Source: a virus
Taxonomy: Duplodnaviria > Heunggongvirae > Uroviricota > Caudoviricetes
Direction: 5' to 3' (one strand)
Virus record (IMG/VR): IMGVR_UViG_3300029033_000243
Coordinates: 1 to 25,616 of that record
DNA length: 25,616 nucleotides
Shown: positions 1 through 25,616 of the stretch, piece by piece
Layout of the letters: every line of letters starts with the position of its first letter
How positions within the stretch are numbered: position 1 is the stretch's first letter
Notes under the pieces: generated by a model
What the model saw: only the letters and a program-made list of their open reading frames with translations
What the model was told of the DNA's origin: nothing
Database searches by the model: none
Translations under genes and position numbers: made by a program

Positions 1-1062
1 TTCTCCCAAACCAAGGTATGTGAGAAGACCAGCTACATCCTTTCCACTCAAATTAGTCAGCGTATTGTCCAGCGGTTGTTTACCTGCCAGCGCATTAAGC
101 ATTGTCGTGGCAAAGTTCGGATCATTCCCCAGTGCCGCCGCCAGTTCGTTCAGTGTATCCAGTGCCGCAGGTGCAGAACCCACCATTGCTGCAATCGCTG
201 ATTTCACAAAAGCCGTAGTGGCAATCTGTGTATTGTTGACCGACTGCGCCGCCGTGGGGGCTGTTGGCGTTCCGGTGAGTGCCGGACTCGATAGCGGCGC
301 TTTCAGTGCCAGCGCATTGTTAATGGTGGTACTGAATTTCGGATCATTGTTAATGGCTACGGCTATTTCTTTCAGCGTGTCCAGCGTGGCTGGCGCACCA
401 TTAATAAGAGCCGTCAGTGCCGCCTGAACAAACTCGGTGGTCGCAACCTGCGTGGTGTTATTCCCCGCCGCTGGCGTTGGCGCTTTGGGTGTCCCGGTAA
501 ACGTAGGACTTTCTTTCTGTGCATACTGTGAATGCGGGTCCGGTGCGGCAAGATGTTTTGCCATCTGATCATCTGCGTACACCTTCAGCTCCAGTACCTT
601 ATCATCCACATACTTGCGGGTTGCCAGCACTACGGCAGGGTCGATTTTCAGGGTGATATTGTCCGTGCTGCTGGTAATCAACACCATACGCACGGTCTGG
701 GTACGCCCGCTGCCTTCAGCCAGTTGCGGCTTATAGCTTTCCGGGCAGTTCCCCACGGCAATCAATGCCCCTGACTCATCAAACAGGCCCACTTCACGTA
801 TCCACCAACCGCCCTCGTTTTCAGGGATCACCTGTTCGGCAATAATCTGGCTGCTGTTCTGCGGGTCGATATAGAGCATATTCAGCGCAGCCCGGCGTTT
901 CTCATTTACCAGTGCAGTCTGCTTTGCGTCCGGCGTCGGCAATGCTCCGCCGCCATCGCCCACCGCCATATGGGTAATTTTTAGCGGCACACCGAGCGCG
1001 GCGGCGCTGGCAAGTTTCGCCGCGCCAATATCCGTCAGCAGGGTATAAAATTTTGTGCTCAT
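1..1062 (-). CDS. H: tail fibre protein gpH, N-terminal ~354 codons (gene continues beyond window start)
   Basis: Reverse-strand ATG at 1062-1060 overlapping the gpI stop (ATGA coupling); translation MSTKFYTLLTDIGAAKLASAA...MAVGDGGG...ESYKP..AEGSG recalls the P2 gpH N-terminus; Ala/Thr-rich repeats follow. Not in the ORF track because no stop lies inside the window. Confidence 0.8.
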   Translation of the reverse strand, partial: MSTKFYTLLTDIGAAKLASAAALGVPLKITHMAVGDGGGALPTPDAKQTALVNEKRRAALNMLYIDPQNSSQIIAEQVIPENEGGWWIREVGLFDESGALIAVGNCPESYKPQLAEGSGRTQTVRMVLITSSTDNITLKIDPAVVLATRKYVDDKVLELKVYADDQMAKHLAAPDPHSQYAQKESPTFTGTPKAPTPAAGNNTTQVATTEFVQAALTALINGAPATLDTLKEIAVAINNDPKFSTTINNALALKAPLSSPALTGTPTAPTAAQSVNNTQIATTAFVKSAIAAMVGSAPAALDTLNELAAALGNDPNFATTMLNALAGKQPLDNTLTNLSGKDVAGLLTYLGLGE

Positions 1063-1664
1063 GGATTCACTCTCATTGTGTCAATAACATGGACCGCCCC
1101 GCCTTCATGCGCGGTGCCGCCGGAAATAATTGTTTCGTTGATATACGGATAGATCGTGATTTCTTCGCCAAGATAGCTGGCGGCTCCCACCCAATGCGGG
1201 CCGCTGGTCTGCAGGTTGATGGACATGCCGATCATGTGACGGCTACATGGTTTGGCATCGCTTATCAGTCGCTCAAGTTCCAGATAGGTATCTTCAGTGA
1301 TGCCCTGGTCCTGCACGCCGATATCCAGGCGAAACGTGCCCGGTGCCTCTCCGGTTTGCCACCACTCAATAATGCGGATCAGAAAGCCGAACGGCTCCAC
1401 AACCCGCCGCACGGCACTGGTGGTCCCTTTATGCTGATGAATATAAAAAGCATCCTTCACCACCTGGCGCTTGACGCTTTCTGTCCAGCCTTCGTCCCAG
1501 CGATCCACAGAGAACGCCCAGGCGAGATAAGGCAGGAAGCTGACCGGGCAGGTAGCCGGATTCCACAAGTCACGCAGCGGCACCTGCAGATCAGAAATCC
1601 CGCTGCACGTTTGCGCCAGTCGGCGCTCCAGTGAAGTTGACCCCGATGGCAGCAGACTATTCAT
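1059..1664 (-). CDS. I: baseplate assembly protein gpI
   Basis: 201-aa ORF; ...RDLWNPATCP...LPYLAWAFSVDRWDE... matches remembered P2 gpI; position between J and H. Confidence 0.85.
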   Translation of the reverse strand: MNSLLPSGSTSLERRLAQTCSGISDLQVPLRDLWNPATCPVSFLPYLAWAFSVDRWDEGWTESVKRQVVKDAFYIHQHKGTTSAVRRVVEPFGFLIRIIEWWQTGEAPGTFRLDIGVQDQGITEDTYLELERLISDAKPCSRHMIGMSINLQTSGPHWVGAASYLGEEITIYPYINETIISGGTAHEGGAVHVIDTMRVNP

Positions 1665-2565
1665 CCGTTCCCCCGTTGGTCACGCTCCACTCCGTACATG
1701 ATGCCGCCTGCGTTTTGTTCAAAACCACATCCGCCAGCGGCGAAGCCAGCTCCACACGCTGCACACCCTCAACATGCAGGGCGGCAAAGATGGCGCTACG
1801 GCGAATATCCCGACCAAGCCGCGTCTGACTGGCGATGTATTTCTGCAGGCTGGCTTTTGCCGCTGCCATTACCGGCTCTGCTTCCGGCCCCGGATAGAGA
1901 AAAATGGTGGCTTCCACGCGATACGGGATGATTTCTGCGCTGCGAACCGTCAGACGGTCAGCCACCGGGCGAACGTTCTCACTGTTCAGAGCTTTTTCCA
2001 CCACGTCCAGCAGGTCTTTTTCTGCTGTTCCGTCGCCTTCACGGCTCAGGACCGTAAGCACCACCTCTGCAGGTGCCGGGCTGGTTGCACTGGCATCCGC
2101 CACCCGACCGTCGGCGCTTCGGGCATGAAATTCATAAGCTGCGGTTGGCCCCGCAACCGAAAGCCCTTCAAAAGCCGCAGGCACACGCAGGCGTAACGCT
2201 TCATCGCTTTCCATCACGGCCGCAACGGGTGGCACAGCGTCATTATCAGCAGGCGTCACCGTCAGGCGTTTCACGTTGTAGTTGGCAGCGAGCTGGTCAA
2301 GATCGCCGCCCATCGCGTAAGCCACCATCACAGCCTGCGCGGCTTCGTTAATGCGCTGGCGCAGAAGCAACTCTCGGTAAGCGTTCTCCTGAAGCAATTT
2401 GGTGACGGGTTCAGATTCCAGTTCCAGCGTGCGGATCACGGCTTCCTGCTCATCTTTCGGATGAAGCGCAACAAATTCGGCCTTGCGTTCGGCAAGCAGC
2501 GTCTCAAAGTCCGGCACATCGACAATCTGCGGCGCAGGCAACTGCGAAAGGTCAATCACTGCCAT
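1657..2565 (-). CDS. J: baseplate wedge protein gpJ
   Basis: ORF-track frame 1657..2604; start placed at internal Met (MAVIDLSQLPAP...), which matches the P2 gpJ N-terminus and gives a short overlap with W. Confidence 0.85.
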   Translation of the reverse strand: MAVIDLSQLPAPQIVDVPDFETLLAERKAEFVALHPKDEQEAVIRTLELESEPVTKLLQENAYRELLLRQRINEAAQAVMVAYAMGGDLDQLAANYNVKRLTVTPADNDAVPPVAAVMESDEALRLRVPAAFEGLSVAGPTAAYEFHARSADGRVADASATSPAPAEVVLTVLSREGDGTAEKDLLDVVEKALNSENVRPVADRLTVRSAEIIPYRVEATIFLYPGPEAEPVMAAAKASLQKYIASQTRLGRDIRRSAIFAALHVEGVQRVELASPLADVVLNKTQAASCTEWSVTNGGTDE

Positions 2566-2911
2566 TCTCTGCTCCTGTTGATACGGAAAGGGAAACAGGC
2601 ACACCGTTATTACGCCGCCCGGTCAGCCCCACCACCATTGAACCGTCAAAATTGCTGTTAATGGTGATGGAATCCAGCGTCAGCCGTGGCTCCCAGCGAC
2701 TCAGCGCCACATACACTGCCGACATGACCTGCAGGCGTAATGCCGGATTTTGTGGCTGGTCTATCAGTACCGACAGCAGGGAACCATATTCCCGACGGGC
2801 AATGCGGCTACCCTGCGGCGTCAGCAAAATGTCCCGCACCGACTGGCGCAGATGGTCCGTGTCTGTAATAGCTTTTCCGTTGCTCTGACTCATGCCGATA
2901 TACAGCGTCAT
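2552..2911 (-). CDS. W: baseplate protein gpW
   Basis: 119-aa ORF; ...DILLTPQGSRIARREYGSLL...DQPQNPALRLQ... resembles P2 gpW; V-W-J-I synteny. Confidence 0.85.
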   Translation of the reverse strand: MTLYIGMSQSNGKAITDTDHLRQSVRDILLTPQGSRIARREYGSLLSVLIDQPQNPALRLQVMSAVYVALSRWEPRLTLDSITINSNFDGSMVVGLTGRRNNGVPVSLSVSTGAENGSD

Positions 2912-3486
2912 ACCGGGCCTCCGGTTGTATCGCCGCCTTTCAGGACGCCAGTATGCTGATGCGCATCAACCACGATCCCGTTAGAACTCATCGCTCCGCC
3001 GCCCTGGGTAACGCCACCATTGATCACCACTTCGCTGTTAATGCGCGTGCGGTCAGCCTCCAGTACAAACTCACTGGTTTTCATGGTGATGTTGTCAGCG
3101 GCCTCAATGACCATTGATTTGATGCCCCTGACATACCAGCGCCCGGTGGCGGGTTCGTATTCAAACCAGCCACCGTCAGGATGTTCTGTCACGCAGGCGT
3201 CTGCCGACGTCGACGGTGGCGCGAACTGATTCGAATAGACAGCGGGCAGCGCAAAGGCAGTCTCCAGATTGCCGCCCAGACTCAGCAGCACCACCTGCTC
3301 ACCTTCTGATGGTTTCCACCATGTGCGGGCATTACCCGCGCGCAGCGTCAGCCAGTTAATCCAGTTAGTTTCAAGGTCGCCCGTTTTCACCCGGCAAAGC
3401 CAGTTTGTCCTGTCCACTTCGGTGACTACCCCAGTGCGGATCAGGTTGGTGATAAGGCGCATGATTTCGGTTAATTGTGCGTTCAT
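2908..3486 (-). CDS. V: baseplate spike/assembly protein gpV
   Basis: 192-aa ORF, N-terminus MNAQLTEIMRLITNLIRTGVV resembles P2 gpV; stop/start overlap with W. Confidence 0.85.
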   Translation of the reverse strand: MNAQLTEIMRLITNLIRTGVVTEVDRTNWLCRVKTGDLETNWINWLTLRAGNARTWWKPSEGEQVVLLSLGGNLETAFALPAVYSNQFAPPSTSADACVTEHPDGGWFEYEPATGRWYVRGIKSMVIEAADNITMKTSEFVLEADRTRINSEVVINGGVTQGGGAMSSNGIVVDAHQHTGVLKGGDTTGGPV

Positions 3487-3532
3487 AAGGCAACTATGGC
3501 AGCCTTTTTCTTAATTCAAAATTTGATAATAT

Positions 3533-3550
3533 TGTGTCGCTTACCACACA
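3533..3550. promoter_or_regulatory. TGT-N12-ACA dyad, putative Ogr/Delta-type late-promoter activator site (P_V region)
   Basis: Read directly: tgt-gtcgcttaccac-aca between the V start (3486, minus) and the cargo gene RBS (AGGAGA 3551-3556). P2-family late promoters carry this dyad upstream of the -35 region. Spacing to the V start codon is short, so the exact transcription start is uncertain. Confidence 0.4.
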
Positions 3551-3565
3551 AGGAGATAAACATCA

Positions 3566-5011
3566 GTGAACACGTATGAAACAATTAAAGTTACTTTTTC
3601 TTATGACCACAACCCAATTACTATTAATGACGATAATATAAAAACAGAAAACAGTATCGAAATGACTTGCAATGTTACTGTCAACAATAAAGAAAGCTGG
3701 GATAGGATTCAGATAAAGACCTATAGTAAAAAAACCATCAAGCTTTATGGAAAAAACAATTTAGACATTGAATTTTGCACTCATTATGTAAATGGTGATG
3801 TTCGCTCAGTGATAAAACTAATCGATTGTAGAATAGAAAACATCGTCGACCATCACTCAGGAAAAACTCAATACTATACATTTAACATCATTCCCAATGA
3901 AGTCATTATAAATAATAAAGCACATAATACGCCTGATACGGAAATAACATTCTACAACAGTGACCATCAACTACTTTCCCCTAACATTCAGTACAATTTA
4001 TCTTCGGATGGTAACATCACTCTTACAAAGTCAGAGCCTATTATTGTTAAACTTAACAATGACGAAGATATAAAATTAGATATCGAATCAAAACTAGAAC
4101 GCGATGAAAAATTTGAAATCAGCACAAAACAAATCCTAAAAATAAAGTCCAATAATTCTAATTTAACCATTGATGATGTAAGAAATAACTACATTGACAA
4201 AATTGACGCATTTAATGATATCTTATCATTTATCAATAGTAACAAAGTAGTTTGTCGTTACTGGAACCTAAAATCTAATGATGGTGTATATACAGTTTTT
4301 CGCTGTAGGATAAAAAATCCTATTAAGGATACCAAAAAAAAACACTTAATGATGCCATTACAAGCCAAAGAAAATATTGAAAATATGTTTCACACATATT
4401 TGTCATCCCATTACAGACAGAACATCCGATTAGCCATTAATGTCCTCAATGCATCAAACCAATATCTTGAGTCTCGATACCTTTCACTTTTCCAATCTTT
4501 TGAATCTATTATTTTAACTCATAAAGAAAAAAACAATACGACCTTCATTCTATGTGAAAGCGAGTTTAGATCATTAAGACAAACAATTGAAAGAATCATC
4601 ACCAAGGACGTTATCAAAGATTCAAAAACTAGAGGAAAAATAAAAAACAAACTAGGAGAACTGAATAGAATATCATTAAAAGATGCCACACAAGAATGTC
4701 TTAAAGAACATTTAATCCATACTCATGACTTATGGCCATTGTTTAATGAATCTGGTAAGCTAGGACTTTCTGAAATCAGAAATATAATTATACATGGTGT
4801 AATTATACCAAGTGACAACTTGATAAACATTGCAGTTGCTTGTGAACATTTAACAATATATCTAACCAGATTAATTCTATGTCTTCTTGGATGCGATCAC
4901 CGTGAAACAATATATTCTGAAGAGCATTTGAGGTTTAGTTCAAACGTAAATGATTTTGCCTTTTGGGAACATCATCGAAAATCTTTAACAGAGGCACTTA
5001 AAACTCATTAA
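3566..5011 (+). CDS. AT-rich cargo gene: 481-aa protein of unknown function with a C-terminal HEPN-like Rx4H motif (candidate abortive-infection/defence protein)
   Basis: GTG start 9 nt after AGGAGA; strongly AT-rich versus flanks; opposite strand to the surrounding morphogenesis genes; sits where P2 carries non-essential orf30 between S and V; motif SEIRNIIIHG (R405-x4-H410) about 77 aa from the C-terminus. Confidence 0.7.
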   Translation: MNTYETIKVTFSYDHNPITINDDNIKTENSIEMTCNVTVNNKESWDRIQIKTYSKKTIKLYGKNNLDIEFCTHYVNGDVRSVIKLIDCRIENIVDHHSGKTQYYTFNIIPNEVIINNKAHNTPDTEITFYNSDHQLLSPNIQYNLSSDGNITLTKSEPIIVKLNNDEDIKLDIESKLERDEKFEISTKQILKIKSNNSNLTIDDVRNNYIDKIDAFNDILSFINSNKVVCRYWNLKSNDGVYTVFRCRIKNPIKDTKKKHLMMPLQAKENIENMFHTYLSSHYRQNIRLAINVLNASNQYLESRYLSLFQSFESIILTHKEKNNTTFILCESEFRSLRQTIERIITKDVIKDSKTRGKIKNKLGELNRISLKDATQECLKEHLIHTHDLWPLFNESGKLGLSEIRNIIIHGVIIPSDNLINIAVACEHLTIYLTRLILCLLGCDHRETIYSEEHLRFSSNVNDFAFWEHHRKSLTEALKTH

Positions 5012-5018
5012 TATCGTA

Positions 5019-5041
5019 ATGGCTAACGATGCGTTAGCCAT
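5019..5041 (+). terminator. hairpin between convergent cargo gene and S (possible terminator)
   Basis: Perfect inverted repeat atggctaacg-atg-cgttagccat followed by ttcatt; overlaps the 3' end of S. T-tract is weak. Confidence 0.3.
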
Positions 5042-5472
5042 TTCATTAGTAAATCACTAACGATTAGATAACTATTATTACTATAACCCAGAAGGCGACG
5101 CTCTGCGTAACGGACCTCCGGTCCTTTGCGGCTGACGCGATCACGCAAGCCGTAATGGTGAACACGGGCAATGCGCTGCACCCTACCTTCAAACTGTACG
5201 CTGGCAGAATCGGCGCTGGCTGCAGTTTTCAGGTATTTTGTGGTGCGCAGCTTTGTAAACATCTGACGTTTGATGCGCCCCTTTTTGCTGCGTGCTGTTA
5301 CCCTGCGCGGCTCATAACTGCTGCCATCTGGATTGCGCTGCATCCTGATGTTCTGCTGCTGTGTCCGGCGCAGTTCCTGCGCCAGCTGGCGCATCATGCG
5401 GCTTCTTGCGGCTGGCTCCAGATTCGCCAATAATGCACTCAGCCAGTCGTCCACCTTCTGCAGTTCAGCCAC
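5023..5472 (-). CDS. S: tail completion protein gpS
   Basis: 149 aa; synteny (follows R) and P2 gpS-like size and sequence. Confidence 0.8.
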   Translation of the reverse strand: MAELQKVDDWLSALLANLEPAARSRMMRQLAQELRRTQQQNIRMQRNPDGSSYEPRRVTARSKKGRIKRQMFTKLRTTKYLKTAASADSASVQFEGRVQRIARVHHYGLRDRVSRKGPEVRYAERRLLGYSNNSYLIVSDLLMKWLTHR

Positions 5473-5917
5473 GTTTCACCGTCCACATTTCTTCAGGTTC
5501 ATCAGGTTCCGCTACCGCTTCAACACTCGACACACTGCCGTCAGTGCTGACAAGCACACGCTCCGTCAGTTGCAGGTTCAGGCTGATATCACAGACATCG
5601 TTGCGCAGAATATCCACCTCAAAGGTGAATAGTTTTTCCCGTAACGTCGGGTTATTGATGGCATCAGGCTGGTTATCCCGCAGCCACAGCAAAACCGGGG
5701 CCATCAGCAGATTCTGGTCGCCGCTGAAATCCTCAATCACCACGTTCAGGGTGTAGCGGTATTCCCATGACATGGAGCTGGCCCCGCTGGCAACCAGCGA
5801 ACCGTTATCCACAAACAGATGCAGTTTGTCCGGGTTATTACGGACATAAGGCACTGCTTTATTAAGGGCGTGGCGCAGGGATTGTGGTTTGTTCACTGTT
5901 TCGCTCCTGACACGCAA
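5465..5917 (-). CDS. R: tail completion protein gpR
   Basis: 150 aa; follows the lysis genes as in P2; overlaps the S start. Confidence 0.8.
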   Translation of the reverse strand: MRVRSETVNKPQSLRHALNKAVPYVRNNPDKLHLFVDNGSLVASGASSMSWEYRYTLNVVIEDFSGDQNLLMAPVLLWLRDNQPDAINNPTLREKLFTFEVDILRNDVCDISLNLQLTERVLVSTDGSVSSVEAVAEPDEPEEMWTVKRG

Positions 5918-6149
5918 TAATCATGTCCACTTTGTCTGCACAGACCGCCCAGGCGGCCTCCGTTTCATCCAGCAACGCGTTCAGGTCACCGTTAGTGCGC
6001 GGCGCTGCCTGCCCCAGCCGACACGGCGTCACTCGCGGACAACCACTGACGGTAAGCTGCACCTCCGGTGAGTGTCGGGCGTTCCCGCAGCCGGATAATG
6101 TCAGCAGGCAAAGGAGTATCAGCCCAGCGGCGTAAATCCTCGTTCTCAC
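5862..6149 (-). CDS. lysC: LysC, o-spanin (Rz1-like outer-membrane lipoprotein), overlapping lysB out of frame
   Basis: 95 aa; signal peptide plus lipobox LLTLSGC; Pro-rich C-terminus; starts inside lysB in another frame and extends past its stop, as in P2 lysB/lysC. Confidence 0.7.
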   Translation of the reverse strand: MRTRIYAAGLILLCLLTLSGCGNARHSPEVQLTVSGCPRVTPCRLGQAAPRTNGDLNALLDETEAAWAVCADKVDMIIACQERNSEQTTIPAPRP

Positions 6150-6420
6150 GTTTCAGTTCCTCAATCCGGTGTTGTCGTTGTCTCAGTAGTGCGCTGGTCT
6201 GTTCTGCGTCGGCATAGAGTCGCGCCTGCTCCCGGTTGTTGGTTTCAGCCAGAATGGACAGACTGATCAGCTGGCTATTTTTCTTCGTTAGTTCGTGCGC
6301 TTTACTTTTCAGCGCCGCGCGCTGCGTTTCGATGGTGTGGCTGGCGCTGTTAAGCCGCCACGACTGCCAGCCCAGCGCAACGAGTGCCAGCGCCGCCACT
6401 ACCGCCAGCGCACGTGTCAT
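5992..6420 (-). CDS. lysB: LysB, i-spanin (Rz-like)
   Basis: 142 aa; N-terminal TM (ALAVVAALALVALGW) followed by a charged coiled-coil region; directly downstream of the endolysin. Confidence 0.75.
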   Translation of the reverse strand: MTRALAVVAALALVALGWQSWRLNSASHTIETQRAALKSKAHELTKKNSQLISLSILAETNNREQARLYADAEQTSALLRQRQHRIEELKRENEDLRRWADTPLPADIIRLRERPTLTGGAAYRQWLSASDAVSAGAGSAAH

Positions 6421-6932
6421 AGTCCAGCTCCTTTAAGGCACCAGGCCATCTCCCGCGCACGGCGGTTATCCAGCCCCTGATTAAACACACCTTTTACATA
6501 AACCCAGCGCGGCAACTGTCGGCATGCATCCGCCCAGCGCCGCTGATTGAGCAATTTCACCAGCGTGGAACTGCAGGCATTGCCCGTACCCACGTTGAAG
6601 GCAAACGACACCGTAGAGTCATACACCTTCTGCGGCGGCTGTTGCTTCACACACCTTTCCAGCGCCCGCTCCACACGCAGCACGTTGGAGATCAGCCCTT
6701 CTGCTGCCTGTCGCTCCGTAATGGTTTTGCCGGGAATGACGCCCGATGTATTACCAATGCCGTCGGTCCAGACACCCGCGCTGCACTGATACGGCTGCAG
6801 ACGACAGCCTTCGTAATCGGCAATCAGTTTCAGCCCCTCCACGGAGGTGTGAAGCTGCTGAAAACCCGGCAGCGTGGCAGCAATAGCCAGCACGGTCCCG
6901 ACAAGGCAGCGTTTAACGATTGATGGATTCAT
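6417..6932 (-). CDS. K: endolysin, GH24 lysozyme with putative N-terminal SAR (signal-anchor-release) segment
   Basis: 171 aa; weakly hydrophobic Gly/Ala-rich N-terminus (LVGTVLAIAATLPGF); catalytic-type spacing YEGCRLQPYQCSAGVWTDGIGNT (E-x8-C/D-x5-T) as in P21-type lysozymes. Confidence 0.8.
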   Translation of the reverse strand: MNPSIVKRCLVGTVLAIAATLPGFQQLHTSVEGLKLIADYEGCRLQPYQCSAGVWTDGIGNTSGVIPGKTITERQAAEGLISNVLRVERALERCVKQQPPQKVYDSTVSFAFNVGTGNACSSTLVKLLNQRRWADACRQLPRWVYVKGVFNQGLDNRRAREMAWCLKGAGL

Positions 6933-7128
6933 AGTCCTCCCGCGAGATCTGCCCGTCGCGCAGAAGCTGGTAGGCTTTGTGTTTGTAGTACCAGTTGATA
7001 GCCAGCATCAGCACACCGATCATCAGGCCGCCCAGCGTTGAGGCATCCTTGATGGACAAATCGCCCAGCCAGGCCAGCACGACGGCGATGCAATACGTGA
7101 TAAAGGCGCTGATTCGCTCAAGCGTCAT
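6913..7128 (-). CDS. small 2-TM holin/pinholin-like protein
   Basis: 71 aa, two hydrophobic helices (AFITYCIAVVLAWLG, LGGLMIGVLMLAINWYY) and a charged C-terminal tail; immediately upstream of and overlapping the endolysin. Not P2 Y-like in size. Confidence 0.55.
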   Translation of the reverse strand: MTLERISAFITYCIAVVLAWLGDLSIKDASTLGGLMIGVLMLAINWYYKHKAYQLLRDGQISREDYESINR

Positions 7129-7131
7129 AAT

Positions 7132-7335
7132 TCAGTCCCATAGCTGGACGGTCTGCACGGTGGTGGTTGTCGGTATGTCCGGCAGCTCCACCTGCAACCC
7201 GTGAGGTAAAAAGGGGCCGTATTCGGCAAGCCCCGGATTTGCCTTCAGTACCTGCTCCGTGACACCCTGCGTGCGCCCGTAATGACGCCAGCAAAGCGCG
7301 TCCACCGTGTCATACTGATGCGCACGCACTTTCAT
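7132..7335 (-). CDS. X: tail protein gpX
   Basis: 67 aa; MKVRAHQYDTVDALCWRHYGRT... recalls P2 gpX; follows L. Confidence 0.8.
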   Translation of the reverse strand: MKVRAHQYDTVDALCWRHYGRTQGVTEQVLKANPGLAEYGPFLPHGLQVELPDIPTTTTVQTVQLWD

Positions 7336-7799
7336 CAGATAAGCTCCACTGTGCAGTGCGGCGCATCCTGTACCCGGCTGATGGCCCAGCGGGCGTCACG
7401 CCACAAATCACCGCTGGCTTCTGCCAGTTCCTCGCCTCGCTTCACACCCGATGCCGTGGCGTCATAGTCCTGGTATCGTTCGTTGAGCATGGCGCGTGCC
7501 CAACAATAAACCGCGTTGAAATAGTGCTGAATGCGCTCACTTTTGCCGTCCAGCTGTTCCGCCGGAACCTCTGCCAGCGAGGCATACCCCAGCATCTGCT
7601 GGCGTCTGCGAAACTCATACAGCTCTGCGTTGACCTCCGAAATTGCCGACAGGGCAACCTGCTTTAAACGCGGCTGCGTCACCGTGCCGTCAGTGCGCAT
7701 GACACTGCGAAACTCCGACAGGTCCACATCAGGCCAGAACGGCGTATTTCTGATGATTTCCGCCTGTTCCGGTGCCTGTTCTGGCGCAACAAACTTCAT
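7335..7799 (-). CDS. L: head completion/stabilisation protein gpL
   Basis: ORF-track frame 7335..7862 begins at a GTG with no SD; the internal ATG at 7799 (MKFVAPEQ...) has AGGAGA 7 nt upstream, so the start is placed there. ...NTPFWPDVD...ELYEFRR...LWRDARWA... resembles P2 gpL. Confidence 0.8.
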   Translation of the reverse strand: MKFVAPEQAPEQAEIIRNTPFWPDVDLSEFRSVMRTDGTVTQPRLKQVALSAISEVNAELYEFRRRQQMLGYASLAEVPAEQLDGKSERIQHYFNAVYCWARAMLNERYQDYDATASGVKRGEELAEASGDLWRDARWAISRVQDAPHCTVELI

Positions 7800-7894
7800 G
7801 CTGCTTTCTCCTGAAATAGAGGGCGGTGGACGGGGTTTTGATGTGGCAGAGCCTTTCGCCACCCCGTGCCGCCCGTGCGCGGGGGCACGTTCTG

Positions 7895-8545
7895 TCAGCG
7901 GCTGTCATTGCGCAGTCTGCGCTCCAGCTGCTGTTTGTCTTTTTTCACGCCACAGCGGGGATCGAGCTGTAACGCATGGTTGAGATGGTTAAGGGCGGAC
8001 GCCGGATTGCTTTCACTCAGGACAGCGCCAATCGCTTTATGCAGACGCGCCCGTGACTGGTCCGGCATATCCAGACCGTCTGTCAGCTCCAGCGTCTGCA
8101 GCAACAGATCGGCATCAAAGCCGGTAGTGGCAAGCATTGCGCTCTGTGCCGCGTCTGCCATTTCCTCTGCCAGCACGGTCTGCACGTTGCGGTTACCCAG
8201 CGGCATCACCCAGCCATGACGCAGGGCATGACGCCCGATCTCCAGCGCCCCGGCATAATCTCCGGCATCAATACGCCACAGCATCACGTACATCAGCACG
8301 TCATCCTGTTGAGCGCCTCCGGCAGCCAGAATACCCTCCGCCCAGGCGGCGTACTTCGGCAACAGCTCCACTTTGATTTCCGCTTTTTTGACCGTGGACT
8401 GAACGCCCTTGAGACGGCGGCGGTCTTCCGCCAGTTGCAGCAGCATCAGGTCATAGCCCGACGCGTGGCGAACGCTGCCGCCCTCACGGGCGGCCTGTTC
8501 AGCCTGAACGCGCAGGCGATGCTGCCGTGCGGGACTCAGGCTCAT
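7895..8545 (-). CDS. M: terminase small (endonuclease) subunit gpM
   Basis: 216 aa; position after N and P2 gpM-like sequence. Confidence 0.8.
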   Translation of the reverse strand: MSLSPARQHRLRVQAEQAAREGGSVRHASGYDLMLLQLAEDRRRLKGVQSTVKKAEIKVELLPKYAAWAEGILAAGGAQQDDVLMYVMLWRIDAGDYAGALEIGRHALRHGWVMPLGNRNVQTVLAEEMADAAQSAMLATTGFDADLLLQTLELTDGLDMPDQSRARLHKAIGAVLSESNPASALNHLNHALQLDPRCGVKKDKQQLERRLRNDSR

Positions 8546-8548
8546 GGG

Positions 8549-9607
8549 TTACGCTCCGGCTTCTGCTGCGGCGGCGCTGAAATCGCCAATCTGGATATTT
8601 TCCACCAGTGCGGCGCAGCGGTAGTCCTCAACCACATAGGCTTCGTTAACGGATTCAAAGTTTTCAATCCGGTCACGTTTCGGGTTGTCGATAACTGAAC
8701 GGCGGCGGGTATCTTCCTGCCAGTAGATGGACAGGTTATCCAGACGGGTGATCAGCAGCGCATTCGGCGGGAAGAACGGCGCACGCACGGCCTGCAGGCC
8801 ACCCATGCGTTTCTGGCTGATGATCATATCGGCAGCCAGTTTTTCACTGTTTTCCTGCTCTTTGTTGACCAGCGGGAAATACTTGTCAGACAACAGTTCA
8901 CGACCGCAAATCACCACCAGATCGTCATCGTCCTGGTAGACCACGTCGATAAGCTCATTAACGGCATCCATCACCACGGCGTCCAGGTTGGCATATTCGC
9001 CACCTTTACCGACTTTCACCGCGCCCGGTGTGGTTTCACCGCCCGTGGTGGTGCTGCCCATGACGTGATCCGGTGCATCCTCACGGATTTTCTGTAGCCA
9101 GCCTTTATTCACATCCTGCAGCAGCGGGTTTTCGCTGCGGTTGGAGGTTTTCGCACGCTTTACGCCGTTAAAGCCGATCATGATGCGGTCCAGTGCCTGA
9201 CGTTTCACGATGGCGTCACGGATACGCACCTGGAAATCCTGAAACTTCGCCCACAGGTCCAGCTTCGCGTAGGTCAGCACCGTGTCAAAGTTGGTCTGCT
9301 CGCATTTATATTCCACATCGACCATCAGCGTCGGATCGACAGGTTCACGCTCTTTCGCGGTGGTGTCAGTGGTTCCGGCAATGGTGCTGCCAACACCCAG
9401 CCCCAGCAGCTGACCGGACTGCTCAGTCACTGGCGTGACGTTAATCAGCGTCAGGAAAGCGGCGGACTGCTGGATCTGGTCTTCCAGCGTCTGCTGCACA
9501 GACGGCTCCACGGTGAACTTGCTGGACAGTTCTTCAACTGCCACACCGTTCAGACGCGCCAGCTGCTGCAGGTAAGCGTTAAAAGCAAAGCGGGTATTCT
9601 TCTTCAT
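8549..9607 (-). CDS. N: major capsid protein gpN
   Basis: 352 aa; MKKNTRFAFNAYLQQLARLNGV... recalls the P2 major capsid precursor; O-N-M-L order. Confidence 0.9.
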   Translation of the reverse strand: MKKNTRFAFNAYLQQLARLNGVAVEELSSKFTVEPSVQQTLEDQIQQSAAFLTLINVTPVTEQSGQLLGLGVGSTIAGTTDTTAKEREPVDPTLMVDVEYKCEQTNFDTVLTYAKLDLWAKFQDFQVRIRDAIVKRQALDRIMIGFNGVKRAKTSNRSENPLLQDVNKGWLQKIREDAPDHVMGSTTTGGETTPGAVKVGKGGEYANLDAVVMDAVNELIDVVYQDDDDLVVICGRELLSDKYFPLVNKEQENSEKLAADMIISQKRMGGLQAVRAPFFPPNALLITRLDNLSIYWQEDTRRRSVIDNPKRDRIENFESVNEAYVVEDYRCAALVENIQIGDFSAAAAEAGA

Positions 9608-9623
9608 CGGGTTTTATGCTCCA

Positions 9624-10457
9624 TCAGCAATTGGTCAGAGTGTCAGCGGGGGCGTTGCCGCCTGTTGCACGCTGGCGGTAGTCCTGGCGGCTGTCTTCAT
9701 GGCTCAGCTTGTCCACCAGTTCGTTAAAGGCGGTCTGATGTGCCTGCAGGGCAGTCTCCAGCTCAGACAGGCGTTCTTCCTGCTCAGACAGGGATTTTTC
9801 GGTGCGCGCACTCAGGTTCTGCTGCTCAGTGGCGACCAGTTCCACGGCCTTATGCACATCAGAGAACCGGGCGTCATCGGACTGCTCTTTTTTGGTGAAC
9901 AGCGCCGTGACACGGGCAAACAGGGACGGTTTGTCATCCTGGATTTCTTCCAGTTCGATCACCGTTTCCTCTGCAGCGGTAAAAAGATTGGCGGGATTCT
10001 GCTTGCGGTTTGCCAGCGGGTTATGGGCTGCACTAGCGCTGAATGTCAGCATTTCAGTGCCCAGACTGGCAGGGTCATCAGTGGCAGCCAGGCCGACCAG
10101 GTAGGCTTTGCCCGTATCAGCGAACTTCGGGCTGACTTCCATAGAGGTGAATAATTTCTGGCCTTTTTTCACCAGTTCCACCAGGGACTCCGTTGGCTCA
10201 ACGTCGGCATACAGCGCCATCTTGCCTGCCAGCGGACCTTCCGTGATTTCTTCAGCAAACAGCGCCGTCACCTTGCCGTAGCGGTTAAAGGTGCTGTCCG
10301 GCAGATAAGACTTGATGTGCTCAAGGTTAATCAGCGCGGTATACACCGCCGGGTTGTAGCTGGCTGCCATCTGTTCCAGCCATTCACGCTGGATTTCGCG
10401 TCCGTCGGTGGTGGCACCTTCCACCCCGATGCGAAAACGCTTTGCTTTCACTGTCAT
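9624..10457 (-). CDS. O: capsid scaffolding protein gpO
   Basis: 277 aa; MTVKAKRFRIGVEGATTDGREI... typical P2 gpO N-terminus; divergent from P. Confidence 0.9.
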   Translation of the reverse strand: MTVKAKRFRIGVEGATTDGREIQREWLEQMAASYNPAVYTALINLEHIKSYLPDSTFNRYGKVTALFAEEITEGPLAGKMALYADVEPTESLVELVKKGQKLFTSMEVSPKFADTGKAYLVGLAATDDPASLGTEMLTFSASAAHNPLANRKQNPANLFTAAEETVIELEEIQDDKPSLFARVTALFTKKEQSDDARFSDVHKAVELVATEQQNLSARTEKSLSEQEERLSELETALQAHQTAFNELVDKLSHEDSRQDYRQRATGGNAPADTLTNC

Positions 10458-10535
10458 GAGCCGTGCTCCGTTAGAAAAAACTTACTGGAGCCTTATGGTT
10501 GCGGTGATGGGGGCAGTGAAACAATGCGCGGTATT

Positions 10536-10553
10536 TGTACCGACAACCACACA
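10536..10553. promoter_or_regulatory. TGT-N12-ACA dyad in the divergent O/P intergenic region (putative Ogr-dependent late promoter element)
   Basis: Read directly: tgt-accgacaaccac-aca, about 85 nt upstream of the O start; palindromic, so orientation-independent. Confidence 0.4.
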
Positions 10554-10599
10554 AACCGCAGGCGGGGAAAGCCTTCATTCAAGGCTGTAGGTTTGTGCC

Positions 10600-12366
10600 A
10601 TGAACACCACACTGACACCCGCAGATCTCGATCCCCGTCGGCAGGCCATGCTGCTGTACTTTCAGGGATACCGCGTAGCCCGCATTGCTGAAATGCTGGG
10701 CGAGAAAGTTGCAACCGTTCACAGCTGGAAAAAACGCGACAAGTGGGGTGACTATGGGCCGCTGGATCAGATGCAGCTCACCACCGCCGCACGCTACTGC
10801 CAGCTCATTATGAAGGAGCACAAAGAAGGGAAAGATTTCAAAGAGATTGACCTGCTGGCGCGCCAGTCTGAGCGCCACGCGCGGATCGGCAAGTTTAACA
10901 ATGGCGGCAACGAAGCCGACTTAAATCCTAACGTCGCCAACCGCAACAAAGGCCCGCGCCGTCAGCCGGAAAAAAATGTCTTCACCGATGAACAGATTGA
11001 GAAGCTGGAAGAAATCTTCCATTCCTCCATGTTCAACTACCAGCGCCACTGGTGGGAAGCCGGAAAAACCAACCGCATCCGCAACCTGCTGAAGTCACGC
11101 CAGATCGGCGCGACCTTTTACTTTGCCCGTGAAGCCCTGATTGACGCCCTGCTTACCGGGCGTAACCAGATTTTCCTTTCCGCCAGTAAGGCACAGGCCC
11201 ACGTCTTTAAGCAGTACATCATCGACTTCGCCAAAGAAGTGGAGGTGGAGCTGAAAGGCGATCCGATGGTGCTTCCTAACGGGGCCACGCTTTACTTCCT
11301 CGGCACCAATGCCCGCACGGCCCAGAGTTATCACGGCAACCTGTATCTGGATGAATATTTCTGGATACCGAAATTTCAGGAGCTACGCAAAGTGGCTTCC
11401 GGTATGGCTATTCACAAGAAATGGCGGCAGACCTATTTTTCCACACCATCCAGTCTGACCCACAGTGCTTATCCGTTCTGGTCCGGTGCGCTGTTCAACC
11501 GTGGGCGCAACAAAGCTGACAAGGTGGACATCGACCTGTCCCACAGCAATCTGGCCCCCGGCCTGCTGTGCGCAGACGGGCAATACCGCCAGATAGTCAC
11601 CGTGGAAGATGCGGTGCGCGGCGGCTGTAACCTGTTCGACCTCGACCAGTTGCGCATGGAGTACAGCCCGGACGAATACCAGAACCTGCTGATGTGTGAG
11701 TTCGTGGACGATCTCGCGTCCGTGTTCCCGCTCAGCGAGCTGCAGGCGTGCATGGTGGACAGCTGGGAAGTATGGACCGACTTTCATGCACTGGCGCTGC
11801 GCCCGTTTGGCTGGCGCGAAGTGTGGATCGGTTATGACCCGGCAAAAGGTACGCAGAACGGCGACAGTGCCGGATGCGTGGTGGTGGCTCCGCCAGCCGT
11901 GCCGGGTGGTAAGTTCCGCATTCTTGAGCGTCACCAGTGGCGCGGGATGGACTTCCGCGCCCAGGCTGACGCCATCAAAAAACTCACCGAACAGTACAAC
12001 GTTACGTATATCGGTATCGACTCGACCGGCGTTGGTCACGGGGTTTATGAGAACGTGAAAGCGTTCTTTCCTGCCGTCCGGGAGTTTGTCTACAACCCCA
12101 ACGTTAAAAATGCCCTGGTACTCAAGGCCTACGACATTATCAGCCACCGCCGTCTGGAGTTTGACGCCGGACACACCGACATTGCGCAGTCATTCATGGC
12201 AATCCGTCGCGCAACCACCGCCAGCGGCAACCGCCCGACCTATGAAGCCAGCCGCAGCGAAGAAGCCAGCCACGCCGATCTGGCCTGGGCAACAATGCAC
12301 GCACTGTTTAACGAACCGCTGCAGGGCGAATCCGCCAATACCAGCAATATTGTGGAGATTTTTTGA
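10600..12366 (+). CDS. P: terminase large (ATPase) subunit gpP
   Basis: 588 aa; strong resemblance to P2 gpP along its length; stop overlaps the Q start (ATGA). Confidence 0.9.
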   Translation: MNTTLTPADLDPRRQAMLLYFQGYRVARIAEMLGEKVATVHSWKKRDKWGDYGPLDQMQLTTAARYCQLIMKEHKEGKDFKEIDLLARQSERHARIGKFNNGGNEADLNPNVANRNKGPRRQPEKNVFTDEQIEKLEEIFHSSMFNYQRHWWEAGKTNRIRNLLKSRQIGATFYFAREALIDALLTGRNQIFLSASKAQAHVFKQYIIDFAKEVEVELKGDPMVLPNGATLYFLGTNARTAQSYHGNLYLDEYFWIPKFQELRKVASGMAIHKKWRQTYFSTPSSLTHSAYPFWSGALFNRGRNKADKVDIDLSHSNLAPGLLCADGQYRQIVTVEDAVRGGCNLFDLDQLRMEYSPDEYQNLLMCEFVDDLASVFPLSELQACMVDSWEVWTDFHALALRPFGWREVWIGYDPAKGTQNGDSAGCVVVAPPAVPGGKFRILERHQWRGMDFRAQADAIKKLTEQYNVTYIGIDSTGVGHGVYENVKAFFPAVREFVYNPNVKNALVLKAYDIISHRRLEFDAGHTDIAQSFMAIRRATTASGNRPTYEASRSEEASHADLAWATMHALFNEPLQGESANTSNIVEIF

Positions 12367-13394
12367 TGGGAAAGAGTAAGAAGAACCGCGCTGCGGCGAC
12401 GAAACAGATCCAGCTTAAAAGCCAGACTACAGCCGAAGCATTCAGCTTCGGCGATCCCGTTCCTGTTCTGGACCGCCGAGAACTGCTGGACTATGTGGAA
12501 TGCGTACAGATGGACCGTTGGTATGAGCCGCCCGTCAGCTTTGACGGACTGGCGCGCACCTTCCGCGCTGCCGTGCATCACAGTTCCCCGATTGCAGTGA
12601 AATGCAACATTCTGACCAGTACATTTATCCCGCATCCACTCCTGAGCCAGCAAGCATTCAGCCGATTAGTGCAAGATTATCTGGTATTCGGTAACGCCTA
12701 TCTGGAAAAAAGGACGAACCGATTGGGAGGCATTCTATCGCTGGAGCCATCACTGGCAAAATACACCCGCCGGGGCGTGGATCTCGACACCTACTGGTTT
12801 GTGCAATATGGCATGACCACGCAACCCTACGAGTTCACCAAAGGCAGCATCTTTCACCTGATGGAGCCAGATTTAAACCAAGAGATTTACGGCCTGCCGG
12901 AATACCTGTCCGCCATACCTTCCGCCCTGCTGAATGAGTCCGCAACACTATTCCGCCGGAAGTACTACATCAACGGCAGCCACGCAGGTTTCATCATGTA
13001 CATGACTGACGCCGCGCAGAACCATGAGGACGTGAACAACATCCGCCAGGCCATGAAAAGCGCCAAAGGTCCAGGTAACTTCCGTAACCTGTTTATGTAC
13101 TCACCCAACGGCAAAAAGGATGGCATTCAGATCATCCCACTGTCAGAGGTGGCGGCAAAAGATGAGTTTTTGAACATCAAGAATGTGAGCCGGGATGACA
13201 TGATGGCAGCGCACCGCGTGCCGCCGCAGATGATGGGAATTATGCCTAGCAATGTTGGGGGGTTTGGGGATGTAGAGAAGGCGAGTAAGGTATTTGTAAG
13301 AAATGAATTAACTCCCCTGCAAGCTAAATTTGAGGAGGTTAATCAATTCACTGGATACGAAATAGTGAAATTTAAAAAATATTCTTTTGAGTAA
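12363..13394 (+). CDS. Q: portal (capsid vertex) protein gpQ
   Basis: 343 aa; P2 gpQ-like size and sequence; translationally coupled to P. Confidence 0.9.
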   Translation: MMGKSKKNRAAATKQIQLKSQTTAEAFSFGDPVPVLDRRELLDYVECVQMDRWYEPPVSFDGLARTFRAAVHHSSPIAVKCNILTSTFIPHPLLSQQAFSRLVQDYLVFGNAYLEKRTNRLGGILSLEPSLAKYTRRGVDLDTYWFVQYGMTTQPYEFTKGSIFHLMEPDLNQEIYGLPEYLSAIPSALLNESATLFRRKYYINGSHAGFIMYMTDAAQNHEDVNNIRQAMKSAKGPGNFRNLFMYSPNGKKDGIQIIPLSEVAAKDEFLNIKNVSRDDMMAAHRVPPQMMGIMPSNVGGFGDVEKASKVFVRNELTPLQAKFEEVNQFTGYEIVKFKKYSFE

Positions 13395-13402
13395 ATAAAA
13401 AC

Positions 13403-13433
13403 AAGCCATCCATATAAATATATTGGATGGCTT
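13403..13433 (-). terminator. rho-independent terminator of the ATPase-SIR2 operon (hairpin shared with the convergent Q gene)
   Basis: Perfect 10-bp stem aagccatcca / tggatggctt with an 11-nt loop; on the minus strand it is followed by TGTTTTTATTT, 6 nt after the SIR2-like ORF stop. Confidence 0.55.
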
Positions 13434-13438
13434 ATTAA

Positions 13439-14014
13439 TTAAGACTCAGCACACAACTCTAAAAAAGAACCTTTATAATAAAAAAGACCAGACTTATCAT
13501 TTAACTCTGTAAATAGCTTACAAGCTCTTTTATGACACTCCAATGCACTGTTTTCATTACGACTAACTATAATTGTTTCTTTCTCCTTATTGTCTGCATC
13601 CAGAAAACTCTTCAATAAGAATTGAATAATGTAATCTTCTTCAGGGAAAGAATACCCAATAAAAATCAGAACATCTGCTTGTCTTAGTTGACTAGATGAT
13701 TTAATAAATGCATTTTTGAAGTATTTATCACTATAATTTTGATCATTAGATGGTAATATTATATTCGGACATGACTTTATATCATTTAATGAGTCGTAAT
13801 CAATTTTAAAGCCATCACCTTCAGCAATAACCTCAAACCCACCATTTAATTTATAGAGTCCAACTCCACCTTTTTTAGGACAAGCGACTTCGTTATTAAT
13901 ATGAATGGGAAAACCACGTAATTGAGTCCTAGCAGGATTGGAGAATTTCAAAACCTTATCAATAACTATATCATAATTTGTAGTTATAATATCCAAAGAT
14001 TTGGAACATTCCAA
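13439..14014 (-). CDS. SIR2-like (NADase-type) effector, C-terminal portion; frame is open upstream to an in-frame TAG at 14132-14134
   Basis: ORF-track piece begins at TTG; carries ITTNYD (nt 13970-13984) and LIFIGYSFPEED (GYS nt 13649-13657) SIR2-type motifs; AT-rich; same frame as the 14132..14527 piece. Confidence 0.6.
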   Translation of the reverse strand: MECSKSLDIITTNYDIVIDKVLKFSNPARTQLRGFPIHINNEVACPKKGGVGLYKLNGGFEVIAEGDGFKIDYDSLNDIKSCPNIILPSNDQNYSDKYFKNAFIKSSSQLRQADVLIFIGYSFPEEDYIIQFLLKSFLDADNKEKETIIVSRNENSALECHKRACKLFTELNDKSGLFYYKGSFLELCAES

Positions 14015-14131
14015 TCCATTAAAAAACCTGATAATATCATCTTTATGTTTTCTTGCAGCACCCTTGCTATCAAGCTTAAATTCACTCGCAGGCAGTAATC
14101 TTACAAATTTATTCTTAATGTAATTCTTGAC

Positions 14132-14527
14132 CTACCGTTCAAAATAGTCCAGAGTCTGTTTATCCAAATGAGATGGTAAAAGACTAGGGTATCTGCGGTA
14201 AACATCAAGATTGTACTTAAAACTCTTAAATACGCCAGCCCTTTCCTTTTCACAAACAGTTTCTGGATGCAGATTCAGATTAAAAGATTCAAATAAAGAG
14301 AAAAATTTAAACTTATCAGAATATAATTCAGCTTCTTCTTTTGACAACGAGAAAACTTGATCACTCAGGGGATATTTTTCATCCCAAGCTTTAGAAAAAC
14401 CAGCACCTAAAAAAACACATATTTTCTTATCGTCTAGCTTCCGATGTAAATCATCGAAGGACTCTATTCCTAGAGAATTACCTTCTTGAGCCACACCATC
14501 ATAGTCAAAGTCTAATTTATCTAACAT
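14132..14527 (-). CDS. SIR2-like effector, N-terminal portion (Rossmann GAGxS motif), ending at an in-frame TAG
   Basis: 131 aa; KICVFLGAGFSKAW (nt 14393-14407) is the SIR2 dinucleotide-binding motif; ATG overlaps the ATPase stop (TAATG), indicating translational coupling. Confidence 0.6.
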   Translation of the reverse strand: MLDKLDFDYDGVAQEGNSLGIESFDDLHRKLDDKKICVFLGAGFSKAWDEKYPLSDQVFSLSKEEAELYSDKFKFFSLFESFNLNLHPETVCEKERAGVFKSFKYNLDVYRRYPSLLPSHLDKQTLDYFER

Positions 14528-15768
14528 TATTTTTCTTTCCCTACCAATCCCAAAAAGGAAGGAAGAACACCAAATTCCCCTCGAAAATACTTAGCCGAAA
14601 CCTTAGCATCTTTCCTAATTGAAAACTTTGATGCATTGATAATATTCGAGGCTTTTTCTTTATCTTTGATAATAATATTTAATTCATCTCTTCTGAAGCA
14701 TTCATCCAATAAAGGAATATTATGAGTAGATAATATAAATTGCATATCATTTTTCTCTAAATGATATGTTAAGATACTTTTAATTAAGGTGGTAGCCAGA
14801 GAATGATGAATAGATGCATCTACTTCATCAACATAAAGCGTAAACCCACAATCAGTTGTCCAAATAACTGCAGCCATGAATGTTAATATATTCATAGTCC
14901 CTTGTGAGAAAAACTCATCCCTCTCACCTGGACCTATGGTTGTAAAACCACCATCAAGATTTTTTATCTTGTAGACAAAGTGATATTTTTTATCACTACC
15001 TACAGGAAGAAAATCGACACCATCAATATGAAGGGGTGCCTTTAAAATAACATCACCATACAAACCTAACAGATTCTTAGCATTATCATTAATGGTTACC
15101 TTCCCATTATCATCTTTAGTCAGTAGTTCTTCAAACTTGGATTCAAAAAACTCCAACCCTTTACCAAAAAATATTTCAGGATTATATGGTAATTGAGATA
15201 CAGCCCAATCTCTAACATTAGTCATTTCTTTGGATTGCAAAGATTTCGCAAATGTTATTACTGCACCAGAATCTTTAATAATTGGTTTTATAAGCGTTTC
15301 ATGCTTTTTGTAAGTTGGTTTTTTAAACTCCAACTCATCTCCATTACGAATAAAAATACAACTTTCTTTTGCTCCTTTCTTCACTTCTCTTGAGTAAAGA
15401 TATTCACTAACAACCTTACCTTCAAAAACAGATATCCCATATCGAAGAAAAGTGTCTTTTTCTTTGTTTACAATAATAACTTCATAAGAGGTCGGACTTA
15501 GTCGATTTTTACTATCGAACATGTACGGTTTATGGAGTTCATTCAATGTGTCACGATGTATAGATCGAGCAAAATCATTTATTGCTCTTATTATTTGAGA
15601 TTTTCCTGCACCATTCCCACCAATAATTGCAGCAAATCGATTAATTCTTAATCCATTGTCTAACAACATAGTATGATCAAGGTGTTCATCACCAGCGGAT
15701 GACACAAAACTTAGAGTCTGCTGGTCTCTAAAGCTCTTATAATTCTCTATCGTGAAGGCAATCAGCAT
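14527..15768 (-). CDS. ABC-type / AAA_21-like ATPase (OLD/PtuA/AriA-like architecture), first gene of the two-gene cargo operon
   Basis: 413 aa; Walker A GGNGAGKS (nt 15598-15621, verified by translation); Walker B/D-loop LYVDEVDASIHH; late STHN motif; N-terminus MLIAFTIENYKSFRD typical of these ATPases; AT-rich. Confidence 0.8.
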   Translation of the reverse strand: MLIAFTIENYKSFRDQQTLSFVSSAGDEHLDHTMLLDNGLRINRFAAIIGGNGAGKSQIIRAINDFARSIHRDTLNELHKPYMFDSKNRLSPTSYEVIIVNKEKDTFLRYGISVFEGKVVSEYLYSREVKKGAKESCIFIRNGDELEFKKPTYKKHETLIKPIIKDSGAVITFAKSLQSKEMTNVRDWAVSQLPYNPEIFFGKGLEFFESKFEELLTKDDNGKVTINDNAKNLLGLYGDVILKAPLHIDGVDFLPVGSDKKYHFVYKIKNLDGGFTTIGPGERDEFFSQGTMNILTFMAAVIWTTDCGFTLYVDEVDASIHHSLATTLIKSILTYHLEKNDMQFILSTHNIPLLDECFRRDELNIIIKDKEKASNIINASKFSIRKDAKVSAKYFRGEFGVLPSFLGLVGKEK

Positions 15769-15912
15769 CTGAAACCCCTAATTTTGTGAAAAAAGTGCAA
15801 AATAGACATGATTAGTGAGTGTAATGCAGACTGAGCTAGGCTGTAAATGAAGATGTGAAGTTATCCTTTAATACTGTTCTTGCTTTCAACCAAATCTCAT
15901 ACTTAGCGCGCG

Positions 15913-15931
15913 CTCGTATCCCCGCCACGCC
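15913..15931 (-). other. putative cos site (19-nt cohesive-end sequence, minus-strand orientation)
   Basis: Reverse complement reads GGCGTGGCGGGGATACGAG; the first 13 nt match the cohesive end I recall for phage 186 (GGCGTGGCGGGGAAAGCAT; P2 has GGCGAGGCGGGGAAAGCAC). Lies downstream of Q, as expected. Confidence 0.5.
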
Positions 15932-15953
15932 TGCCCGCTTTATGCAGTGGTTT

Positions 15954-16054
15954 TCATGCACATGCATGACATGAGCAAAAGCCCGCCAGTTCTGGCGAAT
16001 CTGAGCAAAGACGATCCTCAATCGATCATGCGATTTCATGCAGCATAGTCATGC
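15954..16054. repeat. cluster of TCATGC / CATGCATG short repeats next to cos (possible terminase recognition elements)
   Basis: Read directly: TCATGC at 15954-15959, 16026-16031, 16036-16041 and 16049-16054, plus CATGCATG at 15961-15968. Confidence 0.3.
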
Positions 16055-16310
16055 ACTGTCAAGGAAGTTAAAATCCGTATCTGAATGGCCACTTGAAAAA
16101 CGGATCATACGGGTTTACAAAGATGAATGTTCGCTGTGAACGGGAAGCGGAAGTTAACTTTCAGATAACATAATCCATATGCACGAGAACCTCTAAAATA
16201 GAATGGGACACCTAAGCGGGGTACTTACAACTATTCTTTCCATATTCACAGTTAACACTCTGTTTGGCGTATTTTTATTCAAATAGCAAACACCAATAAA
16301 AGGAGTTTCC

Positions 16311-16646
16311 ATGAACAATATTCCCCCTATACCACAGTTAGGAATTTATGTCTCAAAAATCGATCCCACCCTACGTATCACTGTAACCGATGTTGATATT
16401 GTTGATGGTGAGGATGATTCTCCTGATGATGAATTGTTTTATTTAGTCCACTGGATCGAGGGGGAAGATGAAAGTGATATGACAGCAATGGGATTTGAGC
16501 TAGACCCAGTAGAGTGGCAGGCTTTCGTTGAATCTGAGCAATTAGTGTTTGAGCGTGATCCGTACATGGATTCAATCCCCGAAAATTCAAACTTGGCAAA
16601 GATTCGGGATTTTCTCATGAAGACTAAACAGAATGATCATTCGTAA
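16311..16646 (+). CDS. small very acidic protein of unknown function (111 aa)
   Basis: ATG preceded by AAAGGAG; roughly a quarter of residues are Asp/Glu with few basic residues; lies between cos and the Tum/DinI-like module, where P2 carries tin/old. Confidence 0.55.
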   Translation: MNNIPPIPQLGIYVSKIDPTLRITVTDVDIVDGEDDSPDDELFYLVHWIEGEDESDMTAMGFELDPVEWQAFVESEQLVFERDPYMDSIPENSNLAKIRDFLMKTKQNDHS

Positions 16647-16800
16647 GTGTAAGCATCCATCAGGAAAATGGTTTTGTAAGTGAATCATCAACTTTTAGAG
16701 AGTCTCAGACACTCCCACTTCTGCTTCTGACACAAAGCGGACGATCACTTATCAAAATAACCGCCCACCTTACGCCTTATTTCACTCATTGCCCAAACTA

Positions 16801-16830
16801 GCCCCCATCAGAATGAATCCTCCTGGGGGC
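16801..16830. terminator. hairpin between convergent acidic ORF and DinI-like gene (weak terminator candidate)
   Basis: 7-bp GC-rich stem gccccca / tgggggc with a 16-nt loop; no strong T-tract on either side. Confidence 0.2.
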
Positions 16831-16838
16831 AACGTTTC

Positions 16839-17072
16839 TTAATGCAGCCAGCTGTCGTCCTCCCACACCTTCTGCATAATTTTCATCACTTGTTTTCTTT
16901 CTTCATCCAGTTGCAGTCCGGTTAGTTCCACACCGTTAGAGCTACCTTTGCGAATGCGAATTACCGTTTTGGGATACAGGGGGCGCAGATTGCGGTAAAG
17001 CTCGGATTCAAGGGCGTCCAGGGTAGACTGGCTAATCTTCTGCTCTTTATCGATCATTATTTCAATGCGCAT
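16839..17072 (-). CDS. DinI-family protein, Tum-like antirepressor domain
   Basis: From the internal Met (MRIEIMIDKEQ...LDALESEL...VWEDDSWLH), 77 aa aligns by eye with E. coli DinI (MRIEVTIAK...ETWESADDWFVSE). The ORF-track frame extends upstream to 17144, overlapping the preceding ORF. Confidence 0.7.
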   Translation of the reverse strand: MRIEIMIDKEQKISQSTLDALESELYRNLRPLYPKTVIRIRKGSSNGVELTGLQLDEERKQVMKIMQKVWEDDSWLH

Positions 17073-17082
17073 AAAAGTCACC

Positions 17083-17271
17083 TCAGCTGATGACATCCAT
17101 TGAGCGGTTGTATTCGTGGCTTCTGATTTTTGCCATGAGTTCATCAGTCAATTCAGAAACCCACTGCAGAGCCAGCCCCTTCTCTTCATCACTACACTCA
17201 CTAGCCGCTACAAGCTTAAGAAAAAAATCAATGCGCTGGAGCTTCAAAGACTCCAAAAAATAGTCCTGCAT
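17083..17271 (-). CDS. small ORF (62 aa) preceding the DinI-like domain; possibly the N-terminal part of a Tum-like antirepressor
   Basis: ATG with AGGAGG 4 nt upstream; LexA box about 40-60 nt upstream; its 3' end overlaps the DinI-like frame. Confidence 0.5.
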   Translation of the reverse strand: MQDYFLESLKLQRIDFFLKLVAASECSDEEKGLALQWVSELTDELMAKIRSHEYNRSMDVIS

Positions 17272-17311
17272 CTTTCCTCCTATGACACCAAAACAATACT
17301 GTATACATAAC

Positions 17312-17331
17312 CACTGTTTATATTTACAGTA
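17312..17331 (-). promoter_or_regulatory. LexA (SOS) box upstream of the Tum/DinI-like operon
   Basis: cACTGTttatatttACAGTa; core CTGT-N8-ACAG at 17314-17329, matching the E. coli SOS-box consensus TACTGTATATATATACAGTA at most positions. Confidence 0.6.
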
Positions 17332-17423
17332 TATAATAATCTTACTGATGTAAAACGTTTTTTTACGTTCATCGGCCTGATATGCCTGGTATTATTAAGA
17401 GCACGAATTGTTAACCCGCGTAA

Positions 17424-19844
17424 TTAATACAGGTTCCGCCACTTATCATCTTCCTTCAGACGTTGGTTCCGATAGAAGATACGCAGGCCTGCTCCTGACG
17501 GAATACTGCCGCCGCGAAGGAGCAAATCGACTTCTTTCTCGCTGCCATCAAATCCCCTGGACTTCAGTTCATAGACGAGCTGCTGTCGCTGATGGTCTGT
17601 AATTCGCTGTTTGTAGTCTTTACGCCGTTTCGGTTTCACCTGGCGTAACCTTGCAGCCAGTTCCCGGCGCTCTTTTTTGCTCATACTGTGCAGGTAATCG
17701 TGCAACTCCTTGTCATTCATACGGGTAATATCCGTTCTGGAGTCCCCATCAGCTGATTTGTCTTTCCCTTGTTGGTTCAAATTTTCAGCAAGGGGACAGT
17801 TATTGCCACGAGTCCGAGTCCAAGGGGCGCAAGCGCCCTGGTCGGCTGCCGCCTCCTGAACGTCAACGGCTTTACGAACCATTTTCCACTTCACTGCATG
17901 AGTGCAGATCTTGCCCTCTGCAATGGGTGACCAGATGCCATAAATACGAATACCGTGATCGCCATAGGCGGTCGGCTCTTCGTTGATTTCATAAGCGGTT
18001 CTGATGAGGTGATATTTACGGGGAACCAGTACGCCGCCCTGCTTCATGATATAGGTGGCAAAACAACCAGCATCAGCAGCAGCCAGAATGGCATCAAGGC
18101 GCGGGTTATCCAGTACCGGCGCACCTGCTTTTTTGTCATCCTGCTGCCTTGCCGCCTGACCAGCCAGCAATCGCAGTTCACGGTAAGCCTGACGCCCCGG
18201 AATGCCAAAGAAGCGGAATTGCTGAACACGATGCAGAGACGCCCAGGCATTAACGTATTCAGCGTTATCACGCAGAGTTTTACCCGTTTCCTTGCTGATC
18301 TCGCCAGCCAGACCACGCCCGTCAATATTCTTACTGATATATTTCGCGATGTAGCTTGTCGGCGTTCCTTTGCGCGGATTAATCAGCTCAGACTGAAAGC
18401 GCGGCCCCGTGTTATTGCCCAGCTCCTCGCGGTCTTCACGGATGGCAAAGTTACGCAGTAATGCAGTGATGGCGCGGCGGTCTTTTTTGCGCATAAAACA
18501 CAACAGGTGCCAGTGAACTGTACCGTCATGATGCGGCTCAGCCACCCGCACGCCATACCACCGCAATCCGGCTTTGTGCATTGCCTTACGAAATGCAGCA
18601 AACATGCCGACCAGATAATCACTGCTTTGTCTTACCGTCGCATTTGTCCAGGTCGGGTTGGGCCTGCCGTTATTTAGCGTGGAATGGAAACGTGACGGAC
18701 AGGTGATGGTGTAGAAAACGGCGCAGTCACCGCGCATTTCCGCGATAAGCTCCAGACCTTTAACACAGGCCATCATCTCATTGCGGCGATGCGCAGGGTT
18801 GCTGCTGCTGGCGTTTACCACATCCTCCATGTCCAGCGTGTCGCCGTCTTCGTTCACCAGTTCATGAGAACGGAAAAACTCCAGCGACTTACGGCGCTGC
18901 TCACGTTTATGCATCACGGCTTCATAGCTGACATAGGGAGATGCTTTTTTGCTGACAAGGCAGACAGCACGCAACTGCTCTTCCCGCCATTCGCAACGCA
19001 TCTTCCATAATTTCCGATACCACCAGTCGGCGCACAACATACGCGCCAGCGAACCCGGAATGAGTTCATAGGGCACGGGTTTACGGCGGTTTCTTTTCCG
19101 GCGGAGTTGCTCAAACGCAGGTGGGATGACATCCAGTCGCAGGGTTTCTGCTGCCACCCTTTCCCATGTCTTGCGGATTTCTTCTGGCTTAACGTCATCG
19201 GTGGCATACAAATCGCCACAAGCTGCATCAAGGCACATGCTCATATGCGCAGCTACCAGGGTGGACAGGCGTTTCACCTGATCCTGACTCATTTCAGGCA
19301 GGATCAGCAGGCCGTCCAGCCCTTCATGGCTCGCCATAAAGCGAAAAGAAGTGGATAGCTGACTGTCGCGTACATGCTCCAGCCGTTCCAGACATGGCTT
19401 AATCGTCTCACGCAAATAGCGGGAATAAGCCTTTGGCCTGCCCAGGCTGCTGAAGTATTCAATACGTTGCATCAGCGGCTTGCTGATATGGGAAGGCTGG
19501 GCGTTGACGTCAGCCAGAATGACCATGTCTGGATTAAAACGCTGCTGCTCATGCGCCAGCTTTGCCCGGCTAATGAGCTTATCCTGCTCCATTTCGCGCT
19601 GGACAGGATCACGGGATTCATTAAAGAAATAACGCTCCCAGACCTGCTCACTCAGTGCCTCGCGGCGCAGTTGTTCCTGCTCGTTATCGGCAGCATACAG
19701 AGTGATCAGGTTTGAAAGTGCAGACTCCGGCGCAACTTCCGCCGGGTCCAGATAAGGGTTAATGGCCTTTTTCGGGCCGTTCCATGAAAATGATGCGGCG
19801 GCCTCGTTAAAGCCGCTAGAGTTGCTCATATCGTCATGACTCAT
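17424..19844 (-). CDS. A: replication initiation protein gpA (rolling-circle endonuclease)
   Basis: 806 aa; HUH-type motif [11 protein letters not shown]2/186 gpA-like; start overlaps the Dam stop (ATGA). Confidence 0.85.
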
Positions 19845-20698
19845 ACACGCACCTCGTACACAGCAGAACTATCTACGCCACGCGAAGGATCAAATCCCAC
19901 CCAGCAGCGCGCCCCGGAAACAGCAATGATTTCTGTTGCAGATTTACTCTCGCCAGCCGACACGCCGATGCTGCGTTTTGCCTTGATGTAGTGGTGAGTG
20001 AAATTGCGATACAGCGAACGAATCAGGGATGTGTCACTGTTAGAAACAATGACCGGATGACCTTCAGATGATCGATGTTCAAGAACGGATGCCAGGTGAT
20101 ACTGGTCATCCTCAGTGAAGCCATCAGTGTGATAGCCGGAAAACGTACCGTAATAAGGCGGATCGCAATACACCACATCCCCCGCCTTCAACATCGCCAG
20201 CGTTTCATCAAAGCTGGCGCAGATAAACGTTGCTCGCTGGGCTTTTTCTGCAAATTTGCGAATTTCTTTTTCAGGGAAATACGGATTTTTATAATTCCCA
20301 TAGGGAATGTTGAAATGCCCGCTCTTGTTATAGCGACATAACCCACGGTAACCATGACGATTGAGATACAGGAAATATACCGCTTTCATGAAATCAGTAA
20401 TTTCAGTGGAGTAATTAAACTCCTGCCTTATGTTGTAATAAGCCACCTCCCTGTTTGCTTCCTCAAATAAAGCTCTGGCACGAGATATAAACGCCTCGCA
20501 ATCAGCAGCAACCTTTTTATAGAGGTTGATTAAATCAGGATTAATATCCGCAACAAGATAGCTGGGGTAATCCGTCTCTATCATCACAGCACAAGAACCC
20601 GCGAAAGGTTCAACCAGTCGCGAGCCAGCAGGAAGGTATTTTTTCAGTTCTGGCATAATGGCGGTTTTATTACCCGCCCATTTCAGGATGGTGCTCAT
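19841..20698 (-). CDS. dam: DNA adenine methyltransferase (Dam family, GATC-type), orphan
   Basis: Start placed at internal Met ([11 protein letters not shown]...), aligning with E. coli Dam; DPPY motif (VVYCDPPYY); [16 protein letters not shown] region; no adjacent restriction endonuclease. ORF-track frame extends to 20758. Confidence 0.8.
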
Positions 20699-20922
20699 AC
20701 AGCACCTCCGTTGTAATGTTTGCCTTTCAGCTCTGCGATTTCCTGACAGGTAATGCAAAGCTGCACACCCGGAATGGCGCGACGTCGTGCTGGCGGAATT
20801 GGTGCTTCACACTCAATGCAAAGCACGCGGGACACGCCCGGCGTTTTGGCGCGGGCAGTACGGATATGACGCTGGCGTTCTTCTTCAACGCGCTGCTGTA
20901 CGAGATCCATTGCATCAGCCAT
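20695..20922 (-). CDS. TraR/DksA-family C4 zinc-finger protein
   Basis: 75 aa; CIECEAPIPPARRRAIPGVQLCITCQ four-Cys finger typical of phage/plasmid TraR homologues. Confidence 0.7.
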   Translation of the reverse strand: MADAMDLVQQRVEEERQRHIRTARAKTPGVSRVLCIECEAPIPPARRRAIPGVQLCITCQEIAELKGKHYNGGAV

Positions 20923-21161
20923 CAGTGGATCTCCTGCGCTTCGTTCTGGATTGCTTCAGCAGTCACACGCAGCAGTTCTGCTGCTTCGACGTGGTTTAGC
21001 TGGCGGGATGTGATATGACACGCCAGGCTATCAAGGCGAGCTGCCATTGCTTCAGCCCTTGCCCGGCGTTCTTCCAGACGAGCCTCTGTCAGTAAAATAT
21101 TAAGCCCTGCATCATCCGGTCCGGTTTTAGTCGTGAGGGTTTCAATATTACGCATAATCAA
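20922..21161 (-). CDS. hypothetical early-region protein (79 aa)
   Basis: Position between B and A where P2 has small orf80-83 genes; stop overlaps the TraR start. Confidence 0.45.
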   Translation of the reverse strand: MIMRNIETLTTKTGPDDAGLNILLTEARLEERRARAEAMAARLDSLACHITSRQLNHVEAAELLRVTAEAIQNEAQEIH

Positions 21162-21222
21162 TTCTCCTGAATTTAGATAAAGGGATGCCCGGCGGGTTTA
21201 CGCCATGAATTTCATTAGTTGG

Positions 21223-21564
21223 TTAATTCGGCATGGTTAGCCGTCTGGGAAATAAGCTCACCACTGCACGAAAATGATTCATTGCTTTAATCAGCTCCCG
21301 CTTTTCGTCAGTGGTCAGCTCATTAATGCTGATGCTATGACGTTCAGCTGGGATTTTTGCCATAAAGAATATGGCAGCCAGTGCCCGTTTATTTTGTTCA
21401 TTATTGATATCCCGTGGATCACGCATATCTTTAATAAACCGCTCAAGCTCTGACTCAATATTCAGGCCAAATACTTTCGCCCTTAATTCCGCAATGTGAT
21501 TAAGTCCGTTCAGGCGTTCACCGGGGCTTAATGGAACAGTCGCCGCAGCGCCTTCAATAGCCAT
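21223..21564 (-). CDS. hypothetical early-region protein (113 aa)
   Basis: ORF in the expected orientation within the early operon; no recognisable motif. Confidence 0.4.
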   Translation of the reverse strand: MAIEGAAATVPLSPGERLNGLNHIAELRAKVFGLNIESELERFIKDMRDPRDINNEQNKRALAAIFFMAKIPAERHSISINELTTDEKRELIKAMNHFRAVVSLFPRRLTMPN

Positions 21565-21728
21565 TTGTTCCCCTGTTTTTTCGTAGATAGTTCTGCCAGC
21601 AATTCATCTTGTGAACGGCACGGATGCCAGCGTTTACCATCCTCACCCATGATCCAGCCGTGACCGTAGTGCATTGCCGGACTTTGTTTTACCAGCAGCG
21701 ATGCAAATGATGGTTCTTTCGTCAGCAT
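21528..21728 (-). CDS. hypothetical small protein (start at internal Met of the 76-aa ORF)
   Basis: Frame 21528..21758; start set at MLTKEPSF to avoid overlap with the B stop; overlaps the next ORF by 37 nt. Confidence 0.3.
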   Translation of the reverse strand: MLTKEPSFASLLVKQSPAMHYGHGWIMGEDGKRWHPCRSQDELLAELSTKKQGNKWLLKALRRLFH

Positions 21729-21735
21729 AAGCACC

Positions 21736-22245
21736 TCACAGCAAACCGAATGAAGCACCGAGGCCAGTCACGGTATCAACTGCACTCGCCATCGCAGGAT
21801 TAGCCTGTAAACGGGCCTGCAATGAAACAGCGGCCAGCGCCATCAGTCGTGTTACAGAGTTAATGCTGCTGATAGCATCACGACGACCTGCACTGGTTTT
21901 TACATCGCCAGATACCGCACCTGCTGCAACACGCCCGATCTCTGCGGTTGCACTCATGACGTAATGTGGCAGTTTCTCTTTTGCCACCTCATTAATCGGT
22001 ACGCATGGCAGGCAGTAAATCTGAGCCAGAAAACCATCTACTAGCGTTGAATCTTCAGTCAGATCGGTAAGCAACCAGATTTCTGGTGCGGTTAATAAAT
22101 GAGGTTGAGCTGGGTTCAGCTTGTTCCGCAGAATCTGCACATTCATGCCTGCACGTTCTGCCAGTTGCACCAGGTTGTGGCGCAGTGCGAATGCACGACA
22201 GGCTTCATCAAAATGTGGATGTTTGGAAACTTGGTAATCAAACAT
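21736..22245 (-). CDS. B: replication protein gpB
   Basis: Internal Met [33 protein letters not shown]... matches my recollection of the P2 gpB N-terminus; ORF-track frame extends to 22299. Confidence 0.8.
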
Positions 22246-22277
22246 AGTCGACACCCCTGATGTATCCCAAAATGGAA

Positions 22278-22499
22278 CTAGTTGAACACAACATTGCAAT
22301 CAGTAAGTGCATCAACGGTAAGAGCAGCAAGGTTGATCATTACCTTTTCTCTTTTTTTGTCTTTACGAAGACGATGCCGAGGGATGCGACCATCTGCCAG
22401 CATATCGTTGATTGTGTCGATTGAAAGACCAGTAAGTTCGCTATAACGCTCGATTGTGACATGTGGCGTATTCAGAGTTATTGAAATGTTAGGGGTCAT
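22278..22499 (-). CDS. Cox/Apl-like excisionase-regulator (small HTH protein), first lytic gene
   Basis: 73 aa; divergent from the repressor gene across an 88-bp switch region; HTH-like [18 protein letters not shown]. Assignment is positional; sequence similarity to P2 Cox was not recognised. Confidence 0.5.
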
Positions 22500-22587
22500 G
22501 ATGCAACATCTCCTATTGGCTTGTGGTGAGTCAGTTTTAATCGTGACTTAAACTTCACATTACGGAGAATAGGATCGCAATTCGGTT
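22500..22587. promoter_or_regulatory. immunity switch region (divergent lytic/lysogenic promoters and operators)
   Basis: Intergenic between divergent Cox-like and CI-like genes, as in P2 (Pe/Pc) and 186 (pR/pL); individual hexamers not confidently assigned. Confidence 0.5.
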
Positions 22588-23514
22588 ATGTCAACACACG
22601 AAATCACATTTCGCCATGTGGACGAAAAAAAGAAATCCTTAATCATGCAGAATCGCGGAGGGCAAGCAGTCATCGAGCGGATATTAGAAGCGTATGGTTT
22701 TTCTTCACGCCAAGCATTCTGCAATCATCTGGGGATATCACAGAGCACAATGGCGAACAGGTATGCGCGTGACACTTTCCCAGCTGACTGGGTTGTTATC
22801 TGTAGTATGGAAACTGGTGTATCGATTGAGTGGTTAGCATTTGGTACTGATACCGAAATGGAAAGCTTTGCAGATAAAAGTCACGACAATTGTAACAGTG
22901 AATCTCGGCACCTCAACAGAGAACCTAAAAACCCAAATGAGAACACTGTTACTATAAATCAAAACGGAAAAGCAGCAATAGAGCGAATCGTTGCAGCCTA
23001 TGGATTTAAGACAAGACAAGCTTTAGCTGATCATTTGGGTATTTCAAAAAGCACACTAGCTAATCGTTATATGAGGGATACATTTCCAGCCGATTGGATT
23101 ATCCAATGCGCACTTGAAACTGGTATATCACTAGATTGGCTCGTTACTGGAAAAGGCTCAAAATCGAACGATGTAAATACTGATGTAGCAAAGTTATTAG
23201 CATATAAGCTAATAAATGGTAAGTTAATAGATGCGGACTATATCCACTTTGATAAATCTTTAATACCACACAACCTTATAAATCCGCAGGTTGTGATCGA
23301 TAGCGAAAATGTTTTCGTAGTAGACTATGGATATAAAGAAATATCTGATGGTGAATGGTTAGTAGAAATTGAAGGCAAAATAAATATTAGAACATTGGTC
23401 CGCATACCCGTAGGAAAAGTTAAAGTAATATCTACTCATGCTGATTTCATATGTGACATTGAGAATATAAAACTTTTAGCAAAATGCCACTGTGCTTTCA
23501 TTAAAAACATTTAA
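22588..23514 (+). CDS. CI-like immunity repressor with tandemly duplicated N-terminal DNA-binding domain
   Basis: 308 aa; two ~63-aa segments (res ~24-86 and ~126-188) share IERI..AYGF..RQA...HLGIS.ST.ANRY.RDTFPADW...ETG.S..WL..G, resembling the 186 CI-type N-terminal domain; followed by an AT-rich C-terminal domain. Confidence 0.7.
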   Translation: MSTHEITFRHVDEKKKSLIMQNRGGQAVIERILEAYGFSSRQAFCNHLGISQSTMANRYARDTFPADWVVICSMETGVSIEWLAFGTDTEMESFADKSHDNCNSESRHLNREPKNPNENTVTINQNGKAAIERIVAAYGFKTRQALADHLGISKSTLANRYMRDTFPADWIIQCALETGISLDWLVTGKGSKSNDVNTDVAKLLAYKLINGKLIDADYIHFDKSLIPHNLINPQVVIDSENVFVVDYGYKEISDGEWLVEIEGKINIRTLVRIPVGKVKVISTHADFICDIENIKLLAKCHCAFIKNI

Positions 23515-23526
23515 TTTGGACTTATC

Positions 23527-24498
23527 ATGGACTCTAAAGAACACAAAAAAGAAACAATACAAAACAGCATCACAAAATCAGAGTTTAAAAAATACGTTGA
23601 TTTTATACATGATGATTCTATTCCACTTCCTGAACATGAACGCACATATCTAAAGAACTTGTTGAAAAATGGTGAAATTGAAGAATTCAAGGATCAATAT
23701 AGACGCCATCTCCAAAACTTAGATAGAGTCGGCTTTAGCGACGAAGATATTGAATTACAACTTAACGTGTTAAAAAAAGATAATAATGAATTCAGAAACT
23801 TATTACGTTTTTATACAGCTCGCTTATCTGATTTGCAAGAAAGCAACACCTCATTATCATTAAAAAACAAAGAGTTAGAAAATTTAAACATAGAAAAAGA
23901 ATCTTTACTTGAGCAAACTTTTTCTAGGATAAAAGAGTTAGAGGCTTCAAATAACGAATTAACCAGTCGAGCACATCAAGAGAGAATTGATCAAAAAATT
24001 CCCGAATATGTCAATAGTGTAAAAGATGATTTAGGTGATGATGATGATCACTTTATTTCACTCGCCAAAACATGGGCTATTGCTGGTGCAATAGCCGGTC
24101 TTTCCGCTGTCATTTTTTCGTTCATATCATTATATTTTGTTACTGATTTCATAAATGCTAAAGGATTTGAACTATTTTATCTATTCACCAGAGGCCTGAT
24201 TGGAATTTCCATTTTATCATGGCTTTCTTATATCTGTCTGAGTATCTCCAAAAAGTATACTCATGAGTCCATTCGCAGAAAAGACAGAAGGCATGCCTTA
24301 ATGTTTGGTCAAGTCTTCCTACAAATTTACGGTTCGACTGCGACCAAAGAAGATGCTATTCAGGTATTTAAGGACTGGAACATGTCTGGAGATTCTGCTT
24401 TTTCTGATCAAATGGATTATCCGCCAAGTTTCCAAACGCTATGGTCTACCGCGAAAGAAAAAATCAAACCTTCTCATTCAGAAAAATCCTCCGATTAA
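23527..24498 (+). CDS. AT-rich cargo gene: 323-aa coiled-coil protein with two C-terminal transmembrane helices (candidate superinfection-exclusion/abortive-infection protein)
   Basis: Between repressor and integrase, same strand; heptad-like region (LSDLQESNTSLSLKNKELENLNIEKESLLEQ...); hydrophobic helices WAIAGAIAGLSAVIFSFISLYFV and LIGISILSWLSYICLSI; AT-rich. Confidence 0.65.
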   Translation: MDSKEHKKETIQNSITKSEFKKYVDFIHDDSIPLPEHERTYLKNLLKNGEIEEFKDQYRRHLQNLDRVGFSDEDIELQLNVLKKDNNEFRNLLRFYTARLSDLQESNTSLSLKNKELENLNIEKESLLEQTFSRIKELEASNNELTSRAHQERIDQKIPEYVNSVKDDLGDDDDHFISLAKTWAIAGAIAGLSAVIFSFISLYFVTDFINAKGFELFYLFTRGLIGISILSWLSYICLSISKKYTHESIRRKDRRHALMFGQVFLQIYGSTATKEDAIQVFKDWNMSGDSAFSDQMDYPPSFQTLWSTAKEKIKPSHSEKSSD

Positions 24499-24531
24499 AT
24501 AAGTGATGTATATAAAATACATAAACATACA

Positions 24532-24559
24532 TTGACACTGGTTATGCATACAGTAAAAA
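24532..24559 (+). promoter_or_regulatory. putative sigma70 promoter upstream of int
   Basis: TTGACA (24532-24537), 16-nt spacer, TAAAAA (24554-24559); GGAGG upstream of the int ATG. Confidence 0.3.
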
Positions 24560-24584
24560 TGCTCTCTATTGGAGGGCATTTTTT

Positions 24585-25616
24585 ATGGCTGTACGAAAAC
24601 TCACCACAGGAAAATGGCTTTGCGAATGTTACCCCGCCGGACGTAGTGGGCGTCGTGTGCGTAAACAATTCGCCACCAAAGGCGAAGCACTGGCTTTTGA
24701 GCGTCACACGATGGAAGAAACCGAAGCAAAGCCCTGGCTGGGTGAATCAGTGGATCGTCGAACACTGAAAGACGTGGTTGAGCTATGGTTCAAACTACAT
24801 GGTAAATCACTGACTGCTGGGCAGCATGTCTATGACAAATTGCTGCTGATGGTTGACGCTCTGGGCAATCCCCTTGCAACTGATCTAACCTCTAAAATGT
24901 TTGCCCACTATCGAGATAAACGCCTGACAGGTGAGATCTACTTCAGCGAGAAATGGAAGAAAGGAGCAAGCCCGGTCACCATTAACCTAGAGCAAAGCTA
25001 TCTAAGTAGTGTTTTTAGCGAACTATCCCGCCTGGGCGAATGGTCGTATCCGAACCCACTGGAGAACATGCGAAAATTCACCATCGCAGAAAAAGAGATG
25101 GCATGGCTTACCCATGAGCAGATTGTTGAACTGCTGGCTGATTGCAAACGTCAGGACCCAATTCTGACACTGGTAGTCAAGATATGCCTAAGCACAGGCG
25201 CACGCTGGCGAGAAGCAATAAATCTTACCCGCTCGCAAGTGACCAAATACCGAATTACCTTTGTAAGAACGAAGGGGAAGAAAAACAGAAGCATCCCTAT
25301 CAGTAAAGAGCTTTACGAAGAGATCATGGCGCTTGATGGGTTCAATTTCTTTACAGACTGCTATTTTCAATTTTTATCCGTGATGGAAAAAACGTCTATC
25401 GTGCTCCCTCGCGGTCAACTGACACACGTTCTGCGCCATACGTTTGCGGCGCATTTCATGATGTCGGGTGGAAATATCCTTGCTTTGCAAAAAATCCTCG
25501 GACATCACGACATAAAAATGACTATGCGTTACGCACATCTGGCACCGGATCACCTGGAAACTGCATTACGGTTTAATCCGCTGGCAACACTACCAACATC
25601 AATAGCAATTTTTTGA
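24585..25616 (+). CDS. int: tyrosine integrase (P2-type)
   Basis: 343 aa; C-terminal catalytic region with LRHTFAAHFMM and HHDIKMTMRYAHL (conserved R, H-x-x-R, Y); stop codon is the last three bases of the window. Confidence 0.9.
   Translation: MAVRKLTTGKWLCECYPAGRSGRRVRKQFATKGEALAFERHTMEETEAKPWLGESVDRRTLKDVVELWFKLHGKSLTAGQHVYDKLLLMVDALGNPLATDLTSKMFAHYRDKRLTGEIYFSEKWKKGASPVTINLEQSYLSSVFSELSRLGEWSYPNPLENMRKFTIAEKEMAWLTHEQIVELLADCKRQDPILTLVVKICLSTGARWREAINLTRSQVTKYRITFVRTKGKKNRSIPISKELYEEIMALDGFNFFTDCYFQFLSVMEKTSIVLPRGQLTHVLRHTFAAHFMMSGGNILALQKILGHHDIKMTMRYAHLAPDHLETALRFNPLATLPTSIAIF

Follow-up and report, generated by a model that had tools for sequence, protein, structure and literature searches.

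A prophage-borne HEPN protein in the V/S slot of P2-like prophages as a candidate single-gene anti-phage system

Which function does an AT-rich gene serve that sits between two tail genes of a P2-like prophage and points against both of them? This question is raised by a gene for a 481-aa protein which is located between gpV and gpS in the window analyzed here (the whole stretch of DNA, 25,616 nt). An original prediction had proposed a single-gene HEPN abortive-infection or toxin protein. The locus and the protein comprise the following features:

2908 to 3486, minus strand: gpV baseplate spike gene, left flank (tblastn; Pfam Phage_base_V on orthologous loci)
3487 to 5085, no strand: foreign, AT-rich cargo cassette in the V/S (orf30) slot (empty-site comparison and GC)
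3566 to 5011, plus strand: coding sequence of the 481-aa two-domain protein, GTG start, TAA stop (ORF reading; same boundaries by PGAP)
5023 to 5472, minus strand: gpS tail-completion gene, right flank (tblastn; Pfam Phage_tail_S on orthologous loci)
3566 to 4330, plus strand: beta-rich domain with an Hcp/phage tail-tube-like fold, presumed sensor, residues ~1–255 (predicted model)
4355 to 5008, plus strand: all-helical HEPN domain, residues 264–481 (predicted model)
4502 to 4504, plus strand: E313 in the first long HEPN helix (99% conserved; family consensus FLxLFSALExL)
4658 to 4738, plus strand: motifs E365-L-N367-R368 and D388-L-W390-P391 (alignment conservation; W390 invariant)
4778 to 4795, plus strand: catalytic-type HEPN motif R405-N406-x3-H410, followed by G411 (alignment conservation)

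The description of an AT-rich, single-gene cargo on its own strand between S and V proved to be correct. The coding sequence (3566–5011, plus strand) is of foreign composition, with a GC-content of 30.6% versus about 55–60% in the flanking tail genes, and is encoded opposite to both late (tail) operons. Homology to an empty V/S junction (L003) ends just past the V start codon and restarts at around 5086. This empty-site comparison yields cassette limits of approximately 3487–5085, so that the last ~20 codons of S are also encoded by the cassette, whose GC-content is about 30% versus about 57% in the flanks. The cassette carries this single gene, with 79 nt upstream and 11 nt downstream of it. 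Searches of the cassette for Rfam families, tandem repeats and a second ORF of credible size were all negative, and an RNA antitoxin or a two-gene system was rejected on this ground. PGAP assigned the same boundaries in a 99.1%-identical E. coli locus (NZ_AP045805.1), where the product (WP_069914402.1) is named ‘hypothetical protein’. The gene is under purifying selection and maintained, with a dN/dS of 0.17 relative to a 70%-identical orthologue; the dN/dS of 0.63 relative to the closest orthologue could reflect relaxed constraint, but values over such short distances are noisy. P2 Orf30, which the original prediction had named as cargo at the S-V position, is indeed encoded in this slot, with the same divergent/convergent orientation, and it is likewise AT-rich and non-essential (PMC3091744). 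It has 261 aa and no Pfam domain, and it was rejected as a homologue (hhalign probability 0.1%). The prophage of the window also carries SIR2 and an AbiL-like ATPase in its classic hotspot.

The C-terminal domain exhibits the alpha-helical four-helix-core fold of the HEPN superfamily in the predicted model, with the letters SEIRNIIIHG on helix 401–409 (codon of R405 at 4778–4780, codon of H410 at 4793–4795). The original prediction had read this R-N-x3-H string as a HEPN motif and had made the reading depend on a helical HEPN-like fold, a relationship to HEPN families and the conservation of both residues in homologues, all of which were found. In a family alignment of 112 relatives, which are ~20% identical to the query, only three columns are invariant, namely R405, H410 and W390, while N406 and G411 are 98% conserved across the 112 sequences. 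The Rx4H pattern is present in 113 of 113 full-length representatives, and 111 of them contain exactly RNxxxH. The conserved motifs E365-L-N367-R368 and D388-L-W390-P391 possibly contribute to a pocket or a regulatory loop. Regarding known HEPN families, 32 of 100 family members match the Pfam model HEPN_Apea (PF18739) at E ≤ 0.01 (best E 5e-10), with matches spanning profile positions 1–133 of 136 over the motif-bearing region. Most of the sampled family matches to PF18739 score 14–24 bits, which is below the gathering score of 24.4 bits, and the window protein and its halves did not match PF18739 even at E ≤ 10. In structural comparisons, the C-terminal domain came closest to HEPN toxins of the HepT type. 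HepT/MNT toxins (PDB 8xdj, 7ae2) and minimal HEPN proteins (1jog, 1wwp, 2hsb) are, unlike the window protein, stand-alone proteins of ~130 aa, and HepT is paired with an MNT antitoxin, whereas the window gene is partnerless and has a 255-aa domain fused in cis. The gene very likely encodes an RNA-cutting HEPN protein, with the RNase activity itself being presumed.

The N-terminal domain had been predicted to be a domain of unknown function. Such a domain is present, but it is not featureless, as it adopts an Hcp/tail-tube-like beta fold in the predicted model. DSSP assigned a beta-rich structure over residues 1–250, and the fold matches those of Hcp and of contractile-tail tube proteins and has the characteristics of a tube protein; a fold search against BFVD yielded only weak tube-protein matches. 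Conserved aromatic residues are W233 (84%), F129 (73%) and Y/F245 (71%). The domain is more divergent than the HEPN domain, yet its fold is still kept in a 16%-identical member. It is presumed to be the sensor of the protein. The fold is common to Hcp, the T6SS tube protein, and to the tail-tube proteins of contractile tails and of siphophages; those are, however, encoded in tail or T6SS operons and assemble into hexameric rings, whereas the window gene runs on the strand opposite to the tail operons, lies in DNA of foreign origin and is missing from related prophages. No description of a HEPN defence protein paired with an Hcp/tail-tube-like domain was found in the literature.

Among the abortive-infection families which had been named as possible relatives, ApeA came nearest. 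In abortive infection by ApeA, a single HEPN protein cuts tRNA anticodon loops, and its activation proceeds via a pocket to which the N-terminal and the HEPN domain both contribute (bioRxiv 10.64898/2026.01.26.701840). The system is that of Gao et al. 2020, with Ec1- to Ec4ApeA from Juozapaitis et al. 2026 (bioRxiv 10.64898/2026.01.26.701840). Canonical ApeA and the window protein are both encoded by a single gene and combine an N-terminal non-catalytic region with a C-terminal HEPN domain. They share the R-N-x3-H motif (RTRNNIVHSG in Ec3ApeA, EIRNIIIHGV in the window protein) and resemble each other in the first HEPN helix (LWIALESL and LFQSFESI, respectively). For both, the closest solved HEPN fold is a minimal HepT toxin, and Ec3ApeA is encoded in precisely this V/S slot, likewise in a P2-like prophage. 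Nevertheless, the window protein is not a canonical ApeA. The latter has ~600 aa, is mainly alpha-helical and consists of N-terminal, Mid and split HEPN domains with large insertions, whereas the window protein (481 aa) combines a beta-rich, Hcp-like domain at its N-terminus with a shorter, helical C-terminal domain of ~220 residues. The PADLOC ApeA model (PDLC02157) matched 0 of 100 family members, although it recovered the positive controls Ec1ApeA (1386 bits) and the C-terminal part of Ec3ApeA (1.4e-10). In hhalign, the family profile reached a probability of 0.35% against Ec1ApeA and of 2.9% against an 18-sequence ApeA profile, and the only segment aligned was the first HEPN helix around E313 (LLNLWIALESL in canonical ApeA). 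Membership in canonical ApeA was rejected, as PADLOC, NCBIfam and hhalign all failed despite the positive controls and as the architecture differs. Ec1ApeA and Ec3ApeA themselves did not match HEPN_Apea in Pfam at E ≤ 0.1. As the profile similarity to canonical ApeA is insignificant, the mechanistic analogy is one that comes from a different architecture. Bm1ApeA, a 467-aa “minimal homolog”, protected against DNA phages (bioRxiv 10.64898/2026.03.20.713152). It was rejected as a relative, as its first 133 residues, the part compared, share no similarity with the family, and its protection result is accordingly not claimed for the family described here.

A matching architecture was catalogued in 2013, when Anantharaman et al. 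(PMC3710099) described ApeA-NTD1, a mostly beta-stranded domain of ~300 aa with conserved aromatic residues which is fused to an Apea-type HEPN domain. The window protein fits this “ApeA-NTD1 + HEPN(Apea)” type (‘ApeA/BMEI1217’) with its beta-rich N-terminus, its aromatic residues and its HEPN domain. That description is computational only and does not include an N-terminal fold assignment, a phage context or an experiment. PF18739 is matched by the 32 of 100 family members but not by the window protein, and the Pfam model for the ApeA N-terminus matched 0 of 100 members (E ≤ 0.01) and 0 of 14 proteins (E ≤ 10), with the reservation that the library copy used may lack this model.

The family is widespread and sizeable, with 463 clusters at 50% identity (E ≤ 1e-3). 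A word-indexed profile search and a scan of genome contigs contributed just one further protein and two further loci. Databases contain little on it: the window protein had no match in Pfam, NCBIfam or PADLOC (the latter two at E ≤ 10), and searches of the PDB by sequence, with the single sequence or the family profile, returned nothing useful. The only match in PHROGs was PHROG 22870 (full length, 1010 bits), a self-family of unknown function. Distant members are all named ‘hypothetical protein’ in their sources, while the UniRef name of a 92%-identical cluster is ‘ApeA N-terminal domain-containing’. A literature search did not find any experiment on this protein family. Against deposited phages, the megablast match was confined to the initial ~90 nt of the query, which belong to gene V, and a tblastn search of 50,697 phage records was negative; on such sequence evidence the cargo gene is known only from prophages. 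Family members also occur outside phages. Some of these stand alone among housekeeping genes, which is neutral with respect to defence and neither supports nor excludes it; others adjoin a TIR gene or a Schlafen/AlbA_2 gene.

Relatives with 92, 70, 37, 31, 28, and 24% identity are all located in the V/S slot of P2-like prophages, where they are likewise single genes. The slot is empty in related prophages (e.g., L003) whose other tail genes are annotated as intact. As deeply diverged relatives and the experimentally validated defence protein Ec3ApeA share this slot, it appears to be an overlooked defence hotspot; for P2-like phages, the S/V (orf30) junction would be the third one. The published studies on P2 hotspots that were consulted give detail only on the old/tin and Z/fun loci. 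If the S/V slot is a defence hotspot, other cargo found there, including P2 Orf30, is a candidate for testing.

The cassette also includes several putative regulatory elements:

3524 to 3532, plus strand: candidate extended –10 element (TGaTAATAT) of the cargo gene's own promoter (sequence reading)
3533 to 3550, no strand: TGT-N12-ACA dyad, putative Ogr-type activator site for the late promoter PV (conserved spacing)
3550 to 3555, plus strand: Shine-Dalgarno sequence AAGGAG, 10 nt before the GTG start (read from sequence)
5018 to 5042, no strand: perfect hairpin with an 11-bp stem and a 3-nt loop between the convergent cargo and S genes (folding)

Both the Shine-Dalgarno sequence and the downstream hairpin overlapping the end of S had been anticipated and are present. 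The former is also kept in three related cassettes (L006, L010, L014). The hairpin covers the last codons and the stop codon of S and has a folding energy of –15.5 kcal/mol (z = –3.97 versus shuffles). It is kept in close relatives, and in the L014 cassette its place is taken by another strong hairpin. As no U-tract follows it on either strand, a terminator is a candidate role only, and a terminator scan did not make a call. The TGT-N12-ACA dyad is the only one within the 1.5-kb cassette. Its centre lies 55.5 nt ahead of the V start codon; it abuts the Shine-Dalgarno sequence of the cargo and was found at exactly 55.5 nt in 10 of 10 P2-like loci, irrespective of the cargo. The P2 record has an annotated activator binding site at the same distance from V, and we take the activator to be Ogr, as established for P2. 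The candidate extended –10 element is kept in L006 and L010, and TGnTA(A/T)AAT-like elements are present in L014 and L005. A two-hexamer scan did not find a promoter for the cargo gene; the element at 3524–3532 may represent its own promoter.

The gene is thus probably a prophage-borne, single-polypeptide anti-phage system of the superinfection-exclusion or abortive-infection type with an infection-activated HEPN RNase. This reading builds on the HEPN fold, the invariant motif, the two domains, the single-gene cargo of foreign composition, the purifying selection and a slot in which a validated defence gene is found as well. Family members beside a TIR or a Schlafen/AlbA_2 gene and the SIR2 and AbiL-like ATPase of the prophage also speak for it. 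Points against it are that the window protein has no significant match to a curated HEPN, defence or NCBIfam model, that most family matches to PF18739 stay below the gathering score and that the mechanistic analogy comes from a different architecture. It has to be weighed against other functions. As the start region of the cargo overlaps the activator site of the late promoter, its expression could rise or fall with late development, and the protein might be an RNase that, instead of protecting the lysogen, serves the prophage's own lytic cycle by turning over host or competitor RNA, by shutting off the host or by anti-defence. This appears unlikely, because the gene is dispensable for P2-like phages, as the empty sites indicate, has homologues outside phages and encodes a layout for which the known single-protein HEPN systems are defence systems. 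The structural similarity of the C-terminal domain to HepT-type toxins of toxin-antitoxin pairs would also suit an addiction-type toxin that secures prophage maintenance or kills cells losing it, rather than acting against other phages; transformation with one ApeA homologue failed, presumably due to toxicity (bioRxiv 10.64898/2026.03.20.713152). We consider this quite unlikely, as the cassette lacks an antitoxin partner (no MNT gene, credible second ORF, Rfam RNA or repeats), as the P2-slot relatives are all single genes too, and as sensor-effector defence proteins typically have an N-terminal domain like the one of 255 aa here fused in cis.

In T6SS, Hcp proteins that carry a toxin at their C-terminus are known. 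By analogy with these ‘Hcp-ET’ toxins, the tube-like domain might load the protein into or onto the P2 tail tube, from which the HEPN RNase would be injected into the target cell at the time of infection. The match to Hcp and contractile-tail tube proteins, the position within the tail cluster between S and V and the divergence from PV, with the Ogr-type dyad region in common, are compatible with such a tail-delivered effector. It is nonetheless very improbable: the gene has foreign GC and runs against both late operons, and its slot is empty in prophages with otherwise intact tail genes and holds unrelated cargo devoid of a tube-like domain elsewhere (P2 Orf30, canonical ApeA). Moreover, family members exist outside phages, and the N-terminal domain changes rapidly in evolution, whereas tube proteins are constrained by assembly. 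Hardly more credible is a catalytically silent HEPN domain, which would act only as a ligand- or nucleotide-binding or dimerisation module of a non-nuclease protein. HEPN domains without catalytic function have, as a rule, lost the Rx4-6H motif, whereas all four defined residues of R-N-x3-H-G are here invariant or 98% conserved across very divergent members.

For the favoured reading as an anti-phage system, we infer the RNase activity, its target and trigger, the defence phenotype and a possible shut-off of the cargo by Ogr as follows. In the lysogen, the cargo would be expressed from its own promoter. The C-terminal HEPN domain would be a metal-independent RNase with a composite active site, to which two subunits contribute R405 and H410, and would be held inactive. 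The fast-evolving Hcp/tail-tube-like domain, alone or together with the HEPN domain, would sense an infection cue, which may be a phage protein or a small nucleic-acid-derived ligand. This would turn on the RNase, and the resulting RNA cleavage would stop translation, block the invading phage and protect the lysogen. The most likely targets would be tRNA anticodon loops, by analogy with ApeA, PrrC, and RloC, with phage RNA as the alternative. Binding of Ogr over the 5′ region of the cargo may shut it off during the prophage's own late development.

A bolder variant, which we regard as a long shot, is that the tail-tube/Hcp mimic is a decoy sensor which engages, or polymerises on, the tail-assembly machinery (tube, sheath initiator or tape-measure/chaperone complex) of a superinfecting phage. 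Oligomerisation would then build the HEPN active sites, and Ogr binding would silence the cargo while the resident phage builds its own tails. If this were true, the protein would detect virion tail assembly by mimicry of a structural protein. For the anti-phage reading in general, an Hcp/tail-tube-like domain on a HEPN effector provides a concrete, testable idea of how infection might be sensed, and the family, which is missed by current defence finders and near-universally labelled ‘hypothetical’, represents a candidate new single-gene anti-phage system.

The window represents the late-gene half of a P2-like (Peduoviridae-type) prophage together with its replication and lysogeny genes, with tail, baseplate, lysis, head and terminase genes being followed by gpA, a CII/CI-type switch and an integrase. 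Positions 1-12,368 are 97% identical to a prophage of E. coli 23CRST035. As originally noted, an AT-rich gene for 481 aa (30.6% GC vs ~57% in the genes on either side) lies on the opposite strand between genes S and V, with its own Shine-Dalgarno (SD) sequence and a downstream hairpin overlapping the end of S:

2908-3486, minus strand: gpV gene, flanking the 481-aa ORF
~3487-5085: foreign cassette
3524-3532: TGaTAATAT, candidate extended -10 of the cargo, between dyad and V
3533-3550: TGT-N12-ACA dyad, abutting the cargo SD
10 nt upstream of the GTG start: AAGGAG (SD)
3566-5011, plus strand: 481-aa ORF, between gpV and gpS
4778-4780 and 4793-4795, plus strand: R405 and H410 of the motif SEIRNIIIHG
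5018-5042: perfect 11-bp hairpin (z = -3.97), without a U-tract
5023-5472, minus strand: gpS gene, flanking the 481-aa ORF

The bounds of the cassette come from comparison with the empty V/S junction of a related prophage, in which 68 bp separate the two genes, and they imply that the last ~20 codons of S are supplied by the cassette. The gpS C-terminus encoded by the AT-rich cassette (5023-5085) differs from that at the empty site, so that an exchange of the cassette also alters the C-terminus of the tail-completion protein. No second credible ORF, tandem repeat or Rfam RNA was found within the cassette. With a dN/dS of 0.17 against a 70%-identical orthologue, the 481-aa gene is under purifying selection. 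For the Salmonella orthologue of 92% identity (locus L010), comparison with the same gene (3566-5011) gave a dN/dS of 0.63, which could reflect short-distance noise or recent diversifying change.

The R-N-x3-H motif in SEIRNIIIHG had been read as that of a HEPN RNase. With E<=1e-3 as the limit, an exhaustive HMMER search yielded 463 representative clusters, the majority ~480 aa long and collinear with the window protein. In an alignment of 112 family members, which are ~20% identical to the window protein, the only invariant columns are W390, R405 and H410, with N406 and G411 being conserved at 98%; Rx4H is present in 113/113 full-length representatives and RNxxxH in 111 of these 113. Because of this conservation the motif is, judged from the alignments, more than chance. 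The window protein itself matched no curated model, and 32 of 100 relatives matched Pfam HEPN_Apea, end-to-end over the motif-bearing region. The AlphaFold2 model built from the 112-member alignment is confident (pLDDT 94.1, pTM 0.90) and consists of a beta-rich domain (residues 1-~250) and an all-helical domain (264-481), in which R405 lies on helix 401-409 and H410 directly behind it. The HEPN interpretation is thus supported by motif conservation, family-level HMM matches and predicted fold. For the N-terminal domain, Foldseek agrees with the match to Hcp. Residues 140-199 of this tube-like domain also gave a sub-threshold match to DUF7239 when the N-terminal half was searched alone (E 3e-4; 21.3 bits, below the 24.6-bit cutoff). 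As the model of P0136, a family member found outside phages and with 16% identity, keeps the order of strands and helices, the two-domain architecture is common to the whole family. Divergence is about twice as fast in the N-terminal domain as in the HEPN domain, a pattern that would be expected of a sensor.

The nearest characterised system is canonical ApeA, a one-protein system whose HEPN domain is C-terminal; it works through abortive infection, cleaves tRNA anticodon loops and is activated via a pocket made by its N-terminal and HEPN domains (bioRxiv 10.64898/2026.01.26.701840). Membership of the window protein in canonical ApeA was rejected on each testable criterion (PADLOC, NCBIfam, hhalign, size/fold). 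The PADLOC ApeA model recognised Ec1ApeA and Ec3ApeA yet matched 0/100 family members, an NCBIfam search with the window protein gave no match, and hhalign probabilities between family and ApeA were 0.35-2.9%. Moreover, ApeA has ~600 aa and is mainly helical, whereas the window protein has 481 aa and a beta-rich N-terminal domain. This architecture fits the type "ApeA-NTD1 (~300 aa, mostly beta) + HEPN(Apea)", which was described computationally only (Anantharaman et al., 2013; PMC3710099), and the UniRef label of the Salmonella cluster accords with it. Bm1ApeA, a 467-aa "minimal" homologue protective against DNA phages (bioRxiv 10.64898/2026.03.20.713152), was set aside as support, its retrieved part (first 133 residues) being without similarity to the family. 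Neither Ec1ApeA (L024:4151-5953) nor Ec3ApeA (L023:4736-5851) matched Pfam HEPN_Apea at E<=0.1, while a third of the window family does; Pfam and defence-system names therefore cover different protein sets.

Relatives at 92, 70, 37, 31, 28 and 24% identity all occupy the V/S slot on the opposite strand, in P2-like prophages of Salmonella, E. coli, Lelliottia, Pantoea and metagenomes whose V proteins are 49-97% identical to that of the window. Further family members have a TIR-domain or a Schlafen/AlbA_2-like gene as neighbour, or are solitary in a housekeeping-gene context. P2 indeed carries Orf30 in this slot, yet Orf30 is unrelated to the window family, and no Pfam domain was found in it. 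The orf30 locus has long been known as a site of horizontal transfer (PMC3091744); its cargo is not described in the published P2 defence-hotspot studies examined. The cloned Ec3ApeA starts right beside a gpV start (supplement, bioRxiv 10.64898/2026.01.26.701840), and in E. coli EC416 the V/S slot of a P2-like prophage was confirmed to hold an Ec3ApeA-type gene, so that the slot is in use by a validated defence protein. In the annotation, the EC416 copy (L023 4101-5854) is divided into two CDSs (4101-4688 and 4736-5854) and is therefore probably frameshifted or disrupted.

In 10/10 P2-like loci (window 3533-3550, L001, L003-L006, L010, L014, L022 and L023), irrespective of their cargo, exactly 55.5 nt separate the centre of the TGT-N12-ACA dyad from the V start codon downstream of it, and the activator site of PV, the late promoter of V, is annotated at equal distance in P2's record. 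The spacers of the dyad comprise eight different sequences among these loci, and every cargo cassette comes with a PV upstream region of its own. Ogr binding during late development could, as we suppose, occlude the 5' region of the cargo.

A second AT-rich cargo (32.5% GC) occupies the classic portal-gpA (old/tin) hotspot of this prophage:

within 13439-15768, minus strand: 413-aa ABC/AAA_21 ATPase, PADLOC AbiLi match (9.6e-54)
within 13439-15768, minus strand, between the ATPase and the SIR2-like ORF: 131-aa ORF, no match
within 13439-15768, minus strand: 191-aa SIR2-like ORF, matching only the C-terminal half of SIR2 models

For the SIR2 gene, a split or frameshift is possible. The 23CRST035 prophage shares the V/S cargo (99.1% identity) and differs at portal-gpA, where it encodes a 778-aa AAA family ATPase (window 12400-17100 vs L001 21700-25700); the contents of the two slots therefore change independently of each other. 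A D12-class N6-adenine DNA methyltransferase gene (19841-20758, minus strand; Pfam 1.8e-76) lies just downstream of gpA, with an ORF overlap of 4 nt; it encodes an orphan Dam-like methylase possibly serving in anti-restriction.

The most likely function of the 481-aa protein, which we favour with moderate confidence, would be that of an infection-activated single-protein HEPN RNase protecting the lysogen; we infer its activity as an RNase as well as its target, trigger and phenotype. The gene is a candidate for HEPN single-gene defence with a tube-like N-terminal domain and offers a lead for experiments, and the V/S slot is an under-appreciated P2 hotspot.

Follow-up and report, generated by a model that had tools for sequence, protein, structure and literature searches.

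A single amber codon interrupts the putative SIR2-type effector gene of a two-gene cassette in a P2-like Escherichia coli prophage, and we read it, with a probability of about 0.9, as an inherited single-base nonsense mutation that most likely abolishes the effector, and with it the activity of the system, and leaves the ATPase intact, that is, as an ordinary pseudogene. The window, as the term is used here, is the whole stretch of DNA that was analysed, 25,616 nucleotides in length. In the proposed course of events, the cassette is a cargo of two genes at the gpA-gpQ position of the prophage, an AAA_21/AbiLi-like ABC ATPase followed by an overlapping SIR2_2 gene, and one C to T transition within the prophage lineage converted the Gln132 codon CAG to TAG. 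Translation would then stop after 131 residues, which comprise the strand β1 with the GAGFS loop and part of a helical insert, and five or more core strands carrying the TTNYD and KLNGG active-site motifs would not be made. The truncated SIR2 product is presumably inactive, the ATPase is still encoded intact, and the mutation is recent and heritable and has by now reached many assemblies.

The amber codon in the SIR2 reading frame

Reading and translating the minus strand from 14527 to 13439 yields 131 codons, the TAG at 14134-14132, 230 open codons and a TAA, and the TAG is the sole interruption of a 362-codon SIR2_2 frame (13439-14527, minus strand). The first-pass annotation had described a SIR2-like frame split by one in-frame amber codon and a joined product of about 362 residues, with GAGFS upstream and TTNYD and GYS downstream of the stop, and both points are confirmed by the translation, in which the joined conceptual product is 362 aa long. 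The relevant features of the gene are the following.

14135..14527, minus strand: N-terminal 131 codons of the SIR2 gene, with the strand β1, the nucleotide-binding GAGFS loop and some of the helical insert; no other part of SIR2 is expected to be translated
14393-14407, minus strand: GAGFS, residues 41-45, 5′ of the TAG
14132..14134, minus strand: amber TAG, codon 132 of the SIR2 frame, from CAG (Gln); the coding-strand base at 14134 is T, versus C in intact alleles
13439..14131, minus strand: SIR2 codons 133-362 and the TAA, with TTNYD, K-L-N-G-G, GYS and the rest of the Rossmann core
13970-13984, minus strand: TTNYD, residues 182-186, 3′ of the TAG
13838-13852, minus strand: K-L-N-G-G motif, residues 226-230, 3′ of the TAG
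13649-13657, minus strand: GYS, residues 291-293, 3′ of the TAG

The other two minus-strand frames over the gene contain 22 and 63 stops, and an open run of 230 codons after the TAG would arise by chance with a probability of about 2e-9 at the local G+C content of 32% (0.083 stops per codon). The joined product matches the Pfam family SIR2_2 (PF13289) over residues 180-326 with 36.6 bits at a gathering cut-off of 24.5, and the 131-aa fragment by itself is named "hypothetical protein [Escherichia coli]" in NCBI.

Intact alleles and the origin of the stop

Homologues of the protein are uniformly undivided at the position of the stop. A search of a large protein collection returned 197 matches, and each match listed as complete is one protein of about 355-420 aa that spans both halves of the interrupted frame. 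In an alignment of 27 homologues, all of them single proteins of about 360 aa, the stop column is occupied by a sense codon throughout, with Q in the majority and E or D in some relatives, and a stop at the codon-132 column is found in none of the 27. The closest DNA relative first recovered, locus L006, which is also the nearest one with CAG beyond the exact allele, likewise has CAG at codon 132. The 90% cluster of the fragments includes two intact 362-aa proteins, of which P0125 from E. coli equals the conceptual product of the window at every residue but Q132, and P0124 differs from it solely by C92S and Q132. Finally, a look-up by the ATPase of the window led to three loci (L090, L091 and L094) in which an identical ATPase lies beside an intact 362-aa SIR2 gene. 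Over 17,242 bp, four substitutions and one 6-bp indel separate the intact-allele prophage L094 from the window, and inside the 2,330-bp cassette the single difference is C versus T at 14134. Assemblies with the CAG allele include GCA_902839175.1 and GCA_050899475.1.

On the basis of these alignments, the stop is a single derived and very recent transition (C-to-T) from CAG (Gln132) to TAG. The first-pass annotation had listed a nonsense mutation among three options and had pointed to a comparison with homologous loci, where the codon indeed turns out to be sense (CAG or Q in L006, P0125, P0124 and L094); the option is supported by the CAG in otherwise identical alleles, by the position of the stop in the middle of a helix of a single-domain fold, and by the unchanged ATPase. 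The sequence downstream of the stop is without secondary lesions. This fits a recent origin, because over 17 kb only four SNPs and one indel of 6 bp separate the sister prophage from the window, and taken alone it would be compatible with continued constraint too.

Other possible disruptions were seen among the relatives. The SIR2 gene of L006 (ENA scaffold SHAO19-1_SAMEA5616812, 3637 bp) has a 4-aa in-frame deletion directly after TTNYD (TTNYDI----VLKF), and its ATPase, which is divergent past residue 365, is 391 aa long, probably owing to a frameshift; these changes could be a second independent lesion of the cassette or an artefact of the metagenome assembly. In the SIR2 cluster, the C-terminal tail is foreign in P0128 and P0134, and the N-terminus is foreign in P0129 (Citrobacter freundii) and P0031; all of these may be further independent disruptions or contig-end artefacts.

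The amber allele is present in roughly half of the assemblies with the exact ATPase. Its frequency may come from clonal hitch-hiking, from dissemination by lysogeny or from selection against an effector that is costly. It is conceivable that the cassette is an uncharacterised defence system, in which the AbiLi-like ATPase controls a non-canonical SIR2 that has Asn228 in place of the His, and that the amber allele spread not by drift but as the loss of the effector was advantageous (e.g. through autoimmunity or a conflict with a co-resident element). The ATPase alone would then be left as a natural state, in which trace readthrough might serve as an attenuator. Such a course of events appears unlikely to us, and the loss is presumably due to neutral decay or hitch-hiking and not to the cost of the effector.

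Consequences for the SIR2 protein

An AlphaFold2 model was made for P0002, an intact relative that is 91% identical to the product of the window. The model (pLDDT 90.3, pTM 0.88) is one continuous SIR2 fold, where the strand 35-40 with GAGFS comes first, then a helical insert at about residues 55-172, and then the later core strands 177-182 (TTNYD), 222-226 (KLNGG), 254-256, 286-290 (GYS), 317-321 and 348-351. Residue 132 falls within the helix 123-144, between the strands 35-40 and 177-182, and according to the model the stop therefore cuts inside a domain and not at a domain boundary. After the stop, no in-frame ATG or GTG is found through the end of the SIR2 frame, and the candidate starts are solely TTG at codons 172 and 178, the former with no Shine-Dalgarno-like sequence upstream and the latter with only GGA. 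No tRNA was found in the 25.6-kb window by ARAGORN. Judged from the sequence and the model, the SIR2 effector is most likely null with the ATPase intact, because the stop lies mid-helix in one fold, no ATG or GTG follows in frame, and there is no tRNA in the window.

If the stop were passed by means of amber suppression, programmed readthrough or recoding, a full-length or attenuated effector would still be made, with the TAG as a throttle. This was another option of the first-pass annotation, and the data do not support it. The 230 codons downstream are still open and unmutated, and toxic effectors might in principle be better tolerated at trace levels, but the open frame is accounted for by the recency of the mutation. 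Only one allele, of very recent origin, has the TAG and every homologue, including the sister with the identical backbone, has a sense codon, and there is therefore no sign of a conserved recoding site, in which the stop would be shared among homologues. Amber suppressors are rare among natural isolates of E. coli, and UAG is read through at a basal level of roughly 1% or less; such low-level readthrough could give traces of full-length SIR2, whereas a functional role for the stop seems highly improbable.

An even smaller likelihood is assigned to a two-piece enzyme, in which the 131-aa N-terminal fragment and a re-initiated C-terminal fragment would assemble non-covalently into an active SIR2. 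Gene callers do annotate a downstream ORF of 185 or 191 aa from the TTG codons, but these starts have little or no Shine-Dalgarno sequence, and such a product would leave out residues 132 to 171 or 177 (40-46 residues), which make up half of the helix 123-144 and all of the helix 160-172. Moreover, the break falls inside a domain, and none of the homologues is split by nature.

Recurrence of the TAG allele

The loci L001-L004, L092 and L093 match the TAG cassette of the window with 100% identity over 2,330 bp; these are six contigs that stem from different projects and technologies and were assembled independently. The sources of the allele comprise three NCBI isolate assemblies (GCA_038072425.1, GCA_028474905.1 and GCA_022383895.1) and several ENA metagenome assemblies, and the two fragments have been deposited repeatedly, on 58 and 55 contigs, in NCBI, ENA and Logan. 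The 131-aa fragment, on its 58 contigs, is present in 113 index blocks and the exact ATPase in 202; among the 24 longest ATPase-bearing contigs that were read, 10 group with the TAG loci and 14 with the intact ones. Few SNPs and indels separate the TAG prophages from one another outside the cassette, and by this comparison they are a small lineage and not one sample.

A sequencing or assembly error, with CAG as the true codon and the gene intact, would concern a single base, and an otherwise identical CAG allele does exist, but at least six isolate and metagenome contigs, each assembled independently, have the TAG allele with identical bases, which leaves next to no likelihood for an error, and this last option of the first-pass annotation is rejected. 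Just as improbable is an ancestral split, with two adjacent genes as the normal state of the family, which draws on the ORF calls in the TAG allele and on nothing else, whereas one ORF covers both halves in homologues with as little as 25% identity; two-gene homologues, which would have made the split ancestral and not a lesion, were sought, and single genes were found.

The 2.6-kb cassette gave no megablast match, either in complete E. coli genomes or in GenBank phages, and the cassette allele is therefore absent from the two collections searched. Exact-pattern scans for the TAG or the CAG allele in IMG/VR and JGI metagenome contigs likewise gave no match. A look-up of the 323-aa ORF beside the integrase gene (window 23527-24498) with 10-kb flanks recovered only prophages with other hotspot cargo.

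Genomic setting of the cassette

The cassette is located in the gpA-gpQ interval, which is described as a defence-cargo hotspot of P2-like phages by Rousset et al. 2022 (PMC9122126). The genes around it, together with the ATPase, are the following.

12363..13394, plus strand: P2-type portal gene gpQ, one border of the hotspot; PF04860 is found on the same gene in L001-L004
13403..13433, minus strand: hairpin AAGCCATCC(N13)GGATGGCTT followed by GTTTTTATTT, with a 9-bp stem, a 13-nt loop and a T-run, read by eye
14527..15768, minus strand: intact 413-aa ABC-type ATPase, AAA_21, AbiLi-like (PF13304, 3.2e-11; PADLOC AbiLi)
16311-16646, plus strand: conserved DUF8087 / phrog_17127 gene of 111 aa, between the DinI-like gene and the cassette
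16839-17144, minus strand: DinI-like gene, between gpA and the cassette
17424..19844, minus strand: replication gene gpA of the P2 type, which bounds the hotspot on the opposite side

The flanks are of the P2 type, with the terminase and gpQ on one side and DinI, gpA, a Dam-like methylase, CI and the integrase on the other. The backbone is about 95% identical to P2-like phages of Klebsiella and Escherichia, from which the cassette is absent, and the cassette thus constitutes variable content between gpQ and gpA on a conserved backbone. Its G+C content of 32.5%, versus 50-57% in the phage genes, would be consistent with acquired cargo. Proteins identical to those of the window are named Escherichia coli in NCBI, and these names point to E. 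coli as the host of the prophage. A 540-bp intergenic stretch with 42% G+C (15769-16310) separates the start of the ATPase gene from the DUF8087 gene, and in L090 an acetyltransferase gene is found in place of the latter.

In L102-L105 (e.g. E. coli CFT073, AE014075.1, 900450-921421), the same backbone is found with a 323-aa protein identical to that of the window and with the same chromosomal insertion site, beside TetR/MFS genes. The hotspot cargo of these prophages is different and consists of Hypoth_Ymh and two small genes, of an AAA_21 protein of 561 aa together with an acetyltransferase, or of a ThsB-TIR set.

The gpA gene is itself variable. An indel hotspot lies at 17816-17821 (minus strand), where GGACTC is present twice in the window and once in L094 and L001, a 6-bp difference that gives gpA proteins of 806 versus 804 aa. 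In L004 and L092, gpA contains a frameshifting 26-bp tandem duplication, with GGACTCGTGGCAATAACTGTCCCCTT present twice; the duplication splits the gpA of L004 into 695 and 98 aa, and no gpA gene is called in L092. Some of the prophages with the TAG allele are thus probably replication-defective as well.

The ATPase and its association with SIR2

The ATPase was reported as retained in the first-pass annotation, and rightly so, as the AAA_21 protein has its Walker A (GGNGAGKS, 15598-15621), Walker B (LYVDE) and H-loop (STH) motifs intact. The TAA of the ATPase gene (14527-14529) overlaps the ATG of the SIR2 gene (14525-14527) as TAATG, which suggests translational coupling of the two. The hairpin at 13403-13433 is probably a terminator shared between the convergent SIR2 and portal genes; it is missing from a terminator consensus scan, in which loops are limited to 3-8 nt, whereas its own is 13 nt long. 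With PADLOC, the ATPase matches the AbiLi model PDLC02335 at 9.6e-54, and AriA (7e-14), HEC-01 and PtuA are weaker matches. Lamassu-Sir2 was considered as well, and no LmuB model is among the PADLOC matches listed for the ATPase, which represent 25 of 76 families.

Both genes, intact and adjacent, also occur in other E. coli P2 hotspots (the P0019 lineage, 59% identity, 381 index blocks), in Klebsiella sp. R390 (L010), in a chromosomal locus (L008), in another prophage (L007), and in Vibrio at 37-40% identity. Distant SIR2 homologues with 25-30% identity (L012-L089, e.g. L012, L021, L024 and L055) have no adjoining AAA_21 ATPase, and the partnership with the ATPase accordingly seems, from these neighbourhoods, to be limited to an Enterobacterales/Vibrio clade. 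The hosts of the distant homologues include Alphaproteobacteria, Salinicola, Flavobacteriia and cyanobacteria, and the neighbouring genes are varied, among them those for a 925-aa protein and a 625-aa UvrD-like helicase.

Curated collections hold no entry for this arrangement. PADLOC 2023, NCBIfam 2026 and PHROGs are without a model for the pair; the SIR2 protein has no NCBIfam or PHROG match, and PADLOC gives generic SIR2 matches only. A literature search for a two-gene system of an ABC ATPase or AAA_21 protein and SIR2 found no characterisation, and the passages retrieved from the supplementary tables of Rousset et al. contain SIR2_2 entries, alone or with DUF87, and not the ATPase+SIR2 pair. 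From its domain content and location, the intact cassette can be inferred to be an anti-phage system, with the ATPase as a sensor or controller and SIR2 as the executing effector, roles that are proposed by analogy with PARIS, AbiL, Gabija, OLD and SIR2-HerA.

SIR2 family and active-site residues

The best Foldseek match of the P0002 model, which is aligned over its full extent, is the SIR2 protein of E. coli SIR2-HerA (8suw_F; E = 1e-12, 388 columns, TM about 0.56), followed by classical sirtuins, and the best PDB match by sequence is 8w9l. The fold is that of SIR2 proteins, of the Rossmann type with a GxGxS loop and a helical insert, and GAGFS is present in 114 of 120 homologues. Of the canonical Asn...His dyad, the Asn is present (N184 in TTNYD), and the position of the His is taken by an invariant Asn228, as the segment LYKLNGGF aligns to LWKLHGS of 8w9l; K[LI]NGG is found in 116 of the 120 family members, and the homologue alignments contain no invariant His anywhere in the SIR2 family. 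In the SaSir2 NADase the catalytic His is essential (PMC11514289). The label "NADase" is unproven for the SIR2 of the cassette, because the family has Asn for the canonical catalytic His, and hydrolysis or depletion of NAD+ by an Asn/His dyad may not apply.

Comparison with known systems

The cassette can be compared with several known systems. First, it resembles the described cargo of the P2 gpA-gpQ interval (PMC9122126) in its position between gpQ and gpA next to DinI and in being short and low in G+C, and differs in that its effector gene is a pseudogene. Next, the ATPase is of the AbiLi type, and the two-gene operon with the ATPase first is likewise that of AbiL, but no AbiLii (TOPRIM/RloB-like) match is found in the window and the second gene is SIR2_2. 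PARIS has the ATPase-first, two-gene order in common with the cassette, but the AriA-like match of the ATPase is weak and the window is without a DUF4435/AriB partner. The defining partner in AbiL and PARIS is a TOPRIM/DUF4435 nuclease, AbiLii or AriB, in contrast to the SIR2_2 protein of the window. In the case of SIR2-HerA (Nezha), the two SIR2 proteins have the GAGxS loop and the Asn motif TTNYD in common, whereas the partner in the window is an AAA_21 ABC ATPase and not the hexameric HerA/DUF87 helicase, the His in K-L-H-G-S is replaced by Asn, and the sequence identity is only about 15%. Finally, with respect to the stop itself, the gene is of the same kind as ordinary prophage nonsense pseudogenes: a single-base CAG to TAG change is inherited and intact sister alleles circulate, the orthologues have a sense codon, and the change is reproducible in independent assemblies.

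Discussion

The reading of the stop as an inherited nonsense mutation has direct consequences for annotation. The E. coli database entries for a 131-aa "hypothetical protein" and for a "SIR2 family protein" of 185 or 191 aa would be pieces of one pseudogene, and counts of defence systems should score the cassette as inactive in strains that carry the TAG. The TAG and CAG prophages also form a natural isogenic pair that differs by one base in the cassette and in only four other places in 17 kb, and could provide a clean control for both the phage defence exerted by the cassette and the cost of its effector. Apart from these uses, the mutation is an unremarkable loss of function in prophage cargo, and the more interesting aspects lie beyond the stop, in the SIR2 clade without the catalytic His and in its partnership with an ABC ATPase.

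Follow-up and report, generated by a model that had tools for sequence, protein, structure and literature searches.

Phage P2 has been reported to package monomeric circles, and the cohesive ends of P2 and 186 lie between the portal gene Q and the genes downstream of the replication gene A. In phage lambda, cos is organized as cosQ-cosN-cosB, with R sites and an IHF site, and the overhang is 12 nt long. The closest references for the locus described here are the database records of coliphages P2 and 186 and Salmonella phage PSP3 (NC_001895, NC_001317 and NC_005340, respectively). In these phages, the cohesive end is a 19-nt, GC-rich 5' end that starts with GGCG(A/T)GGCGGGGA. It has GCGCGC just beyond it, and a (T/G)(A/G)AAG(C/T)GGGC(A/G) box and TGCAT(T/G)AAAACC before it. 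TGCAT repeats occur at about -124, -111 and -101, and cos is located between Q and A. Offsets, here and below, follow the P2 orientation and take the first base of the cohesive end as their reference. The P2 record gives cosL as GGCGAGGCGGGGAAAGCAC. The 186 record gives cos as GGCGTGGCGGGGAAAGCAT, with the note 'top strand cut at 5' end and bottom strand cut at 3' end', and the cos of PSP3 is annotated as identical to that of 186. Secondary citations describe a 55-bp conserved cos core, corresponding to approximately -29 to +25.

More distant systems are also documented. The record of Pseudomonas phage phiCTX annotates 'R4, R5, R6 repeats' across cos, with R3-R6 in the region and IHF sites upstream, and the toxin gene ctx lies between cosL and Q. 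The satellite P4 is packaged by the terminase of its helper, cos being all that P4 and P2 have in common (PMC9122126). P4 and P4-like elements have no terminase or portal gene of their own, and their cos is found between psu and the int-side hotspot. In P2-like phages, the cos-proximal region between gpA and gpQ is a defence hotspot (Rousset et al. 2022, PMC9122126), and the cosL-Q interval was noted earlier for foreign genes (Dodd & Egan 1996 and Nakayama 1999, as cited in PMC5694545).

We analyzed a 25,616-nt stretch of viral DNA, referred to as the window, which is a Fels-2/4LV2017-like P2-family prophage whose map runs opposite to that of P2. Matches to Klebsiella phages such as 4LV2017 and KP12, together with Escherichia phage vB_EcoM-813R9, cover 72% of the window at ~95% identity. 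The window encodes a gpM-like small terminase (7895-8545, minus strand; Pfam PF05944, Phage_term_smal, E=2.5e-40), a gpP-like large terminase of the nuclease/ATPase type (10600-12366, plus strand; Pfam Terminase_6N, Terminase_6C and Terminase_5) and a gpQ-like portal protein (12363-13394, plus strand; Pfam Phage_portal). Residues 11-68 of gpP match PF06056 (Terminase_5), an N-terminal helix-turn-helix, and give a weak match to Sigma70_r4_2. PDB sequence searches with gpM and gpP returned no informative relative. The replication gene A (17424-19844, minus strand), assigned from its Pfam match, and a DinI/Tum-like gene (16839-17144, minus strand) lie on the gene-A side of the site described below; the terminase and portal genes are all on the opposite side. 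The DinI/Tum-like gene suggests that the prophage would be induced by the SOS response. The site is located between Q and A in a genome that carries gpM and gpP, in synteny with P2, 186 and Fels-2.

The first-pass annotation had singled out a minus-strand 19-mer as resembling the cohesive ends of 186 and P2. This putative cosN, at 15913-15931, reads GGCGTGGCGGGGATACGAG on the minus strand, the reverse complement of CTCGTATCCCCGCCACGCC on the plus strand, and is a GC-rich end containing the GGCG(A/T)GGCGGGG core. Alignment to the database records bore out the resemblance: the 19-mer is identical to the ends of 186 at 15 of 19 positions, including the first 13 bases, and to those of P2 at 14 of 19. 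The last six bases of the overhang are TACGAG in the window versus AAGCAT or AAGCAC in P2, 186 and PSP3. Moreover, the annotated cos of SEN8, a Fels-2-like Salmonella phage, is exactly the window 19-mer (PMC5427200). Fels-2 carries the same allele, and the deduced cohesive end of Stenotrophomonas phage Smp131 agrees with it at 18 of 19 positions (PMC3931495). In an IMG/VR scan with GGGCRGGCGWGGCGGGGA, the window 19-mer was the commonest allele, accounting for 46 of 125 instances. A 36-mer consisting of AAAGCGGGCA, the 19-mer and CGCGCGC was found in 25 stretches from 24 species-representative Enterobacterales genomes, including Klebsiella, Enterobacter, Citrobacter, Raoultella, Serratia, Pantoea and others. 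By homology to the end annotations of P2 and 186, the minus strand is predicted to be nicked at 15931/15932 and the plus strand at 15912/15913, a stagger that would yield 19-nt 5' overhangs.

The 19-mer is part of a larger conserved island of ~153 bp (15906-16058, minus strand), delimited by blastn and by column conservation. A blastn search of 15780-16300 against 50,697 phage records produced matches to 85 records, which extended only over ~15894-16057. Pairwise identity across 113 unique cos regions averaged 0.83 from -30 to +26 and 0.27-0.29 in the 100-bp stretches farther out on both sides. On the Q side, conservation extends for 7 bp outside the cohesive end; on the gene-A side, it continues to about -127, corresponding to 16058. 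Directly on the Q side of the cohesive end, (Y)GCGCGC (15906-15912, minus strand) ends the conserved block; GCGCGC is invariant in a 7-way alignment and at least 90% conserved across 116 representatives. On the gene-A side, the cohesive end is adjoined by ATAAAGCGGGCA (15932-15943, minus strand), which has a column conservation of ~0.9 and aligns with P2, 186, P4 and phiCTX. The window thus contains the P2-family core in its full order, TGCAT-AAAACC, AAAGCGGGC(A/G), the 19-mer and (Y)GCGCGC, and this core aligns with those of P2, 186, PSP3, P4, Fels-2 and phiCTX. Every column that is at least 90% conserved is intact in the window.

The proposal made at first pass, that the 19-mer is a cos of the P2/186 type, is upheld by the matching flanking core, by the position between Q and A and by the identical annotation in SEN8. 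Considering the sequence identity, the genomic position and the conservation of layout, we estimate a probability of roughly 85% that the site is the cos packaging site of a P2-family, Fels-2-like prophage, presumably one that is still active. Among the Fels-2-like phages SEN8, Fels-2, SopEPhi, RE-2010, Klebsiella 4LV2017 and Yersinia MLG42, the island is 85-91% identical to that of the window. The records of Fels-2, MLG42, SopEPhi and RE-2010 do not annotate cos.

The first-pass annotation had also reported four copies of TCATGC and a palindrome close to the 19-mer. All of these were located. The plus strand carries TCATGC at 15954, 16026, 16036 and 16049, a fifth copy is present on the minus strand at 15964-15969, and the palindrome CATGCATG occupies 15961-15968; the distance of the copies from the 19-mer is 23-123 bp. 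The window in its entirety shows no enrichment of TCATGC, with 21 copies versus 23 expected; significance is confined to the local cluster and its conservation across phages. By contrast, five copies within 110 bp were reached in one of 2000 first-order Markov simulations, and this local clustering is not due to chance.

Comparison across phages revealed that the conserved unit is not the hexamer itself. Rather, it is TGCAT(G/T) in the P2 orientation, or ATGCA on the plus strand of the window, TCATGC being the reverse complement of a TGCAT(G)-type word (GCATGA) found at fixed offsets from the nick site. The slots occupied in the window are -124, -111, -101 (as CGCAT) and -29, with an inverted copy at -36. 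The proximal repeat TGCATGAAAACC (at -29; 15949-15960, minus strand) and the inverted proximal copy TCATGCA (-38 to -32; 15963-15969, minus strand) form the palindrome TCATGCA-N2-TGCATGA, which contains CATGCATG, and the proximal cluster as a whole spans 15949-15969. Separated from it by a gap of ~72 bp, the distal cluster (16026-16056) comprises three direct repeats: CGCATGA at -101 (16026-16032), CTGCATGA at -111 (16036-16043) and GTGCATGA at -124 (16049-16056), all on the minus strand. P2 differs from the window in lacking the inverted proximal copy.

Cos regions were compared across the family. In 114 unique cos regions, TGCAT was the top 5-mer in the interval from -150 to -1. It peaked only at about -124, -111, -101 and -29 and was nearly absent elsewhere within ±400 bp. 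The GCAT core occupied these slots in 78, 102, 108 and 111 of 113 unique cos regions, respectively, where ~0.6% occupancy would be expected per slot. The full TGCAT/ATGCA word filled the slots in 60-96% of the 113 regions; at -29, TGCAT was complete in 109 of them, and the inverted proximal copy was present in 75. None of the slots lies on the Q side of cosN. The same offsets were observed in P2, 186, PSP3, Fels-2 and about 110 other phages, and are held by 22 named Enterobacterales genomes as well. Overall, the layout resembles that of a cosB: a short word, present in several copies, at a fixed distance from cosN and on one side only.

The layout extends to satellites, and P4 makes the strongest comparative case. 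P4 carries TGCAT at -124, -111, -101 and -29, and shares the core and the palindrome site with the window. Nine P4-like satellite loci, which have Psu identities of 27-99% and no portal gene and which, like P4, use the terminase of the helper while having no other homology to it, share the offsets, the exception being one locus with its third copy at -83.

A further scan was directed at non-enteric alleles of cos and yielded 51 P2-like loci with portal identities of 46-89%. In lineages with Q identities of 46-70%, the layout is kept and the repeat word differs. In many of these distant lineages, three distal repeats are followed by one or two proximal repeats, an A-run and the cohesive end, often with a GC-rich palindrome between the repeat clusters. 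The repeat word is TGCACAA in the GGCGAGGCGGGGGAGCAAG group, TGCATAA in the GGTGGGGCGGGGTCACAAC group, CCGCAGG in phiCTX-like phages and GGATC in a further distant group. phiCTX itself is laid out as the window is, with three distal repeats, a palindrome, two proximal repeats and cosN, and with cargo between cos and Q. It differs in having a 21-nt overhang and the word (C/T)GCAG(G/A) in place of TGCAT. The word is common to the P4-like satellites and differs in distant lineages, where the differences are confounded with overall phylogeny. A fixed geometry combined with a word that changes by lineage fits a recognition site for a co-evolving protein. The first-pass suggestion that the repeats may be terminase elements is plausible in view of the offsets shared by phages and satellites, and the repeats are plausibly candidate terminase-recognition elements.

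Between the two repeat clusters, the window contains a GC-rich palindrome, CGCCAG-NN-CTGGCG (15984-15997). Read on the minus strand, it precedes CTTTTGC and has the appearance of a terminator. A scan of 15600-16500 against Rfam identified no RNA family, the only match being a chance-level one to a lncRNA (E=0.3). Inverted repeats of at least 6 bp were present at this site in 50 of 125 cos regions versus 23 of 345 control segments. P4, phiCTX and others have different palindromes at the same site, and P2, in contrast to the window, has none. We therefore rejected the palindrome as a universal element of cos: despite its enrichment, P2 and many other cos regions lack it.

On the Q side, cos is bordered by an AT-rich cargo cassette (13439-15768, minus strand) that was identified from Pfam and PADLOC matches. 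The cassette comprises an ABC/AbiLi-like (AAA_21) ATPase (14527-15768, minus strand) and a SIR2-domain gene (14527 down to 13439, minus strand). The latter is interrupted by a single in-frame stop, TAG at 14132-14134, which makes the activity of the cassette doubtful. The cargo has a GC content of 29-34% versus 51-58% for the backbone, and separates the stop codon of Q (13394) from cos by 2518 bp. The cassette has its own promoter-like site, at 15847-15818, which reads away from cos. The region thus has the features of the described hotspot, namely variable genes beside cos between gpA and gpQ, with defence-type domains and a foreign base composition.

Cargo at this position is common among relatives. 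Of 92 related loci with a detectable Q, 42 had a cos-Q distance of 161-226 bp, as in P2 and 186, which have no cargo there, and 50 had inserts of 0.39-4.4 kb. Fels-2, RE-2010, 813R9 and phiCTX each carry other cargo in this interval, and the cargo of the window is in none of the Fels-2-like phages named above. With respect to the published hotspot, the variable, AT-rich, defence-type cargo beside cos is alike. The window differs in that its ATPase-SIR2 cassette had no match in phage and complete E. coli collections and in that its SIR2 frame is interrupted. The exact junction of cargo and cos was likewise without a match in GTDB species genomes. The first reading had held that the cargo was inserted without disrupting the packaging signal, and this is supported by the intact conserved block, which ends 7 bp past the cohesive end. 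Because the Q side requires only ~7 bp beyond the cohesive end, cargo can abut cos; insertion of cargo that spares cos is a known pattern.

Taken together, the observations suggest a model for how the site would work. During lytic growth, the terminase, consisting of gpP as nuclease/ATPase together with gpM, would recognize the ~153-bp island (15906-16058). Two nicks placed 19 nt apart would then linearize the virion chromosome and leave it with complementary 5' overhangs of GGCGTGGCGGGGATACGAG. Recognition would take place mainly on the gene-A side, through the AAAGCGGGCA box, the proximal TGCATGAAAACC with its inverted partner and the three distal TGCAT(G) repeats. These repeats may act as cosB-like sites that position the nuclease at cosN and set the specificity of packaging. 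The first candidate for the protein that binds them is gpM, and the second is the N-terminal helix-turn-helix of gpP. A complex in which the DNA is bent or wrapped is suggested by the variable palindrome and by the ~72-bp gap, which amounts to about seven turns of the helix.

The functional logic of the site parallels, as an analogy only, that of lambda. In both systems, a staggered nicking site is accompanied by one-sided short repeats that are proposed to serve the terminase. The two differ in that there is no sequence similarity between them, the small terminases belong to unrelated families and the overhang of lambda is 12 nt. A literature search for TGCAT, cos and terminase, and for the orientation of the P2 DNA ends in the head, yielded nothing usable. 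If packaging initiates at the arm that carries the repeats, the analogy to lambda predicts that the end on the gene-A side would be the first to enter the capsid. The ATPase-SIR2 cassette would lie at the far left of the virion chromosome.

Several other explanations bear on the repeats and on the site as a whole. One is that the repeats are read by a protein other than gpM, either gpP, through its N-terminal helix-turn-helix, or an architectural protein of the host that would bend the ~72-bp spacer. The PF06056 match of gpP residues 11-68, with its weak similarity to the helix-turn-helix of sigma-70 region 4, speaks for the first of these binders; for bending, there are the IHF sites annotated upstream of the cos repeats in phiCTX and the lineage-variable palindrome that sits between the repeat clusters. 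A host factor would fail to explain why the repeat word changes by phage lineage within related hosts. We consider binding by either of these proteins to be rather doubtful. It is more doubtful still that the distal TGCAT cluster (16026-16056) is a promoter or operator for lysogenic-conversion genes directed away from cos, with the terminase of a correctly identified cos using the ~55-bp core (~15906-15960). A smaller terminase target is supported by the 55-bp core of the secondary literature. Since that core covers approximately -29 to +25, the distal cluster may be dispensable or merely stimulatory. In addition, transcription of old-tin in P2 begins at 33424/33426, and the outermost distal repeat coincides with the -35 region of this promoter. 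In the window, a weak sigma-70-like sequence, TAGTCA-17-TAAAAT (16046-16074), overlaps the outermost repeat and faces an ORF at 16311-16646. These overlaps indicate that part of the distal cluster may have a transcriptional role. However, the distal offsets are the same in 186, PSP3 and P4, in which the neighbouring gene (orf97, gp38 and psu, respectively) reads towards cos, and the genes beyond the distal cluster are unrelated between phages (flank identity 0.27). It is unlikely that a promoter would be conserved for cargo that is not homologous. A promoter-only role is therefore unlikely, and the retention of the distal repeats in nine P4-like satellites is further evidence against it.

That the site is a relic, kept in sequence and lost in use within a defective prophage, is improbable. 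The in-frame stop in the neighbouring SIR2 gene is compatible with decay, and the window covers part of the prophage, so that defects may occur elsewhere. By contrast, the highly conserved columns of the island are all intact, gpM, gpP, gpQ and gpA are encoded by full-length ORFs with strong family matches, and isolated Klebsiella phages share 95% identity with the backbone. Finally, the region contains a 67-aa ORF (15836-16039, minus strand), and the conservation might in principle be that of a protein; overlapping 'hypothetical protein' features do occur in some phage records. However, the ORF has no family match, and conservation ends inside it at ~15906, beyond which the phages are unrelated. 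The conserved pattern follows repeat blocks rather than a codon period, and P2 and 186 annotate no gene at this site. As the ORF lacks a family match and runs from the conserved block into non-conserved DNA, it is probably spurious. We rejected it as a gene, since the conservation does not follow it, and consider a protein-coding origin of the conservation scarcely credible.

The preferred reading, a P2-family cos, makes the feature an already known and ordinary one, and the first reading of it was essentially right. For the annotation of this prophage, it settles the predicted ends of the virion chromosome and places the ATPase-SIR2 cassette as left-terminal cargo in a hotspot already described in the literature. 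A conserved non-coding block, at which some database records mis-annotate a small gene, is likewise explained. Only one aspect goes beyond the routine: a family-wide layout with a lineage-specific word that is copied by P4-like satellites. We tentatively propose, with somewhat less than even confidence, that the repeats are a lineage-specific 'address code' of Peduoviridae terminases, which would decide the packaging of phages and P4-like satellites for each helper, with TGCAT as the word of the enteric P2, 186 and Fels-2 phages and three distal plus one or two proximal copies as the fixed arrangement. If the repeats are such an address, they would be useful in the design of P2/P4-based cosmids and transducing particles and in predicting helper-satellite pairs. 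The compatibility of helper and satellite would then be readable from the repeat word and could be re-engineered by swapping that word.

The segment spanning the cos island, the conserved block around the cohesive-end packaging site (cos), differs in its affinities from the P2-type genes that surround it. With 4LV2017 and the Kp48xx phages, which come nearest over the backbone (95% identity), the segment (15894-16057) shares only 85% identity. Its identity to 813R9, Kp4845-2 and Yersinia phage MLG42 is 89-91%. Such a mismatch between island and backbone identities suggests mosaic exchange around cos.

The layout of the island extends to distant P2-like phages. In IMG/VR loci L134-L251, three distal repeats, often a palindrome, one or two proximal repeats and the cohesive-end sequence, cosN, are retained, but the repeat words differ from those of the window: TGCACAA, CCGCAGG, TGCATAA and GGATC. 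Examples of this arrangement include L171, L201 and L209; L140, L183 and L239; L204 and L236; and L136, L211 and L245. In the window, a GC-rich palindrome, CGCCAG-NN-CTGGCG (15984-15997; wider context, 15972-16009), lies between the two repeat clusters. Copies of a direct repeat, TGAGCAAA, stand on either side of it, at 15972-15979 and 16002-16009, and on the minus strand the palindrome reads as an intrinsic-terminator-like element. P4, phiCTX and several IMG/VR loci carry their own, differing palindromes at the equivalent position; P2 has none there. Two GATC (Dam) sites, at 16013-16016 and 16024-16027, are located between the palindrome and the distal repeats. Among 119 unique cos regions, 47 contained a GATC pair within −100 to −70, on the gene-A side of cosN, and 62 contained no GATC in this interval.

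On the gene-A side of cos, a plus-strand ORF of 111 aa (16311-16646), directed away from cos, had no match in Pfam or PADLOC. It occupies the position at which old and tin sit in P2 and may therefore represent additional hotspot cargo. A minus-strand ORF of 67 aa (15836-16039) runs across cos. Several phage records, such as those of MLG42 and ST15-OXA48phi14.1, annotate similar short 'hypothetical protein' features across this block, and these are probably annotation artefacts. In the cargo cassette, the SIR2-domain gene (13439-14527, minus strand) forms one unbroken frame, some 362 codons long, but for a lone in-frame TAG at 14132-14134, after codon 131. Because this TAG splits the frame, the gene appears in the ORF list as pieces of 131 and 191 aa. 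The gene could be a pseudogene, the TAG could be a sequencing error, or the stop could be read through.

Finally, the N-terminus of gpP, the large terminase, carries a helix-turn-helix-type domain (10600-10810; residues 11-68), according to PF06056 and a weak match to sigma-70 region 4. Given this domain, the large terminase subunit may itself help to recognise cos.

Follow-up and report, generated by a model that had tools for sequence, protein, structure and literature searches.

The stretch of DNA analysed here (25,616 nt in full length, in the following referred to as the window) raises the question of what a very small and very acidic protein does that is encoded directly beside a cos site. 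The original prediction, which had been made from the letters of the sequence, described a 111-aa ORF with its own Shine-Dalgarno (SD) sequence and proposed that its product could be a DNA mimic, which inhibits restriction or other DNA-binding defence proteins in the manner of Ocr and ArdA. Position, strand and length of this ORF turned out to be exactly as described, and the SD sequence is present as well:

16311..16646, plus strand: acidic coding sequence (CDS), assigned to DUF8087; ATG at 16311, stop codon ending at 16646, 111 aa, corresponding to WP_001059831
16300..16305, plus strand: SD sequence AAGGAG, 5 nt 5′ of the ATG, read off the sequence

The two peptides that had been quoted for the acidity of the product, VDIVDGEDDSPDDELFY and IEGEDESDMT, are both present in the translation. 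Asp (15) and Glu (11) together account for 26 of the 111 residues (23.4%, about a quarter, as had been noted) and are accompanied by only seven basic residues (4 Lys, 3 Arg), resulting in a net charge of −19 and a computed pI of 4.05, with most of the negative charge being located between residues 26 and 70. With a net charge of −0.17 per residue the protein ranks first in acidity among the 36 non-overlapping ORFs of the window, the runner-up having −0.05, and the twelve most acidic of 263 background ORFs from related loci are all homologues of it. The GC-content of the ORF is 40%, compared to 48.5% for the window. Five homologous cassettes from other genera show no variation at the GG of the SD region (16303-16304) or at the A-rich positions on either side of it. 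Comparisons with homologues from other contexts yielded dN/dS values of 0.12-0.22 (nine comparisons with estimable dS). As this purifying selection is accompanied by the existence of 61 homologue clusters (90% identity), the acidic ORF is a true gene, which is under constraint.

The encoded protein is 100% identical to WP_001059831 (UniRef name ‘Ybl33’), for which RefSeq uses the label ‘hypothetical protein’ and, more recently, ‘DUF8087 domain-containing protein’. The latter label is likewise given to the island-borne homologue WP_022645574. A precomputed assignment to the Pfam entry PF26332 (PF26332.1, DUF8087) exists for every homologue, including the cluster representative with 98% identity, and the acidic protein belongs to this family. 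Scans with NCBIfam, PADLOC and a Pfam release that does not include the PF26332 model yielded no match to the protein, neither to an enzyme nor to a helix-turn-helix (HTH) or any other domain, and the only PHROGs assignment was phrog_17127, annotated as ‘unknown function’. The family is small, with an exhaustive HMM search of 1.84 billion representatives resulting in only 35 matches at E ≤ 1e-3. WP_001059831 itself is found on at least 1000 assembled contigs and its gene in approximately 132 of 5426 complete Escherichia coli genomes, including those of BL21(DE3), REL606, C41/C43 and other B derivatives.

Members of the enterobacterial subfamily have a length of 103-111 aa and a C-terminal helical extension. 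Those of a betaproteobacterial subfamily comprise 92-101 aa and start with a basic N-terminal arm (MGQAKLRGSKEERIAQ...). Remoter members range from 68 to 132 aa and have only the first ~80 residues in common. The signature residues of the family are P8, G11, Y13, V25, V46, D56, E63, W69 and L78. All 57 family members examined have a pI between 4.05 and 4.53 and a net charge between −8 and −22, and the loop that follows strand 2 (β2-β3) varies in length from 0 to ~10 residues and is always acidic. As the acidity is kept throughout the family and in a loop of variable length, the charge is a selected property of the protein and not an incidental one. The argument from composition, on which the proposal of a DNA mimic had been built, was thus sound, and it is strengthened by the acidity of the entire family, which persists even at ~30% identity.

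The window is a P2/186/Fels-2-like prophage, in which the following features surround the acidic gene:

10600-12366, plus strand: terminase gene P
12363-13394, plus strand: portal gene Q
13439-14527, minus strand: SIR2-like gene, defence cargo
14527-15768, minus strand: gene of an AbiLi-like ABC ATPase, defence cargo (PADLOC, E = 9.6e-54)
15913..15931, minus strand: cos 19-mer of the P2/186/Fels-2 type, GGCGTGGCGGGGATACGAG, compared to GGCGAGGCGGGGAAAGCAC in P2 cosR
16058..16828, no strand: accessory insert in the cos-to-DinI slot, relative to P2-like phages with an empty slot
16801..16830, no strand: GC-rich hairpin between the convergent DUF8087 and DinI-like genes, inverted repeat GCCCCCATCAGAAT / ATCCTCCTGGGGGC
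from 16839: DinI/TumB-like gene, convergent with the acidic ORF
beyond the DinI-like gene: a 62-aa ORF, replication gene A (17424-19844) and a Dam methylase gene

The cos 19-mer is preceded by AAGCGGGC, as it is in P2 cosR, and the 160 bp around it are conserved among P2-like phages. The start of the acidic ORF lies 380 nt from this 19-mer, and its description as being located beside cos therefore holds. In virion DNA the gene would sit at this distance from the right end, reading inward. Downstream of the acidic ORF 190 bp of non-coding DNA are followed by the convergent DinI-like gene, and no HTH gene is present there. The DinI/Tum-like neighbour is of the 186/Fels-2 group. The hairpin in between was not called by a terminator scan; it possibly serves as a bidirectional terminator. 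Homology of the backbone to phage vB_EcoM-813R9 and to Fels-2 ends at approximately 16054-16057 and resumes at 16829-16841. The slot in between is empty in vB_EcoM-813R9 and in E. coli 2012C-4502. In Fels-2 it is taken by a 243-aa gene that is unrelated, and in FDAARGOS_433 by three or more other genes. The acidic gene is thus located between cos and the gene A operon, in a position that varies among relatives, and is transcribed away from cos, which are the characteristics of P2 cos-proximal cargo. Another cargo slot of the window is the CI-int interval, which holds a 323-aa ORF for a membrane protein.

The gene is not confined to P2-like surroundings. Comparison with contexts outside of P2-like prophages revealed that it moves together with a short stretch of non-coding DNA:

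16133..16682, plus strand: single-gene cassette (leader, CDS and 36 nt), 85-88% nucleotide identity with non-P2 contexts (blastn against loci L013-L016)
16145..16310, plus strand: conserved non-coding leader/promoter region, aligning across contexts from E. coli, Serratia, Symbiopectobacterium, Lonsdalea and Proteus

This cassette of ~550 bp comprises ~178 nt 5′ of the ATG (of which 166 nt are conserved), the CDS and 36 nt on the 3′ side. Its hosts outside of the P2-like prophages are Serratia, Symbiopectobacterium, Lonsdalea and Proteus, where it belongs to the cargo of integrative and conjugative elements (ICEs) or genomic islands, with DUF2857 and VirB4-like ICE genes or an island of the Antirestrict/DUF932/YeeP-type. 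Neighbours of DUF8087 on such islands include PD-T7-1, a DUF4365-TPR protein, an Mrr-like protein and Imm42, and an E. coli island copy adjoins the gene of a 1589-aa helicase. Altogether, DUF8087 genes were found in P2-like prophages, in ICE/island cargo, in an inovirus-like region, where one member adjoins an inovirus-like Zot gene, and in small int-gpA elements, in most cases with defence genes nearby. The Pantoea member is an orphan chromosomal gene. DUF8087 thus forms a cassette of one gene and its conserved leader, which is mobile as a unit. No direct or inverted repeats that could explain this mobility were found at its flanks.

The divergence of the leader (0.17-0.20) is about half of the synonymous divergence of the CDS (0.27-0.41). 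Structured RNA or an Frpo-like single-strand promoter were rejected as explanations of this leader, with z-scores of −0.37 (RNA) and +0.63 (DNA) and no match in Rfam. A LexA box was rejected as well, as none is visible in the leader and the polarity of an ACAG-N8-CTGT element is wrong.

In the betaproteobacteria DUF8087 is a conserved backbone gene of the small integrative int-gpA elements. There, int is followed by DUF8087 (plus strand), which is divergent from an operon of an HTH_17 gene and a gpA-like Rep gene (minus strand), and the elements additionally carry defence cargo (a TIR-STAND protein, a BglII restriction-modification (R-M) system or a Gabija-like OLD+UvrD pair).

The layout Q-cargo-cos-DUF8087-DinI-gpA is kept in 26 of 34 IMG/VR loci, with a distance between Q and cos of 0.2-2.5 kb. 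A tblastn search against 50,697 isolated-phage records yielded no match to the gene, and among 72,556 plasmid records a single one was found, in a non-mobilizable 45-kb record. What lies across cos from WP_001059831 differs: retrons of the Eco1/St85 type (BL21), retron Ec67, SIR2 together with ParA, AAA_15/21 ATPases and others. None of the 5426 complete E. coli genomes contains the combination of AbiLi-like ATPase and SIR2 that is present in the window. A dependence of DUF8087 on one neighbouring defence system is ruled out, as this neighbour differs between loci, and DUF8087 is thus independent of the adjacent defence cargo.

When the protein is produced can be judged by the position of its gene. 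C/cI and int of P2 and 186 are transcribed from the lysogenic promoter. In three loci of another P2-like lineage (L053-L055; gpA 35-58% identical) DUF8087 occupies a corresponding place: Cox-like and Arc-like genes on the minus strand are followed by an HTH repressor gene, phrog_5825, DUF8087 and the integrase gene, all on the plus strand. DUF8087 starts there 10-30 nt after phrog_5825, with 10-24 nt in L053 and L055, and overlaps the start of int by 4-14 nt in L053 and L055, while it is separated from int by 617 bp in L054. As repressor and int of P2 and 186 share the lysogenic promoter, this placement suggests that the protein would be synthesized together with the immunity repressor. In the window, slot and orientation of the acidic ORF are those of the P2 old-tin operon, whose lysogenic-conversion mRNA is transcribed in the direction of gene A from a start ~150 nt away from cosR (P2 annotation). 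By its position, DUF8087 is thus most likely expressed from the integrated element, i.e., in the lysogen. No sigma-70 consensus was found within the conserved leader, and expression from the prophage is therefore argued from positional analogy only. Such a lysogen-type position points to a gene that would differ from an early gene of the entry phase.

Structure prediction, which had been proposed as a way to look for a DNA-like charge surface, was carried out with AlphaFold2. With 28 homologues a mean pLDDT of 78 was obtained, and with an alignment of 64 sequences a pLDDT of 84 and a pTM of 0.70 (80.6-84 among the five models). The topology is equal in both models and comprises the following elements:

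residues 11-15, 22-31, 43-50, 61-64 and 78-82: β-strands in the AlphaFold2 model
residues 66-76, 84-87 (short) and 94-109 (C-terminal): helices in the AlphaFold2 model

According to the prediction, the protein folds into a compact SH3/Tudor-like barrel of five strands, accompanied by helices and floppy acidic loops; one of these loops, formed by residues 32-42, has low model confidence. The model is not an elongated rod of the Ocr/ArdA-type. Profile searches against the PDB with a narrow and a broad alignment (E ≤ 10) yielded only a chance match to gasdermin (E = 1.6). The model has a fold-level likeness, at 4-13% identity, to the small SH3/Tudor-like barrels of DUF1653, FeoA and the RNA polymerase-interacting domain of CarD/CdnL. 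None of these barrels, however, has the acidic loops or the mobile-element context of DUF8087.

With respect to known DNA mimics, DUF8087 shares with Ocr and ArdA that it is small, very acidic (pI ~4) and borne by mobile elements, and the competitive binding to DNA-binding proteins by which Ocr and ArdA act is also the mode that is proposed for DUF8087. The conserved strongly negative charge that is expected of DNA mimics, which form a functional class and no homologous family, is found in DUF8087 as well. Ocr forms elongated dimers built of helices only, and the three domains of ArdA are arranged in a curved rod, whereas DUF8087 is predicted to be a compact β-barrel with helices. Neither the PDB searches nor the predicted model revealed any kinship in sequence or fold to Ocr, ArdA, Arn, Ugi, CarS or other solved DNA mimics, nor to any other solved or viral structure or characterised family, and matches to the Ocr family (Pfam, E ≤ 1) or to the ArdA family (Pfam, PDB) were not obtained. 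Among acidic mimics there are compact ones, such as Ugi, CarS and some Acrs, and the idea of a DNA mimic therefore survives the compact fold. In Myxococcus, operator DNA is mimicked by the acidic antirepressor CarS, which has an SH3 topology (PMC2926617) and, like DUF8087, a length of 111 residues; an SH3-like β-barrel is predicted for DUF8087 as well. The features of an Acr locus were not found: no HTH (aca) gene is located downstream, and the family is absent from those supplementary files of the EVADES preprint (268 anti-defence proteins) that were searched.

The explanation that we prefer, tentatively and as a possible rather than a probable one, is that of a lysogen-expressed acidic decoy encoded by a cargo cassette. 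The acidic ORF would be a stand-alone moron cassette which a P2/Fels-2-like prophage carries in its cargo slot near cos, and its product a small and soluble protein, in which a C-terminal helix and two flexible, acidic loops accompany a compact SH3/Tudor-like barrel. Expressed while the element is integrated, as the P2 old/tin genes or genes of repressor operons are, this protein would act as a stoichiometric, negatively charged decoy, which binds a basic target protein at the surface that otherwise contacts nucleic acids. By this, either the element would be shielded from a DNA-targeting defence of the host or a protein of a competing phage would be disabled. We infer this mechanism from the composition and the size of the protein, in which catalytic, membrane or DNA-binding motifs are absent: given this lack and a charge that is under selection, a stoichiometric binding to a basic partner is the most likely mode of action. 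Such a binding could be of use to the element (counter-defence), to the lysogen (exclusion of competitors) or to the regulation of the element itself. High acidity is also seen in immunity proteins, chaperones and antitoxins, which argues against the decoy. The habitat of DUF8087, with the P2 cos-proximal hotspot and ICE/island cargo near defence genes, is a zone of phage-host conflict.

That the protein is instead an anti-restriction mimic like Ocr or ArdA, made early on entry and blocking type I R-M or further defences that bind DNA, is the version of the mimic idea which we favour least and appears decidedly unlikely, while the evidence as a whole neither supports nor refutes it. A net charge of −19 over 111 aa with a pI of ~4 is in the range of known DNA mimics, the gene would be found at the very right-hand end of the virion DNA, close to the cohesive end, and its carriers are mobile elements that cross strain barriers. 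Against this stand the lack of similarity to Ocr, ArdA or any solved structure, the compact model and the absence from the EVADES files mentioned above. Ocr is, moreover, expressed early by a lytic phage, ArdA is encoded in the leading region of plasmids and ICEs, and ArdA/KlcA-type genes typically occur in phages and plasmids, unlike DUF8087, which is placed in slots that are presumably expressed in the lysogen and is absent from the isolated-phage and nearly all plasmid records. Furthermore, the anti-defence option of DefenseFinder detected anti-defence genes in only 28 of 1511 dereplicated P2-like prophages (PMC13586616), whereas the DUF8087 gene is carried by ~10% of the cos-bearing E. coli genomes. 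The mode of a mimic could also serve the life cycle of the element, either with a CarS-like antirepressor that sequesters the DNA-recognition surface of a repressor or with a modulator of gpA replication or of the lysis-lysogeny decision. CarS provides a precedent for an operator mimic that is acidic and has an SH3 topology (PMC2926617), and a position within the repressor-int operon (L053-L055), as well as the DinI/Tum-like gene beside the copy of the window, would suit such a regulator. The betaproteobacterial gene, a backbone gene next to int and divergent from the HTH_17-gpA operon, has a basic N-terminal arm and fits a regulatory role better than a decoy. Altogether, a regulator of the element is considered rather unlikely.

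A similarly low probability is given to a prophage exclusion or defence factor, i.e., a Tin-like single gene whose product poisons a DNA- or ssDNA-binding protein of a competing phage. This reading overlaps with the preferred decoy and differs from it in the target alone. Most of the exclusion proteins known to be encoded by single genes are membrane proteins or enzymes, and PADLOC did not match the DUF8087 protein. Old and Tin are both annotated as lysogenic-conversion exclusion genes, and DUF8087 shares with them the slot between cosR and the end of the gene A operon, the orientation away from cos and the nature of variable cargo (PMC9122126). The proteins themselves are different, Old being an ABC-ATPase/TOPRIM nuclease and Tin having 253 aa, and both are unrelated to DUF8087. 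Other occupants of the slot resemble defence cargo, and island copies are located beside the PD-T7-1, DUF4365-TPR and Mrr-like genes. Among the P2 hotspot loci tabulated by Rousset et al. (2022, Table S5A; PMC9122126), WP_001059831 occurs 50 times under the label ‘hypothetical’, with no sign of it being singled out. This table is the only trace of the protein that was detected in the literature searched, and no report of it being active on its own was found there. An orphan immunity protein or antitoxin against a nuclease toxin of a neighbour or of competitors would be small and acidic, as nuclease immunity proteins typically are, and the next gene in locus L014 does encode an Imm42 immunity protein. 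This role was nevertheless rejected and appears very improbable, as no conserved toxin partner was found in the ~20 distinct contexts examined, in which the neighbours are wholly different each time. An accessory factor linked to retrons, which might for example keep the prophage's own retron from firing on the prophage, could explain why DUF8087 is located just across cos in 46 of 48 retron-Eco1 loci and 12 of 14 retron-Ec67 loci of complete E. coli genomes, compared to ~132 of ~1304 cos-bearing E. coli genomes overall (~10%), an association that is confounded by the distance of less than 1 kb between the genes and by many of the genomes being those of clonal laboratory B strains. Linkage and clonality explain much of this association, both retrons also occur without DUF8087, and DUF8087 also occurs with non-retron cargo and in retron-free islands. 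A dedicated retron factor therefore has hardly any probability.

The family has been catalogued as DUF8087 and the type of locus is familiar as P2 hotspot cargo; none of the findings would surprise a specialist. No paper on PF26332, DUF8087, WP_001059831 or ybl33 was found in the literature searched, and a preprint on a screen of phage accessory genes does not mention P2-like phages. The region gpA-cos-gpQ of P2 is the best-studied phage defence hotspot, and the gene has been catalogued there only as a ‘hypothetical’ passenger. Should the protein prove to be a decoy or mimic, the few DNA-mimic proteins known would be joined by one with a new fold, which could be a counter-defence factor or a minimal exclusion factor. 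If it has no measurable effect, it would be one more conserved DUF in a cargo slot. A more far-reaching idea, which we regard as speculative and improbable, is that DUF8087 represents a new structural class of nucleic-acid mimic, an SH3-like barrel with flexible acidic loops that is expressed from integrated elements (P2-like prophages, ICEs and small gpA elements), acts as a decoy on a broad range of DNA-binding proteins, whether of immune systems or of phages, and has a functional interplay with the retrons Eco1 and Ec67, near which it is nearly always found in P2-like prophages of E. coli and one of which is the native retron of BL21(DE3). The identical protein is encoded by E. coli B, BL21(DE3) and REL606, strains on which expression and evolution experiments rely more than on any others. 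In these strains its gene lies directly beside the native retron Eco1, and it might thus be a hidden variable in experiments on retron Eco1 or on phage sensitivity of B strains.

The DUF8087 gene moves together with its leader, a 166-nt non-coding stretch that is shared by elements which are otherwise unrelated:

16145–16310, plus strand: non-coding leader of the DUF8087 cassette

The leader diverges by 0.17–0.20, compared with 0.27–0.41 at synonymous sites, which corresponds to about half the rate. No Rfam family, unusual fold or clear promoter was found within these 166 nt.

A comparison of retrons and DUF8087 in complete E. coli genomes (loci L002, L018, L057 and L058) showed that P2-like prophages with retron Eco1 carry the cassette directly across the cohesive-end site (cos) in 46 of 48 cases, and those with retron Ec67 in 12 of 14, the cassette being present in approximately 10% of all cos-bearing genomes. 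Tight linkage and the clonality of the B strains probably account for part of this association; each of the two retrons is also found without DUF8087.

The window itself holds defence cargo on the other side of cos:

13395–15890, from the portal gene Q to cos: cargo of an AbiLi-like ABC ATPase and a SIR2-like gene
13439–14527, minus strand: SIR2-like gene, a single frame of 362 codons

The ATPase was assigned as AbiLi-like by PADLOC (9.6e-54). A lone in-frame TAG at codon 132 splits the SIR2-like gene into ORFs of 131 aa and 191 aa; this interruption could reflect a sequencing error, read-through of the TAG or a nonsense mutation that has left a pseudogene. None of 5426 complete E. coli genomes gave a megablast match to this cargo, in contrast to the flanking segment of cos, DUF8087 and DinI, which is 99.9% identical to E. 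coli.

Accessory genes appear to occupy further positions, both in the window and in related loci:

22588–24498, plus strand: interval between CI and int, with a 323-aa ORF
3566–5011, plus strand: ORF of 481 aa in the tail and lysis gene region
L046–L048 (three IMG/VR P2-like loci), 6334–7726: additional insert of about 1.2–1.4 kb that separates DUF8087 from a divergent DinI-like gene (58% identity)

The 323-aa ORF matches DUF2207_C, a membrane protein domain, weakly. As the same interval in a close relative contains only a 63-aa ORF, it represents another cargo slot. The CI ORF of the window, as listed, has 308 aa with two Phage_CI_repr stretches and is longer than that of the relative (189 aa). 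The 481-aa ORF, for which no Pfam match was found, may be further accessory cargo. The insert in L046–L048 implies that the slot right of cos can take DUF8087 plus additional cargo.

Beyond the P2 slot, DUF8087 was also found in other settings:

L003 5470–10439; L007 448–10573; L019; L021: small betaproteobacterial integrative elements
L053 4914–7327; L054 4857–7981; L055 4704–7313: lysogeny operon of a divergent P2-like lineage
L015 10538–10921; L016 10538–10921; L017 9659–10042: 127-aa gene 3′ of the cassette in islands and ICEs

The betaproteobacterial elements share a layout of integrase, DUF8087 (here with a basic N-terminal arm) and a divergent HTH_17-gpA-like Rep. Their defence cargo consists of a TIR-STAND protein, a BglII R-M system and an OLD-like ATPase paired with a UvrD helicase. 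As a group, the elements resemble a family of satellites or IMEs that transport defence genes. The lysogeny operon comprises, in this order, an HTH repressor, phrog_5825 (211–247 aa, unknown function), DUF8087 and the integrase, whose start is overlapped by DUF8087 in L053 and L055. A possible functional partner is phrog_5825.

In the island and ICE contexts the cassette is followed, after about 200 bp, by the 127-aa gene, which the P2 slot lacks. It belongs to phrog_26730 (unknown function) in L015 and is near-identical in L016, and L017 has a gene of equal length at an equal distance. The 127-aa product looks hydrophobic.

Follow-up and report, generated by a model that had tools for sequence, protein, structure and literature searches.

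P2-like prophages such as 186, PSP3, and Fels-2 have been known for more than 20 years to be inducible by the SOS response, unlike P2 itself. In phage 186, LexA derepression of the promoter p95 is followed by the sequestration of the CI repressor by Tum (Murchland et al. 2020, PMC7708051), a protein whose second half resembles DinI (Lemire et al. 2011, PMC3121763). The annotation of 186 places a LexA site over the -10 of p95, in front of a 146-aa tum with nested starts, one of which is a GTG exactly where the DinI-like part begins. In Fels-2 and PSP3, tum is described as split in two, the upstream half being the antirepressor in PSP3 according to a personal communication cited second-hand (PMC3121763); the same source states that Fels-2, which carries the split tum, makes lexA null mutations lethal. 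The PSP3 annotation names the two halves tumA (60 aa, "similar to 5' end 186 tum; UV induction of prophage") and tumB (77 aa, "similar to dinI and 3' end of 186 tum"). In the Fels-2 annotation, the gpA-like STM2729 is followed by STM2728, a hypothetical protein, and by STM2726.1, a DinI-family protein whose entry points to its similarity to PSP3 TumB. A literature search on the names TumA and TumB returned nothing relevant.

A LexA-controlled pair of a DinI homologue and a small antirepressor is also found in more distant systems, for example dinI-gfoA/gftA of Gifsy-1/2/3 and the dinI-like genes with antA/antC of PY54/N15 (PMC3121763; PY54 annotation). These differ from the locus studied here in their reversed order, with dinI first, in having unrelated antirepressors directed at unrelated repressors, and in their lambdoid or N15-like backbones. 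Double overlapping SOS boxes, which are bound by two LexA dimers, are a hallmark of colicin genes and are associated with very tight repression (PMC2994835).

Here, we analysed a 25,616-nt stretch of a Caudoviricetes genome (IMG/VR record IMGVR_UViG_3300029033_000243; hereafter, the window). Our reading, to which we assign a probability of roughly 0.82, is that its tum-like locus is a two-cistron SOS operon (tumA-tumB) of a Fels-2-like Peduoviridae prophage, in which TumA would be the antirepressor of CI and TumB an accessory protein. Since the split tum of Fels-2 and PSP3 and the induction of 186 by Tum have been described in the literature, the arrangement is already known, and the locus is a previously described, very common DNA-damage switch of Fels-2-type (P2/186-like) prophages. 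A locus of this kind explains why such P2-like prophages are SOS-inducible.

Gene order, promoter, and operator

On the minus strand, the LexA box, a 62-aa ORF, and a 77-aa DinI-family ORF directly follow a gpA-like replicase gene (806 aa, 19844-17424, minus strand), which is the upstream neighbour of tumA (Table 1). The locus lies downstream of gene A in a P2/186-like genome that also encodes a 186-type CI, CII (PF06892), and, next to cI, an apl-like ORF that was read from the sequence only, and its synteny is that of 186, PSP3, and Fels-2. The original prediction of an SOS (LexA)-controlled Tum-type module in a P2/186-type backbone therefore holds, because of the homology to 186 tum and the close identity to Fels-2. 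Its three landmarks, namely the LexA core, the 62-aa ORF with a strong Shine-Dalgarno sequence, and the DinI-family domain starting with MRIEIMIDK, were all found, and the coordinates given for the core were right.

Table 1. Positions of the features of the tumA-tumB locus and of the CI gene in the window
Feature	Position	Strand	Basis
-35 hexamer TTTACA of a putative p95-like SOS promoter	17349..17354	-	read from the sequence, in the AT-rich spacer after gpA; analogy with 186
-10 region, TATACT (15-nt spacer) or TACTGT (17-nt spacer)	17326..17333	-	inferred, analogy with 186
TATACTGT	17333-17326	-	read from the sequence
LexA box 1, TACTGTAAATATAAACAGTG, core CTGT-N8-ACAG at 17314-17329	17312..17331	.	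shuffles, conservation, position equivalent to the 186 p95 LexA site
LexA box 2 (predicted), CAGTGGTTATGTATACAGTA, core GTGG-N8-ACAG at 17299-17314	17297..17316	.	likeness to ColE1, geometry
tumA Shine-Dalgarno AGGAGG	17276..17281	-	read from the sequence; conserved
tumA, 62 aa, two-helix protein, predicted antirepressor	17083..17271	-	profiles, conservation, AF2 model
tumB Shine-Dalgarno GAGGTGA, overlapping the tumA stop TGA (17085-17083)	17078..17084	-	read from the sequence
tumB, 77 aa, DinI-family	16839..17072	-	Pfam DinI, phrog_189, C-terminal half of 186 Tum
GC-rich hairpin GCCCCCA...TGGGGGC, 9 nt past the tumB stop	16801..16830	-	fold energy
186-type CI repressor, 308 aa, tandem HTH + CI_C	22588..23514	+	Pfam

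The closest relative is Fels-2, which is ~97% identical at the nucleotide level over the promoter, the operator, and both genes (TumB 100%, TumA 97%) and arranges its genes in the same way, down to the 10-nt spacer and the +1 frame offset between tumA and tumB; it differs in continuing with an orf97 homologue (STM2726), where the window continues with other cargo. PSP3 likewise has, after gene A, a LexA box, a gene of ~60 aa, and a 77-aa DinI-like gene whose product is 78% identical to TumB. However, its TumA belongs to another PHROG (phrog_1993) and has no detectable pairwise similarity to TumA of the window, its tumA and tumB are in the same frame with TAG and one codon between them, and its single LexA box lies at -40. 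Phage 186 resembles the window in the position after gene A, in the LexA box over the -10, in the combination of N-terminal antirepressor and C-terminal DinI-like segments, and in an internal Shine-Dalgarno sequence with a GTG start exactly where tumB begins. It differs in having one fused polypeptide, a single SOS box, and orf97 next in the same operon, and the similarity of the Tum N-terminus to TumA of the window is seen only at the profile level.

The promoter elements were assigned by analogy with 186 p95. A putative -35 (TTTACA or TTCACA) is conserved at an equal distance in the related loci and matches the annotated p95 -35 of 186 (TTCACA), while one of the two candidate -10 hexamers, TACTGT, is the hexamer annotated as the p95 -10. 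A consensus promoter scan called no canonical sigma-70 promoter at this site, owing either to a non-canonical -10 or to the 15-nt spacing.

The LexA core CTGT-N8-ACAG has a single match in the whole window. The bare core is not significant by itself, as 0.33 matches are expected and at least one was present in 27 of 100 shuffles, but the 20-mer TACTGTAAATATAAACAGTG is within three mismatches of the LexA consensus, which none of the 100 shuffles reached. Of 44 related loci, 33 have this box at the same position, and most of the others have CTGT-N8-CCAG. Its overlap with the putative -10 repeats what is annotated at p95 of 186, and we read the box as a LexA operator overlapping the promoter directly upstream of tumA.

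A predicted second box shares 1 bp with the first. Judged on sequence, the pair is arranged like the colicin-type double SOS operators, in which 16-bp cores overlap by 1-2 bp. The ColE1 cea operator has two LexA boxes that likewise share one bp, its box 2 also has GTGG for a left half, and 34 of 42 positions are identical between the two operators. We checked the cea sequence against ColE1 (NC_001371), where it matches at 100% directly upstream of the ORF with the colicin pore-forming domain. In box 2, a few substitutions separate the window from Fels-2, whose 20-mer is the same as in ColE1. The resemblance is limited to operator design, as cea is a plasmid-borne toxin gene and not a prophage antirepressor gene. 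The double-box layout is kept in 27 of 45 loci, while 16 loci, mostly from Pantoea, Erwinia, and Tatumella, have a single box, as do PSP3 and 186. By analogy with colicin genes, a prophage with two overlapping boxes would probably fire only on strong or prolonged SOS signalling. The double overlapping colicin-type SOS box at tumA is possibly an unreported detail. The second box was absent from the original prediction.

TumA, TumB, and the antirepressor role

TumB belongs to the DinI family, matching Pfam DinI (PF06183) over the whole domain at 6.6e-23, with 81.3 bits against a gathering threshold of 24.2. It aligns over its full length with the structure of E. coli DinI (1GHH, 2.7e-6). It is also homologous to the C-terminal, DinI-like half of Tum, with 41% identity over 75 aa to residues 71-145 of 186 Tum (E = 8e-24) and a match to phrog_189 that covers positions 71-148 of 151. 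TumB reaches only 42.7 bits against the NCBIfam equivalog for chromosomal DinI (NF007893, cut-off 111), and it is therefore a phage paralogue and not the orthologue of host DinI.

The relationship of TumA to Tum had to be shown by profiles, because the 62-aa protein showed no similarity to 186 Tum or PSP3 TumA by pairwise BLASTP. TumA matches phrog_698 (5.9e-38) and phrog_8554 (1.1e-8), and residues 7-44 of 186 Tum match the same two profiles (6.7e-6 and 3.3e-12, respectively), in the case of phrog_698 over the same columns. When an HMM built from 33 TumA sequences was run against 7144 ORFs, five 186-type Tum ORFs ranked next after the family members (E 0.03-0.12), followed by a noise match at 3.7. 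A direct alignment with hhalign gave P = 5.8e-4 with a probability of only 29%, and it placed a single Cys and the motif [IL]AL..[IV][AS]E[IL] of TumA and Tum in register. These moderate profile matches, together with synteny, suggest that TumA is a remote homologue of the N-terminal (antirepressor) half of 186 Tum, a relationship seen only at the profile level. The AlphaFold2 model of TumA is a helical hairpin (helices 2-23 and 28-61, pLDDT 90), for which a Foldseek search of the PDB returned only generic helical hairpins (E >= 1). By analogy with 186 and PSP3, TumA is the predicted antirepressor of the prophage.

The opposite assignment, which makes the DinI-like TumB the antirepressor and the 62-aa ORF an accessory or unrelated small gene, can draw on the 186 record, where a truncated DinI-like Tum is annotated as modulating the SOS induction of the prophage, as well as on TumA itself, which has no Pfam, NCBIfam, PADLOC, or PDB sequence match and is linked to Tum only remotely. 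However, 19 of the 40 related species loci keep the LexA box and tumA and have no tumB within 1.5 kb, and in another four tumB is truncated or degenerate. In PSP3, antirepressor activity is assigned to the upstream gene, again through the personal communication cited second-hand in PMC3121763. Deletions of the dinI homologues of Gifsy phages had no significant effect on induction (PMC3121763), and in both PY54 and Gifsy the dinI homologue adjoins a distinct antirepressor gene. We consider antirepression by TumB unlikely, and the original prediction of a DinI-like antirepressor has to be given up; to judge from its distribution, TumB appears to be dispensable in 19 of the 40 species loci and should not be read as the antirepressor.

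Two independent cistrons

The locus is composed of two separate genes, and a frameshift is neither present nor required. We compared 40 loci from different species, in addition to Fels-2 and other phages. The tumA ORF is 62 aa long in 35 of the 40 species loci, and AGGAGG or GGAGGG is present upstream of every homologue. None of the best 120 database homologues of TumA is fused to DinI; entries of greater length owe their extra N-terminal residues to starts called too far upstream, so that the ORF runs through the promoter and the LexA box. The tumB ATG (17072) lies 10 nt after the tumA stop and has its own Shine-Dalgarno sequence, GAGGTGA. Among the 23 loci that carry tumB (the window and Fels-2 counted), a spacer of 8-13 nt and a G-rich Shine-Dalgarno sequence separate the tumA stop from the tumB ATG in every relative. 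Both genes are thus separately initiated behind one LexA-controlled promoter, as in the split tumA-tumB operons of PSP3 and Fels-2. The two halves are not joined in one 146-aa polypeptide, as a stop codon, the 10-nt spacer with its Shine-Dalgarno sequence, and a change of frame lie between them. With two cistrons, the locus is therefore filed as the split tumA/tumB variant and not as a 186-type fused Tum.

The original prediction had noted that the DinI frame is open upstream and overlaps the 62-aa ORF by ~60 nt. The open frame does exist, as an ATG-defined frame (17144-16839) that overlaps the 62-aa ORF by 62 nt. The genes tumA and tumB do not overlap, however, because the real tumB start is located downstream of the tumA stop. 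In nine of the 23 loci, the tumB frame is closed within 1-6 codons upstream of the ATG, the open stretch ranging from 1 to 25 codons. The A5 run across which the two frames were noted to overlap lies at 17131-17127 and not near 17110-17120. Downstream of this run, the TumA C-terminal stretch AKIRSHEY.RSMD is conserved in its own frame. In tumA codons 38-54, which in the window coincide with a stretch left open by chance in the tumB frame, nucleotide diversity among 38 distinct sequences was 8.1 at codon position 3, compared with 2.6 at position 1 and 1.1 at position 2, and the third-position excess continues to the 3' end. Because substitutions concentrate at the third codon positions of tumA, selection acts in the tumA frame only.

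Programmed recoding might still produce some TumA-TumB fusion of ~143 aa besides the separate proteins, if ribosomes slipped or shifted by +1 on reaching the tumA stop. After such a shift at AGC-TGA-G, translation would continue as ...VIS-EVTF-MRIEI...; no stop interrupts this frame in the window, in Fels-2, or in three related loci (L004, L024, and L029), and the PSP3 genes are in the same frame with TAG and a single codon between them. Against this, the frame relation is not conserved (offset 0 in six loci, +1 in eight, and +2 in nine), and two loci with the same +1 offset as the window (L006 and L011) have a stop one codon before the ATG. The window locus has neither a slippery heptamer nor a prfB-like CUU-UGA context, and the absence of fused homologues among the best 120 database matches speaks against recoding as well. 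With no conserved frame relation, slippery motif, or open overlap of the kind expected at a programmed frameshift site, we regard recoding as very improbable.

Least probable of all, and hardly worth retaining, is a single ancestral 146-aa tum broken at the A5 run by a frameshift or sequencing error, as a pseudogene or assembly artefact: the summed size of the two ORFs, which is close to that of Tum, the 25 open codons upstream of tumB that overlap tumA across the run, and a degraded copy in Dryocola (L038), whose ATA start runs into the other frame, are outweighed by the identical two-ORF layout in Fels-2, dozens of phage records, and 1083 E. coli genomes (at least 80% query coverage), by the protein-level conservation of the TumA C-terminus past the run, by the Shine-Dalgarno sequence and ATG that tumB has of its own, and by the failure of the upstream extension of the tumB frame to align with 186 Tum.

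Of the two options left by the original prediction, separate expression of the domains is borne out, as the homologues show two independent conserved genes, which by the prediction's own reckoning disposes of the frameshift. A consensus terminator scan made a single call at the locus, a small hairpin across the tumA/tumB junction that is not conserved in relatives, and an Rfam search of 16200-17500 found no match.

Presumed repressor target, proposed mode of action, and distribution

The presumed target of TumA, on the basis of the biology of Tum and CI in 186 (PMC3121763, PMC7708051), is the CI repressor encoded in the window. CI matches Pfam Phage_CI_repr (PF07022) in two stretches and Phage_CI_C (PF16452). 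It is as long as 308 aa because its HTH domain is duplicated in tandem, the two copies being 54% identical to each other, and CIs of such length (290-330 aa) recur as a subgroup.

Across the related loci, TumA is 71-98% identical to that of the window, whereas CI matches at only 35-54%. For example, an E. coli 2014C-3307 prophage encodes TumA and TumB that are both 100% identical to those of the window and a CI of 189 aa that is 48% identical; the HTH part of the two CIs is highly similar, while the C-terminal domain is only ~30% identical. Finding an identical TumA beside a CI that is only 48% identical is unexpected for a specific repressor binder, unless the conserved HTH is what it targets. 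If TumA is an antirepressor, it most likely recognises the conserved HTH domain, because identical TumA proteins occur beside CIs that have diverged outside the HTH. It is conceivable, although we would sooner bet against it, that TumA is not immunity-specific and may cross-induce heteroimmune P2-like prophages, and that the double SOS box makes this induction late and high in threshold. Neither cross-immunity action of TumA nor late, high-threshold induction through a double box was found stated in the literature searched. The double SOS box and a single TumA common to heteroimmune repressors are small, testable additions to what is known, and possibly unreported.

Taken with the literature on 186, the two-cistron reading suggests the following course of events. 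In an undamaged lysogen, LexA would occupy the double overlapping SOS operator, which covers the -10/start region of the p95-like promoter past gene A. Upon DNA damage, RecA-stimulated self-cleavage of LexA would open the promoter, and TumA and TumB would be translated independently, each from its own ribosome-binding site. TumA might then bind the 186-type CI and keep it off its operators, so that the lytic promoter is derepressed and the prophage is induced. TumB would presumably act as an accessory modulator of RecA filaments and SOS signalling and would not be needed for antirepression.

In these terms, the 146-aa Tum of 186 would be a fused version of the TumA and TumB modules. The fused Tum proteins in our phage collection (186, MHG75, EtG, BIS20, and Kp4882-2) hardly differ from each other, loci with the split arrangement or with tumA alone are scattered over Enterobacterales, and 186 retains a Shine-Dalgarno sequence and a GTG start at the tumB position. 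This pattern fits a derived fusion of two modules in 186 and agrees with PMC3121763.

A 751-bp region of the locus is ~97% identical to Fels-2 and to many Peduoviridae of Klebsiella, Escherichia, and Salmonella, and 1125 of 5426 complete E. coli genomes carry the operon, among them derivatives of E. coli B and C; in B/BL21 derivatives and in E. coli C, the identity is 99.8%. PGAP annotates the two genes as "hypothetical protein" and "DinI-like family protein". Thousands of genomes carry the 62-aa gene under the label "hypothetical protein" or the incorrect one "levan regulatory protein", and we propose the name TumA-like antirepressor for it.

Homology to Fels-2 stops at the tumB stop (16841). 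The GC-rich hairpin that follows (-24.9 kcal/mol, z = -2.4) was not called as an intrinsic terminator by the terminator scan, because its loop is long and its T tract poor; it is a probable weak terminator at the start of a variable cargo region. Before the portal gene, this region holds a convergent 111-aa ORF, an AbiLi-like ATPase, a 131-aa ORF, and a SIR2-like fragment, where 186 and Fels-2 have an orf97 homologue after tum. Because this other cargo occupies the stretch before the portal gene, the SOS operon of the window consists of tumA and tumB only.

TumA and the CI repressor

The loci of E. coli 2014C-3307 at 463-1032 and 6630-7062 were compared with positions 22588-23514 and 16839-17271 of the window, respectively, and the TumA and TumB proteins were identical to those of the window, whereas the adjoining CI repressors were only 48% identical; the helix-turn-helix (HTH) domain of CI was conserved, while the C-terminal domain shared about 30% identity. 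Across the 40 tumA-bearing loci from different species, identity ranged from 71 to 98% for TumA and from 35 to 54% for CI. These comparisons suggest that the antirepressor is not immunity-specific.

The Phage_CI_repr HTH domain is doubled in the window CI, and the two tandem copies (residues ~23-86 and ~126-200) are 54% identical. CI proteins have a usual size of ~190-200 aa; among the 120 top-ranking database clusters, however, about 45 are as long as the window CI, at 290-330 aa. Klebsiella phage 4LV2017 carries a CI version of 313 aa, compared with 308 aa in the window, and encodes a hypothetical protein of 349 aa at the position equivalent to the 323-aa ORF that follows cI; searches of PADLOC and NCBIfam gave no match for the latter ORF.

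Cargo between tumB and the portal gene

The variable region of four ORFs between tumB and the portal gene occupies the spot where 186 and Fels-2 have orf97, and it is likely an anti-phage defence islet. The SIR2_2 ORF in this region may be truncated, since its match to the SIR2 models is confined to their C-terminal part.

Features of the window and of the Dryocola sp. BD613 locus
Feature	Position	Strand	Description
CI repressor, 308 aa	window 22588-23514	+	Tandem Phage_CI_repr HTH domains, then CI C-terminal domain
323-aa ORF	window 23527-24498	+	Between cI and integrase gene
Variable cargo region	window 13439-16830		Four ORFs
111-aa ORF	window 16311-16646	opposite	phrog_17127
AbiLi-like AAA_21 ATPase	window 15768-14527		PADLOC AbiLi, 9.6e-54
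131-aa ORF	window 14527-14132		No hits
SIR2_2 ORF, 191 aa	window 14014-13439		
Degraded tumA copy	L038 7001-7240		ATA instead of ATG; frameshift

Junction, annotation and arrangement of tumA

A small hairpin (GTCATC...GGTGAC, window 17077-17094, minus strand) extends across the stop codon of tumA and the Shine-Dalgarno sequence of tumB, and could couple tumB translation to that of tumA; it is not conserved in relatives having different tumA/tumB junction sequences.

Among the database homologues (P0001-P0113), TumA was stretched N-terminally to 78-109 aa by many gene callers, and the extended calls translate the promoter and LexA boxes, yielding, e.g., ...YTVNINSGY.... These extensions look like annotation artefacts, as does the name "levan regulatory protein" given to TumA in some records. 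The degraded copy in Dryocola sp. BD613 (L038) exemplifies how a genuinely frameshifted tumA appears: reading enters an alternative frame (...AKICAHNITAQWIFPV...), and no tumB follows.

A DinI-like protein is also paired with an antirepressor in Yersinia phage PY54 (701-1250), where the DinI-like ORF56 is directly followed by the antirepressor gene antA; the order of the two modules is the reverse of tumA-tumB, and likewise in Gifsy prophages.

Follow-up and report, generated by a model that had tools for sequence, protein, structure and literature searches.

ORF X, which lies between the repressor gene cI and the integrase gene int of a 186-like prophage, is probably an anti-phage defence protein and the active gene of the defence system DS-34, a helical hairpin of the inner membrane with separate sensor and effector parts that permeabilises the membrane when triggered by phage. 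The window analysed here (25,616 nucleotides, positions 1 to 25,616 of IMG/VR record IMGVR_UViG_3300029033_000243) is a prophage of this type at rcdA and is 99.7% identical to E. coli CFT073. Its cI and X genes together constitute "CITO"/DS-34 of DefensePredictor (DeWeirdt et al., Science 2026; PMC13092281), and the defence role of the pair was thus already known, having been reported in 2026. Since the phenotype is on record, the remaining value of the locus is mechanistic, and from our analyses we infer X rather than cI as the effector, together with its topology, the sensor/effector split and membrane permeabilisation.

The cI-X pair in the repressor-integrase interval

The translations of cI and X from the window matched both members of DS-34 in Table S8 of the DefensePredictor study, cI being identical to WP_001589054.1 and X to WP_000377448.1, with gene order and transcription unit also shared; X was likewise 100% identical to the CFT073 gene. 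DS-34 originated from an ECOR strain with the same prophage type as the window, was tested in MG1655 as a low-copy plasmid clone of cI and X together, driven by their native promoter, and was recorded as defensive (TRUE) and replicated (TRUE) (PMC13092281 Tables S6-S8). Its -log10(EOP) was 1.6 against Bas3 (~40-fold less plating) and 3.6 against Bas19, for which there were no plaques and the reference titre was only 4x10^3, and its range was narrow (2 of 24 phages) (PMC13092281). DefensePredictor log-odds were +8.29 for X and -7.79 for cI, and the study covers DS-34 in table entries only (phenotype, TM and CC annotation, HHblits match) (PMC13092281). Protection against Bas3 and Bas19 by the identical pair supports the proposal of an earlier sequence-only reading that X is a membrane-acting exclusion or abortive-infection protein, whilst its alternative, a lysogenic conversion factor, is without support.

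ORF X was taken from the ORF list with translations and is separated from the cI stop by 12 nt and from int by 86 nt (Table 1). The sequence-only reading had correctly placed a 323-aa ORF between a CI-like repressor and int on one strand; the end it assigned to the region (24530) was about right, but the start (23160) was ~367 nt too far left, within the C-terminal domain of cI. The low GC content it described was also recovered, X having 33.8% where the window has 48.5% and int 47%. The AT-rich tract starts within cI near 23000, the C-terminal half of cI has 33.7% GC, and cI and X co-vary as a single AT-rich cassette. Pfam assigned cI to Phage_CI_repr (1.9e-61, in two stretches) and Phage_CI_C (4.8e-29), and residues 22-86 and 124-188 of the repressor form an internal duplication (63% identity, E 7e-34).

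Table 1. Features of the cI-X-int region, in window coordinates
Feature	Position	Strand	Basis or remark
cI repressor (308 aa), duplicated N-terminal HTH	22588..23514	+	Opens the transcription unit assayed as DS-34
ORF X (323 aa)	23527..24498	+	WP_000377448.1, predicted defensive gene of DS-34
Hypervariable, putatively cytoplasmic N-terminal region of X (residues 1-144), small helical head and coiled coil	23527..23958	+	Conservation, dN
Conserved C-terminal effector module of X, putative (residues 145-300)	23959..24426	+	Alignments A1, A2, A5
Transmembrane helix 1 (residues ~177-205)	24055..24141	+	Hydropathy, AF2 helix, TM 184-237 in Table S8
Transmembrane helix 2 (residues ~217-240)	24175..24246	+	Hydropathy; conservation 0.80
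Near-invariant, putatively cytoplasmic motif after TM2 (residues 241-293)	24247..24405	+	SKKYTHESIRRKDRxHALMFGQVFLQIYG...VFKDWNMSGDSAF
Conserved promoter-like element TTGACA-17-AAAAAT, upstream of int	24532..24560	+	Promoter scan
LexA-box-like palindrome within the promoter-like element	24538..24553	+	CTG-N10-CAG
13-bp hairpin and U-tract, ending 1 nt before the int ATG	24555..24583	+	Pairs the int Shine-Dalgarno (GGAGG)
Tyrosine integrase (343 aa), complete, downstream neighbour outside the defence unit	24585..25616	+	Pfam Int_N 2.8e-32, Phage_integrase 1.3e-21

X matched phrog_2628, a family without assigned function, over its full length (HMM E 5.5e-87), residues 17-323 aligning to positions 8-314 of the 314-position profile, and its homologues formed 143 clusters in Enterobacterales; a chance ORF can therefore be dismissed and X regarded as a genuine gene. 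Scans of Pfam, PADLOC and NCBIfam returned sub-threshold or compositional matches only (DUF2207_C, coiled-coil families and TIGR04211). DUF2207_C was rejected for X at 23.7 bits, below the Pfam gathering threshold of 33 bits; 30 of 58 relatives also matched it weakly (best E 4.7e-7), over the coiled coil and TM helices. Tblastn and blastn against deposited phage genomes gave no match, at least some of these records (for example Klebsiella prophage records H56-H62) stopping just past cI, and a profile search against PDB sequences gave coiled-coil noise only.

The cI-X-int synteny, with cI-X gaps of 10-30 nt, was found in E. coli, Dickeya, Yersinia, Dryocola and Brenneria, and a GTDB species scan yielded seven loci, four of them with this gene order. 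At three Chimaeribacter X loci, cI and int were not found by tblastn and prophage genes were not evident. The cI-int slot of the sister phage vB_EcoM-813R9 is filled by PD-Lambda-1 (PADLOC 3e-120), and because this validated system occupies the same slot, a defence role for X gains support. Both the synteny across Enterobacterales genera and the presence of PD-Lambda-1 in the slot are new here. 186/P2-like prophages appear to use the short repressor-integrase interval as a slot for defence cargo, which would be expressed automatically in lysogens and, by analogy with 186, would be off once the prophage goes lytic.

Between X and int, the CTG-N10-CAG palindrome was invariant in eight loci, including the Dickeya and PD-Lambda-1 loci; measured against CTGT-N8-ACAG it has one mismatch in the window and is perfect in loci L002, L003 and L010. 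RNA folding of 24490-24600 gave -25.9 kcal/mol (z = -3.9), and the hairpin stem is kept with changed sequence in other loci (GCCCTC/GAGGGC). This hairpin is likely the 3' boundary or an attenuator of the cI-X transcript.

Variable N-terminal half and conserved C-terminal module

The two hydrophobic stretches of X reached Kyte-Doolittle 19-residue means of up to 2.17 and 1.75, respectively, and AlphaFold2 (pLDDT 78) modelled residues 72-203 as one unbroken helix that spans the coiled coil and TM1, followed by a turn and a helix at 213-268. For the identical protein, Table S8 lists a coiled coil at 77-142 (DeepCoil) and a TM region at 184-237 (DeepTMHMM) (PMC13092281), in agreement with the coiled coil and two hydrophobic helices first noticed in the sequence. 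The flank past TM2 is strongly basic (SKKYTHESIRRKDRRH), which would fit an N-in/C-in topology. Foldseek searches of PDB and BFVD gave nothing at E<=1e-3 and generic helical hairpins only. Their best matches were the pore toxins AhlB/SmhB, PomA/ExbB, SLATT proteins and, at E 3.7e-3, a protein of an uncultured phage.

Conservation differs along X, with a mean column value of ~0.3 in the N-terminal region against 0.91 across residues 241-293. The N-terminal region is 24-44% identical between prophages whose Int proteins are 96-99% identical, and its dN, compared in unsaturated pairs, was 8-10 times the C-terminal value. Because dN/dS in the N-terminal part (0.24-0.49) was below 1, we dropped the claim that this part is under positive selection. 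Residues 1-144 are a candidate sensor or specificity domain. The C-terminal module comprises a juxtamembrane helix, TM1, a short, putatively periplasmic turn, TM2 and the putatively cytoplasmic motif, and modelled alone it reached a pLDDT of 88.4 and a pTM of 0.76 (AF2). Even in relatives at 17-38% identity, motif residues H256, A257, G261, F281 and W284 show no variation, and E247, R254 and N285 almost none.

A profile of X residues 140-323 recovered 473 representative clusters, with the module C-terminal in every case. An N-terminal TIR_2 domain was present in 11 of 78 module relatives (P0180 at 44 bits against a cut-off of 28) and an N-terminal EAD11 domain in 5 of the 78 (up to 85 bits). 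In view of these TIR and EAD11 fusions, we regard the module as a portable membrane effector; as read from sequence, such fusions are the domain grammar of conflict-system effectors. The contigs of the TIR- and EAD11-fused relatives are too short for gene context to be read, and a homologue at 27% identity lies between an Abi_alpha gene and an integrase, beside a restriction-modification pair. A second homologue search by word index, run with the module profile, gave 15 matches, mostly fragments or short proteins, and added nothing. We tentatively suggest, as a possibility, that the C-terminal part represents a large membrane-effector domain family absent from the libraries searched, recognisable by the motif Y-x-H-E-S-x-x-x-x-D-R-x-H-A-x-x-F-G ... 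W-N ... S-A-F and comprising 473 or more clusters at 50% identity. It would be recruited by different sensors or adaptors, namely coiled coils (in the repressor operons of prophages) and TIR, EAD11 and MgtE_N-like domains, its first experimentally active member would be DS-34, and it would act by phage-triggered inner-membrane permeabilisation or a faster lysis clock, being SLATT-like but of independent origin. The module as a large uncurated family is new in this analysis.

Proposed mode of action and its alternatives

Under the mechanism we favour, the lysogen would make X at low level from the repressor (pL) transcript, consistent with the short cI-X gap, and X would form an N-in/C-in helical hairpin across the inner membrane, with both the long, fast-evolving coiled coil and the conserved post-TM2 motif in the cytoplasm. 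The variable coiled-coil region would recognise a product or membrane event of the infecting phage, and recognition would alter how the conserved two-helix module packs or oligomerises. As a result, that module may permeabilise or depolarise the inner membrane, possibly acting synergistically with the holin of the phage, as has been proposed for AbiZ, and the infected cell would die or lyse ahead of progeny maturation.

X might instead act by superinfection exclusion, blocking genome ejection or entry of certain siphoviruses without cell killing, in the manner of HK97 gp15, P22 SieA and T4 Imm. Both sensitive phages are siphoviruses (Bas3; Bas19, a Nonagvirus), X is predicted to be an inner-membrane protein made in the lysogen, and the host range is narrow and patchy, as is usual for Sie proteins. 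We nevertheless consider exclusion unlikely, as modules fused to TIR or EAD11, or encoded beside Abi_alpha and restriction-modification genes, occupy effector rather than entry-block contexts, and X is predicted to be nearly all cytoplasmic, its periplasmic loop of ~10 residues offering little surface to an incoming tail. The remote similarity of X to AbiZ (PMC13092281) also argues against an entry block.

The DS-34 phenotype could alternatively belong to cI, or to the cI-X pair as a regulator, leaving X to serve lysogenic conversion, envelope remodelling or prophage maintenance. The tested construct did contain cI, the two genes co-vary as one cassette, and the host is a uropathogen, which would suit another role for X; we find this reading quite improbable, given the strongly negative DefensePredictor log-odds of cI, the existence of X homologues with a truncated cI or without evident prophage genes nearby (Chimaeribacter), and the fusion of the module to TIR and EAD11. 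Nor would we expect cI to repress Bas3 and Bas19, both being virulent phages with no relationship to 186, which counts further against cI as the source of protection. Hardly credible, despite the two-TM architecture and weak Phage_holin_3_6 matches in one or two remote relatives (E 1.6e-3 to 5.5e-3), is a role for X as a lysis-timing or holin/antiholin-like factor in the prophage's own lytic cycle: the gene belongs to the lysogenic operon, shares its strand with cI and is set apart from the late genes, 323 aa with a 175-residue, putatively cytoplasmic coiled coil are unlike holins, and no holin family scored above its threshold.

Read as a phage-triggered membrane effector, X would make DS-34 a system with one effector, in which sensor and effector parts are clearly separate and the two-helix module is common to hundreds of protein clusters, TIR and EAD11 fusions included. 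Once worked out, the action of the module and the trigger of the coiled coil would annotate many hypothetical proteins in Enterobacterales prophages and elsewhere.

Relation to known systems

Lambda rexAB and sieB and P22 sieA follow the logic proposed here, in which the lysogen co-transcribes its repressor with a function for exclusion or abortive infection that includes a membrane component, but show no sequence or fold similarity to X. X is a single protein with two TM helices, against four in RexB, which also depends on RexA, and RexB, Sie and holin families were not listed for X in Pfam, PHROG or PADLOC. AbiZ (Lactococcus pTR2030; Pfam DUF6161) is a single-gene abortive-infection protein, as X may be. 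It is said to have two predicted TM helices, and hydropathy gives X two. AbiZ is thought to cooperate with holin, raising membrane permeability and causing premature lysis (review PMC13064643). HHblits linked X to AbiZ/DUF6161 with a probability of 95.8 at a query coverage of 0.20, and its homologue WP_060615102 with a probability of 96.3 at a coverage of 0.37 (PMC13092281). X had no match to the Pfam DUF6161 or PADLOC AbiZ HMMs at E<=1, and DUF6161 was found in 1 of 78 relatives (8.5e-4) and in none of 26 module-only segments. AbiZ differs from X in being plasmid-borne in Firmicutes, outside any repressor operon.

The likeness to SLATT proteins (Burroughs et al. 2015; CBASS Cap14, TIR-SLATT) is a functional analogy only, in that both have a C-terminal two-TM hairpin serving, for X putatively, as a portable effector; the SLATT-style fusion of such a module to TIR or other conflict domains was found among homologues of the X module. 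Neither SLATT_1-6 nor DUF4231 was among the four families in the complete Pfam list for X at E<=1, no Pfam SLATT family was among the 25 most frequently matched families listed for the X alignments, and two Foldseek matches to viral SLATT proteins were not significant (E 0.3-0.9). The HES..DR.HA..FG...WN motif is specific to the X family. PD-Lambda-1 (Vassallo et al. 2022) lies at exactly the position of X between cI and int, in a sister phage of the 186 type that is likewise inserted at rcdA, but is an unrelated soluble protein (DUF4041 and a T5orf172/MUG113 domain). Between DS-34 and the pair in the window, the difference at the sequence level is zero.

Gene X and the defence system DS-34

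Gene X, the ORF between the cI repressor and integrase (int) genes, was the sole long ORF in the interval flagged by the sequence-only reading (23160-24530); the ORF itself stood as proposed, while the left coordinate fell inside cI. Its placement as a 323-aa frame after a CI-like repressor and before int on the same strand was borne out by the ORF list and Pfam, and its GC content was lower than that of the backbone, as had been claimed (X 33.8%, window 48.5%, int 47%), with the AT-rich tract beginning already in the second half of cI. X starts 12 nt past the cI stop codon and ends 86 nt upstream of int, and the opposite strand carries a 73-aa gene of Cox/Apl type together with one for CII (CP76), the same layout as in coliphage 186. 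The cI-X-int stretch was 99.7% identical to a prophage found in E. coli CFT073 and in six further complete genomes. This prophage sits beside rcdA/ybjJ and has X annotated as WP_000377448.1, "hypothetical protein"; the central part of X is 100% identical to CFT073. A blastn search of 5426 complete E. coli genomes detected an X-family gene in 154 of them, single-copy and chromosomal in every case.

A defence role is already known, as a screen hit for the cI-X gene pair, with phenotypes recorded for Bas19, a siphovirus (Nonagvirus), and Bas3, which we take from the BASEL numbering to belong to Drexlerviridae. The window cI and X are identical to both sequences printed in Table S8 of PMC13092281, where the pair, DS-34 (working name CITO; source assembly GCF_003334015.1, among 69 E. 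coli strains analysed), is flagged as defensive (TRUE) and as replicated, transcription units being defined by gaps of <=30 bp. Table S7 gives a -log(EOP) of 1.6 for Bas3 and of 3.6 for Bas19, the latter equivalent to no plaques, although the titre of the reference was just 4x10^3 (PMC13092281). DS-34 is not discussed in the main text of PMC13092281, and our literature search found it mentioned in no other paper. X is therefore not new, being already on record as DS-34; this record supports the earlier reading of a membrane-acting exclusion or abortive-infection protein, and X is very probably the defence gene of the pair.

The cI-int slot and its regulation

In all E. coli loci inspected, apl/cII occupied one strand and cI-X-int the other, with cI-X gaps of 10-12 nt and X-int gaps of 81-91 nt. 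The cI-X-int order was kept in Dickeya, Dryocola, Brenneria and one further enterobacterium, and in Yersinia with two extra genes after X, one encoding bPH_3 and SHOCT domains. In the sister phage vB_EcoM-813R9, which likewise sits at rcdA, the slot holds PD-Lambda-1, a validated defence gene (PADLOC 3e-120; DUF4041 and T5orf172, annotated 'chromosome segregation ATPase'); in Klebsiella phage 4LV2017 its occupant is a 349-aa protein that is unrelated and matches no family. The cI-int interval is a cargo slot, a small defence-cargo hotspot; a 2026 survey of P2-like phages noted a minor hotspot of defence genes lying between integrase and primase (PMC13586616).

The Yersinia rohdei bPH_3/SHOCT protein (168 aa) and a 307-aa protein without family, encoded between the X homologue and int, are possible accessory partners, in a prophage that looks degraded (CII-GpA fusion, split int). 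Around the X gene of three Chimaeribacter genomes, cI and int were not detectable and no prophage genes were evident. Several Klebsiella 'phage' records that stem from predicted prophages (H56-H62) end 3 nt past a long cI gene and thus omit any cI-int cargo, which may partly account for the lack of an X match in the phage collection. The window CI is itself a long form whose HTH domain is tandemly duplicated, with 63% identity between residues 22-86 and 124-188; in Dickeya, Yersinia and phage 813R9, CI has its ordinary short form of 187-198 aa, corresponding to residues ~120 to 308 of the long form. The first HTH has a GC content like the backbone, and the second HTH, the CI C-terminal domain and X form an AT-rich, highly divergent cassette.

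The 86-nt spacer between X and int is conserved irrespective of the cargo, PD-Lambda-1 and Dickeya loci included. Its LexA-box-like palindrome, compared with the consensus CTGT-N8-ACAG, is perfect in three loci and has one mismatch in the window, and its hairpin pairs the int Shine-Dalgarno, the stem being kept with different sequence in other loci. Read from sequence, these elements suggest that control of int is linked to SOS and that the cI-X transcript is terminated in the spacer: in the lysogen it is reasonable that this transcript would be terminated, or int translation masked, and that an SOS-sensitive start within the hairpin's 5' arm would free int upon induction. If so, cI-X would be a two-gene lysogenic unit, as cloned for DS-34. 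Elsewhere in the window, an exact LexA consensus lies just upstream of a 62-aa ORF with a DinI-family ORF downstream, an arrangement possibly parallel to the p95/tum region of phage 186, which is under SOS control.

Coordinates of features in the window and in compared loci
Feature	Sequence	Position	Strand	Details
DinI-family ORF	window	within 16839-17144		
62-aa ORF	window	17083-17271	-	
LexA consensus	window	17314-17329		CTGTTTATATTTACAG
cI repressor	window	22588-23514	+	308 aa; two Phage_CI_repr HTH stretches, Phage_CI_C (Pfam)
X	window	23527-24498	+	323 aa
Promoter-like site	window	within 24532-24583	+	TTGACA-17-AAAAAT; promoter scan
LexA-box-like palindrome	window	24538-24553		CTG-N10-CAG, inside promoter-like site; spacer comparison
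Hairpin	window	24555-24583	+	13-bp stem, U-tract; z = -3.9; ends 1 nt before int ATG
int	window	24585-25616	+	complete tyrosine integrase
PD-Lambda-1	L014 (813R9)	4106-5782		
349-aa protein	L013 (4LV2017)	1851-2900		
bPH_3/SHOCT region	L007 (Y. rohdei)	6001-7466		bPH_3/SHOCT gene overlaps X homologue by 14 nt
P0192, ATPase gene	L015	45-2284		short contig
P0130 island	L017	3431-7094		adjoins smpB

A conserved membrane module and its likely action

X matched phrog_2628 (function unassigned) over its full length (E 5.5e-87), and its homologues formed 143 clusters at 90% identity, all those with an organism name being Enterobacterales. Their alignment falls into two sharply different parts: residues 1-144 can scarcely be aligned (mean column conservation ~0.3), and residues 241-293 are nearly invariant (0.91). 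Among E. coli prophages sharing the attachment site, Int was 96-99% identical and CI only 58-64%, with X at 24-44% in its N-terminal and 51-69% in its C-terminal part. Pairs without saturation had an N-terminal dN 8-10x the C-terminal one (L003/L004, 0.325 vs 0.043; L006/L012, 0.25 vs 0.026); omega of the N-terminal part was 0.24-0.49, below 1, such that fast evolution is shown and positive selection is not.

Hydropathy and AlphaFold2 agreed with the proposed coiled-coil-like N-terminal half and two hydrophobic C-terminal helices, located at residues ~177-205 and ~217-240 with a loop of ~10 residues. The full-length model (58 homologues, pLDDT 78) comprised three short helices within residues 17-67, an unbroken helix 72-203 in which the coiled coil runs into TM1, a turn, helix 213-268 (TM2 and beyond) and helix 274-292; a module-only model (residues 145-300) was more confident (pLDDT 88.4, pTM 0.76). 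We infer that both termini are cytoplasmic from the basic flank past TM2 (seven K/R in 16 residues), the acidic flank ahead of TM1 and the lack of a signal peptide before the 175-residue N-terminal part, in agreement with relatives carrying a cytoplasmic TIR domain where X has its coiled coil.

A profile of this module (residues 140-323), run against 1.84 billion representative proteins, matched 473 clusters at E<=1e-3, 300 of them also at E<=1e-10; in all of the best 150 of the 473 matches the module was C-terminal, behind differing N-terminal parts. Among 78 sampled members, TIR_2 occurred in 11 (best E 1.7e-21), EAD11 in five (2.7e-24) and MgtE_N in three. Checked individually, relative P0180 had TIR_2 at residues 3-108 and the module at 143-313, and in P0181 and P0192 the module was preceded by two EAD11 stretches. 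The TIR-plus-2TM arrangement recurs among immune effectors, and EADs were reportedly described by Kaur, Burroughs, Iyer and Aravind in 2020 as adaptor domains tethering effectors in NTPase-based conflict systems. Distant members share invariant H256, A257, G261, F281 and W284, with E247, R254 and N285 nearly so. From this domain architecture, we infer a portable membrane effector to which the variable N-terminal part gives specificity; the remaining interest lies in the mechanism and breadth of this uncurated module. The gene after that for P0192 encodes a ParA/CbiA-like ATPase, which hints at an NTPase-coupled system using the same membrane module. P0130, an X homologue of 27% identity, lies in an island ordered as CI C-terminal remnant, Abi_alpha gene, P0130, integrase, DNA methylase and MvaI/BcnI-type restriction gene.

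The most likely mechanism of X, favoured tentatively, is a phage-triggered breach of the inner membrane that aborts infection. The lysogen would make X together with cI, the cytoplasmic coiled coil would detect a phage product or membrane event, and the two-helix modules would rearrange or oligomerise to breach the inner membrane, aborting infection possibly through earlier holin-dependent lysis. The main rival, a non-lethal block by X of DNA entry by some siphoviruses, is rather unlikely, as the TIR and EAD11 fusions of the module speak against it, and so does the fact that very little of X is exposed to the periplasm. Minor alternatives are a function of X in lysis by its own prophage and cI as the cause of the DS-34 phenotype; the reported log-odds of defence were -7.79 for cI and +8.29 for X (PMC13092281).

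Comparison with known families

No family in Pfam, NCBIfam or PADLOC (2023) describes the module. Matches to DUF2207_C, spanning the coiled coil and TM helices, were below threshold and were rejected. SLATT families were not among the matches listed in Pfam scans and Foldseek matches to SLATT proteins were insignificant, the other structure-search matches being generic helical hairpins; in design, SLATT domains are the closest analogue of the module. An HHblits match of X to AbiZ/DUF6161 was reported with a probability of 95.8 over 20% of X (PMC13092281); by HMM-to-sequence comparison DUF6161 was found in just one of the 78 relatives (8.5e-4) and in 0 of 26 module-only segments, hence AbiZ membership is not established. 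As an analogy, a functional parallel between X and AbiZ is attractive, the latter being believed to raise membrane permeability with holin, leading to premature lysis (PMC13064643).

Follow-up and report, generated by a model that had tools for sequence, protein, structure and literature searches.

A 186-type CI repressor with two DNA-binding heads in a P2/186-like prophage of Escherichia coli CFT073

Among repressors other than lambda CI, that of phage 186, also named CI, is one of the most thoroughly studied models for the design of phage switches. The protein is of 192 residues (PDB codes 2FJR and 2FKD) and consists of an N-terminal helix-turn-helix (HTH) domain of family PF07022 (Phage_CI_repr), here called a head, joined directly to a C-terminal domain (CTD) of family PF16452 (Phage_CI_C). 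Each subunit has one head, and 14 subunits assemble, as seven dimers, into a wheel that wraps DNA. CI is inactivated by the binding of Tum. In 186, cI is followed by int on one strand, with apl, cII and fil opposite, and the annotated record has three CI sites across the promoter pR. The P2 C protein and lambda CI play the same role, being immunity repressors at a bistable switch between lysis and lysogeny. Their folds and sizes are unrelated or distant, they have a single DNA-binding domain per subunit and they lack PF16452. P2 C binds direct repeats (PMC2995052).

A CI with more than one head is carried by the isolated, sequenced temperate P2-like phage PsP3 of Salmonella. This protein (AAN08403.1, 286 residues) has two PF07022 stretches and one PF16452 domain, as does the one described here. 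The PsP3 heads share 50% identity with each other and only 32-48% with the heads discussed below, so the tandem arrangement in PsP3 probably arose separately. The extra length of the PsP3 and PhiECO3 CI proteins has been put down to 'a longer C-terminal domain' (PMC3448106). Beyond that paper no description of a two-headed 186-type CI was found in a search that mostly covered journals outside subscription, and an earlier description is possible.

We have analysed a window of 25,616 nucleotides, a stretch of phage DNA that corresponds to the P2/186-like prophage PhiECO3, the host being E. coli CFT073. The switch has the 186-type layout. [quoted passage not shown] The first gene of the early lytic operon, apl/cox-like (22278-22499, minus strand; WP_000188448.1), is an ORF placed upstream of the PF06892 gene and is transcribed away from cI. 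The PF06892 gene itself is a 186-type cII of the Phage_CP76 family (21736-22245, minus strand; E = 3.2e-41), a CDS of 510 nt in RefSeq. A Tum-like gene with a DinI domain occupies 16839-17141. One difference from 186 is a hotspot gene between cI and int; PADLOC gave no match for the ORF downstream of cI.

The product of ORF 22588-23514 is a 186-type CI repressor that comprises two Phage_CI_repr HTH heads, a linker between them and one Phage_CI_C domain, an assignment supported by the ORF list, Pfam and RefSeq. It has 308 residues if translation starts at the ATG at 22588, or 289 from the RefSeq start at 22645, and the stop codon is at 23512-23514. The RefSeq counterpart in CFT073, 'phage repressor protein CI', is 99.8% identical. 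Pfam assigns two stretches to PF07022 (total E = 1.9e-61) and one, residues 205-301, to PF16452 (E = 4.8e-29), and NCBIfam has no specific model for this protein. A first-pass annotation, made from the letters of the sequence, had proposed a 186-type immunity repressor with homologous DNA-binding copies at residues 24-86 and 126-188, about two-thirds identical. The alignment bears this out, with 40 of 63 residues (63.5%) and 62% of the DNA identical; BLASTP of one half of the protein against the other gives 54% identity over 82 residues (E = 1e-34).

The first head, N1 (residues 24-86, 22657-22845, plus strand), is assigned to PF07022 and has the recognition helix SQSTMANRYAR. Alone it matches the N-terminal domain of 186 CI in 2FJR with E = 1.2e-12. 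The second head, N2 (residues 126-188, 22963-23151, plus strand), with the recognition helix SKSTLANRYMR, adjoins the CTD in the manner of a canonical CI head. Its best PF07022 stretch is residues 129-191, and N2 and the CTD together align to residues 10-180 of 2FJR (E = 3.9e-26). Both repeats therefore match the N-terminal domain of 186 CI, and the suspicion that the second segment might not be a DNA-binding domain can be set aside. The CTD (23152-23511, plus strand) is an AT-rich oligomerization domain that matches 2FJR, 2FKD and 7JVT; its nearest relatives are the CTDs of single-headed CIs, at 51-53% identity. An AlphaFold2 model predicts a five-helix domain for each head and a beta-rich CTD with pLDDT above 90; the single domains are confident, although their relative placement is not reliable (pTM 0.39). 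The linker (residues 87-125, 39 residues, 22846-22962, plus strand) is hypervariable, with 18-56% identity among relatives, and predicted to be disordered, pLDDT falling below 50 over residues 89-115. Compared with 186 CI, each subunit thus has two heads in place of one, the extra head being of another lineage and held on a disordered linker of approximately 40 residues.

Residues 1-23 (22588-22656, plus strand) form an N-terminal extension, possibly untranslated over codons 1-19, that overlaps the -35 hexamer of pR and one operator-like box; the ATG at 22588 itself overlaps that hexamer. The RefSeq start corresponds to Met20 and its adoption would shift every residue number by 19. Codons 2-19 have a pN/pS of 0.79, without protein-level constraint, and codons 20-23 a value of 0.17. 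Codon 20 is ATA, CTG or TTG in some relatives, which speaks against Met20 as a settled start. Two DNA stretches in the extension, ATGTCAA and CACATTTCGCCAT, are invariant in the 10 loci that have the pR context, and CACATTTCGCCAT decays in the one locus without pR (L087). The invariance of CACATTTCGCCAT points to a role of the extension at the DNA level and does not settle the start codon; we had considered it as proof of whether the extension is coding and dropped it in that use, as it tracks the pR context.

The two heads have different closest relatives. For N1 the closest heads are those of the single-headed CIs P0098 and L076, at 84% identity; for N2 they are those of P0120 and P0049, also single-headed, at 86-89%. 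Within one protein N1 and N2 share 43-70% identity (mean 61%), whilst between proteins the mean is 73% for N1 against N1 and 79% for N2 against the heads of single-headed proteins. Neighbour-joining places the N1 copies in a clade of their own and scatters the N2 copies among the heads of single-headed proteins. We refer to the two types as N1 class and N2 class, which are working names and not published immunity groups.

The single-headed proteins resemble two parental forms, each having one head and one operator type. N1-class examples (P0098, P0119 and L076) have in common with the window the MST..IT.RH N-terminal extension, the N1 head and the layout of boxes at pR. N2-class examples (P0049, L010 and Klebsiella phage KP12) have in common the KYPxEIKINPNQ arm, the N2 head and the type of CTD. 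Proteins of this second kind begin with MSTSKYPSEIKINPNQGGKAAIERL, which is the arm found directly before N2 in the two-headed proteins. In the window the last 11 or so codons of the linker (22930-22962) are homologous to this arm (K-x-P-x-E-x3-N-x-N-Q), which reads MSTSKYPSEIKINPNQ... in L010, L011, L012, L020, L036 and KP12. Given the separate closest relatives of the heads, and that N2 brings the arm of its own class, cI is an N1-class head fused onto a complete N2-class repressor of arm, head and CTD.

The same relationships support an origin of the heads in different lineages, as the first-pass annotation had suggested, and exclude a recent tandem duplication, since N1 and N2 are not each other's closest relatives. 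The suggestion had been argued from base composition, with a GC-rich first copy and an AT-rich remainder, and that argument is weaker than its conclusion. The gradient is present in the window gene: the GC content of N1, N2 and the CTD is 0.48, 0.41 and 0.31, respectively, and GC at third codon positions (GC3) is 0.43, 0.24 and 0.26. For the two heads alone the GC3 contrast, 27 of 63 against 15 of 63, is weak (Fisher p = 0.037). As a family trait it does not hold, N1 exceeding N2 in only about half of 11 loci. The consistent drop among these loci is in the CTD (0.26-0.35) and the downstream hotspot, and the clearest recombination joint near cI is the N2/CTD boundary. N2 of the window is also more AT-rich than single heads of its class, GC3 being 0.24 compared with 0.41-0.49.

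A promoter scan identifies a pR-like sigma-70 promoter directed towards apl (22566-22594, minus strand; 10 of 12 matches), with the -35 hexamer TTGACA at 22594-22589, the -10 hexamer TATTCT at 22571-22566 and a spacer of 17 nt. Both hexamers are kept in all two-headed loci. Three direct copies of an N1-class box, TCRCAWWWCGS, located by eye and by comparison as were all operator boxes discussed here, are candidate CI operators (22555-22565, 22575-22585 and 22604-22614, plus strand). They coincide with the start site, the spacer and the region upstream of the -35 hexamer, at spacings of 20 and 29 bp. Nowhere else in the 25.6-kb window does the pattern match, though it was derived from these very sites. 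As direct repeats the boxes resemble the targets of P2 C.

Boxes occur at -33, -13 and +16 in two-headed loci and in N1-class single-headed loci, and at none of these positions in five N2-class loci. The N2-class loci have YCCCAAWTGRGA boxes at -39 and +17, with TACCCAAGTGAGATC at +17 in the single-headed ones. By this comparison class-specific types of candidate box occupy fixed positions around pR, with sequences that differ by class. No N2-class boxes were found at pR of the two-headed loci.

A different element lies inside cI. The palindromic, operator-like box ACCCAAATGAGAAC (22930-22943), recognized by comparing the classes, has a constant position just upstream of N2 in the majority of the two-headed loci compared. 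It reads TCCCAATTGAGA in L004 and L005, and the 186 pR sequence is TCTCCCAATTGAGAGA. The box appears to be a relic of an N2-class operator proximal to pR and resembles the core of the 186 pR operator. Two matches to YCCAAWTGRGA occur in the window where 0.09 would be expected; that at 14163 is inside an unrelated ORF and probably there by chance. About half of the two-headed loci have a degenerate form of the intragenic box, for example TTCGAYAATGAAA in L003, L085, L087 and L089. The box also codes for the conserved arm, so that selection on the protein, not on the DNA, could be what has conserved it.

Other candidate sites were rejected. Operators of the 186 A type (ATTCAC-N5-GTGAAT) gave 22 matches with up to three mismatches, against 13.2 expected, none well placed, and in this the window is unlike 186. 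'Type II' AAATGGAA boxes, two in the ogr/B promoter, one upstream of cII (22270) and one within cI at 22856, were considered as class-specific targets of N2 and discarded as independent of repressor class. Phages whose CI is two-headed, of the N2 class or of a third class have essentially one and the same ogr promoter, the element upstream of cII is present in every class, N1-class single-headed loci included, and the site at 22856 is conserved in no relative. Neither equivalents of the 186 flanking sites FL and FR, of N1 or N2 class, nor convincing sites at pB were found.

The search for homologues, which the first-pass annotation had proposed, returned both single- and double-headed proteins. 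The two-headed layout occurs in 48 of the best 120 clusters at 90% identity, across several genera, and at least two heads are present in 36 of the top 150 representatives at 50% clustering. The cI sequence is 99.7-99.8% identical in seven complete genomes, including four CFT073 assemblies, and DNA like that of N1 (at least 80% query coverage) is present in 239 of 5426 E. coli genomes, roughly 4% of complete genomes. N2-class single-headed prophages are found in 173 of the same 5426. Two-headed CIs are also present in Klebsiella phage records and in isolated phages. A scan of species-representative genomes, a comparison set not suited to counting, had two-headed proteins in 2 of 80 and mostly single-headed ones. 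Klebsiella phage KP12, which is N2-class, and Kp4872-2, which is two-headed, have identical Ogr proteins. In 17 E. coli genomes, that of E2348/69 among them, a single-headed cI is followed by a two-headed one, which occupies the slot between that cI and int.

Both heads are under purifying selection, with pN/pS values of 0.10 for N1 and 0.20 for N2 compared with 0.76 for the linker; in the other two frames N1 gives 2.0-2.6. An identical set of HTH positions is invariant in the two heads. None of the residues that are invariant in the heads of working single-headed proteins has been lost from N2, the recognition helix S-K-S-T-L-A-N-R-Y included.

What might a repressor of this construction do? 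We consider it reasonably probable that the protein is a working immunity repressor and a chimera, in which N1 acts at its own pR and N2 has the target specificity of the class it derives from. Through its CTD the protein would form dimers and a higher oligomer, in the manner of 186 CI. N1 would bind the three N1-class boxes over pR and so turn off the lytic operon, with apl, cII and the replication genes. N2, retaining its parent-class specificity, may then serve in either or both of two ways. It could repress pR when N2-class relatives superinfect, phages that have the remainder of the genome in common with this one and are found in the same hosts, and the lysogen would then be immune to two classes of phage. 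It could also hold the repressor complex at the relic intragenic box, approximately 340 bp from pR, much as FL does in 186. What counts against this mechanism is the distance of about 100 residues that separates N1 from the CTD; in 186 CI head and CTD are directly joined, and the placement of N1 on a 186-like oligomer is hard to see. The more specific proposal of a dual-immunity repressor, with N1 silencing its own pR and N2 that of superinfecting N2-class phages, is one we put forward tentatively, as possible and no more probable than that. If it is true, immunity should be one-sided: the two-headed phage would grow on N2-class lysogens and the reverse infection would fail.

That N1 is the sole working head, with N2 a structural base for the assembly or spacing of the CTD that has no biological DNA target, the intragenic box being a relic, seems to us unlikely. 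Such a role would suit the presence of N1-class boxes alone at pR, the decay of the intragenic box in about half of the loci and the somewhat weaker constraint on N2. Yet a pN/pS of 0.20 is still strong, where something that served only as a spacer should have decayed like the linker, and N2 retains its invariant residues down to the recognition helix. Less probable again is a composite operator, in which both heads of a subunit sit side by side at pR so that a dimer covers four half-sites and gains affinity or cooperativity but no second specificity. The three boxes are close enough together to invite this idea and a flexible 40-residue linker could span neighbouring sites. However, single-headed N1-class phages have identical boxes at identical positions, so no further sites at pR would have been added when N2 joined, and N2-class boxes are missing from pR of the two-headed loci. 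Of the two functions that the first-pass annotation had put forward, dual specificity fits the data better than a composite operator, because pR carries only N1-class boxes.

An involvement of the extra head in the control of induction, as a decoy or docking site for an antirepressor, whether Tum-like or from a rival phage, we regard as very improbable. The window has its Tum-like gene, and Tum does act on 186 CI by binding; on the other hand the conserved residues of N1 are the DNA-contacting positions of the HTH, and heads of this class are the only DNA-binding domain in their single-headed relatives. There is hardly any case for an artefact, a frameshift that fuses adjacent cI genes, or for a recent tandem duplication in place. 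Adjacent cI pairs do exist in some E. coli genomes and a fusion by deletion is conceivable in the distant past. The frame, however, is open and almost invariant in the seven independent complete genomes, the in-frame constraint on N1 contrasts with that in the other frames, and the heads, as noted, are not sisters. A frameshift fusion, which the first-pass annotation had named as the result that would undo its proposal, is also refuted by the recurrence of the architecture in 48 diverged protein clusters, in isolated phages and in many genomes. The chimeric repressor with two working heads remains our preferred reading.

Natural repressors with heads of two ancestries raise several questions. 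How would the oligomer accommodate a doubled number of DNA-binding domains? Which head pairs with which operator? Can immunity be widened by the addition of a head? Two-headed CIs are common but apparently unstudied, being annotated simply as 'phage repressor protein CI'. If dual immunity is correct, extra heads, or a whole extra cI as in E2348/69, would amount to a repressor-based defence against other phages placed at the immunity locus, a form of superinfection exclusion missing from current catalogues of defence systems. Should the second head confer immunity to a competing class, its acquisition would represent a modular route by which the immunity of temperate phages may evolve.

The open reading frame at 22588-23514 (+) is real and encodes a CI repressor of 308 residues. 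It carries two stretches of the Pfam family Phage_CI_repr (PF07022, E = 1.9e-61) and a single Phage_CI_C domain (PF16452, residues 205-301, E = 4.8e-29), the CTD. The two heads, N1 (residues 24-86) and N2 (residues 126-188), share 40 of 63 residues (63.5%) and 62% of their DNA sequence, and BLASTP of one half of the protein against the other gives E = 1e-34, which bears out the first-pass annotation of two homologous helix-turn-helix copies about two-thirds identical. Alignment with CI of phage 186 (PDB code 2FJR) matches residues 10-180 of that protein to N2 plus CTD (E = 3.9e-26), and the N-terminal domain of 2FJR is also matched by N1 alone (E = 1.2e-12). An AlphaFold2 model calculated with 31 two-headed homologues as input has two five-helix heads, a disordered linker (residues 89-115, pLDDT <50) and a CTD that is beta-rich and confidently modelled; the mean pLDDT is 76.9 and the pTM 0.39, and the mutual placement of the domains is unreliable. 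The protein groups with the 186-type CI repressors but breaks their feature of one head per subunit.

Over 22400-24600 the window has 99.8% identity with Escherichia coli CFT073 (NC_004431.1) and six other complete genomes, and the surrounding P2/186-like prophage is PhiECO3 of Nilsson et al. 2011 (PMC3448106). The genes around cI are ordered as in a 186-type lysis-lysogeny switch, with an apl/cox-like gene (22278-22499) on the minus strand together with cII (PF06892), fil, DUF5347, Dam methylase and replication genes, and an integrase (24585-25616, +) beyond cI. Between cI and int lies an AT-rich frame (23527-24498, +; 323 residues, GC about 0.30) with a weak, sub-threshold Pfam match (DUF2207_C) and no match in NCBIfam or PADLOC. 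Related prophages fill this slot with an ATP-dependent (OLD-like) nuclease, with a KAP P-loop NTPase, with GmrSD plus a HEPN protein, or with other unknowns; it would appear to be a hotspot of variable content, carrying defence or accessory (moron) genes. Three adjoining minus-strand frames at 13439-15768, with packaging genes on one side and the early region on the other, encode a SIR2_2-domain protein (13439-14011), a 130-residue protein (14132-14524) and an AAA_21/SMC-like ATPase (14527-15765), and are probably a second anti-phage defence island of the prophage.

Could the second head be an artefact? The two-headed form occurs in 48 of the best 120 clusters (90% identity) found with the CI protein, in phage records and in many genomes, and that reading is rejected. 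The search recovered single- and double-headed homologues alike, the latter in E. coli, Klebsiella, Salmonella, Enterobacter, Citrobacter, Kosakonia and Edwardsiella. Full-length homologues are present in Klebsiella phage records, and direct reading of Kp4872-2 shows both heads. N1-like DNA (at least 80% query coverage) is found in 239 of 5426 complete E. coli genomes. A single-head query against 1.84 billion proteins clustered at 50% identity gave 275 representatives (E <= 1e-3); at least two head stretches occur in 36 of the best 150 of these, and three to five in a few (P0222, 834 residues, five; P0240, 343 residues, four; P0232 and P0239, three each), so multi-headed layouts exceed two heads. 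CI of the isolated temperate Salmonella phage PsP3 (286 residues; AY135486.1 23218-24078, minus strand, equivalent to 1919-2779 of our locus L100) likewise has two PF07022 stretches and PF16452. Its heads are 50% identical to each other and only 32-48% identical to those of the window, and this low identity suggests that the arrangement probably arose separately. Nilsson et al. ascribed the long CI of PsP3 and PhiECO3 to 'a longer C-terminal domain' (PMC3448106). No paper describing tandem CI heads was found in the searchable literature, a body that leaves most subscription journals out of reach; two-headed CI is common in databases, generically annotated and apparently undescribed.

The first-pass annotation suggested that the two copies came together from different lineages, and the homologues agree. 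Neighbour joining of 166 heads places most N1 copies in a clade of their own, with N2 copies intermixed among the heads of single-headed CI. Identity averages 73% among N1 copies, 79% between N2 and single heads, 62% between N1 and single heads and 61% between N1 and N2 of the same protein. N1-type heads are the sole head of single-headed CI proteins such as P0098, P0069, P0119, P0118 and P0050, and at loci such as those of Buttiauxella (L076), Enterobacter (L024) and Lelliottia (L038); these N1-class proteins have the same MST..IT.RH extension. In the window, N1 has 84% identity with P0098 and L076, and N2 reaches 86-89% with a further set of heads that includes those of P0120 and P0049. Single-headed proteins of the N2 class begin MSTSKYPSEIKINPNQGGKAAIERL, and their motif K-x-P-x-E-x3-N-x-N-Q also directly precedes N2 in two-headed proteins, as an arm that in the window reads KNPNENTVTINQ. 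Taken together, the head tree, the sole-head relatives and this arm indicate a gene joined from parts of two repressor classes: the extension and N1 head of one, a variable linker and, starting at about its codon 5, an N2-class repressor. The cI gene is mosaic at further joints too. E. coli 65COLEC matches the window at 94-100% per 50-nt window over the operator region and at 72-94% over both heads, but differs in the CTD (42-64%); the nearest CTDs belong to single-headed proteins (51-53%), those of two-headed proteins reaching at most 48%.

Base composition had suggested the different lineages. The contrast is true of this gene (GC 0.48, 0.41 and 0.31, and GC3 0.43, 0.24 and 0.26, for N1, N2 and CTD, respectively) but is weak as an argument, being marginal for the heads only (Fisher p = 0.037), with N1 richer in GC than N2 in only about half of 11 loci. 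Consistent across the 11 are the AT-rich CTD (GC 0.26-0.35) and the AT-rich downstream hotspot. The conclusion is stronger than the composition argument that led to it.

A good sigma-70 promoter on the minus strand (-35 TTGACA, 22594-22589; 17-nt spacer; -10 TATTCT, 22571-22566) reads toward apl and is therefore the counterpart of the lytic promoter pR. Its -35 hexamer is the complement of ATGTCAA, in which the ATG at 22588 lies. RefSeq starts CFT073 cI at 22645 (M20, 289 residues), and the upstream ATG is used for several relatives. Codons 2-19 have a pN/pS of 0.79, with no protein-level constraint, and codons 20-23, at 0.17, are constrained, but codon 20 is ATA, CTG or TTG in some relatives. 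Either start is possible; we number residues in the 308-residue frame from 22588. Within the extension CACATTTCGCCAT (22605-22617, +) is invariant, third codon positions included, in all ten two-headed loci with the pR context, and is changed at two positions in L087, the sole locus where the two-headed cI is not beside pR. This suggests a role at the DNA level, as part of the +16 box described below, rather than in the protein.

In the annotated record of 186, three CI sites span pR, between the cI start codon and a point slightly beyond the -10, with the palindrome TCTCCCAATTGAGAGA in the spacer. At the pR counterpart, candidate operators are three direct boxes, TCRCAWWWCGS, at 22555 (start site), 22575 (spacer) and 22604 (just upstream of the -35). 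These are the only matches in 25.6 kb to a pattern derived from the same three. Relative to the ATGTCAA landmark they lie at -33, -13 and +16, and they recur, not all three everywhere, in two-headed and N1-class single-headed loci. They are absent from all five N2-class single-headed loci, which have YCCCAAWTGRGA boxes at -39 and +17 and otherwise almost identical flanks. Positions are thus the same and sequences class-dependent, the pattern expected of operators, and box type follows the promoter-adjacent head. The boxes at pR of this prophage are therefore N1-class; its immunity locus encodes a two-headed CI of the 186 type. The +17 box of the N2 class lies within the arm codons and appears to have been carried along with N2 to a place inside the two-headed gene, where the window has ACCCAAATGAGAAC (22930-22943). 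At two loci (L004 and L005) this intragenic box is TCCCAATTGAGA, identical to the 186 pR core, and in about half of the two-headed loci it is degenerate.

No well-placed 186 A-type sites were found. AAATGGAA boxes (ogr promoter, upstream of cII, and 22856) were rejected as N2 targets, being class-independent or not conserved, and chance probably explains a further YCCAAWTGRGA match, at 14163. Upstream of the ogr/Delta-like late activator gene, two CRAAATGGAAT direct repeats 41 nt apart (L091 2160-2215; CFT073 NC_004431.1 about 941960-942015) are nearly identical in phages of three different CI classes and differ from the A-type CI sites of the 186 pB promoter. Some 25-35 nt upstream of the cII start (22245), TCCCAAAATGGAACTAG (22264-22280, +) is conserved in every CI class examined, N1-class single-headed loci included. 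Its position is that of FR and pE in 186, and it probably contributes to the control of cII or pE expression rather than serving as a class-specific CI operator.

What might the second head do? We propose that the CTD would drive oligomerization, as in 186, that N1 would repress pR and that N2 would retain N2-class specificity. N2 might instead be silent, a reading in keeping with the degenerate intragenic boxes. Among 11 two-headed loci, pN/pS is 0.10 for N1 and 0.20 for N2, against 0.76, 0.60 and 0.66 for linker, arm and CTD, the last three values being compressed by near-saturated synonymous differences. The same helix-turn-helix positions are invariant in both heads (S53, T54, R58 and R61; S155, T156, R160 and R163), as are Cys, Glu and Trp of later helices. 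On this substitution pattern both heads are shown to be maintained under selection. Alternatively both heads may read a composite operator at pR; several boxes lie there, all of the N1 class. An extra head for antirepressor handling is a further rival, and downstream of a replication gene the prophage has a 100-residue DinI-domain protein (16839-17141, minus strand; PF06183, E = 1.2e-22), likely the counterpart of Tum, the SOS-controlled antirepressor of 186.

If N2 does retain N2-class specificity, two uses fit the data. It may confer immunity to N2-class relatives, which occur in 173 of 5426 E. coli genomes and which in Klebsiella have late genes identical to those of two-headed phages. It may also give CI an anchor some 340 bp away from pR, at the intragenic box, much as the FL site of 186 lies at about 290 bp. 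In 17 complete E. coli genomes, E2348/69 included, a single-headed cI with its own pR is followed by a complete two-headed cI, an arrangement 100% conserved among them. The pair (L087 1824-3367, E. coli ZH48; E2348/69 NC_011601.1 about 855795-856295) comprises a 189-residue single-headed protein, a 50-nt gap and a 307-residue two-headed protein, giving three heads in one prophage. The second cI, which in L087 is without the pR -10, occupies the cI-int slot that elsewhere is home to defence genes. Such tandem genes support the view that extra repressor specificities may be kept for immunity, and the dual immunity or doubled-operator function raised in the first-pass annotation is a reasonable hypothesis for the second head.
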